This document shows, piece after piece, positions 1 through 30,728 of a DNA stretch of 30,728 nucleotides. The stretch is taken from contig CALKKA010000191.1 of NCBI GenBank assembly GCA_937995495.1, forward strand, positions 1 to 30,728, given 5' to 3'. Made by a program: the position numbers and the translations under genes. Within the stretch, counting starts at the first letter, position 1; each line of letters opens with the position of its first letter. The notes below the pieces were generated by a model, which was not told where the DNA came from, did no database searches, and worked only from the letters and a program-made list of their open reading frames with translations. The DNA is from an uncultured Phycisphaerae bacterium (GTDB lineage: Bacteria; Planctomycetota; Phycisphaerae; Sedimentisphaerales; Anaerohalosphaeraceae).

Positions 1-485
1 ATCTTTGAAACGATTTCACCGATTTTCCCCGTACCGACAATGCCAACGGTCGTCCCGTTGAGATCAAACCCCATCAGACCCTCTAATGAAAAATTGCCTT
101 CCCGAACACGGGTATGGGCACGATAGATTCGTCGATTCAGTGCCAAAATGAGCCCGACCGTATGCTCGGCAACAGCATAAGGCGAGTAAGCAGGCACGCG
201 GACGACACAAAGTCCAAGTTTCTCAGCCGCCTCGAGATCGACATTATTGAAGCCGGCGCATCGCAAGGCGATCAATTCGACGCCAACGTCTTTTAATTGT
301 TGAAGGATTCCCGCATCGGTCGTGTCGTTGACGAAGATACAAACACCTCGGGATCCCTCTGCCAGCACTGCAGTCTCCGCAGTCAGATGGTCTTCAAGAA
401 AGAGGAGTTCGTGATGAAAATCAGCATTCACACGCGTAAAAAACTGCTCAACATAAGGCTTCGTATTAAAAACCGTTACTTTCAT
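1..485 (-). CDS. ldhA: D-lactate dehydrogenase / D-2-hydroxyacid dehydrogenase, N-terminal part (runs off left edge; not in ORF track)
   Basis: Manual translation from ATG at 485 (SD GGAGG at 491-495): [11 protein letters not shown]...[15 protein letters not shown]...[59 protein letters not shown]. These are hallmark LdhA motifs plus the Rossmann GxGxxG. Frame open to position 3. Confidence 0.92.
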
Positions 486-561
486 AAGCACCTCCGATTC
501 ACTGAGATTCAGATTGATGGTCTTCCTATACTACCGGTGCGAAATCAGAAAGTTCGTGAGA

Positions 562-2202
562 TTATGAATTATAGCGGTTCGTTATGGGCATTCGGCGGTC
601 TTTGCCAAAGGCACGGGGGGTGATTTTGATCCCCGGAGGGGATTGACGGCGTTTGTATTCATTGCGGTCCACCAGACGGATGATACGGCGAACCTGTTCC
701 GCATCAAACCCGGCACCAATGAGTTCTTCGGTGGAGTGGTCCAACTCTACATAATTCTTTAAAATCGCATCCAGCAGGTCATAATCGGGTAGCGAGTCAG
801 AATCTTTTTGATCCGGCCGCAGTTCGGCAGACGGAGGCCGAGAAATAATACTGTCAGGAATGATTTCTCTCTCTTTGTTGACAAATCGGCATAACTCATA
901 CACCAGGGTTTTAGGAACATCTTTGATCACAGCAAAACCGCCAGCAGTGTCTCCATACAGCGTCGAATAGCCCACACCCGTTTCGCTTTTATTGCCTGTG
1001 GTCAGCACCAGCCAACCGAACTGATTGGAATATGACATCAGAATTGTCCCGCGAATGCGTGCCTGCAGGTTTTCATAGGCAAGGCCCATTTCATCCCATC
1101 CATCCACGGACTCAAGAGCCTGGCTAAAGGCATCCATTGTGTCGGCAATGGGGACGGTGTGAAACTCGATGCCCAGGTTTTCGGCGAGTGTTGCGGCGTC
1201 GCTGCGCGTTGCATGTGTATTGAACCGGGATGGCATACTGATCCCGACGACATTCTCATTTCCTATTGCTTCAACCGCAACAGCAGCAACAAGGGCCGAA
1301 TCAATCCCACCGCTGATACCGATGACAACTTTTGAAAAACCGTTCTTCTGTATATAATCTCTGGTTCCTTTAACCAGGGCCTGATGCACTTCAAAAACAT
1401 CATCCAGCGGTTCTGATGGAGCGTAAGAAGGGCTGATCGGAGTAATCCCCAACCGTCCATCCGGCATCTTTTCAAGATCAACAATGCAAAGATCCTCTTC
1501 AAATTCTTTGGCCTGCGTGATGACAGTGCCCTGTGAATCGACCACCATGCTGCGTCCGTCGAAGACCAGTTCATCTTGGCCGCCGACAAGATTACAGTAG
1601 GCGACGGCACAATTAAAATGACCTGCACAGCGAGCCAGAATATTCTGCCGCTCCTGTATCTTGCCGGAGTTGAAAGGAGATGCCGAAAGATTGATAATCA
1701 AATCCAGACGATGTTTTTCTCCGTCTAAGAATTGATCCAGCCAGTCCAGATCCCAGATATCCTCACAGATAGTGACAGCGATAGTGAGTCCTTTTTTTCG
1801 AAAAATAACGGGGTTTAGGCCGGGGGTAAAATAGCGTTTTTCATCGAAAACACTATAATTGGGCAACAACCCTTTTTTGTAAATGGATTGGATATTTCCG
1901 TTTTCAATAATGGCAGCGGCATTAAAGCATTGATCTGACTCTTCCAGGGCAAAACCGGCAACCACGGTTATCGAAGTGGTATAGTGTGACAGTTCCTTCA
2001 GTGCAGACTCGTTATCGTGAAGGAATTTGAGTTTGTGGAGCAAATCCTCTGGTGGATAACCGCAAACGCATAATTCTGGAAAGACAACCACATCAAGACC
2101 CTTCTTCTTTGCCGAATCGATCAGATGGCTCATGAGGGTTGTATTGCCATGCATATCACCCACGGTTGCATTGATCTGAGCCAAGCCGAATCGGAGGGGC
2201 AT
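562..2202 (-). CDS. nadE: Glutamine-dependent NAD+ synthetase (nitrilase-fold glutaminase + synthetase domain)
   Basis: FPEL / K / ICED Glu-Lys-Cys triad; GISGGIDS, ENLQARIRG, TGNKSE, GYSTLYGD, PPSAELRPDQKD, EYKRRQSPPG. Start moved to ATG 2202 (MPLRFGLAQIN) with SD AAGGAG at 2209-2214. Confidence 0.96.
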   Translation of the reverse strand: MPLRFGLAQINATVGDMHGNTTLMSHLIDSAKKKGLDVVVFPELCVCGYPPEDLLHKLKFLHDNESALKELSHYTTSITVVAGFALEESDQCFNAAAIIENGNIQSIYKKGLLPNYSVFDEKRYFTPGLNPVIFRKKGLTIAVTICEDIWDLDWLDQFLDGEKHRLDLIINLSASPFNSGKIQERQNILARCAGHFNCAVAYCNLVGGQDELVFDGRSMVVDSQGTVITQAKEFEEDLCIVDLEKMPDGRLGITPISPSYAPSEPLDDVFEVHQALVKGTRDYIQKNGFSKVVIGISGGIDSALVAAVAVEAIGNENVVGISMPSRFNTHATRSDAATLAENLGIEFHTVPIADTMDAFSQALESVDGWDEMGLAYENLQARIRGTILMSYSNQFGWLVLTTGNKSETGVGYSTLYGDTAGGFAVIKDVPKTLVYELCRFVNKEREIIPDSIISRPPSAELRPDQKDSDSLPDYDLLDAILKNYVELDHSTEELIGAGFDAEQVRRIIRLVDRNEYKRRQSPPGIKITPRAFGKDRRMPITNRYNS

Positions 2203-2243
2203 TGATCGCTCCTTTGCTAAAAAAATGATCTCTGCGGCATATT

Positions 2244-3662
2244 TTACAACTGACAAAGGTATTGGTCAACAGCATCGGCAGTTTTTCTGCCCGCATCAAT
2301 GGCCCTGACGACAAGCGAGGCTCCGCTAACAGCGTCTCCAGCTGCAAAAATCTTCGGGTGACTCGTCTGCCCGCTGTTGACAACGATATTTCCACGATCA
2401 TCGAGATCAATGCGAATATCCTGGACCAAGGGACCATGCTCTACATGCACAAAGCCCATTGCCAAGAGCACTAAATCAGCTTTGAGAGTAAACTCAGACC
2501 CCGGCACTTCTTTCATTTTCCATTGGCCGTTATCCTGTGTCCACTCGACTTTGCATGCAACGATCTCATTGACACCGTTTGGGTCACCATTAAATTTCTT
2601 CGTCAGGACATTCCACATTCGTTCGCAGCCCTCTTCATGGCTGGAGGAAGTACGCATGGTGCGAGGCCACATCGGCCATGGGGTGTCGTCGGGTCGGTCC
2701 TCAGGGGGTTGGGGCAGGATTTCGAGTTGGTGAATAGAGGCCGCATTCTGCCTGCGTGACGTGCCAACGCAATCGCTGCCGGTGTCTCCGCCGCCAATCA
2801 CAATGACGTGTTTTCCATTTGCGTTGATAGGCGGATCTGAAAGCATTTCACCTGAAATGAGCTTATTCTGTTGTGTCAGGAAATCCATGGCAAAATGAAT
2901 ACCGTTGTAGTCTCGACCTTCGACGGGTAAATCGCGTGGTTGGCCAGCGCCCATGGTCAGGGCAATAGCGTCGTACTGAGCAACCAGGTCTTTAGCGCTG
3001 AAATTTCGTCCGACATTAATATTGCATCGAAATTCCACACCCTCAGCTTTCATCTGGTTAATGCGCCGATCAATGGTCCATTTTTCCAGCTTGAAGTCCG
3101 GTATGCCATACCTGAGCAGGCCGCCGGGTTTTTCATCTTTTTCGTACACGGTTACCGTGTGACCCATTCGGGCAAGCTGTTGCGCCGCAGAGATCCCCGC
3201 TGGACCGGAGCCAATAACAGCGACACTGCGACCGCTTTTTTGGGTGGGATATAGGGGCTTGACCCAGCCTTCAACAAATCCTCGTTCAACGATCTGGTAT
3301 TCGATATGGCGAATGAGAACGGGTTTATCGTTAATGGACAGCGTACAGGAAGTTTCACAGGGCGCCGGACAAATACGTCCCGTCATTTCAGGGAGATTAT
3401 TGGTAGAGTGCAAATTATCACAGGCTTCTTTCCACTTGCCCTGACAAACCAATTCGTTGAATTCTGGAATCAAATTGGCGACTGGACACCCATCACCATG
3501 ACAGAACGGAATACCGCAGTCCGAGCATCGTGCTGCCTGTTGAACGAGTTCATCAGGCGTTAAAGGAATTTCGATTTCCTTGTAGTCTTTGACTCTGTTC
3601 TCGATAGGGCGGTATGGAACCGGTTGACGCTTATAGTCTAGAAAGCCTCTCGCTTTAGCCAT
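2244..3662 (-). CDS. gltD: Glutamate synthase small (beta) subunit
   Basis: RCSDCGIPFCHG..CP Fe-S motif, GRICPAPCE, GSGPAG and GGGDTGSDC nucleotide-binding motifs, FAAGD. Start ATG 3662 (MAKARGF) with SD GGAGG; overlaps gltB stop by 8 nt. Confidence 0.96.
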   Translation of the reverse strand: MAKARGFLDYKRQPVPYRPIENRVKDYKEIEIPLTPDELVQQAARCSDCGIPFCHGDGCPVANLIPEFNELVCQGKWKEACDNLHSTNNLPEMTGRICPAPCETSCTLSINDKPVLIRHIEYQIVERGFVEGWVKPLYPTQKSGRSVAVIGSGPAGISAAQQLARMGHTVTVYEKDEKPGGLLRYGIPDFKLEKWTIDRRINQMKAEGVEFRCNINVGRNFSAKDLVAQYDAIALTMGAGQPRDLPVEGRDYNGIHFAMDFLTQQNKLISGEMLSDPPINANGKHVIVIGGGDTGSDCVGTSRRQNAASIHQLEILPQPPEDRPDDTPWPMWPRTMRTSSSHEEGCERMWNVLTKKFNGDPNGVNEIVACKVEWTQDNGQWKMKEVPGSEFTLKADLVLLAMGFVHVEHGPLVQDIRIDLDDRGNIVVNSGQTSHPKIFAAGDAVSGASLVVRAIDAGRKTADAVDQYLCQL

Positions 3663-6600
3663 GAAATACCTCCTCAGTTGCTGGAGTTGTATCTGTATTC
3701 CGATCTTCTTCTGCTCGCATCCGTTCAAGGGCCTTACGGTAGTCAATGGGGATCACTTTAACAAATCGTCCGACCATATCGGGCCAGGCATCCAGGATGC
3801 GCCGAGCGCGAGAACTCCGCGTCAGTTTTTCATGCTTTTGGATAAGGTCATAGAGCAATTCCTGGTCGTCTTCCTTCCAAACACTTTCTAAGTCAACCAT
3901 ATCTAAATTACAGAGTGTGTCAAACAGTTGATGCTCATCAAGCACATAAGCGATTCCGCCGCTCATGCCCGCCGCAAAATTGCATCCGGTCTGGCCTAAA
4001 ACAACAACCTGTCCACCGGTCATGTACTCGCATCCGTGGTCACCAACACCTTCAACGACAGCGGTTGCGCCACTATTACGGACACAGAAACGTTCACCGG
4101 CCATGCCGTTGATAAAGACCTCGCCCCGAGTCGCACCGTACAGAAGAGTATTACCTACGATGATATTTTCATGGGCCAGGAATGGAGATCCCGGTGGGGT
4201 TTCCACGATAATCCTGCCTCCCGAGAGACCTTTGCCCAGATAGTCGTTGCTGTCACCGACCAGTTTCAAGGTGACCCCCTTTGTTAAGAAAGCGCCAAAA
4301 CTCTGCCCGGCTGAACCCGTTAATTCGATTTCCAGGGTGTCATCTTCAAGTCCGTTGGGACCAAATTGACTGACCAGCCGATTGCTCAGGATGGTGCCGA
4401 CAGTCCGGTCGGTGTTCTTGATCGCCATGTGGATCTGTGACTTTTGACCATCTTCGAATGTGGCCTTTGATTTTTCCATGATGTTCCAGTCCAGATGCTC
4501 TTTCAGTGGGCTGGCCTGTGACTTCGAATTATATAACTCACGATGATCTTTGACCTTTGGCTGCTCGAAGATCATGGAGTAATCCAAACCCTTGGCCTTA
4601 TAGTGGTCAATTGCGTCCTGCATACAAAGTTTGTCGACGCGACCCACCATTTCATTGACAGTCCTGAAGCCTAATTGAGCCATCAATTGACGGGCCTCTT
4701 CGGCAACAAAGGTCATATAGTTGACAATATGTTCGGGCTTTCCAGCAAAACGAGCTCGCAATTCCGGGTCCTGAGTGGCAATGCCATAGGTGCAGGCACC
4801 TTCATGGCATTTACGCAACAGGATACATCCCATACTCACCAAAGCTCCGGTTCCAAATCCAAATTGTTCAGCACCCAGCAGGGCGGCGATGACCAAGTCA
4901 CGACCGGTTCGAAGTTGGCCATCCGTTTGAACCCGGATACGGTCACGCAGTTTGTTCATGACCAATACCTGTTGTGTTTCAGCCAGCCCGACTTCCCAGG
5001 GACAGCCGGCATGTTTGATCGAAGACTGTGGGCTGGCCCCGGTACCGCCATCATAGCCGCTGATTAAAACTTCGTCCGCATTGCCTTTAGAAACACCTGC
5101 CGCAATGGTACCAACACCAACCTCAGAAACCAATTTAACCGAAACTTTACCTTCGGGATTGGCACATTTCAGATCAAAGATCAGCTGGGCCAGGTCCTCG
5201 ATGGAGTAAATATCATGATGCGGCGGTGGCGAGATAAGCGTGACACCCGGTGTCGAATAACGCAGGGTTGCAATTTCTTGGGTCACCTTTTTACCGGGCA
5301 ACTGGCCGCCTTCACCGGGTTTAGCACCCTGTGCCATTTTAATTTGAATCTCTTTGCCTTTAGAGAGGTATTCAATTGTTACGCCAAAACGTCCGCTGGC
5401 AACCTGCTTAATAGCACTGTTCTTAGAGTCGCCATTCGGTTCAAGGGTGTAGCGGGCCGGATCTTCACCACCCTCGCCAGTGTTACTCATCCCGCCCAGG
5501 CGATTCATCGCGATGGCCATACATTCATGGGCCTCTTTGCTGATCGAACCATGGCTCATCGCACCGGTACAAAATCGTTTGACAATTTCGCTTGCCGGTT
5601 CAACCTCTTCCAGCGGAATAGAGTTGCTTTCTTTAAATTTAAAGAGCCCTCTGAGTGTACATAAAGCGGTGTTTTGTTCGTTGATAGCCATGGAAAACTC
5701 TTCATAGGCTTTGGCATCATTGTAGTAGACCGCATGTTGCATTCGACTGATCGTCGTCGGATTCCACAAGTGGCGTTCACCGTCCAAGCGATACATATAG
5801 TCACCACCGAAGTCCAATTCAAGTGCGCCAAGCCGTCTTGAGCCATAAGCTTCTTGGTGGCGTGTTTGAATATCAGCAGCGATCTGCTCGAGACCGATCC
5901 CCCCAATACGGGAACTGGTTCCGGTGAAGTACGTGTCGATGACCTTTTTATGGATACCGATGGCATCAAACAACTGGGCATTGAAATAACTGCGAAGTGT
6001 AGAGATGCCCATCTTACTCATTGTTTTCAAGATACCCTTTTTGACCGCGGCAATGTAATTGCTGGCTATCTGAGGTGCCTCCATATCGGCCGGTAGATGA
6101 TCCTCCTGCTGCAGGTAATGAAGAGCCTCAAAGACCAGATAAGGATTCACGCCATTGGCACCAAACCCGCACAGCAGGCAGAAATGCTGGACTTCCCGTG
6201 CTTCGCCTGTCTCCACGATTAATCCTGCTTCGCCCCTCAGGCCTTTTTCGATCAGGGCATGATGCACAGCCGAAACGGCTAGCAACGCTGGAATCGGGGC
6301 TTTTGTTTTGTCAGCACTTTTGTCGCTGATGATGATTAATGAAGCATGTTTCCGTATAATAGCGTCTTCGGCACCAGCGATCAGCCGTGCGATGGCTTTT
6401 TCAAGAGCACCGGCAGGATTATTCACATCCAGTGAATAAACAGAATGAACCGTTTCGATCTTATAATCCTCCCGGTTGACATGGCGAAGCAGTGTCATAT
6501 CTTCATTGGTTAACACCGGGTGAGGCAGCTTAAGCTGTTTGCAGTGTTCGGGAGTTTCATCCAGAATGTTCAATTTCTTTCCGGTGAAACTCATCAGACT

Positions 6601-8217
6601 CATGACCAACCCCTCGCGCAGTGGGTCGATCGGTGGGTTGGTAACCTGTGCGAACAGCTGTTTGAAATAATCATACAGAAGCCGGGGGCGATCACTCAGA
6701 ACGGCAAGAGGATTATCGGCTCCCATAGAGCCGACAGGTTCTTGTCCATTCAGTGCCATGGGCTTGAGAAGCACCTGCAACTCTTCACGGGTATACCCAA
6801 ACATTCTCAAGCGTTTGGTCAGTGTTTCCGGTGTCCCATGTTCAAGCAGTGGGGTCTCAAACAAACCTTTTAATTCGATCCAGTTTTCATTCAACCAGCG
6901 GCGATAAGGTTTTTGTCTTGAAATTTTACCCTTGATCTCATTGTCGGTAATAATGCGTCCCTCTTGAGTGTCGACCAAGAACATCTTACCCGGTTGAAGG
7001 CGGCCTTTTGAGCGGACCTTTTCGGGCGGAAACTCAACCACCCCTGTTTCACTGGCCATCACCACAATCCCATCAGTCGTGATGGTATAACGGCTTGGAC
7101 GCAATCCATTCCGGTCAAGTGTGCCGCCCAGAAGCCGCCCATCGGTAAAGACCATCGCCGCTGGACCATCCCAAGGCTCCATGATCGAGGCGTGATATTC
7201 GTAAAAAGACCGCTTATCCGTACTGATATGATATTTGGCACCAAATGCTTCGGGAATCATCATCATCAAGGAATGCGGCATGCTTCGGCCAGCTTGATTC
7301 AGCAATTCCAGCATATTGTCAAAACACGCCGAATCACTCGCCCCGGGTGTTAAAACTGGAAGCAAGTCAGTCAGGTCATCTCCAAGGATCGCGCTTTCCA
7401 TGCGTTTTTCTCGCATCCGCATGCAGTTGCGGTTGCCGCTAAGCGTGTTAATTTCACCATTGTGAGCAATGCAACGGAACGGCTGGGCCAACTGCCAGCT
7501 CGGGAACGTGTTCGTGCTGTATCGCTGATGGACGATCGCCAGGGCTGAAGCAAAGCTGGCATCCTCAAGATCAGGATAGTAGGCGAACAACTGCCAGGCC
7601 ATAAACATGCCTTTGTAGCAGATCGTTTTGCACGATAGAGAGCTGATGTAGAAATCCTCAGCCGCGTCACCCTTCGTCTCCTTGACCAAACGCTCCGCCC
7701 GCTTGCGTGCTAAAAATAATTTTCGTTCGAGGTCGCCCCCTGTCAGGCCGCATCCATCTACAAAAATCTGCTGGACAGCGGGTTCTGCAGACAGAGCTAT
7801 TTCACCCAAACAATCCGGCGAAACGGGGACATCACGCCAACCGATAACCTTCATTCCATAGTGAGCAATGGCCTTTTCTAAGAATTCACCGCATTCATTT
7901 CGCAACGCAGGGTCTTTGGGACTAAACACCATCCCAACTCCATAAGAACCAGACTGAGGCAATTTGATTTTTAGCTTTTTAAGTTCTGTGGCTAAAAAGT
8001 CATGGGGGATTTGGCAGAGAATTCCCGCACCGTCGCCGGTGACATTATCCGCGCCTGCTGCTCCACGATGGTGCAGATTCAAAAGAACCTCTTTAGCATA
8101 TTGGATGATGGAATGGTCTTGCTTGCCGGAAATATTGACGACAGCACCGATCCCGCAAGCATCATGCTCACGCCTGGCTTCGTATAAGCCTTGATCTTTA
8201 GGCATTCGTGACGGCAT
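3655..8217 (-). CDS. gltB: Glutamate synthase large (alpha) subunit
   Basis: 1520 aa; HDACGIG amidotransferase Cys, HRGA, HQRYSTNT, HNGEINT, AQVTNPPID, KMAQGAKPGEGGQLP, 3Fe-4S Cys motif (CILLRKCHEGAC), C-terminal GXGXG repeats. Confidence 0.98.
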   Translation of the reverse strand: MPSRMPKDQGLYEARREHDACGIGAVVNISGKQDHSIIQYAKEVLLNLHHRGAAGADNVTGDGAGILCQIPHDFLATELKKLKIKLPQSGSYGVGMVFSPKDPALRNECGEFLEKAIAHYGMKVIGWRDVPVSPDCLGEIALSAEPAVQQIFVDGCGLTGGDLERKLFLARKRAERLVKETKGDAAEDFYISSLSCKTICYKGMFMAWQLFAYYPDLEDASFASALAIVHQRYSTNTFPSWQLAQPFRCIAHNGEINTLSGNRNCMRMREKRMESAILGDDLTDLLPVLTPGASDSACFDNMLELLNQAGRSMPHSLMMMIPEAFGAKYHISTDKRSFYEYHASIMEPWDGPAAMVFTDGRLLGGTLDRNGLRPSRYTITTDGIVVMASETGVVEFPPEKVRSKGRLQPGKMFLVDTQEGRIITDNEIKGKISRQKPYRRWLNENWIELKGLFETPLLEHGTPETLTKRLRMFGYTREELQVLLKPMALNGQEPVGSMGADNPLAVLSDRPRLLYDYFKQLFAQVTNPPIDPLREGLVMSLMSFTGKKLNILDETPEHCKQLKLPHPVLTNEDMTLLRHVNREDYKIETVHSVYSLDVNNPAGALEKAIARLIAGAEDAIIRKHASLIIISDKSADKTKAPIPALLAVSAVHHALIEKGLRGEAGLIVETGEAREVQHFCLLCGFGANGVNPYLVFEALHYLQQEDHLPADMEAPQIASNYIAAVKKGILKTMSKMGISTLRSYFNAQLFDAIGIHKKVIDTYFTGTSSRIGGIGLEQIAADIQTRHQEAYGSRRLGALELDFGGDYMYRLDGERHLWNPTTISRMQHAVYYNDAKAYEEFSMAINEQNTALCTLRGLFKFKESNSIPLEEVEPASEIVKRFCTGAMSHGSISKEAHECMAIAMNRLGGMSNTGEGGEDPARYTLEPNGDSKNSAIKQVASGRFGVTIEYLSKGKEIQIKMAQGAKPGEGGQLPGKKVTQEIATLRYSTPGVTLISPPPHHDIYSIEDLAQLIFDLKCANPEGKVSVKLVSEVGVGTIAAGVSKGNADEVLISGYDGGTGASPQSSIKHAGCPWEVGLAETQQVLVMNKLRDRIRVQTDGQLRTGRDLVIAALLGAEQFGFGTGALVSMGCILLRKCHEGACTYGIATQDPELRARFAGKPEHIVNYMTFVAEEARQLMAQLGFRTVNEMVGRVDKLCMQDAIDHYKAKGLDYSMIFEQPKVKDHRELYNSKSQASPLKEHLDWNIMEKSKATFEDGQKSQIHMAIKNTDRTVGTILSNRLVSQFGPNGLEDDTLEIELTGSAGQSFGAFLTKGVTLKLVGDSNDYLGKGLSGGRIIVETPPGSPFLAHENIIVGNTLLYGATRGEVFINGMAGERFCVRNSGATAVVEGVGDHGCEYMTGGQVVVLGQTGCNFAAGMSGGIAYVLDEHQLFDTLCNLDMVDLESVWKEDDQELLYDLIQKHEKLTRSSRARRILDAWPDMVGRFVKVIPIDYRKALERMRAEEDRNTDTTPATEEVFHG

Positions 8218-8282
8218 TGTTCTTCCTAACTGCTGTTATTAATTGATTACGGTTAGATCGATTGCTTCTCAAAAGACCCCCA

Positions 8283-8311
8283 AGCATACAAACTTACTGA
8301 TAGTGTGTCAA
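8283..8311 (-). promoter_or_regulatory. sigma70-type promoter for gltB-gltD(-nadE-ldhA)
   Basis: Minus strand TTGACA (8311-8306), 17 nt spacer, TATGCT (8288-8283), about 65 nt upstream of the gltB ATG. Confidence 0.75.
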
Positions 8312-8403
8312 GACTGTACCATAATGGCATGTGATTTTTCAATCTATATTCCTTATAATAGGCTAATAGTTACTATAAGAATCTCTAACGGGCTTGTTCG
8401 CGC

Positions 8404-8439
8404 AAAAACTCTGCCGGATAGAACCAAGTCCGGCAGAGT
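8404..8439 (-). terminator. Intrinsic terminator of glnA (GSIII)
   Basis: 11-bp perfect stem ACTCTGCCGGA (8408-8418) / TCCGGCAGAGT (8429-8439), 10-nt loop, followed by a T-run on the minus strand, about 46 nt after the GS stop. Confidence 0.8.
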
Positions 8440-8451
8440 CGTAGTTCACAA

Positions 8452-8469
8452 ATCGGCCTGATGGCCGAT
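8452..8469. other. Second small hairpin in the glnA 3' UTR
   Basis: ATCGGCC-TGAT-GGCCGAT: 7-bp stem with 4-nt loop between the GS stop and the terminator. Function unknown; possibly mRNA stabilising. Confidence 0.45.
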
Positions 8470-8485
8470 GGACACAAAACCAATA

Positions 8486-10582
8486 TTACTTCAGAAAGAG
8501 CATTTCAGCATAACTTGGCAGAGGCCACAGATCCGCATCGACCAACGCCTCCAATAAGTCGGCAGCTTCACGGACGCTGCTCATCGCCGGGATGACGGCA
8601 TCGCGATAAGCACGGGCCTGCGTGTTGGGTTTACTGATCCCCTGGGCCTTGCTTACTGCTGCCTCGAGGGATTCAATACCTGAAGCCAGCTCATCAATCA
8701 GACCACAGACTTTCTTAAGTGACTTCTGCATCGAGCTGCACTTTACCCCGGAATCAGCAACAATACTCATGGAAGAGGCTAATCTGCCGGAATATTCAAC
8801 ACATGCGGGCATAATCTGTCGCTTAGCAATATTCAGTGTTGTCAGGGCTTCGATATTGATACTTGCAGCATATCCTTCAAGCAGGATCTCAGTCCGTGCA
8901 TGCAGTTCCTGCTTAGTCAATACTTTGAGTTTTTTAAACAAGTCCACATTCTGCTTATCCATAATTGTTTCAATCGACTCAACAGAGGAGCGGATGTTGG
9001 GCAGACCCCGTTTTTCAGCTTCAACGACCCAGGCGTCAGCATAGTTGTCGCCGTTAAAAATCACACGCTGATGATCTTTAGCGATCTTCTTGAGAAGTTT
9101 CTGGGCTTCTTTGCGAACATCTCTGGCTTTTTCCAAGGCGCCGGCGATTTCACTTAAAACATCAGCGACAATTGAATTGATGACAAAGCTCGGTCCTGAA
9201 CAAGACTGTTTGGAACCCACCATTCGGAATTCAAACCGGTTACCGGTAAATGCGAAAGGAGATGTACGGTTACGGTCGGTACAATCTTTTGGCAGCGCTG
9301 GCAGTGTGGATATACCAAGCTTAAGATCACCGCCCTTACGTGACGATTTTGCACCGCCCGCGGCCAGCTGCTCAAGAATGTCATTCAATTGGTCACCCAG
9401 GAAAACTGAAACGATGGCGGGCGGGGCTTCATTGGCACCGAGGCGATGTTCATTACCTGTATTGGCAACCGAGGCACGCAGCAACGTGGCATATTTGTCA
9501 ACCGCACGTATCACAGCACAGAGGAAGACCAGGAAGACCATGTTATCATGAGGTGTAGTTCCCGGATCCAATAAATTGTTGCCTGTATCAGTCACCAAAG
9601 ACCAGTTATTATGCTTGCCGGAGCCATTGACTCCTGCGAAGGGCTTCTCGTGAAGCAAACAGACGAAATTATGTCGGAGTGCGATTTTTTCCAGGGTTTC
9701 CATCGTCAACTGATTGTGATCCGTTGCAACATTAACGGTTGCAAAGACAGGCGCAATTTCGTACTGGGCGGGTGAAACTTCATTGTGCTGAGTGGTTGCC
9801 GAGACGCCCAGTTTCCAGAGTTCTGTGTTGACATCATTCATGTAAGCAGCAATGCGCTCATGCAGAGTCCCGAAGTAATGGTCATCCATTTCCTGACCGC
9901 GAGGAGACGGTGCTCCGAATAAGGTGCGGCCCGCTAAAACCAGATCAAGTCGTTTTTCATAAAAGTCACGATCAATCAGAAAGTATTCCTGCTCAGGGCC
10001 TAAGGTTGAGGTGACGCTTTGTACATCACTTTCGCCAAGAGCCTTGAGGACACGGACGGCATGCTTGCTGAGGGCCTCCATTGAGCGGAGCAGGGGGGTC
10101 TTTTTGTCAAGGGCTTCACCCGTATAAGAGCAGAAAGCACAGGGGATGTAAAGGGTTTTACCTTTAACAAAGACCGGAGATGTGCAATCCCAAGCCGTAT
10201 AACCGCGGGCTTCAAAGGTTGCACGTAATCCGCCTGAGGGGAAAGAAGATGCATCCGGTTCTCCCTGAACAAGCAGTTTGCCGCTGAACTCCATAATGGT
10301 TTTTCCATCCGGAGTGGGAGAGATGAACGAATCGTGTTTTTCAGCCGTCAGACCTGTCATCGGTTGGAACCAATGGCAAAAGTGGGTGGCTCCTTTTTCC
10401 AGGGCCCAGTCTTTCATGGCGTTCGCGATGACATCAGCAATGTTGATGTTAAAATCACCTTGCCCCTTCCGGATCGCTACAAATTGTTTGTAGGCGGTCT
10501 TTGGCAACCGCTGCCGCATGACAGAATCATTAAATACATTGATCCCAAAAATGTCAGTTATTTGACTATGCTCGTTCTTCAT
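8486..10582 (-). CDS. glnA: Glutamine synthetase type III (GlnN-like), 698 aa
   Basis: HFCHWFQPMTG..AEKHDSF, QGEPDASSFPSGGLR, GPEQEYF, HNEV.P.QYE, HEKPFAGVNGSGKHNNWS, RLGANEAPP, DRNRTSPFAFTGNRFEFR. Start ATG 10582 with SD AGGAG; the longer ORF-track N-terminus is not credible. Confidence 0.95.
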   Translation of the reverse strand: MKNEHSQITDIFGINVFNDSVMRQRLPKTAYKQFVAIRKGQGDFNINIADVIANAMKDWALEKGATHFCHWFQPMTGLTAEKHDSFISPTPDGKTIMEFSGKLLVQGEPDASSFPSGGLRATFEARGYTAWDCTSPVFVKGKTLYIPCAFCSYTGEALDKKTPLLRSMEALSKHAVRVLKALGESDVQSVTSTLGPEQEYFLIDRDFYEKRLDLVLAGRTLFGAPSPRGQEMDDHYFGTLHERIAAYMNDVNTELWKLGVSATTQHNEVSPAQYEIAPVFATVNVATDHNQLTMETLEKIALRHNFVCLLHEKPFAGVNGSGKHNNWSLVTDTGNNLLDPGTTPHDNMVFLVFLCAVIRAVDKYATLLRASVANTGNEHRLGANEAPPAIVSVFLGDQLNDILEQLAAGGAKSSRKGGDLKLGISTLPALPKDCTDRNRTSPFAFTGNRFEFRMVGSKQSCSGPSFVINSIVADVLSEIAGALEKARDVRKEAQKLLKKIAKDHQRVIFNGDNYADAWVVEAEKRGLPNIRSSVESIETIMDKQNVDLFKKLKVLTKQELHARTEILLEGYAASINIEALTTLNIAKRQIMPACVEYSGRLASSMSIVADSGVKCSSMQKSLKKVCGLIDELASGIESLEAAVSKAQGISKPNTQARAYRDAVIPAMSSVREAADLLEALVDADLWPLPSYAEMLFLK

Positions 10583-10760
10583 GACTTCTCCTATGTTCTT
10601 GGTAAAAGCGTTAAGGGGAATATTCTGTTCGGTCCGCCAACAAAACGGACGAAAACATTCTATACCCGGTTTAATATATTTCAAGTAATCAATCGAATAC
10701 CTAAAAAAAGATTCTTCACAAAAAAAACACATGCGCAAATCTCGTCTAAATCGTTATAAA

Positions 10761-10776
10761 AGCAAACGATGTGCCA
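10761..10776 (-). promoter_or_regulatory. sigma54 (-24/-12) promoter for glnA
   Basis: Minus strand TGGCAC-ATCGT-TTGCT, exact GG-N10-GC consensus, about 180 nt upstream of the GS start; consistent with known sigma54 control of glnA. Confidence 0.85.
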
Positions 10777-11367
10777 CTGGAGGCTCCCAAGAAAATGAAC
10801 ACTATCTCTTTTTATTAAAAGAACTTACGAGACTTTCTTAGAACATTAAGATCTCACGGGGCCTACATAATCGTAATGTTTAATAAAAAAAAATACATTA
10901 ATGTCAGTTTTAACGAAAATCAAGTCTACCTCCATAAAAGTGGGTCGATTTTTATGATTTGCTTAGAATTTGACAATGTATGTATGCCCGTTGTGTTGTA
11001 GGGATTCTAAGAAAATGCCGCTAAGGCCTCAAAAACGAAATATTACGAAACGAACCCATTTCTTCATTGAGATTGACACGGCGGATGGCACGAAGGGAAG
11101 ATCGGATTGACAGGCTTCCTTTCCGAAAAAGAAATGGCTGGCACTATCACATAAGGCTATTTAAGATTTGAGGTTATAGCATTCTCACAAGGGGAATTCC
11201 CAACTTTAATTAGATCAGAACCTAAAAATCTTTATGTTGCTAAGGGATGAATTATGAATAGGGGGGCGGGAATAACATATTCAGTAGGATTTGCGTTTGA
11301 GATTTATTTATAGATATGTGAGAATGAGATTTCAGGATATGGTTTTCATTAAAAAGCGATCTTATAT

Positions 11368-12003
11368 ATGTTCTTAACGCTGGCTAATCAAGTTACATTA
11401 TTGCGAATTCTTTTGATCTTCCCCTTCGTAATCTGTCTGCTTAAGATGAGGGTGCCAGATTATGGTGACTGGATCCGTGGCGGGGCGGTTTTAATCTTTT
11501 TGATCATGGCGATCAGCGATGCACTGGATGGCTATTGGGCCCGAAAGAAAAAACAGGTTACGGCATTAGGTGCGTTTCTTGACCCGATGGCTGATAAATT
11601 GATGATTACCTGTGCGTGCATCGTTCTCTGTGTTCCTCAGACTGCAGTAGAAGGTTTTGTATTGCCGCTAACGGTTGTGGTGATGATTATCGGTAAGGAT
11701 ATATTATTATTGTTGGGTTTTATCATTACTTTCTTGATGACCGGGCAGGTGCATATCAAGCCCGTTTGCGCCGGAAAAGTTTCGACTTTTCTACAGATAA
11801 CAATGGTCTTTTCCATTCTAATCGGCCCTGAAATGTCTCGCTGGATAATTTGTTGGCATTTTATAGCGTCCGCAATCAGCTGGTCGACCGGTTTTTGCGC
11901 GATGATGGCAACGCTTGTTTACATTTACCGCGGAATTCGGTATATTGATGAATTCGGCAGCACTGAAAAAATAATCTGTGGACCACTGGACAATAAAAAA
12001 TGA
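11368..12003 (+). CDS. pgsA: CDP-alcohol phosphatidyltransferase (PgsA-like)
   Basis: [10 protein letters not shown] start; [10 protein letters not shown]...[10 protein letters not shown] signature; multiple TM helices; GKVST. Exact substrate not determinable. Confidence 0.8.
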
Positions 12004-13238
12004 GCCAATTTAGTGAAATACCTGAAATCCTTGAAGACCTCAGGCAAGGTCGCATGATCGTCTTAGTTGATGACGAAGATCGCGAAAACGAAGGCGATCT
12101 TGTCTGTGCAGCGGAGTTGGTTACGCCGGAAATAATCAATTTCATGGCCACCCACGGTCGCGGAATGATTTGTATGCCAATCACCGAAGAGCGTTGTGAC
12201 GAGTTAAATCTGCATTCACAAAGCATGGACAATACGGCCCGGTTGGGTACGGCGTTTACTGTAAGTATTGACGCCAGGGAAGGGATTACGACTGGTATCA
12301 GCGCCGCTGATCGTTCTCATACTATCCGCGTGGCAGTTGATCCTGAGTCTAGATCGGTGGATCTGGCTCGCCCCGGCCACATCTTTCCCCTTCGCGCTCG
12401 TGACGGCGGCGTCCTGGTCCGAGCTGGGCAGACCGAAGGGGCTGTTGATCTGATGCGAGCGGCCGGACTGCAACCCGCCGGAGTCATTTGTGAGATTATG
12501 AACGAAGACGGAACGATGGCTCGTGTTCCTGAATTGCATGAGTATTGCAAAAAACACTCTCTCAAGATGTCCTCAATCGCTAAGCTTGTGGAATATCGTC
12601 TGCAGCGTGAAACACATATTCAACGCATTCAGCAAATCAAACTTCCAACGGATTACGGTGAGTTTAAGTTGATCGGATACCAAAGTCCCGGTTCCAGTGA
12701 ACCGCATTTAGCATTGTGCAAAGGCGGCATCGGTGACTTGGATGACAACGGTCATGTGATTGAGCACGATGAGCCGATTTTAGTCCGTGTGCATTCTGAG
12801 TGTATGACGGGTGATCTCTTCCACTCCCAGCGTTGTGAATGCGGTTACCAGTTGGTGACCGCGATGCAGATGATCGAAAAGGAGGGGATTGGCGCTCTGA
12901 TTTACCTCCGTCAGGAAGGGCGTGGCATCGGCTTGGCCAATAAGTTGCACGCTTACAAATTGCAGGAACAGGGGCTGGATACCTATGATGCAAATATTAA
13001 ATTGGGCTTTCAGGCGGATAAACGCGACTATGGTCTTGGGGCTCAGATTTGTCGCGATTTAGGGCTTAAGAATATACGAATTTTGACAAATAATCCCAAG
13101 AAAGTCTCTCGGCTCGAGGTATATGGTATTCATGTTATAGAGCAGATAGAACTTCAGGCAGAGCCCGGTGAGCACAATCGCAAATATCTGCAAACGAAAA
13201 AAGTCCGATTTGGACATTTGCTGGATGAGGACCTATAA
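12000..13238 (+). CDS. ribBA: Bifunctional DHBP synthase / GTP cyclohydrolase II
   Basis: [27 protein letters not shown]; [10 protein letters not shown]...RCECG Zn cysteines, [19 protein letters not shown] overlap with pgsA. Confidence 0.96.
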
Positions 13239-13242
13239 GAAT

Positions 13243-13746
13243 ATGAGGTCATTTTTCTTTTCTGGATGGTTTTTTGCGGTATCTCTGTTGACTGTAGTTG
13301 CTGGCTGTCGTACCTCGAATATGCCTACCCCATCGGATGTTCTGCCGGAGGGGAGTTTAGCGGTTGATCGAATACGGATTTCGGCAATAACAGAGTTTGT
13401 TCCGGATCCTACTGCAGCAGACAGGGTGAACATTAAAACACTTGTCGAGTTGCTGAATGCTTCCGGATCGGCAACACAGGCACCCTGTGTCCTTCGCTTC
13501 GAATTTTATGAGTTTCACCCTCGAGCGTCCGATCCCCGTGGACGGCGTTTGTTAATCTGGCCGAATCAGAACTTAAGTGACCCTGACACGAACAAGGAAC
13601 ACTGGAAAGAATTTTTGCGTGGGTATGAATTTTTTCTCCCTCTCGAATTCAGGTTAGAAAGGGGCAGAAAATATGTCTTAGAAGCCACCTGCTTAATCAA
13701 TCAACGGCGTTATAGCGATTTTTTTAATATACAGTATCAACCTTAA
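13243..13746 (+). CDS. Hypothetical lipoprotein (167 aa)
   Basis: MRSFFFSGWFFAVSLLTVVAG-C signal peptide with lipobox; starts 4 nt after the ribBA stop; no family recognised. Confidence 0.7.
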   Translation: MRSFFFSGWFFAVSLLTVVAGCRTSNMPTPSDVLPEGSLAVDRIRISAITEFVPDPTAADRVNIKTLVELLNASGSATQAPCVLRFEFYEFHPRASDPRGRRLLIWPNQNLSDPDTNKEHWKEFLRGYEFFLPLEFRLERGRKYVLEATCLINQRRYSDFFNIQYQP

Positions 13747-13772
13747 AACACTAAATAACAGGACAAGAATAG

Positions 13773-14387
13773 GTGACAAACCTTAGTCGGCACAAAGATA
13801 ATATCAGCTTAGATGATGCGACCTTGGTTCGCCAGTGTCAAAACGGTGATCTTGAGGCGATGTCCTGCCTTATTGTCAAGTATCAGGACAGGATATATAA
13901 CACAATACTTAAAATTTGCCAAAATTATGACGATGCGGCGGAACTTACCCAAGATACATTTGTCAAAGTATTAGAGAACATTAATTCCTTTCGTAGCAAT
14001 AGCAGCTTTTATACATGGTTGTTTCGTGTGGCGGTGAACCATACGCTGAACTACTGCAAAAGGCGGTTCAAACTGTCACCTTTATCTTTGGATGCGGAAA
14101 TCGGCCAGGGTGAAGGGGCGAGAGGTAAAATTGCGGAGGTATTAGCCTCTCCGGATGGGCCGGATCCGGCCGTGGTTGCCCAGCAAAAGGAATTGACAAA
14201 GATTGTTATAAATTTAATAGGCCAGTTGCAGCAGGAGTACCGGGTGGTCCTAGTGTTAAGGGATATTGAGCAAATGACTTATGCCGAGATCGCTGAAGTA
14301 CTCCAAATTGAGACCGGAACAGTCAAAAGCCGGCTCAGCCGGGCTCGTGCAAAATTGCGTGAATTACTGGAAACGGTGCTAACATGA
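13773..14387 (+). CDS. ECF sigma-70 family sigma factor (#1)
   Basis: Region 2 (DDAAELTQDTFVK...SFYTWLFRVAVN) and region 4 (EYRVVLVLRDIEQMTYAEIAEVLQIETGTVKSRLSRAR). GTG start; exact start uncertain. Confidence 0.92.
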   Translation: MTNLSRHKDNISLDDATLVRQCQNGDLEAMSCLIVKYQDRIYNTILKICQNYDDAAELTQDTFVKVLENINSFRSNSSFYTWLFRVAVNHTLNYCKRRFKLSPLSLDAEIGQGEGARGKIAEVLASPDGPDPAVVAQQKELTKIVINLIGQLQQEYRVVLVLRDIEQMTYAEIAEVLQIETGTVKSRLSRARAKLRELLETVLT

Positions 14388-15388
14388 ACGAAAATCACAG
14401 AATCGAAATCGATGAACTTTTGAATGATTTGGTTGACGATCAGGCTACCCAACGCCAGGAAACGGAATTCAAACGTCTCGCCGAGCATGATCCGGCTATT
14501 GTCGATCGGCTCGAAGCGATGCGGCGGCAAAAAAGAATTCTCAATGCATTGCCGATTGAATCCGCCCCGGCTTCTTTGGCTGAAGAGGTCAGCTCGGTGT
14601 TAGAACGGAAGCTGATTCTTGGCGATTTTCCTGGTGACGAGCAGACAATTGCCGGGGCTAGTCATTTGTTCTTGCGTCGTATTATGACGACGGCAGCGAT
14701 GTTGCTGCTGCCGCTTGGCTTGCTGTCATTTGTTGTTTATGAAATCATGAGGCCAGCCTCAGTCGGCCCTGCGATCTATGTTTCAACGGATCAAACGCTG
14801 GCTCAGGAAGACCTAAACAACTCAGCGGCCTCGACATCCTCACTTGACAGGGAGTTGCCCTTTAATGGTATTTTGACCTTTAGCACAGATCGGCAGACCG
14901 CAGTCAGCAACTATGTCGAAAAAACAGTCTTTGACGAAAGCTTGATTAATTATACAGTGCCAAATCGGTCAGCGGATGCGACAATCTATCAAATTTCTGC
15001 CCCTCCTGATAAGATAAAGGGTTTAATTGAATCCCTTGAAAAGATATGGCCGCTTTGCCAGGCTGTAACGCTGAATGTAGTGGATAGATCCGGCAATAAA
15101 GCGATTGAAATTTCTCAAGTTCAGTCTGAACAGGTTGTCGCTCTTGCGCTTGAAAACGATCGTAAAATGATTGATCACCTCGCAGGTCAGTATGCGCTGG
15201 CAAATGAGAACGAGAAGACTCTGTATGCTCAGAATGAGTCCTCGGAGCTACGAGATATAGGTCTTGATGCTTCTCCGCGGTTGGCAATGCCGATCTTGAC
15301 CGGGCGAACTGAGACGGAACCTCAGCCATCGATTCAGGGCCAGCCCACAGTACGACTGCGTATTCAAATCAGGCAAAGCGACGAATGA
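14384..15388 (+). CDS. Putative membrane anti-sigma factor for ECF #1
   Basis: ATGA-coupled to the sigma gene; N-terminal ASD-like helices (ELLNDLVDD...) lacking Zn cysteines; one TM (IMTTAAMLLLPLGLLSFVVY); about 210 aa extracytoplasmic domain. Confidence 0.7.
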   Translation: MNENHRIEIDELLNDLVDDQATQRQETEFKRLAEHDPAIVDRLEAMRRQKRILNALPIESAPASLAEEVSSVLERKLILGDFPGDEQTIAGASHLFLRRIMTTAAMLLLPLGLLSFVVYEIMRPASVGPAIYVSTDQTLAQEDLNNSAASTSSLDRELPFNGILTFSTDRQTAVSNYVEKTVFDESLINYTVPNRSADATIYQISAPPDKIKGLIESLEKIWPLCQAVTLNVVDRSGNKAIEISQVQSEQVVALALENDRKMIDHLAGQYALANENEKTLYAQNESSELRDIGLDASPRLAMPILTGRTETEPQPSIQGQPTVRLRIQIRQSDE

Positions 15389-15425
15389 TTTATCGCCGGA
15401 AATAGAATAGCGTAAAGGAAGATGG

Positions 15426-15965
15426 ATGCTGACCGCCGAAAAAACTTGCCTGATCATCATTGATATTCAGGAAAAACTTTTGCCTGTCATGCAGGGTCCT
15501 GAAAAAGTTGTTAAAAACGTATCAGTCTTACTCCAAATCGCCAAATCGCTGAATCTTTCGATCCTCTGGTGCCAGCAGGTCCCCAAAGCCTTAGGCCCGA
15601 CAGTAGGGGAGCTATCCTTTTTGCTGGATGGCGTTGAACCGCTCAATAAATCCACCTTTAGTTGTTGCGGCGACGATCGGTTTATTGAAAAAATCGATGC
15701 CTTCAAACCTCGAACAGCAATCCTGTGTGGCATCGAAACCCATGTCTGTGTTTTTCAGACAGCAACAGATTTAATCACAAAAGGTCTTGATGTACACGTC
15801 ATTGCGGACGCAACCTCCTCACGCACTCAGGAAAACAAAAGCATCGGGATCAATCGTATGGCGAAGGCGGGCGTAGTTATAAACTCTACGGAGATGCTGC
15901 TTTTTGAATTTTTGCGGAGCGCCAGACATCAAAAGTTTCGCGAACTGGCAAAACTGATAAAGTAA
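15426..15965 (+). CDS. Isochorismatase-family (cysteine hydrolase, YcaC-like) protein
   Basis: IIIDIQEKL, K-STFSC and GIETHVCV catalytic Asp/Lys/Cys pattern. Confidence 0.88.
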   Translation: MLTAEKTCLIIIDIQEKLLPVMQGPEKVVKNVSVLLQIAKSLNLSILWCQQVPKALGPTVGELSFLLDGVEPLNKSTFSCCGDDRFIEKIDAFKPRTAILCGIETHVCVFQTATDLITKGLDVHVIADATSSRTQENKSIGINRMAKAGVVINSTEMLLFEFLRSARHQKFRELAKLIK

Positions 15966-16033
15966 AAGAGACTTGTAGACTCAGCCCAAGAATCAGCAGA
16001 ATTTCACTCTCATCTCATTGTAGATTTCCTTGC

Positions 16034-16062
16034 TTGACATTTCTGCTGCCATTTCTTAAAAT
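16034..16062 (+). promoter_or_regulatory. sigma70-type promoter for thrS-infC
   Basis: TTGACA (16034-39), N17, TAAAAT (16057-62), 80 nt upstream of thrS. Confidence 0.8.
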
Positions 16063-16142
16063 GAAAAATTGTTTTTAAAAAGTACGCTTTAGTAAATTTT
16101 TTAGCGATTATTGGGCTTAAAATAGAGGTATTGGACTGATAG

Positions 16143-18068
16143 ATGGCAAAAGCAAAACTTCCTGACGGAAGCATTTTAGAGGTCGCCGATGGGGCGACTG
16201 TGGCAGACTTAGCAGCTCAAATTGGGCCGGGTTTAGCGAGGGTGGCTCTTGCGGCAAAATTAAATGATAAGCTTGTTGACCTTTCAACGTCACTCAACGG
16301 TGAGGTCGATGTGGTCATTATCACTTCCAAAGACGATATGGGGCTTGAAATTACACGCCATAGTTGCGCGCATATTATGGCTGAGGCAATTTGCTCCATC
16401 TGGCCCCAAACCCAACTTGTTTATGGGCCAACGGTGGAGGGTGGATTCTACTACGACATTGATTTAGACACTCCGATCCGGCCAGAAGACTTCGAGAAAA
16501 TAGAACAGAAGATGAAAGAAATCGTCAAGGCGGACACCCCGTTTGAGCGGATTCAAATGAGCCGCGGCGATGCCAGATCAAAAATGGCCGGCGATAAGTA
16601 TAAGTTGGACAATATCGACAACGCTGCTGGTGATGTGCTGAGTTTCTATAAGCACGGCACAGATGGATTTGAAGATTTGTGCAGAGGACCGCATATCCCC
16701 CGTACTGGTAGCATTGATGCCAAGAGTTTCAAGATCATGTCTGTGGCAGGGGCGTATTGGCATGGCGATGCAACGCAGAAGATGTTGCAGCGTGTATACG
16801 GAACATGCTGGCGGAACAAGAAGGAACTGGCGGATTATCTTTTCCGATTAGAAGAGGCCAAAAAACGGGACCATCGTCTTATCGGCAAACAGATGGACCT
16901 TTTCAGTTTCCATGAGGAGGGGCCCGGATTCGCATTCCTGCATCCCAAGGGGATGAGAATTTGGAACGGGATAATTGATTTTTGGCGTGATGTGCATCAA
17001 CGCTATGAGTATGAAGAGATCAAAACGCCGATCATGCTGAATGAATCTCTGTGGCATAAATCTGGCCATTGGGATAACTATAAAGAAAATATGTATTTCA
17101 CCACAGTTGATGACATCACCTATGCGGTTAAGCCGATGAACTGCCCCGGCGGATTGCTGGTTTATAACAGCAATAAGCATTCATATCGCGAGTTGCCGAT
17201 GCGAACGGCTGAACTGGGCTTGGTACATCGTTATGAGGCCAGTGGTCAGATGCATGGACTGGTACGAGTCCGTCAGTTCACGCAGGATGACGCACACATT
17301 TTCTGCATACCTGAGCAGATTGAAAGCGAGATAGTTGGAGTGATTGATCTTGTTCAGGAAATGTACGCTGCATTCGGCTTTGAGGATTACCATGTTGAAC
17401 TCTCAACGCAACCGGAAAAGCATATTGGCTCGGATGAAATTTGGGAAACGGCGACCCATGCATTGAAGGGCGCCCTTGAGCATAAGCAAATGGATTATCA
17501 GATCAATGAAGGCGACGGAGCATTTTACGGTCCAAAGATCGACTTCCATATTAGCGACTGCCTCAACCGGTCGTGGCAGTTGGGAACTATTCAGCTTGAT
17601 TTTTCGATGCCCGAGCGGTTTGGACTGGCCTATACAGCCGCCGACAATACAGAAAAGACTCCTGTGATGATTCACCGTGCGATTCTTGGTTCGCTGGAGC
17701 GCTTTATGGGGATTTTAATTGAGCACTACGCGGGTAATTTCCCGATTTGGTTGGCACCTGAGCAGTTACGGGTATTGCCGATCAGCGAAAAAACAAATGA
17801 TTATGCCGCAGCTGTACTCAGCCAACTGAAAGAAGTGGGGTTGATTGCGACTTTGGATACATCAGACGATAAAGTTGGGGCCAAGATCGCCCGTGCTCAC
17901 GCAGATAAGGTTCCCTACATGCTGGTGGTGGGACCGAAAGAATCCGAAGAGGGCGTTGTTAATGTCCGAATGCGGCAGAGCAAGGAGACGAAAACCATTG
18001 CCTTGAGCGATTTGATATCAATTATACAGCAAAAAATTGCCGATAAATCATTGGACTTAATGATTTAG
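16143..18068 (+). CDS. thrS: Threonyl-tRNA synthetase
   Basis: TGS domain, HSCAH and DLCRGPH editing motifs, RDHR, KPMNCP, GLVRVRQFTQDDAH, GAFYGPKID, HRAILGSLERF, anticodon-binding domain. Confidence 0.98.
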   Translation: MAKAKLPDGSILEVADGATVADLAAQIGPGLARVALAAKLNDKLVDLSTSLNGEVDVVIITSKDDMGLEITRHSCAHIMAEAICSIWPQTQLVYGPTVEGGFYYDIDLDTPIRPEDFEKIEQKMKEIVKADTPFERIQMSRGDARSKMAGDKYKLDNIDNAAGDVLSFYKHGTDGFEDLCRGPHIPRTGSIDAKSFKIMSVAGAYWHGDATQKMLQRVYGTCWRNKKELADYLFRLEEAKKRDHRLIGKQMDLFSFHEEGPGFAFLHPKGMRIWNGIIDFWRDVHQRYEYEEIKTPIMLNESLWHKSGHWDNYKENMYFTTVDDITYAVKPMNCPGGLLVYNSNKHSYRELPMRTAELGLVHRYEASGQMHGLVRVRQFTQDDAHIFCIPEQIESEIVGVIDLVQEMYAAFGFEDYHVELSTQPEKHIGSDEIWETATHALKGALEHKQMDYQINEGDGAFYGPKIDFHISDCLNRSWQLGTIQLDFSMPERFGLAYTAADNTEKTPVMIHRAILGSLERFMGILIEHYAGNFPIWLAPEQLRVLPISEKTNDYAAAVLSQLKEVGLIATLDTSDDKVGAKIARAHADKVPYMLVVGPKESEEGVVNVRMRQSKETKTIALSDLISIIQQKIADKSLDLMI

Positions 18069-18128
18069 GGTAAATAATTAAATTAAGGTAATATTGGATA
18101 TAGAAAGTTATTTTGAAAGGTGAAGATC

Positions 18129-18641
18129 ATTAGCAAGGCAAATTTACGCATCAACGAGCGGATTCGAACAAGCCCAGTCCGGTTGATCGATGAAAATAAC
18201 AACCAGGTGGGACTGGTCGATGTTAAGGAGGCCCAGTTTAAAGCTCACAATCTGGGTTTGGATCTCGTGGAGGTTTCTCCAAATTCTGAGCCGCCAGTCT
18301 GTCGGATTATGGATTACGGAAAACACCTGTATGAGCAGAAGCGGAAAGTGAAGTTAAGCCAGAAAAAACAGCATACGGTTGTCCTGAAAGAAATCCGTCT
18401 GCGTCCTAAAATTGACGATCATGATCGGGACATCAAGATTGACAGGGCGGCCAAATTTCTGGATAAGGGGCACAAAGTGCAGTTTACCATGCTCTTTCGC
18501 GGGCGTGAGATGATGCATGTCGATCGTGGCCGTGAGATTATGGACGAGGTTACCGAAATACTGGCTGAGAAAGGCAAAGTCGAACGAAGACCCCAAATGC
18601 TGGGTCGGCGCATGACGATGGTGGTTTCGCCCGAAAAATAG
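18129..18641 (+). CDS. infC: Translation initiation factor IF-3 (probable ATT start)
   Basis: INERIR..VRLID, LDLVEVSPNSEPPVCRIMDYGK, KEIRLRPKIDDHD. SD-like AAGGTGA sits about 5 nt before the in-frame ATT at 18129; GTG at 18120 is the alternative. Confidence 0.95.
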   Translation: MSKANLRINERIRTSPVRLIDENNNQVGLVDVKEAQFKAHNLGLDLVEVSPNSEPPVCRIMDYGKHLYEQKRKVKLSQKKQHTVVLKEIRLRPKIDDHDRDIKIDRAAKFLDKGHKVQFTMLFRGREMMHVDRGREIMDEVTEILAEKGKVERRPQMLGRRMTMVVSPEK

Positions 18642-18691
18642 TAGTCAGTGCTTGTTTTGGCGCCTCAAAACCAAAAAATACGGATAAAGAG

Positions 18692-18720
18692 TTGACAAAA
18701 CATGACCGGTGGGGTATTGT
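18692..18720 (+). promoter_or_regulatory. sigma70-type promoter for rpmI-rplT(-pheS)
   Basis: TTGACA (18692-97), N17, TATTGT (18715-20). Confidence 0.65.
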
Positions 18721-18786
18721 GACGAATCTTTGATTTGACAAAAATCGCGATTGTTACGCATAAACACTTTTCATGAAAGAACTTAT

Positions 18787-18981
18787 ATGCCTAAGCAAAA
18801 AACACATAAGGGGTTGGCTAAGCGTGTCAAAGTAACCGGCACGGGTAAAATTAAACGCCCTAAATGCAACGGAAGCCACTTGATGAGCGGTACAAGCTCT
18901 AAAATATGTCGTGGATTGACAAAGAGCGTGCTGATCGAGGGGGCTCGTGCCAAGAAGATCAGGACTTTGCTAAACAAGTAA
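18787..18981 (+). CDS. rpmI: 50S ribosomal protein L35
   Basis: MPKQKTHKGLAKRVKVTGTGKIKR; 64 aa; position between infC and rplT. Confidence 0.93.
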   Translation: MPKQKTHKGLAKRVKVTGTGKIKRPKCNGSHLMSGTSSKICRGLTKSVLIEGARAKKIRTLLNK

Positions 18982-19004
18982 ATTGAAACCCATTTTTTGG
19001 GTCT

Positions 19005-19046
19005 AAACTGCTTCCCGGCCCCATCAGCTTGCCGTAGCAGTTTTTT
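19005..19046 (+). other. Hairpin with U-tail between rpmI and rplT (terminator/attenuator-like)
   Basis: AAACTGCT (19005-12) / AGCAGTTT (19036-43) plus inner CGGC/GCCG stem; T6 run at 19041-46. Confidence 0.5.
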
Positions 19047-19079
19047 GAGAAATCATAATCATACGAAAGGAAAGCTGGT

Positions 19080-19436
19080 ATGCCAAGAGTACGCAGAGGG
19101 GCAGCAGCCCGTCAAGCCAAGAAGAGGGTTCTCAAATCAGTTAAGGGGTATCGCGGGGCGGTTCGTACGCAAATCCGTCTTGCAAAAGAAGCCCGTACCC
19201 GTGCGGATGTTAATGCCCGTGTCGGTCGCAAATTGAAAAAACGCGACTATCGTGGTCTGTGGATTACGCGTCTGAGTGCGGCCTGCAGGATGCGCGATAT
19301 GCGTTATAGCGAATTCATCAACGGTCTGAAAAAAGCCGGGATCGAACTCAATCGCAAGATGCTTAGCGAAATAGCGATTGCCGATGAAGCTGCTTTCGAT
19401 ACTATCGTTGCCCAGGCCAAGGCCGCTCTGGCATAG
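19080..19436 (+). CDS. rplT: 50S ribosomal protein L20
   Basis: MPRVRRG..AR, KGYRG, RKLKKRDYRGLWITRLSAACR, YSEFINGLKKAGIELNRKMLSEIA. Confidence 0.97.
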   Translation: MPRVRRGAAARQAKKRVLKSVKGYRGAVRTQIRLAKEARTRADVNARVGRKLKKRDYRGLWITRLSAACRMRDMRYSEFINGLKKAGIELNRKMLSEIAIADEAAFDTIVAQAKAALA

Positions 19437-19489
19437 AGTGGGTATCGAATACATTTTTCTGCTTTGAACCCCGTTAAGGATTGGCGCGA

Positions 19490-20479
19490 ATGCTGGAGCA
19501 GTTCACACAGATTGGTAACGATGCCCGCACCGAATTAGCGAATATTACGGATGCTGAGTCTTTAGAAGCGTTTCGTATTCAGTATCTCGGGCGTAAAGGA
19601 TCTGTGACCGGGATGCTCAGCATGATCGGCAAACTGCCCAAAGAACAGAAGCGAGAAGGGGGTCAACTCGCAAACACAATCAAGAAGGAAATCACCCAGG
19701 CATTCGAAGCGTTAAAGGCCGAACTTGCGTCTTCGACAAAAAAATCCAAACCAATCGTTGATGTTACGCTGCCCGGTATTGGCACGGGACAGGGCAAATC
19801 GCATATTATTTCACAGGCGGTTTCTGAGCTACTGGAAATCTTTGGACGGATGGGATTTGACATCGCATATGGACCGGAAGTTGAGGACGAGTGGCATAAC
19901 TTCATCGCCTTGAATATACCGCCGGAACATCCTGCACGGGATCCAATTGACAATTTCTATGTCGATGAGTCAACACTGCTCCGAAGCCAGACATCGACAA
20001 TTCAGATTCGAGTGATGGAACACACAAAACCCCCGATCCGTGTGGTAGCGCCCGGGAGAGTCTATCGGCCTGATACAGTGGACGCGACGCACATGTTCAT
20101 GTTCCACCAACTTGAGGCGCTGGTCGTTGATGAAGGCATTACGATGGTGGACCTGAAAAGCAGTGTCAACCAGTTCATCCATACCTTTTTCGGAGCCGAT
20201 ACCCAATGGCGTTTTCGGCCGAGTTTTTTCCCGTTTACTGAGCCAAGTTGTGAAGTCGATATCCTTTGGGTGGATAAATCCGGAAATGAAAACTGGATGG
20301 AGATTGGGGGCTGCGGGATGGTCGACCCGAATGTTTTCGACGCGGTCGGCATTGACAGCGAAAAATATACCGGGTGGGCTTTTGGCTTTGGTATCGAGCG
20401 GTTGGCGATGAAAAAATATGGCATCACCGATATCAGAAATCTTTTCGAAAACGATATTCGCTTCCTGAAACAGTTTTAA
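19490..20479 (+). CDS. pheS: Phenylalanyl-tRNA synthetase alpha subunit
   Basis: YLGRKG, HPARD, LLRSQTS, PGRVYR.D..DATH, FHQLE, RFRPSFFPFTEPS, GCGMV, AFGFGIERLAM. Start ATG 19490 with AAGGA 9 nt upstream. Confidence 0.97.
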   Translation: MLEQFTQIGNDARTELANITDAESLEAFRIQYLGRKGSVTGMLSMIGKLPKEQKREGGQLANTIKKEITQAFEALKAELASSTKKSKPIVDVTLPGIGTGQGKSHIISQAVSELLEIFGRMGFDIAYGPEVEDEWHNFIALNIPPEHPARDPIDNFYVDESTLLRSQTSTIQIRVMEHTKPPIRVVAPGRVYRPDTVDATHMFMFHQLEALVVDEGITMVDLKSSVNQFIHTFFGADTQWRFRPSFFPFTEPSCEVDILWVDKSGNENWMEIGGCGMVDPNVFDAVGIDSEKYTGWAFGFGIERLAMKKYGITDIRNLFENDIRFLKQF

Positions 20480-20525
20480 ATGCGTTTATCCAATTGGTTC
20501 AGGGGGGCGGAGGTTATGAAAGACC

Positions 20526-21554
20526 TCACGAATAATTAACTAATACCCGTTTAGCGGTTTCCGAATTGATTAGATTATTAGCGAGCAGTTTCTCAATGGA
20601 TTCAGCCATTGTAGACATGCCGTGTTTTTTGCCCGTGTCGATAACTGTTCGCAGGTGATAGCCGCCTCTTCGGCGAAGAATATTTTTTGCCCCCGTCGTT
20701 GAGGTCATGATTTCACATGCTACACGCTGGCCTCCGGTGACCAGCGGCAGCAATTCCTGATGGATCACACCTTGCAGCGTCTCAGCCAGCAGAAAGCGGA
20801 TTGTGTTTTCACCCTCATCGGGTGCATAACTAAGGATGCGTTCGATCATCTTATCGATCGAAATGACATGCAACGTTGAAAGTACCATAATACCGGTCTC
20901 GGCCGCAGTCAATGCGATTTTAATGGTTTCGTAATCTCGCATCTCACCAATAGCAATAACATCCGGGTCCTGGCGGAGAGCCGCACGCAAGCCCGTGGCA
21001 AATGTTTTAGTGTCTCGTCCGACTTCACGTTGACGGACGATCCCTTTTTTGTTTGTATGGACATACTCGATGGGGTCTTCAATGGTAACAATATGCTTTT
21101 TCTGCGTGGTATTGATGTGATCGATCATTGCTGACATCGTGGTTGTTTTACCCTGGCTGGTGCTACCAGTGATGAGAACCAGTCCTTTATCCTTTAGGGC
21201 TAGCGTTTTTACTATCTCTGGAAGAAATAATTCATCCGGTGTTTTTGGCTCTCCGGAAAGAACACGAACAGTCGCTCCCACAGCCCCATTAAAATAGCCT
21301 ACATTTATACGGAATCGTGAGCCGTTATAGGCCAGCATCAAATCAAAATCGAGATTACTTTCGAAGGCATCAATTTGTTCGGGCGTCAGCATCTCGTAAC
21401 ACAGTTCTCGACTTTTTTCATGGGAAAGCGAGTCTTCTGTTACCGGTTTGAGTTTGCCCCCGATACGAAACTGTACCGGCGCTCCTGCACAGATATGAAT
21501 GTCCGTGGCATGCTGCTCAACGGCGAAATCAAATAATTGATTGCGGTTCTGCAA
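20526..21554 (-). CDS. pilT: PilT/PilU-family type IV pilus ATPase (divergent)
   Basis: ATDIHI, RFRIN, Walker A GSTSQGKT, Asp box TIEDPIE, QREVGRDT, ALRQDPD..IGEMRD, TAAETG..STLH. TTG start with AGGAG SD. Confidence 0.85.
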   Translation of the reverse strand: MQNRNQLFDFAVEQHATDIHICAGAPVQFRIGGKLKPVTEDSLSHEKSRELCYEMLTPEQIDAFESNLDFDLMLAYNGSRFRINVGYFNGAVGATVRVLSGEPKTPDELFLPEIVKTLALKDKGLVLITGSTSQGKTTTMSAMIDHINTTQKKHIVTIEDPIEYVHTNKKGIVRQREVGRDTKTFATGLRAALRQDPDVIAIGEMRDYETIKIALTAAETGIMVLSTLHVISIDKMIERILSYAPDEGENTIRFLLAETLQGVIHQELLPLVTGGQRVACEIMTSTTGAKNILRRRGGYHLRTVIDTGKKHGMSTMAESIEKLLANNLINSETAKRVLVNYS

Positions 21555-21639
21555 CGTTATCTCCTGAACATTTAGCCTCCGCTATACTCGACACGCAAAA
21601 GTGTGTGGCCCCAGCTGGATATCGATTAATAATGTGCAG

Positions 21640-22563
21640 TCAGTCTGGATCTTTGAACGAGACTATCCACTCCGGCCAGTCGGGCAGCGGTGCGGAGGTG
21701 TTGTAAGTTTTATGCCATTTCAGCCGCCATAGTTCTTTCGGGCTGATGGATTTGACCGTCCCGTCCATCACCAGGACATTCAGCTTTTCTTTATGACGGT
21801 TCACGGTGAACCGCTGCATGTGGTTCATGTGTCTGTCTGGCCAGTCGTAGGCAACTGATTCGGGTTCTGGCTCATTGACAAAACCGGGCATCTCCATCAT
21901 CGGAGGCATCGGACCGTTTGGCTCGCTCATTGGCGGCGGAATCATGCCCGGCATACCGGGTATTTGACCCATGGGAGCATCATAGCCGGATCGATTTTCC
22001 TGACCGAATTGGCCTTGTTCTTCTGGTGGCAGGTCAGTGGATTCGGGCCGCCCGGTGTACCAGAGTGCATCGGCCATGAGCGGGATTTTTGAACCGCCGT
22101 AATGGTCCATGGTTCGCCAACTGTTGGATGTGTCGTGGCCTTCAGTTTCCAGAACCTCTTTGGGCGTGTCGCCCAGCCAACCATTGAGGCCGTAGCTGCC
22201 GGAGAAGATATCTTCGATTTTACCGCCCCATCCCGAACGAACTGAGGGACAGGCTTTAAGTTTTGGCACTTGATAGTAAGATTTCAAGGCATAGGGCCAT
22301 AAATCTGAATTTCTGCTTGAGTGTGTTACGTCGTTGGGGTCGGTGTAGTCATAATAACCTGCAAAGAAATGGCTGTCATGATCTTCGGTATAAAGTGTCA
22401 GGATTAGACCCCACTGGGACAGATTGGCCATGCAGACTACTTGCTGTGCCCGTTTTTTAATCGCAGACAGTGCGGGCATGAGAATGGACAGCAACATCGC
22501 AATGATAGAGATCACGACAAGCAACTCGATCAATGTGAATCCGTTTTTGTTTTGAGTTTTCAT
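21640..22563 (-). CDS. Large type IV prepilin-like protein with C-terminal H-X9-DG motif (planctomycete DUF1559/SBP-like pilin class)
   Basis: MKTQNKNG|FTLIELLVVISIIAMLLSILMPAL class III signal; RH-KEKLNVLVM-DG; C-terminal LKELW-like ..LWRLKWH..WPEW; SD GGAG. Confidence 0.88.
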   Translation of the reverse strand: MKTQNKNGFTLIELLVVISIIAMLLSILMPALSAIKKRAQQVVCMANLSQWGLILTLYTEDHDSHFFAGYYDYTDPNDVTHSSRNSDLWPYALKSYYQVPKLKACPSVRSGWGGKIEDIFSGSYGLNGWLGDTPKEVLETEGHDTSNSWRTMDHYGGSKIPLMADALWYTGRPESTDLPPEEQGQFGQENRSGYDAPMGQIPGMPGMIPPPMSEPNGPMPPMMEMPGFVNEPEPESVAYDWPDRHMNHMQRFTVNRHKEKLNVLVMDGTVKSISPKELWRLKWHKTYNTSAPLPDWPEWIVSFKDPD

Positions 22564-22585
22564 TATTTATTCACTCCTTATTTTT

Positions 22586-22963
22586 TCAGTGTTTCAGTAC
22601 AAATTTCTGTGGATGTCTATATGAAAAGCGCCTGTCCTCTGCATGGCCGGTCACGGTGAATGTCGATCGATCACCTGCCTGTGAAATCAGCTCGATGGTA
22701 CAGGTAATGGTCTTATTTTCCTGATTAATCTCTAAGAGACGGGGTTGATCGCTGCTGATTGTGGCCTTTGGGTTCTTTTCGAGCCATGTGATCCCGCTTT
22801 CACAGGCAAACCGGGCGTGTGTTTTCAGGGCGGCCCGTCGTGTATTCGTCAGTATCTGCCGGCTGTTGGATGTCAAAACCACGCTTGCCATCCCCAGCAG
22901 CGGAATCAGTGCAATGACCAGCAGCAGGATGAATCCTTTTTGTCGGTTGGTTCGTTTCATCAC
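22586..22963 (-). CDS. Minor pilin, GspK/PilX-like (no Glu+5)
   Basis: Basic leader KRTNRQKG|FILLLVIALIPLLGMASVVL lacking E5, the pattern of GspK/PilX/ComGG-type subunits; translationally coupled to its neighbours. Confidence 0.6.
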   Translation of the reverse strand: MMKRTNRQKGFILLLVIALIPLLGMASVVLTSNSRQILTNTRRAALKTHARFACESGITWLEKNPKATISSDQPRLLEINQENKTITCTIELISQAGDRSTFTVTGHAEDRRFSYRHPQKFVLKH

Positions 22964-23442
22964 GGTTGAGCCTTTTTGAAAAATACGACGGTCTGCTTAA
23001 AACTAATTTGTTCTCTATCGGGGTCTTGTTGCTGATTCCATGTGGTCAGTTCGACGGCGTAAGGTCGGTCGCTTTGACTCCAGAGTCTGGTCTCTGTTTT
23101 GAGATGCGGAAGCTGCCAGATGTATTCCGCGCCCGCGTCATTCATGGCAGGGCGGCGGGCGATGTGTCCGTCGCTCAGCGTATAACGCACCATTCCGCCC
23201 GGTTGCTCCAGTGTCAGCACGCCGCCGGCAAGACCGGCAATGCGGTTGGAGCGCTCGATATCGTTTCTGAGTTGATCAAGGGCTTTCATAGAGCGGTTCA
23301 GTGTCTGGCAGACGCGGGCTGAATGCGGGATTTCCGAAACCAGCGTTCGCATCGGGCGAACGGACAACCCCATCAGGACTATGATCATGACGATGATCAC
23401 AAGCATTTCGGTCAGGGCGTAGGCGCGGCGTTTTATCTTCAT
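22960..23442 (-). CDS. Minor pilin, GspJ/PilW-like
   Basis: MKIKRRA|YALTEMLVIIVMIIVLMGLSV class III signal with E5; later LDQLRNDIERS helix typical of J/W-type subunits. Confidence 0.65.
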   Translation of the reverse strand: MKIKRRAYALTEMLVIIVMIIVLMGLSVRPMRTLVSEIPHSARVCQTLNRSMKALDQLRNDIERSNRIAGLAGGVLTLEQPGGMVRYTLSDGHIARRPAMNDAGAEYIWQLPHLKTETRLWSQSDRPYAVELTTWNQQQDPDREQISFKQTVVFFKKAQP

Positions 23443-23825
23443 TGGCCGTCTCCTTCTGCCGCCGGAAGATAGCGTGTAAGGTAGATCTGGACATTATTAT
23501 GCTTCACCTTTTTTCTGAGTGTCAGGTCAATCCTCTGTAGTCCCTGCCATTGACCGATGCCGTCGCTGGTTTCGATGGTGCAACTCACACCCGGCCAGAG
23601 TTTCTTAAATGTTGTCTCCTCTATCGGTTTGCCCGTTGATGTGATGGCATCGATCTGGGCCTGTCCAGCATTGTGGCAGGTGTGCCTGGCCCAGAGATTT
23701 TTGTTCAGCTTTCCAAATGAAACGCTCAATGCGACAAGCACCCCGATAATGGTGGCAATCACGCTGATGGCGACTACCAGTTCAATGCTTAAAAGACCTT
23801 TTTGTTTTCTATGTTTTTTCATCAT
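23439..23825 (-). CDS. Minor pilin, GspI/PilV-like
   Basis: MMKKHRKQKG|LLSIELVVAISVIATIIGVLVAL class III signal with E5; 128 aa; start 1 nt after the upstream stop. Confidence 0.65.
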   Translation of the reverse strand: MMKKHRKQKGLLSIELVVAISVIATIIGVLVALSVSFGKLNKNLWARHTCHNAGQAQIDAITSTGKPIEETTFKKLWPGVSCTIETSDGIGQWQGLQRIDLTLRKKVKHNNVQIYLTRYLPAAEGDGQ

Positions 23826-23826
23826 A

Positions 23827-25311
23827 TTATTGCGGTATCGTATATTGCAAAGCAACGTGTATTATGCTGAAAACCCCCATAAACATGGCGAAAACGACAT
23901 ATCCGACACACAGGCCCAGACACAGAATTATGACCGGTTCAGCGGCAGCGGTAAAAACATTTTTGCGGTAGTTATATTGATAATGATAAAGCGTTTCAAG
24001 ACTTTCGAGAATTTGAGGTGTATTACCTTTGTTAATCTTTTCGTCCATGGCCCAGCAAAGCGCTTTATCAAGACCGCAGATCTTTGCGGATTGAGCGATA
24101 TTGTCGCCGGCTTCAATTTTATTCAGCCATTTCTCCAGTCGTTTCTGATAGCATCGGTTGACATCCAGTCCCAAGGCATGCCTTACGATTATATTAACCG
24201 GATATCCCGCCGTAATCCCTGCACGCAAAGTTTGTGCAAGATATATGTTAGCAAATGTCTTCTCAAACCAATGCAACAAGGGTATATTCCACTTAATCCG
24301 ATCCCCGAGGCGGGATAGCAAACGGGGGCTCTCCGGGTTTCGCTTACAAGACAGAAGATATGCTTTAGATACCAAAAGTATAAAAACGGGCATCATGAAT
24401 AACAATGCGTTAAGGCCATTTCTTCCCAACATCCAGGAGGAGAAGTTCAGTAATGATTGAGTTGCAAAGGGAAGACCGGCTCGTCCGTCACTTATATCAG
24501 AAAGCACTTCTGAAAAAGTGGGAACAATGAAAATCATCAGGCCCATCATAATAAAGAAAGCGACAGTCAAAACGGTTGTCGGGTATATTAAAGCGTCGGA
24601 TTTTTCGATGTTTTTCGAGCCAATCTTTTCAGCGGCTTCTTTCTGGAGCGATTCGATTGCCCTGGGCAATTGGTCCATCTTTTCTGCGGTCGAAATAGAG
24701 GCCAGGATTTCGGAAGGGCATTTCGGGTATCCGCGTCGCAGAGCCTCCGACAGCGGCCAGCCCTGTGTGAGCCAGTGAGCGATATTATTAAAAACAGCGG
24801 CCTCTTTTTTCTTTTTGCCGTGTGCGGCGGTCGTCAGGGCCATCGGCAGGGGCAGTGATTGTCGAATGCACATTGCAATCGTCGAGATGATATCAACCGC
24901 CAAACCATATTTTCGAGCCTGGGCCCACTGGTAGCTTCCCATTAAGAATATGCCAAACAGGACAGGGCTAAAGAGTTGGAAAACGGCTATGAAGACAGCT
25001 AATATAATCAGATACTTAACAATTGTTAGAACAAAGCCGGTCACGGCTCTGTACCAAGGTGTTTCCAAACGGCTCGATGACGGTCCCCAGTGAATGATGC
25101 TGAATGCTGTCGGTACCAAAATGATGGAAAGAGCATACATTATAATTGCTTCATCGGGGATTCTTCCGCTTCCATCAAAACTGATAAGACCGGAAAAAAT
25201 AATCCATGCTGTAGTTGGTATTAATAAGATTAAGCCAATACCCGGTTTTTTCCATGCAAGGATGATGAAGCCCAAAAAGATAATAATATTTATTAAATAG
25301 AGTGTCCACAT
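23827..25311 (-). CDS. GspF/PilC-family platform protein with an extra N-terminal multi-TM domain
   Basis: About 135 aa hydrophobic N-terminus, then two GspF repeats (SLPLPMAL..GWPLSEAL..LPRAIESL; LIYP..FIVPTF..LP; EPVIILCLG..VFAMFMGVF). Confidence 0.75.
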   Translation of the reverse strand: MWTLYLINIIIFLGFIILAWKKPGIGLILLIPTTAWIIFSGLISFDGSGRIPDEAIIMYALSIILVPTAFSIIHWGPSSSRLETPWYRAVTGFVLTIVKYLIILAVFIAVFQLFSPVLFGIFLMGSYQWAQARKYGLAVDIISTIAMCIRQSLPLPMALTTAAHGKKKKEAAVFNNIAHWLTQGWPLSEALRRGYPKCPSEILASISTAEKMDQLPRAIESLQKEAAEKIGSKNIEKSDALIYPTTVLTVAFFIMMGLMIFIVPTFSEVLSDISDGRAGLPFATQSLLNFSSWMLGRNGLNALLFMMPVFILLVSKAYLLSCKRNPESPRLLSRLGDRIKWNIPLLHWFEKTFANIYLAQTLRAGITAGYPVNIIVRHALGLDVNRCYQKRLEKWLNKIEAGDNIAQSAKICGLDKALCWAMDEKINKGNTPQILESLETLYHYQYNYRKNVFTAAAEPVIILCLGLCVGYVVFAMFMGVFSIIHVALQYTIPQ

Positions 25312-25312
25312 C

Positions 25313-26512
25313 CTACATCAGCACCTGTATCATTTTGACCATGGGCAGGAACATTGCCAGAACGATGGTTCCCACGGTTCCGCCAAGAAATATGATTAAG
25401 AGTGGTTCCAGCAGACCCTGCATTTGCGATTGCAGCGAAAAGGTTTTGGCGGCGTACATTCGCCCCAGGCTGTTAAGGTTTTCTTTCAGTTCGTTCCTTT
25501 GGGCCCCCAGCTGTACCGAATACAAAAACAGCCGGGGAATCGTTTTGCAGCCCATCCCCGCTTCGAGGAAGTTGGAACCTTCATTAAGTTGGGCGGCCAG
25601 TATCCCGCAGTCCTGTTTGAGCAGTTCACTGCTGGAGGACTGGCCGGACAGTTCGACAGCATCGTTGAGTGTGCATCCGGCGTTGATCAAAACGGACATG
25701 CACTCGGAAAAACGGGCCAGTAAACCGTTCCTGAATACTCGGCCGATCAGTGGCAGTGATCGGAAAAAGTGTTCTTTGGTGCGCCGGCCTGCGGTGTTAA
25801 ACGACAGCGATTTCCAACAGAATACGGTCACCCCAACAACAATGCCAAGTCCCAGCCAGAAGTCCCACACATGCGCAGATACATCCAGGACAAATTCTGT
25901 TAAAAAAGGTAATCCAGCTTTACCGCCAGACATATCATAAAGAACCTCACCAAAGGTTGGCACAACAAATAAAAGTAAACCTGAGACGATCAAAGCTGCC
26001 GCCACCAGCACAACCGCTGGGTAAGTTAACGACTCGATGATAATCCGTTTCGTCCGCAGCTCAACCTGTAAATTCCGGTTAAGATTGGTCAGCATCTCGC
26101 TCAGTCGCCCGGTTTCCACACCGGATTTAAGGATAAGTCCATACAGTGGCGGAAAATCCTTTTGCCGTTTCTGTATGGCCTGATCAATGGGCAGTCCCTG
26201 TTCCAGATCATTGGCCACACCGTTAATCAGCGACCGCATCTTTGCCGACCCGGCGTCCTGTGCCAGCTCTCGCAGTCCCTGTTCCAGCGGAATTCCCGCT
26301 TTGGTCAGCGAAGCAAGCTGTTCATTGAACAGGACGAACTCATTGTGTCCGATGCTTTTGGGAGCCATCGATTCTTTGGTCTTTTCCAGTTCTGTGACCT
26401 GCAAGCCCATCTCGCTAAGGGATGACTTGGCCTGCTCGATGTCACCGGCTTCAATCGTGCCGGTCATCAAACGTCCGGCAGTAGTAACGGATCGATATTC
26501 AAATAATGCCAT
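25313..26512 (-). CDS. GspF/PilC-family platform protein
   Basis: MALFEYRSVTTAG..GTIEA; QLASLTKAGIPL..L; GVETGRLSEML; LTYP..FVVPTF; LLEPLLIIFLGGTVGTIVLAMFLPM. Canonical PilC/GspF. Confidence 0.9.
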   Translation of the reverse strand: MALFEYRSVTTAGRLMTGTIEAGDIEQAKSSLSEMGLQVTELEKTKESMAPKSIGHNEFVLFNEQLASLTKAGIPLEQGLRELAQDAGSAKMRSLINGVANDLEQGLPIDQAIQKRQKDFPPLYGLILKSGVETGRLSEMLTNLNRNLQVELRTKRIIIESLTYPAVVLVAAALIVSGLLLFVVPTFGEVLYDMSGGKAGLPFLTEFVLDVSAHVWDFWLGLGIVVGVTVFCWKSLSFNTAGRRTKEHFFRSLPLIGRVFRNGLLARFSECMSVLINAGCTLNDAVELSGQSSSSELLKQDCGILAAQLNEGSNFLEAGMGCKTIPRLFLYSVQLGAQRNELKENLNSLGRMYAAKTFSLQSQMQGLLEPLLIIFLGGTVGTIVLAMFLPMVKMIQVLM

Positions 26513-26539
26513 CGTTTCATTCCTTAATGATAAATCACC

Positions 26540-27688
26540 TCATGTCCCACAAACTCGTTTGATCTCGGTGCTCGTTGTGATGCCCTGATTGATTAACCTT
26601 CTGCCGTCCTGTATCAGTTTCATGTGCCCACGGGATTCAAAGGTTGCTTCCAAACCTTCCATATCGCTTTGCTTAAGGATCGTCTTGCGAACTTGCCCGT
26701 CCAACTCGACCATTTCGGCCAGCAGGACCCGGCCGTGGTATCCGGTATTGTGACATTGTTTACAGCCGCGGGGTTCGTAGCTGCCGTCCGGTTTTTTTTC
26801 TTTGCATTGATCGCAAAGTTTCCGCACGAGCCGCTGGTTGAGGATCGCCGAAACACCAGAGGTCACCTGATACGGTTCGATATTCATTTCCAGCAGGCGA
26901 AGCAGGGCACCGCTGCAATTTCCGCTGTGCATCGTACTCATCAGCAGGTGGCCGGTCAGTCCGGCCTCGATGGCGATCTTTGCGGTTTCAGCGTCACGGA
27001 TTTCCCCGATCATCAGCACTTCGGGGTCTTGGCGCAGCAGTGAACGCAGGGCAGTAGGAAATGTCATTTCTCTATGTGGTTCAATCTGAACCTGTGTTAC
27101 CCCCGCAATGGCTCTCTCGACCGGGTCTTCCAGTGCGACAATGCTTTTGCCGGAAAATTGCTGGAGGATGTATCTCAGCAGGGCCGCCAGTGTGGTGCTT
27201 TTGCCGCTTCCGGCGGGGCCGGTCAACAGCAGAATGCCCTGATTTCGGCAGGCAAATTGCATCAGCGCCGATTCAATCGTCGGATTAAAGCCCAGTTTAT
27301 CCAGCTCGGTCAGCGTATCATTTTCATAGAATATCCGAACCACCGCCCGCTGACCGTGAATGGTTGGGAAAACCGCCAACCGCTTGTCGATGACTTTGCC
27401 GGAGTCGGATATGACCAATTGGTCCTGCGTGCCTTCGATACGGCCTTCCTGTGGGATGTCATTGCGATAAGTCAGCAGATTGCCCAATACTTTCAGGCGG
27501 GAGATGACATTATCACGAATGGCGGCGGGTAGCGTCTCGAACGTCTTTAAGGTACCATCCATGCGGTATTTAACCTGCAATTCGGTGCTGGTCGGTTCAA
27601 AGTGGATGTCACTGGCTCCGAATTGGACGGCCTCTTCAAGAATGCTGTCCACCAGTTGGGCTATATTGGGTTGCCCAGAGTGTTTCAT
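26540..27688 (-). CDS. GspE/PilB-family extension ATPase, short form lacking the N1 domain
   Basis: GASDIHFEP, RMDGTL, PQEGR, GPAGSGKSTT, LEDPVE, LLRQDPEVLMIGEIRD, TGHLLMSTMH, QRLVRKLC, CxxC..CxxC Zn motif, GYHGR; only 382 aa. Confidence 0.9.
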   Translation of the reverse strand: MKHSGQPNIAQLVDSILEEAVQFGASDIHFEPTSTELQVKYRMDGTLKTFETLPAAIRDNVISRLKVLGNLLTYRNDIPQEGRIEGTQDQLVISDSGKVIDKRLAVFPTIHGQRAVVRIFYENDTLTELDKLGFNPTIESALMQFACRNQGILLLTGPAGSGKSTTLAALLRYILQQFSGKSIVALEDPVERAIAGVTQVQIEPHREMTFPTALRSLLRQDPEVLMIGEIRDAETAKIAIEAGLTGHLLMSTMHSGNCSGALLRLLEMNIEPYQVTSGVSAILNQRLVRKLCDQCKEKKPDGSYEPRGCKQCHNTGYHGRVLLAEMVELDGQVRKTILKQSDMEGLEATFESRGHMKLIQDGRRLINQGITTSTEIKRVCGT

Positions 27689-27737
27689 AAGTTATTTTCA
27701 ATAATGGAAATAAACCAGTTAGATTCGATTCGTTTCT

Positions 27738-27771
27738 ATATTTAAGACGTTCTCGATGGAAAAATGTTACC
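27738..27771 (-). promoter_or_regulatory. ECF-type promoter driving the gspE-pilT operon
   Basis: Minus strand GGTAAC (27771-66), N16, CGTCTTAAATAT (27749-38), preceded by a T-tract; AAC-N16-CGT is the general ECF promoter pattern. Confidence 0.75.
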
Positions 27772-27804
27772 TGAAAATAAAAAAAACTTTTTTTGAGGTA
27801 TTTT

Positions 27805-27838
27805 GGTAATATAATGGTTACTAAAGCGTCTTAAATAT
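27805..27838 (+). promoter_or_regulatory. ECF-type (auto)promoter driving ECF #2 and its anti-sigma
   Basis: GGTAAT (27805-10), N16, CGTCTTAAATAT (27827-38); mirror copy of the minus-strand promoter. Confidence 0.75.
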
Positions 27839-27867
27839 CAGAAGCTTCGATGATACTTAGGATAACC

Positions 27868-28443
27868 ATGGCCATTACTCCGACAAGTTTAGGGTTAACA
27901 TTTGACCTGACGCAGGCCGAATCGGTTCAGAAAAGTCAGCGCTGGGTGCTGGTGACGATGCAGGAATTCGGTCCGGCACTGGTGACGATGCTCTGGCGGA
28001 TTCTGGGTAATGAAGAAGATGTTTGCGATGCTTATCAGGATACGTTCCTTCGACTCGCTCACCTGCCGGATAAGAACAAGCCCGCCAATGTTCGCTCTTA
28101 CCTGTTTCGGACGGCTTCAAATGTCGCCATTTCAGTATTGAGGCATAAGCAGTTGCATCGTAAGCACCAGCGTGCCATTTTAGAAAAATATGAAACTCCA
28201 CAACATGATTTTGTCAGGGACCTCGATGCACCGGCTTTGCAAAAACGGCTTCGCGAGGCGATCGCTGAATTACCGGAGTATCTTGGCGATGTGATCATCC
28301 TGCGGGACCTTGCCCAGATGCCGTATCCGCAGGTTGCGCGGATCTTGGGGATTCGCACTGCCGCGGCCAGGGTGTACCGCCATAAAGCGATTAAGCTACT
28401 GGCATCGTGGATGTCAAAATCAGAAAACCGGGAACCATTATGA
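27868..28443 (+). CDS. ECF sigma-70 family sigma factor (#2)
   Basis: EEDVCDAYQDTFLRL..VRSYLFRTASN (region 2); LPEYLGDVIILRDLAQMPYPQVARILG..AARVYRHKA (region 4). Start ATG 27868 (AGGA SD) or 27850. Confidence 0.9.
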   Translation: MAITPTSLGLTFDLTQAESVQKSQRWVLVTMQEFGPALVTMLWRILGNEEDVCDAYQDTFLRLAHLPDKNKPANVRSYLFRTASNVAISVLRHKQLHRKHQRAILEKYETPQHDFVRDLDAPALQKRLREAIAELPEYLGDVIILRDLAQMPYPQVARILGIRTAAARVYRHKAIKLLASWMSKSENREPL

Positions 28444-28952
28444 AAACCGATACAAACACAAATCAATGCCGCAGGACGCGAAGGGGCCGATTGGGCCTGT
28501 GGGATGCGTTCCGAACACGACTTCTGGAGCGGTTGGGCGATCATGTCGCTGAATGCCCGCGGTGTCAAAAACGGCTGGCGACTGTAAATCGTGTCGAACT
28601 GGGATTGATGCTCATAAAAAGCCAGCCCCAGCAGATCGGGCTACTGTCGCGTGCCAATAGGCAGGCGCTGGATGGACTGAAGCATTCATTACGACATGCA
28701 CCCAAATCCGTTATTTTGCGAGGGGTCAATTCTGACATGAATCGGCTGGAAAAAATGCGTCCGGGCCTGGAGCGGTTGCTGAATGCTGCGGCGTGTGTTT
28801 TTGTAGTTTTGATGATTAAAACCGGGGTGTCCAACTCTCTGCTGAATTACCGGGAACAGGGAGAGACTGTCATCCATAACTATTATGCTCGTAATCTCGA
28901 TAGCCAAATCTTTGATGAAATATTCCCCATAGATTCTTCCTCCACCGGCTAA
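28440..28952 (+). CDS. Zinc-binding (ZAS) membrane anti-sigma factor for ECF #2
   Basis: ATGA-coupled; HVAECPRC = HxxxCxxC with an upstream Cys; single hydrophobic segment LLNAAACVFVVLMI; about 45 aa C-terminal tail. Confidence 0.78.
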   Translation: MKTDTNTNQCRRTRRGRLGLWDAFRTRLLERLGDHVAECPRCQKRLATVNRVELGLMLIKSQPQQIGLLSRANRQALDGLKHSLRHAPKSVILRGVNSDMNRLEKMRPGLERLLNAAACVFVVLMIKTGVSNSLLNYREQGETVIHNYYARNLDSQIFDEIFPIDSSSTG

Positions 28953-28982
28953 TTGGTCGTTGCACTGGATTTTCATTGAAGA

Positions 28983-29013
28983 TCGAAAAACTTCCTATTT
29001 TCGACCTCTTTTT
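28983..29013 (+). terminator. Possible weak terminator after the anti-sigma gene
   Basis: TCGAAAA/TTTTCGA 7-bp stem with 8-nt loop, then CCTCTTTTT; AT-rich stem, so weak. Confidence 0.3.
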
Positions 29014-29135
29014 AAAAGTCCCATAACATATCTTATGTTGCATTGGGAAAAAGGGGCGGCCTGTCAAATAATTAGGTTTTTGAGCTAGAATTGCTGTTTG
29101 GTGCTATTTTAAGCTTGTTGTGCGTATTCATTAAC

Positions 29136-30728
29136 CTATGGATGCCCCTGATGACACTTTCCTTCAATTGTCTTAAGCAGGCATGCGGAAGTTTCATTGA
29201 TCCGCTCCCAACTTGTGTAACTGCGATCAATGATCCCCAGTGATTCAAAAATGTCTTCCAGGTCAGCGCGTAATTCAAACGCCTCGTATGCGTCGGTCGA
29301 TTTTATGCGGCAGGCTTTTTTCATTGCTGCAGCAAAAGCTTTTTTGTCACAAAATAGCATCGTCATCTGATAATATTTTTCAAATGCGAACGCTTTACAT
29401 CTTTTCGTACTTGTGAGCATCTCAAATGCTTTTTCTGACTGTCCGTTATCTGAGAGGCAGATTGACAGCTTATACAATACTCGGTAATTCATTGGGTTTT
29501 GAGAGATTGAATTTTCGAATGCACAGATGGCTGCCTGAAGCCTGTTTTCATTCATCATCAAAATACCATATTTATTATAAACATCCGCCTGTGCTGAAGT
29601 ATTCTTAATTTTATCCTGATAGGCATGGATTACATGCTCAATCGTCACAATCTTTTTATCGGACTCTTTGCTGATGGTGTTATTTTCGTCTACAATTGAC
29701 TGGAACTGCAGTGTTGCTGCTTCTGTAAAGAGCAGGACACTGTTTTTCTGTATCGAAGACGCCAGTGAAAGGGTTTGCCTTGATTCTTCCTCTAAACCAC
29801 GCCGTTTTTGGGCAATTGCCAATCCCATATAGGCATCCAGTATCTCGTCGTTAATATCTGAGGCCTTATTGAATTCTTCCGCCGCAAGCGAAAAACGCTG
29901 ATTCCTCAAATAATGAGTACCCAGTTTTATCCTGGCTTCCAGCGAACTGGGTTGCAGGAGGATTGCATTCTCATAGCACGCGATCGCTTCCGATTCCTTT
30001 TCCCATTGGCTATAAACATCTCCCATCCGGATCAATAAGTCCTGTGACGGGCCCACCTGCTCAATCGTCCATTTGATCGCTTCCAGGGCCTGTTCAAACA
30101 TATCGCATTCAACAAGGGATTGTATTTCTTCGTCTCTTGCGGAGTCCATAAAATTATCAGGATGAGAAAGGATTCCAAGATTAAATGTATCAATGGCCTG
30201 TTCTGCTTTGTTGGATTCAAGATACAACTCTGCCAGCAGGATGATGGATGAGATGTCATCGGGATGTTCGGAGGTCAGTATTTCATACTCTTTGACCGCC
30301 CTGTCCAACTGCCCTTCTTTGAGGTAAATTGCGGCCATTCTCTGTCGCGGCAATTGAAGAAAGCTCTTGAATTTGATGCAATCCTGGTAAAACTCAAGGG
30401 CCTGCTCGATTTGCCCCAACCGCTCGTAACAATACCCCATCACATAAAGCGCCATCGTATTTGAGGGTTGTCTCAAATACACGCTCTGGGCCTGTTCAAT
30501 CGCTTCTTTTAGTTCATTTTGCAGGAGACAAACGGCTGCAGCGGCCATACGACCCAGAACGCATTCCGGAAAATCACTCAGATACTCACACGTCTTGTTT
30601 TCTGCCTGAATCAGTTCTCGATTTGCCAGGCAATCATGGATCATGATAAGAAAGCTAGTGCGTTCAGATGGCTCCTCTTGTGAAAGTTTTCGGCCGAGCC
30701 AGTGCCGGACAACTTCTGCGGTGTTAAC
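29136..30728 (-). CDS. Tetratricopeptide-repeat protein (5' end beyond right edge)
   Basis: Multiple TPRs (ALYVMGYCYERLGQIEQALEFY, LIRMGDVYSQWEKESEAIACYENA, YNKYGILMMNENRLQAAICAFENS). I read the frame as open from 30644 to the window end, so the true start lies outside. Confidence 0.85.
   Translation of the reverse strand, partial: VNTAEVVRHWLGRKLSQEEPSERTSFLIMIHDCLANRELIQAENKTCEYLSDFPECVLGRMAAAAVCLLQNELKEAIEQAQSVYLRQPSNTMALYVMGYCYERLGQIEQALEFYQDCIKFKSFLQLPRQRMAAIYLKEGQLDRAVKEYEILTSEHPDDISSIILLAELYLESNKAEQAIDTFNLGILSHPDNFMDSARDEEIQSLVECDMFEQALEAIKWTIEQVGPSQDLLIRMGDVYSQWEKESEAIACYENAILLQPSSLEARIKLGTHYLRNQRFSLAAEEFNKASDINDEILDAYMGLAIAQKRRGLEEESRQTLSLASSIQKNSVLLFTEAATLQFQSIVDENNTISKESDKKIVTIEHVIHAYQDKIKNTSAQADVYNKYGILMMNENRLQAAICAFENSISQNPMNYRVLYKLSICLSDNGQSEKAFEMLTSTKRCKAFAFEKYYQMTMLFCDKKAFAAAMKKACRIKSTDAYEAFELRADLEDIFESLGIIDRSYTSWERINETSACLLKTIEGKCHQGHP

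Follow-up and report, generated by a model that had tools for sequence, protein, structure and literature searches.

A probable ECF sigma-linked type IV filament assembly cassette with two platform proteins in Phycisphaerae-type Planctomycetota

A stretch of DNA of 30,728 nt from an uncultured Phycisphaerae bacterium (the whole of it is called the window here) carries, at 20526..28952, a set of filament genes and regulators that we read, with a probability of about 0.65, as a type IV filament assembly cassette that is specific to one lineage, Phycisphaerae-type Planctomycetota, and is separately regulated. Judged from its genes, the cassette would be a variant of the type IV filament superfamily, with a predicted layout unlike that of any named pilus or secretion subtype. 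The arrangement is shared by 80 other Planctomycetota loci, mostly in Phycisphaerae/Sedimentisphaerales, and is therefore more than chance. What is conserved is a core of an anti-sigma factor and a sigma factor on one strand and the ATPase E, the platforms F and F' and three small pilins on the other, which is smaller than the eight-gene module proposed in a reading of the sequence alone (the sequence-only reading). The eight co-oriented filament genes of that reading are themselves real, with open reading frames at the coordinates it had given, all on the minus strand, as is the module's own pair of ECF sigma and anti-sigma genes, which diverges from the operon:

20526..21554, minus strand: T, 342 aa; NCBIfam PilT/PilU family at 361 bits (cut-off 319)
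21640..22563, minus strand: L307, large pilin, 307 aa; Pfam N_methyl, prepilin signal G/FTLIE, H-KEKLNVLVM-DG by direct reading
22586..22963, minus strand: m125, small ORF of 125 aa with a prepilin-type N-terminus
22960..23442, minus strand: m160, small ORF of 160 aa with a prepilin-type N-terminus
23439..23825, minus strand: m138, small ORF of about 128 aa with a prepilin-type N-terminus
23827..25311, minus strand: F', second platform, 494 aa; two Pfam T2SSF matches, 88.4 bits
25313..26512, minus strand: F, platform, 399 aa; two Pfam T2SSF matches
26540..27688, minus strand: E, ATPase, 382 aa; Pfam T2SSE at 349.7 bits
27742..27771, minus strand: predicted ECF-type promoter facing the ATPase operon, GGTAAC-N16-CGTCTTAA
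27805..27834, plus strand: predicted ECF-type promoter facing the sigma gene, GGTAAT-N16-CGTCTTAA
27850..28443, plus strand: ECF-type sigma factor, 197 aa; Pfam Sigma70_r2 and Sigma70_r4_2
28440..28952 (or from 28407), plus strand: membrane anti-sigma factor of the ZAS type, with H-x3-C-x2-C and one hydrophobic segment

E and F are 27 nt apart; F/F' and, provided that m138 starts at ATG 23825, F'/m138 are joined with 1-nt gaps, m138/m160 by an ATGA overlap and m160/m125 by a GTGA overlap; 22 nt separate m125 from L307 and 85 nt separate L307 from T. Counting only loci in which the position in question is visible, F occurs in 65/73 and E in 63/68, the three small pilins follow, in order, in 47/78, 59/75 and 54/70, an anti-sigma homologue is found in 37/46, and a sigma homologue lies divergent from the ATPase gene in 39/49. 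The sequence-only reading was exposed to the objection that the gene order might not be conserved in relatives, and since the order is kept there, as the counts for F, E and sigma attest, this objection falls away.

The protein E is an assembly-type ATPase without the N-terminal (N1E/MshEN) domain. It reaches 376.5 bits against the NCBIfam GspE model, aligned only to model positions 109-485 of 486, 357.6 bits against PilB, and 220 bits against ComGA (cut-off 300), where model positions 2-266 of 267 are covered, and all three scores lie under their cut-offs. A tetracysteine motif, CxxC...CxxC, occurs in 62/62 cassette ATPases and in 0/8 PilTs. The median length of the cassette ATPases is 393 aa, against 618 aa for other paralogues, and the non-cassette paralogues found in or beside some loci carry MshEN and span 571-642 aa. 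We placed these proteins in quick trees with long branches, the references being two T2SS, two T4aP-type and three PilT-type sequences (all Proteobacteria) plus two T4bP. In the ATPase tree the cassette sequences group in a single clade (SH-aLRT 97), distinct from E. coli GspE/EtpE/HofB, Neisseria PilF-like and PilT/PilU sequences and also from the full-length MshEN-bearing paralogues of these loci. This is what the sequence-only reading would predict for an ATPase outside the ordinary T2SS and T4aP clades, as seen against few reference sequences; given so tiny a set, the separate clade would be compatible with a placement within T2SS or T4aP if these radiations were well sampled.

The platforms follow a similar pattern. 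F is canonical, with three hydrophobic segments like E. coli GspF and HofC, and scores 237 bits against the NCBIfam GspF model (cut-off 424), the ComGB model being matched at 115 bits (cut-off 240). F' is a divergent second platform with 4-5 extra N-terminal membrane helices, the additional hydrophobic segments lying within residues 1-111, and it matches HofC at 100 bits and GspF at 81 bits in NCBIfam. A search for F' homologues found 172, and the best 120 of the 172 are mostly 475-500 aa long, with some shorter or partial; among the matches listed, all taxa given in the source names are Planctomycetota or subgroups of it. The cassette F proteins form one clade (support 98) and the F' proteins another (support 100, on a stem of 3.65 changes per column), the two clades show parallel subclades, and F and F' are two co-evolving platform paralogues. 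Adjacent, co-evolving platform paralogues are also described for the Tad/Flp pilus (TadA, TadB, TadC), but TadB and TadC are half-size products of fission (Denise et al., 2019, PMC6668835), whereas both T2SSF repeats are retained in F and in F'. Unlike the Tad system, the cassette has an ATPase of GspE/PilB type (35 bits against a TadA-family model, compared with 376 for GspE) and pilins that are not Flp-type.

The strongest new result is a pair of predicted promoters in the spacer between the sigma and ATPase genes. These two ECF-type sites lie back to back, with the consensus TAAC-N16-CGTCTT, one facing sigma and the other the ATPase. Among 49 related loci the motif faces E in 43 (0.84 in shuffles) and sigma in 45 (0.83 in shuffles), and both sites occur together in 40 (0.01 in shuffles). 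Within the 30.7-kb window GTAAY-N15-17-CGTCTT matches these two sites only, with 0.03 expected, and over 1,244 kb there are 117 matches to the promoter motif, 85 of them directly upstream of E or sigma. Switching of the cassette by the adjacent ECF sigma factor, as the sequence-only reading proposed, is strongly supported as a prediction because the twin divergent promoters have one consensus. The sigma factor itself scores 68.2 bits against the NCBIfam sigma70-ECF superfamily (cut-off 42.9). The anti-sigma factor, which starts at ATG 28440, in an ATGA overlap with the sigma stop, or at GTG 28407, has no match in Pfam or NCBIfam; its ZAS motif reads HVAECPRC and is found in 51/51 homologues, and its single hydrophobic segment covers residues 119-146.

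The three small pilins had been described as an I/J/K-like trio, and the likeness holds best in the middle. For m160 (signal KRRA/YALTE; Glu at precursor position 12 at least 90% conserved), an AlphaFold2 model with a pLDDT of 90.1 was compared with the PDB by Foldseek, and the ten best matches were all XcpW/EpsJ/GspJ, with probabilities of 0.97-1.00, TM of 0.41-0.51 and weak E-values (0.009-0.08, thus 0.009 or worse); m160 is a minor pilin with a GspJ-like predicted fold. The first of the trio, m138 (signal KQKG/LLSIE), is pilin-like by its N-terminus only: in 42 aligned homologues Gly at -1 is invariant and Glu5 at least 90% conserved, solved pilins are matched over the N-terminal helix only (E about 0.1), and its Atlas features lead to clusters of small N_methyl proteins, with T2SSI in 23% of the members of one cluster. 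The last, m125 (signal RQKG/FILLL), lacks Glu5, as does GspK, and so far the K-like label stands; it is, however, a minimal pilin of 125 aa without a GspK fold. Position +5 is hydrophobic in all of the 42/56 homologues in which a motif scan found the signal (14/56 gave no match), PDB sequences gave no match to m125, and its AlphaFold2 model (pLDDT 91.8) has a long helix and a four-stranded sheet, with whole-chain Foldseek matches to GspI-type chains (TM 0.58-0.63, normalised by target). We regard m125 as a candidate first or tip subunit, going by its predicted structure.

Downstream of the trio, the genes L307 and T vary between loci. L307 is a prepilin resembling GspG that has a Pro/Met-rich insert and, C-terminally, an H-X9-DG region, and its N_methyl match and H-KEKLNVLVM-DG block bear out the large H-X9-DG pilin first proposed. 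The GspG likeness lies in the N-terminal half (97.2% probability over 123 columns against E. coli GspG in hhalign); a RH-x-LNVLFxDG block is conserved among cassette-linked homologues, and JGI names several homologues 'prepilin-type processing-associated H-X9-DG protein'. L307 shares its prepilin signal and H-X9-DG block with the N_methyl + DUF1559 (SBP_bac_10)/H-X9-DG proteins of Planctomycetota, a family greatly expanded in Planctomycetes (PMC8567305, PMC10632474), most members of which are described as scattered around the genome (PMC8567305); unlike most of these, L307 lies inside a filament-assembly operon and has no match to PF07596, even at E up to 10, and no TIGR04294 match appeared at E up to 0.01. 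The PilT identity of T is confirmed by its score above the PilT/PilU family cut-off; T shares about 40% identity with the annotated PilT of Legionella, Acinetobacter and Pseudomonas and forms one clade with seven other cassette-linked PilTs (support 100).

Both genes had been counted as parts of the module, but L307 is in cis in 9/60 loci and PilT in 7/59, and they are better described as lineage-specific add-ons, L307 being one of the window's own subclade. These counts, together with the gaps before L307 and before T, could mean that the eight genes are not one unit, the cassette ending at the third small pilin and L307 and PilT belonging to other systems, which is possible though doubtful. 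The L307 family is large (3,269 matches at E up to 0.001), and PilT homologues with 80-93% identity occur widely in the lineage, a conservation far above that of F', so PilT may serve another pilus system and stand here by accident of gene order. However, L307 is present in every locus of the window's subclade that is inspectable downstream and sits between small pilin genes in five of them (L005, L009-L012). In the other PilT-bearing loci with the junction read, PilT directly abuts or overlaps the third pilin gene (L022, for example, 12758/12758), so that two separate subclades have it downstream of the cassette, and terminator-like sites between the operon genes of the window do not rise above chance level.

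As the sequence-only reading had noted, the window contains no recognisable secretin, PilMNOP, GspCLM or prepilin peptidase among its ORFs, in Pfam scans of 25 ORFs and in phmmer searches with queries from E. coli and other references, a single-sequence method that is insensitive for GspC/L/M and PilN/O/P. Extended to all 81 loci, phmmer found no prepilin peptidase and, with the same insensitivity, no GspC/L/M; a secretin lies within 10 kb in 1/81 (L021, 7 kb away); and most cassettes lack a GspG-like major pilin in cis. The module is thus not self-contained, contrary to the initial description.

All of these parts might be encoded elsewhere in the genome, and the cassette might belong to an ordinary multi-locus T2SS or T4aP, an explanation that we regard as unlikely. 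The genes of T4aP systems are often dispersed among several loci (Denise et al., 2019, PMC6668835). The secretin near L021 fits this explanation, and so do the three loci, the only ones, with a PilM-PilN fusion in a second cluster a few kb away with further pilins; yet each PilMN-bearing cluster brings a full-length MshEN ATPase and an F of its own, both outside the cassette clades, and the secretin is near in that one locus only. Compared with the T2SS (Gsp/Pul/Eps/Xcp), the cassette has the same order of ATPase, platform and pilins, E and F score highest against the GspE and GspF models, and resemblances extend to the predicted fold of m160, the N-terminal half of L307 and the missing Glu5 of the last small pilin. 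It differs in lacking both a secretin and GspC/L/M in cis, in having neither a GspH nor a protein of GspK size, in missing every equivalog cut-off by a wide margin, in the PilT gene of the window, and in F', with its extra membrane helices, and a dedicated ECF switch, both foreign to described T2SS or T4aP. In EpsE-EpsL, the N-terminal domain of the ATPase binds GspL, and it is this N1 domain that E lacks.

If the cassette is instead lineage-specific and separately regulated, as we favour, an envelope or redox signal would inactivate the anti-sigma factor, and the freed sigma factor would transcribe its own gene and the cassette. F and F' may then combine into a mixed platform, linking the short ATPase to filament growth with no partners of the GspL/PilM type. 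The three small pilins would prime a short filament with the GspG-like H-X9-DG pilin as its bulk subunit, whose gene lies in cis in the window's subclade and presumably in trans in the other loci. A prepilin peptidase, and an outer-membrane channel if there is one, would be supplied from other parts of the genome, and the adjacent PilT could allow retraction in the window. We can only infer that a filament is built at all, since a major pilin in cis is missing from most cassettes.

The cassette, though its host is a diderm planctomycete, also recalls the monoderm Com pilus (ComGA/ComGB/ComGC-GG) in its short ATPase without N-terminal domains, matched end to end by the ComGA model, in its minimal set of ATPase, platform and small pilins with no secretin or alignment complex, and in expression through an alternative sigma factor, here by way of predicted promoters. 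A Com-like DNA-uptake pseudopilus, induced by the alternative sigma factor and confined to the periplasm, is nevertheless very unlikely: the ComGA and ComGB scores fall under their cut-offs and under those for GspE and GspF, and a Com system has one platform, not two. Families of the ComEA, ComEC and DprA type were absent from Pfam scans of the 25 window ORFs, 34 neighbour proteins (one representative each of 33 recurrent clusters and one member of cluster 7, X341) and 25 flank ORFs, which together cover a minority of 1,280 ORFs.

In the literature searched we found no description of such a cassette, in keeping with the initial view that it is not a described type IV filament subtype. Reduced systems without recognisable GspLM and minor pilins, such as the chlamydial ones, are classed as 'generic' by Denise et al. 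(2019, PMC6668835), and the cassette would probably share that bin, which as presented there is a catch-all rather than a described subtype; the string 'Planctomycet' does not occur in the main text of that paper. The cassette sigma factor has a parallel in the ECF32 (HrpL-type) sigma factors, for which type III secretion genes are given as the conserved context and likely regulon (PMC7826278). Both have a secretion machine as conserved genomic context and likely regulon, but for the cassette this machine would be a type IV filament in place of a T3SS, and its regulator is a ZAS anti-sigma factor rather than a two-component system.

The sequence-only reading had placed eight co-oriented genes in one filament module, and eight minus-strand ORFs are indeed found at 20526-27688, the most upstream of them facing a divergent pair of regulators.

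Filament genes and regulators in the window
26540-27688, minus strand: E, 382 aa, T2SSE ATPase (Pfam, 349.7 bits)
25313-26512, minus strand: F, platform protein of 399 aa with two T2SSF repeats
23827-25311, minus strand: F', platform protein of 494 aa with two T2SSF repeats (Pfam, 88 bits)
probable start ATG at 23825, 1 nt past the F' stop, minus strand: m138, small pilin-like protein, KQKG/LLSIE
small ORF after m138, minus strand: m160, small pilin-like protein, KRRA/YALTE
small ORF after m160, minus strand: m125, small pilin-like protein, RQKG/FILLL, without Glu5
21640-22563, minus strand: L307, large pilin with Pfam N_methyl, a G/FTLIE prepilin signal and H-KEKLNVLVM-DG near the C-terminus
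20526-21554, minus strand: T, PilT/PilU family ATPase, 361 bits against a cut-off of 319.1 (TIGR01420)
27850-28443, divergent from E: sigma, ECF-type, with regions 2 and 4 (Pfam)
adjoining sigma: anti-sigma, 170-181 aa, with H-x3-C-x2-C, one membrane segment and no family match

The tight coupling claimed for the middle of the operon is also there, the junctions from F to m125 being 1-nt gaps or 4-nt overlaps; the gaps are 27 nt between E and F, 22 nt between m125 and L307, and 85 nt between L307 and T. An anti-sigma start at 28440 would give an ATGA overlap with the sigma stop. A scan for terminators and sigma-70 promoters returned terminator-like sites at chance level and none between L307 and T. 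The three small pilin-like proteins and the anti-sigma gave nothing usable in Pfam (E up to 10) or NCBIfam. The remaining window genes are housekeeping genes (thrS-infC-rplT-pheS, glutamate synthase, glutamine synthetase III, NAD synthase, and ribBA), and Pfam scans and reference searches found no secretin, PilMNOP, GspCLM, or peptidase in the window, as had been claimed. That the gene set is a decayed remnant is ruled out by its intact genes, all of them conserved in the 80 related loci.

F' has 172 detectable homologues, the best 120 of which are mostly 475-500 aa, with some shorter or partial, and among the matches listed every taxon-bearing source name is Planctomycetota or a subgroup of it (Phycisphaerae, Planctomycetales, Anaerohalosphaera). 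A profile built from 21 F' homologues confirmed 184 places in a one-genome-per-species collection, and the best 80 of the 184, with flanks of up to 10 kb, make up our set of related loci (given L numbers below). Their record titles name Planctomycetota in 78/80, Phycisphaerae in 36/80, and 'uncultured Pirellulales' in 29/80. The taxonomic labels of these last 29 records look unreliable; they are metagenome-assembled genomes (loci between L012 and L074) whose cassette proteins interleave in trees with those of Sedimentisphaerales and Phycisphaerae. From the 80 loci and the window 1,280 ORFs were called, labelled by phmmer with the window proteins and then clustered. Counting only loci whose position is not lost to a contig end, and reading the counts as lower bounds because they come from single-query phmmer and a crude ORF caller, we find F in 65/73 loci, E in 63/68, sigma in 39/49, anti-sigma in 37/46, m138 in 47/78, m160 in 59/75, and m125 in 54/70. 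The large pilin and PilT, which had been included as components of the module, prove not to be core, with L307 present in only 9/60 loci and PilT in 7/59. The conserved unit is therefore the sigma/anti-sigma pair with E, F, F', and three small pilins, and the window is one flavor of it, to which L307 and PilT have been added. Some relatives carry other additions: in 27/64 loci one or two extra genes for proteins of about 340 aa lie between E and F (L005 7512-8768, L024 7680-8705), and in 6/49 there is a further gene there for a protein of about 560 aa, L020 6086-7780 being among the extra-gene examples. Neither gene is present in the window; the proteins match no Pfam family and have signal-peptide-like N-termini, and the smaller one finds only unnamed planctomycetal clusters in the ESM Atlas.

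The ATPase and the platforms are related to those of named systems, at a distance. E scores below the NCBIfam cut-offs of all the families compared: 376.5 bits for GspE (cut-off 630.25, TIGR02533), 357.6 for PilB (675.65, TIGR02538; aligned from model position 180), 220.2 for ComGA (300), and 144 for the PilT family, while the TadA-family model reaches 35.4 bits against a cut-off of 373. Because the GspE alignment begins only at model position 109 of 486, E lacks the N-terminal domain of GspE and PilB, that is, N1E in the T2SS protein; the MshEN domain of PilB is likewise absent from E but present in other ATPase paralogues of related loci. E does carry a CxxC...CxxC motif. On the GspF model (cut-off 424) F reaches 237 bits and F' only 81 bits (F' also has 100 bits to HofC), and the ComGB model gave 115.2 bits against 240. 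F has three hydrophobic segments, positioned as in E. coli GspF and HofC, and F' has four to five additional ones within residues 1-111. Each has two T2SSF stretches, whereas TadB and TadC of the Tad pilus are half-size.

A maximum likelihood tree of 85 ATPases was rooted on two T4bP sequences. In it every cassette ATPase (62/62) falls, together with one from a rearranged cassette, in a single clade (SH-aLRT 97), whose sister group (95) comprises the references E. coli GspE, pO157 EtpE, HofB, a Neisseria PilF-like protein, and PilT/PilU/YggR, along with five other planctomycetal paralogues and eight cassette-linked PilTs. Among 64 platforms, F forms one clade (26 rows, support 98) and F' another (29 rows, support 100) on a stem of 3.65, and the internal branching of the two runs parallel; neither is firmly placed relative to GspF, HofC, and the Neisseria PilG-like protein. 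Both trees are quick searches in which long branches were flagged, with a very small, entirely proteobacterial reference set, and they show the cassette as a coherent family apart from its paralogues, the fully sampled T2SS/T4aP radiation being outside their scope.

The three small pilins had been read as an I/J/K-like trio, and this description holds in part. The AlphaFold2 model of m160 (47 homologues, pLDDT 90.1) has GspJ-family proteins (XcpW, EpsJ, and GspJ) as all ten of its best PDB matches, with probabilities of 0.97-1.00, TM scores of 0.41-0.51, and E values of 0.009-0.08. The model of m125 (42 homologues, pLDDT 91.8) is a helix with a four-stranded sheet whose top matches are sheet fragments of methyltransferases, 51-63 columns long; its whole-chain matches are of GspI type, namely a 116-residue chain of an XcpGHIJK model (TM 0.59/0.63) and EpsI (TM 0.58-0.63 by target). 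A hydrophobic residue in place of Glu5 marks the first, tip-most subunit of such filaments, GspK for example, and m125 homologues are hydrophobic at this position in 42/56, where the motif scan found a signal, the other 14 giving no match. In m138, Gly-1 is invariant and Glu5 is kept in at least 90% across 42 homologues; in the ESM Atlas this protein finds just small N_methyl clusters. Searching PDB sequences with profiles of the three pilins gave weak N-terminal helix matches or none, which is uninformative about the globular parts. Similarly, when the pilin profiles were compared by hhalign with individual E. coli sequences (GspG-K and PpdD), the helices alone aligned, except for L307 with GspG, and the E. 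coli GspI, GspJ, and GspK references had no sequence-level match. A predicted complex of the trio's soluble parts, with m125 as the partner, counts neither for nor against their assembly: it scored 0.76, and a control in which chain 2 had been exchanged 0.61. The trio is thus best regarded as a minimal priming set, made up of a J-like subunit, a cap without Glu5, and one further small pilin, and not as a true I/J/K set.

L307 is the sole candidate bulk subunit encoded in cis. For its first 135 residues hhalign gives an alignment of 123 columns with E. coli GspG at 97.2% probability, and an RH-x-LNVLFxDG block is kept in its cassette-linked homologues. Several L307 homologues bear the JGI name 'prepilin-type processing-associated H-X9-DG protein', and PF07596 was found in one; L307 itself has no match to PF07596 (E up to 10) or TIGR04294 (E up to 0.01), and shares with the H-X9-DG/DUF1559 family the N_methyl domain and the H-X9-DG block. 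The wider L307 family comprises 3,269 hits. In the window's subclade L307 occurs in every locus that is readable downstream, sometimes between the small pilin genes. At residues ~196-232 it has a Pro/Met/Gly-rich low-complexity insert (PGMPGMIPPPMSEPNGPMPPMMEMPG), which is also present in L004 and is missing or shorter in other L307 homologues. Two reports (PMC8567305, PMC10632474) put H-X9-DG/DUF1559 prepilin-like proteins at dozens to a hundred per Planctomycetes, with function and assembly route unknown; for planctomycetal DUF1559/SBP_bac_10 they describe expansion and membrane fractionation and present no assembly machine. An orthologue group of this family inside a filament-assembly operon is thus a concrete lead on orphan proteins.

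T shares about 40% identity with annotated PilT proteins. In the ATPase tree all eight PilTs linked to a cassette group together (support 100), next to the PilT/PilU references. In the window PilT comes after L307; in the other PilT loci with the junction read it abuts or overlaps the third pilin gene (in L022 the end of m125 is the start of T, at 12758). PilT homologues of 80-93% identity are numerous in Phycisphaerae, the best 120 all being at least 67% identical, whereas among the F' matches listed the best relative reaches 81% identity and the majority fall short of 70%. PilT thus resembles a conserved, single-copy-type gene of the lineage that has come to lie next to the cassette on two occasions. 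A functional link between PilT and the cassette is plausible.

The regulatory genes are joined to the filament genes by a shared promoter motif. In the window GGTAAC-N16-CGTCTTAA faces E (27771-27742) and GGTAAT-N16-CGTCTTAA faces sigma (27805-27834). The pattern TAAY-N15-17-CGTC recurs in the 49 other loci with a readable spacer, toward E in 43/49, toward sigma in 45/49, and in both directions in 40/49, compared with 0.84, 0.83, and 0.01 in mononucleotide shuffles, and the consensus common to both sides is G-TAAC-(A/G)T ... (G)CGTCTTA. The stricter GTAAY-N15-17-CGTCTT has just two sites in the whole window, both of them the spacer promoters (0.03 expected). Of the 117 motif hits in the 1,244 kb of locus sequence, 85 are found immediately upstream of E or sigma, and about a dozen of the other 32 are, by their coordinates, also in the sigma-E spacer beside mis-called ORFs (for example in L004, L026, L031, L050, L051, L058, L062, L064, L065, and L070). 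Within the 10-kb flanks of all loci, no recurrent motif target besides E and sigma emerged as a further regulon member. ECF sigma factors typically drive their own promoters, and no sequence-based evidence available for control of the cassette by sigma is stronger than the matching promoter directed at the filament operon. The ZAS motif, H-x3-C-x2-C, is kept in 51/51 anti-sigma homologues, and the extracytoplasmic tail is short (~35 residues). With sigma regions 2 and 4, the ZAS motif, and a putatively autoregulatory promoter motif, the regulators fit an ECF/class I (ZAS) anti-sigma pair.

Envelope-spanning partners are scarce in the vicinity of the cassette. Among the 1,280 ORFs called in the 81 loci, three secretin references matched a single one (none in the window), and the HofQ reference matched no other; T2SS, by comparison, encodes its GspD secretin with the system. 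The ORF is in L021 at 18477-19967, on the opposite strand 7 kb downstream; its 496-aa product has N0, Secretin_N, and Secretin domains (Pfam Secretin, 144.9 bits), and a neighboring 218-aa ORF is weakly like GspG (stretch 17628-19967). The GspC, GspL, and GspM platform proteins of T2SS were not found either: the E. coli references had 0 matches in the 81 loci, a single-sequence search being insensitive for these proteins, and the Pfam families were absent from 25 window ORFs, 34 neighbor representatives, and 25 further flank ORFs. References for GspO, HofM/N/O/P, and two prepilin peptidases had no matches in the 81 loci. The 34 neighbor proteins, one representative for each of 33 recurrent clusters plus an extra member of the cluster of ~340-aa proteins (cluster 7), are unrelated housekeeping proteins, with the sole exception of a PilM_2+PilN fusion in L064.

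The fusion is part of a second pilus cluster of more canonical type, which lies a few kb from F' in three loci (L058 13430-21360, L064 13254-21370, and L065 13977-21993). The cluster has its own F, several N_methyl pilins, a PilM-PilN fusion, and, in L064 and L065, a DUF7305 protein; an ATPase of 571-611 aa with an MshEN domain is found in L058 and L065, and none was called in L064. These bacteria therefore also possess a conventional pilus system. In L058 and L064 the cassette is reduced to F' and anti-sigma (with sigma called in L064 alone), and the twin promoter motifs persist.

The cassette does not qualify as a T2SS, T4aP, Com, or Tad system by the membership tests applied, the PilT model of T4aP being the one whose cut-off is exceeded, by a protein that is cassette-linked in only 7/59 other loci. 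With respect to the T2SS pseudopilins G-K, m160 has a GspJ-like fold, m125 a small GspI-like fold, and L307 a GspG-like N-terminal half, but there is no GspK-sized or GspH-like protein; the PilM/N/O/P and PilQ set of T4aP was not found in the cassette, the PilM_2+PilN fusions of L058, L064, and L065 sitting in the second cluster. In its working the cassette is most like a T2SS/Com-type pseudopilus motor. The scheme of Denise et al. (2019; PMC6668835), whose main text leaves Planctomycetes unmentioned, would probably class it as 'generic'. The ECF reclassification paper (PMC7826278) has a T3SS-linked group, ECF32, and the words T2SS, pilus, pilin, and GspE are absent from its main text. Full-text literature searches, covering main texts, found no description of the cassette. 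Type IV filament machines are sorted into classes by their phylogeny and gene content, and we did not find the following combination described: two full-length platform paralogues, one with extra membrane helices, an ATPase lacking its usual docking domain, an absence of alignment and secretin genes in cis, and a dedicated ECF switch with readable twin promoters. The cassette is also relevant to the arrangement of platform proteins, PulF having been reported as trimeric (PMC10790770).

We propose that, upon an envelope or redox cue, the anti-sigma would free sigma, which would transcribe itself and the operon. F and F' could then form a mixed platform standing in for the missing GspL/PilM-type coupling of the short ATPase. 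The three small pilins would nucleate a filament, extended by GspG-like H-X9-DG subunits (L307 in the window, trans-encoded elsewhere), with the pilins processed by a peptidase encoded elsewhere and the filament retracted by PilT where present. We give this general picture a probability of roughly 0.65, and much less to a particular output, be it secretion, uptake, or adhesion. The dedicated ECF switch makes the system directly testable, as excess sigma or loss of the anti-sigma should switch the machine on. We think it improbable, on balance, that the machine encoded by the cassette is induced by a signal and dedicated to assembling the greatly expanded planctomycetal H-X9-DG/DUF1559 prepilin-like proteins. 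Here the ECF-switched short ATPase and heteromeric F/F' platform, primed by the three minimal pilins, would polymerize large GspG-like subunits into a retractile filament without a secretin or alignment complex of its own, and the filament might remain within the enlarged planctomycetal periplasm for macromolecule capture or uptake. If true, the cassette would count as a new subtype of type IV filament, and one of the phylum's largest orphan protein families would gain a function.

Several other genes accompany the cassette or share its contig. In about ten loci (L017 2942-4492, L058 4360-5898, L032, L033, L044, L056, L065, L074) chaperone-type genes lie past the anti-sigma, encoding Hsp70-like proteins (~516 aa) and proteins with a C-terminal GrpE domain (~460-520 aa); there are none in the window, and either synteny of the lineage or a functional link could account for them. 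The four loci L005, L010, L011, and L012, closely related to the window, have, directly downstream of the cassette and in the same orientation, a gene for a ~1,840-aa Glyco_transf_5 protein, a starch-synthase-type glycosyltransferase (in L011 at 13673-19198). At 29136-30728 on the minus strand of the window, a gene convergent with that of the anti-sigma encodes a TPR-repeat protein (at least 530 aa) and continues past the window end; it is probably outside the cassette since it is unlabelled in every related locus. Finally, the plus-strand stretch 13168-15388 of the window holds a second ECF-type sigma (13773-14387; RpoE/SigW-like, 123-133 bits), preceded by a 192-aa ORF (13168-13746) and overlapped by 4 nt at its end by a 334-aa ORF (14384-15388), neither with a family match, and the latter may be the anti-sigma of this second sigma.

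Follow-up and report, generated by a model that had tools for sequence, protein, structure and literature searches.

Putative back-to-back ECF-type promoters join a predicted autoregulated ECF sigma factor to a type IV filament operon in Phycisphaerae

Introduction

Promoters recognized by ECF sigma factors canonically carry AAC in the −35 box and CGT in the −10 box, separated by a spacer of 16 to 17 nucleotides (nt). In Bacillus subtilis, the promoters of sigma-X, sigma-W, and sigma-M read TGTAAC or TGAAAC, then N16-17, then CGAC, CGTA, or CGTC.

Most ECF sigma factors are autoregulated and adjoin their targets (PMC7826278). In the PhyR/NepR-EcfG system of the Alphaproteobacteria, the promoters of two divergent units both depend on the ECF sigma encoded at the locus itself, which gives positive feedback (PMC8103513). 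The ECF sigma factor VreI and its regulator adjoin the Hxc T2SS cluster, and genes of that cluster are upregulated when the sigma is overexpressed (PMC2729926). Other ECF sigma factors are dedicated to one secretion system, HrpL (group ECF32) to type III secretion (PMC7826278) and EcfK to type VI secretion (PMC8103513); ECF32 is not self-regulated, according to a legend in PMC7826278. In the literature that we searched, we found nothing specific that ties an ECF sigma to type IV pili or a T2SS in Planctomycetes or Phycisphaerae, and no description of the sigma family treated here or, for Phycisphaerae, of its association with a type IV filament operon.

Here we analyze a locus of an uncultured Phycisphaerae bacterium at which an ECF sigma gene and a type IV filament operon diverge from a short intergenic region. 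The window is the whole stretch of DNA that was analyzed, 30,728 nt of contig CALKKA010000191.1 (assembly GCA_937995495.1). An earlier note, made from the letters of the window, had proposed that one symmetric switch in this region drives both units, and we compared its claims with related genomes, with the rest of the assembly, and with contigs from DNA and RNA libraries.

Results

The sigma factor and its predicted anti-sigma factor

Two overlapping genes form the plus-strand unit:

27868-28443, plus strand: ECF sigma factor, 191 aa (Pfam Sigma70_r2 and Sigma70_r4_2; TIGR02937)
28440-28952, plus strand: predicted anti-sigma factor, 170 aa (ATGA overlap with the sigma stop codon; H-x3-C-x2-C, one hydrophobic helix, C-terminal tail of ∼39 aa)

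The sigma factor has the two expected Pfam domains (PF04542 and PF08281) in a protein of 191 to 197 aa, and its score of 68.3 bits against TIGR02937 (cutoff, 42.9) places it among the ECF (group IV) sigma-70 factors. None of the NCBIfam subfamily models matched it at its own cutoff; the superfamily model alone did. The open frame extends from 27850. In the alignment, however, every ortholog lines up from the Met at 27868, with an AGGA before it. Thus, the true start is probably 27868 and not 27850.

The zinc motif of the downstream protein reads HVAECPRC in the window, and H-x3-C-x2-C is retained in 28 of the 33 proteins encoded downstream of the sigma orthologs. The hydrophobic segment and the tail of 28 to 44 aa that follows it are also conserved among relatives. 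The protein had no Pfam match at E values up to 0.01 and no NCBIfam match, hence no curated family profile such as zf-HC2. Because it combines the H-x3-C-x2-C motif with a single hydrophobic helix and a tail of ∼39 aa, and because of the position of its gene, we predict that it is a membrane-anchored anti-sigma factor with a zinc motif (ZAS, class I).

The window encodes a second ECF sigma, at 13773-14387. A candidate box, GGAAC-N17-CGTG, lies at 13595-13626, ∼180 nt upstream of that gene and inside the preceding open frame.

The filament operon

The minus-strand unit runs from 27688 to 20526 and comprises the following genes:

26540-27688, minus strand: first operon gene, a short GspE/PilB-type assembly ATPase of 382 aa without the N-terminal domains (PF00437, 1.9e-104; aligns to residues 109 to 485 of TIGR02533)
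25313-26512, minus strand: GspF/PilC platform protein, 399 aa (PF00482 twice; TIGR02120)
23827-25311, minus strand: divergent second platform protein, GspF-like, 494 aa, extended at the N terminus (PF00482 twice, from residue 142)
22586-23825, minus strand: three small genes, overlapping or abutting (∼128, 160, and 125 aa), each with a hydrophobic prepilin-like segment at the N terminus; weak GspG match for the middle gene only
21640-22563, minus strand: large pilin, 307 aa (PF07963, TIGR02532), with the methylation motif GFTLIE at the N terminus and an H-x9-DG block near the C terminus
20526-21554, minus strand: PilT-family ATPase, 342 aa (TIGR01420, 361 bits against a cutoff of 319), 85 nt past the pilin gene

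Most junctions in this unit are overlaps or gaps of 1 to 27 nt. No terminator-like site was found in the 85-nt gap between the large pilin gene and pilT or elsewhere in the minus-strand unit, and cotranscription of pilT with the operon is plausible. The divergent GspF-like gene adjoins the first gspF gene in relatives too, and the order of the three small pilin genes is kept there. The conserved core of the operon consists of gspE, the two gspF genes, and the three small pilin genes. The large pilin gene comes next in near relatives, and pilT is part of the arrangement in this window only. In seven larger regions from relatives, pilT was not beside the orthologous operon, and the lineage of the window may have gained it recently. 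Two relatives have ∼1.2 to 1.3 kb of extra DNA between gspE and the first gspF gene (L062, 8182-9414; L066, 1740-3058), where the gap in the window is 27 nt.

A GspE/PilB ATPase, a GspF/PilC platform protein, and prepilin-type subunits, the components by which a type IV filament system is recognized, are all encoded in the operon. Family profile searches of the operon found no secretin, no prepilin peptidase, and no alignment proteins (GspC/L/M or PilM/N/O). Other contigs of the assembly carry one peptidase A24 match and two secretin matches, and the promoter matrix described below has no match above 14 bits there. This means that the switch would govern the inner-membrane core and the subunits, not a complete machine. 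The earlier note had spoken of a dedicated, ECF-controlled filament system. The system is not self-sufficient, since the peptidase and the secretins are encoded elsewhere without the motif.

Two predicted promoters in the intergenic region

Between the first gene of the operon, which starts at 27688, and the open frame of the sigma on the opposite strand lies an intergenic region of 161 nt (27689-27849; 73% A+T) that contains five elements:

27738-27749, minus strand: extended −10 box of the gspE-operon promoter, reading CGTCTTAAATAT on the minus strand (predicted start near 27734-27738; matrix score, 32.5 bits)
27766-27771, minus strand: −35 box GGTAAC of the gspE-operon promoter (the plus strand reads GTTACC), 16 nt from CGTC
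27779-27794, no strand: A8-C-T7 tract, equivalent to two T-runs, one per strand, each just upstream of a −35 box
27805-27810, plus strand: −35 box GGTAAT of the sigma promoter (GGTAAC at the equivalent site in relatives; matrix score, 27.3 bits)
27827-27838, plus strand: extended −10 box of the sigma promoter, reading CGTCTTAAATAT (predicted start near 27838-27842)

Read on the plus strand, the element at 27738-27749 is ATATTTAAGACG, the exact reverse complement of CGTCTTAAATAT at 27827-27838. The perfect 12-nt inverted repeat that the earlier note had described is therefore real, and both direct reading and a pattern search find it. The pair is absent from the 20 pairs listed in a repeat search of 27400-28200. 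As had also been described, GGTAAC or GGTAAT precedes CGTC on its own strand by exactly 16 nt in each case (spacers, 27750-27765 on the minus strand and 27811-27826 on the plus strand), and A8 (27779-27786), C (27787), and T7 (27788-27794) lie between the two sets of boxes. Both promoters fit the ECF form, with an AAC-type −35 box and a CGT-type −10 box 16 to 17 nt apart, one before the sigma gene and one before the putative target genes; the exception is the TAAT on the sigma side. A promoter search of the intergenic region found no sigma-70-like promoter.

The 12-mer, with at most one mismatch allowed, occurs in the window only at these two places (expected number, 0.11). Perfect inverted repeats of at least 12 nt appeared in 18 of 5,000 shuffles of the 161-nt, 73% A+T region. 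The pattern GTAAY-N16-CGTC has three matches in the window where 0.26 are expected. The third, a plus-strand GTAAT-N16-CGTC at 29270-29294, falls within the 3' end of a minus-strand TPR gene, scores below 14 bits with the matrix, and is probably a chance match.

Conservation of the promoter motif among relatives

We searched 301 genomes of the class Phycisphaerae for the sigma factor, and 32 were positive. Across 401 genomes of the phylum, matches were confined to the window's own family, with none outside the class at an E value of 1e-25. The back-to-back promoter layout is kept in ∼30 related genomes, and from this the sigma is very probably a dedicated switch for a pilus- or secretion-type machine.

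The genes are arranged in four ways. At 20 loci the sigma gene and gspE are divergent, as in the window. In L005, gspE follows the anti-sigma gene after a gap, and the second box sits in that gap. In L025 and L027, gspE comes directly after the anti-sigma gene, and the locus is a single operon in one direction. In five genomes gspE is 3 to 9 kb away from the sigma and anti-sigma genes or on another contig.

The earlier note had named motif conservation upstream of orthologous loci as a check on its proposal, and the motif is indeed kept, going with the genes in all four arrangements. Among the 20 divergent loci, the strict pattern TAAC-N16/17-CGTC is present on the sigma side at 14 and on the gspE side at 17, with both sides positive at 13; in the controls, shuffled sequences gave ∼0.08 and the reversed pattern gave 0. 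Most of the sides that lack the strict pattern have a variant with one base of a box changed. L010, for instance, has TGTC, L021 has CTCTTA in one promoter and CCTCTTA in the other, and L023 has GTTAT on both sides. On the sigma side of L028 and L033 we identified no counterpart of the box. Where gspE is separated from the sigma gene or unlinked to it, the box still precedes the ortholog in four of five cases and is replaced by the GTTAT variant in the other. No box lies upstream of ten full-length gspE paralogs in the same genomes.

Of 33 promoters, 26 have a 16-nt spacer and 7 have a 17-nt spacer. The consensus is TTTT-nn-GGTAAC-AT-N14/15-CGTC-TTA, often with a g before CGTC, and the −10 element is CGTC[C/T]TA. 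Certain variants occur in both promoters of a genome: both −10 boxes of L021 are without the G of CGTC, and both −35 boxes of L023 are GTTAT. L040, from the same family as L023, has the GTTAT variant before gspE. Such paired, lineage-specific variants hint, at the level of sequence, that the sigma and its boxes may have coevolved. Within genomes, the two promoters covary weakly (−35 block, P = 0.03; −10 block, P = 0.075), and we draw no conclusion from this.

The sigma gene and the short gspE gene are jointly present or jointly absent. Five genomes of the family, 98 to 99% complete, are without the sigma, and their best GspE match is 41% identical and 570 to 720 aa long, so these genomes are also without an ortholog of the short gspE. 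The most distant sigma matches (L029, L030, L034, and L035; 39 to 42% identity) lack a neighboring gspE, and the protein encoded after them is longer than in the orthologs, with 87 to 178 residues past its most hydrophobic segment. By these features they look like members of a paralogous ECF subgroup and not like orthologs.

Genome-wide specificity and size of the regulon

The assembly that we searched has 1.4 Mb in 199 contigs and is 57% complete. GGTAAY-N16-CGTCTT occurs in it at the two window sites only, and the reversed-pattern control gave 0. We then scored the assembly with a promoter matrix trained on 31 promoters, all of them from other genomes, with the window left out. The two window sites ranked first and second (32.5 and 27.3 bits), and the next site (17.2 bits) lies inside a gene. 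Thus, in the genome-wide scan that the earlier note had suggested, the two sites of the locus stand alone at the top of the 1.4-Mb assembly. At 57% completeness, the assembly may miss further members of the regulon.

In G145, a complete genome of the same genus, a scan for the motif gave seven matches versus four in the reversed control, and the only intergenic ones were the two sites of the locus and one before a small lipoprotein gene. These numbers indicate no clear wider regulon. The third site in G145 (GTAACAT-N15-CGTC; L056, 1501-1525) lies between a gene for an NtrC-type response regulator and the gene for the small putative lipoprotein (∼190 aa); it could be a further member of the regulon or a chance match.

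DNA and RNA contigs

A DNA contig with a depth of 18 spans 26993-29300 without a joint. In 14 DNA runs from seven studies, all the sampled words of 27300-28300 were present in the orientation of the window. The sources of this near-identical DNA were marine, estuarine, and other sediments and seawater, and its presence in 14 runs from seven studies indicates that the population is geographically widespread. The earlier note had also asked whether the 12-mers are recombination sites; the contigs and runs show a single orientation, although rare forms could escape contigs.

Contigs from RNA libraries cover both units and the body of the operon, and none crosses 27726-27799. They are unstranded, with depths of 2 to 4, too shallow to place transcription starts. 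One ends at 27725, inside the predicted leader of the minus-strand transcript and in line with its predicted start. Another, from run X18 (27800-28062; depth, ∼3), spans both boxes of the sigma promoter and does not fit the start predicted on the plus strand, which lies 39 nt downstream of the contig's first base. This contig is either DNA carryover or an additional transcript from upstream or from the opposite strand.

What is conserved in the intergenic region

The symmetry of the 12-mers is perfect in the window, reaches 11 of 12 in one relative, and is much lower elsewhere. When the 8 nt after CGTC are compared between the two promoters of a locus, all 8 agree only in the window, 7 agree in L004, and 2 to 5 agree elsewhere; the mean similarity of these 8 nt is 4.3 within genomes versus 3.5 between genomes. 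Because the symmetry is not conserved beyond the window and L004, the palindrome is a lineage-specific by-product of two similar extended −10 boxes that point outward. The claim of one symmetric switch thus survives in part. The two back-to-back ECF promoters are kept, but the symmetry is not, and the conserved parts are TAAC, CGTC[C/T]TA, and the spacing of 16 to 17 nt.

In most promoters a run of T lies just before the −35 box of either strand, so that a single strand shows an A-run followed by a T-run. At each of the four positions 5 to 8 nt upstream of TAAC, 17 to 24 of the 33 promoters have a T. The region from one −35 box to the other is 26 to 65 nt long, mostly 37 to 46 (33 in the window), and its A+T content in relatives is mostly 75 to 87%. 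On these compositional grounds, the A8-C-T7 tract may possibly serve both promoters in a role like that of an UP element.

Alternative explanations

Could the promoters be genuine ECF promoters that are read by a different ECF sigma, such as the one at 13773-14387, with the adjacent sigma gene being a target in a cascade? Many ECF sigma factors share AAC- and CGT-type boxes, and a second ECF sigma is present in the window. But the box goes with the adjacent sigma gene in ∼30 genomes, the sigma and the operon are present or absent together, and lineage-specific variants hit both promoters of one genome (the loss of G in L021 and GTTAT in L023). The candidate box of the second sigma, GGAAC-N17-CGTG, also has a different −35 element. 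We consider it quite unlikely that another sigma is the one that serves these promoters. Chance likeness in a region that is 73% A+T, with motifs as short as these, has next to no probability and was rejected, contradicted as it is by the comparative data: the conservation in ∼30 genomes, the controls at zero, and the ranking by the matrix.

The remaining alternatives concern the repeat itself. The 12-mers could be half-sites for a dimeric or looping regulator of both divergent units, their likeness to promoters being secondary; so perfect a repeat is uncommon in this region (18 of 5,000 shuffles), and divergent genes often do have common operators. What is conserved, however, is TAAC at a fixed 16 to 17 nt from CGTC on each strand and not the symmetry of the palindrome, which is complete (8 of 8) only in the window and nearly so (7 of 8) in L004. 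A single box is present where gspE is unlinked, and the distance between the −35 boxes ranges from 26 to 65 nt. An operator with dimer half-sites is very unlikely on this evidence, and we rejected it: its symmetry is not kept, its boxes occur singly, and its spacing is variable. It is scarcely conceivable that the 12-mers are instead the ends of an invertible 77-bp segment, a phase-variation switch of the fimS or hin type, for which the sole support is that inverted repeats bound a short segment bearing promoters. A flip would exchange two nearly equivalent promoter halves, with little effect; gspE and the sigma gene lie on either side, and neither encodes a recombinase; and the repeat is not conserved among relatives. 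The DNA contig of depth 18 has no joint, and the 14 DNA runs show one orientation, although contigs may miss rare variants. An invertible promoter was therefore rejected as well.

Discussion

Observed here are the motif and where it lies, how far it is conserved, how specific it is, and which genes it is linked to. That the boxes are read by the adjacent sigma factor alone is inferred, as are the start sites and an activating signal. We put the probability at about 0.8 that, as the sequence comparisons suggest, the locus is a positive-feedback ECF switch, in which the adjacent sigma serves its own promoter and that of the gspE operon. The earlier note had assigned control of the sigma/anti-sigma pair and of the gspE operon to this sigma, and conservation of the boxes, their specificity, and the gene linkage speak for that assignment.

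In such a switch, the plus-strand promoter would drive the sigma factor together with its translationally coupled, membrane-anchored, zinc-motif anti-sigma factor, making the sigma positively autoregulated. The minus-strand promoter would drive the operon of gspE, the two gspF genes, and the minor and large pilin genes, probably with pilT. Once the anti-sigma let go of the sigma, RNA polymerase carrying that sigma would fire both promoters, so that in a single step the sigma would amplify itself and the core of the type IV filament would be turned on. The 12-nt inverted repeat would then be two extended −10 boxes facing apart, and the A8-C-T7 tract would be paired T-runs, each preceding a −35 box.

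A more speculative thought is that the sigma/anti-sigma pair might act as an assembly checkpoint for its own filament, with platform or pilin components, themselves induced by the sigma, controlling whether the anti-sigma is retained or set free. This would be analogous to FlgM and sigma-28 of flagella. The invariable pairing with one operon, the two-promoter regulon, the zinc motif, the single membrane helix, and the short tail of 28 to 44 residues are all compatible with a checkpoint, which we nevertheless regard as unlikely. To our knowledge, a feedback circuit of this kind has not been described for any type IV filament.

An autoregulated ECF sigma whose target operon lies next to it is a textbook principle of regulation, and the wiring is solid but fairly ordinary. 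The locus provides a promoter motif that can be tested directly and a one-sigma, one-machine regulon for an uncharacterized filament system with two platform proteins, a system widespread in anaerobic Phycisphaerae from marine sediments. The sigma could be a handle for turning the machine on, in a relative that is in culture or in a heterologous host, and so for learning its role. The sigma, the anti-sigma, and the promoter set are also a candidate orthogonal part for synthetic circuits.

Comparison with known systems

With the sigma-X, sigma-W, and sigma-M systems of B. subtilis, the locus shares the AAC-containing −35 box, the spacer of 16 to 17 nt, the CGT(C) −10 box, and a promoter before a sigma/anti-sigma operon. 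It also shares an anti-sigma that is cotranscribed and membrane-anchored, both of which are predictions here. It differs in belonging to another phylum, in having a sigma that in NCBIfam matches only the ECF superfamily model, and in its apparent regulon, which is a single machine and not cell envelope stress.

The closest parallel in layout is PhyR/NepR-EcfG, where divergent units at the sigma locus also have promoters for the locus's own sigma (predicted in our case). There, however, the divergent unit encodes the pathway regulator PhyR, whereas here it encodes the output machine, and release of the sigma there occurs by partner switching. VreI and Hxc offer the same neighborhood, an ECF sigma and a regulator beside a T2SS-type gene cluster. 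Yet VreI belongs to a cell surface signaling system with a partner resembling a TonB-dependent receptor, and there is no receptor at this locus, where the anti-sigma is a small zinc-motif protein. The VreI regulon also includes a two-partner secretion system and other genes, compared with the two promoters of the apparent regulon here.

As with HrpL of ECF32 and EcfK, one ECF sigma would be assigned to one envelope-spanning machine, although the machines are different. Unlike ECF32, the sigma factor described here appears to be autoregulated.
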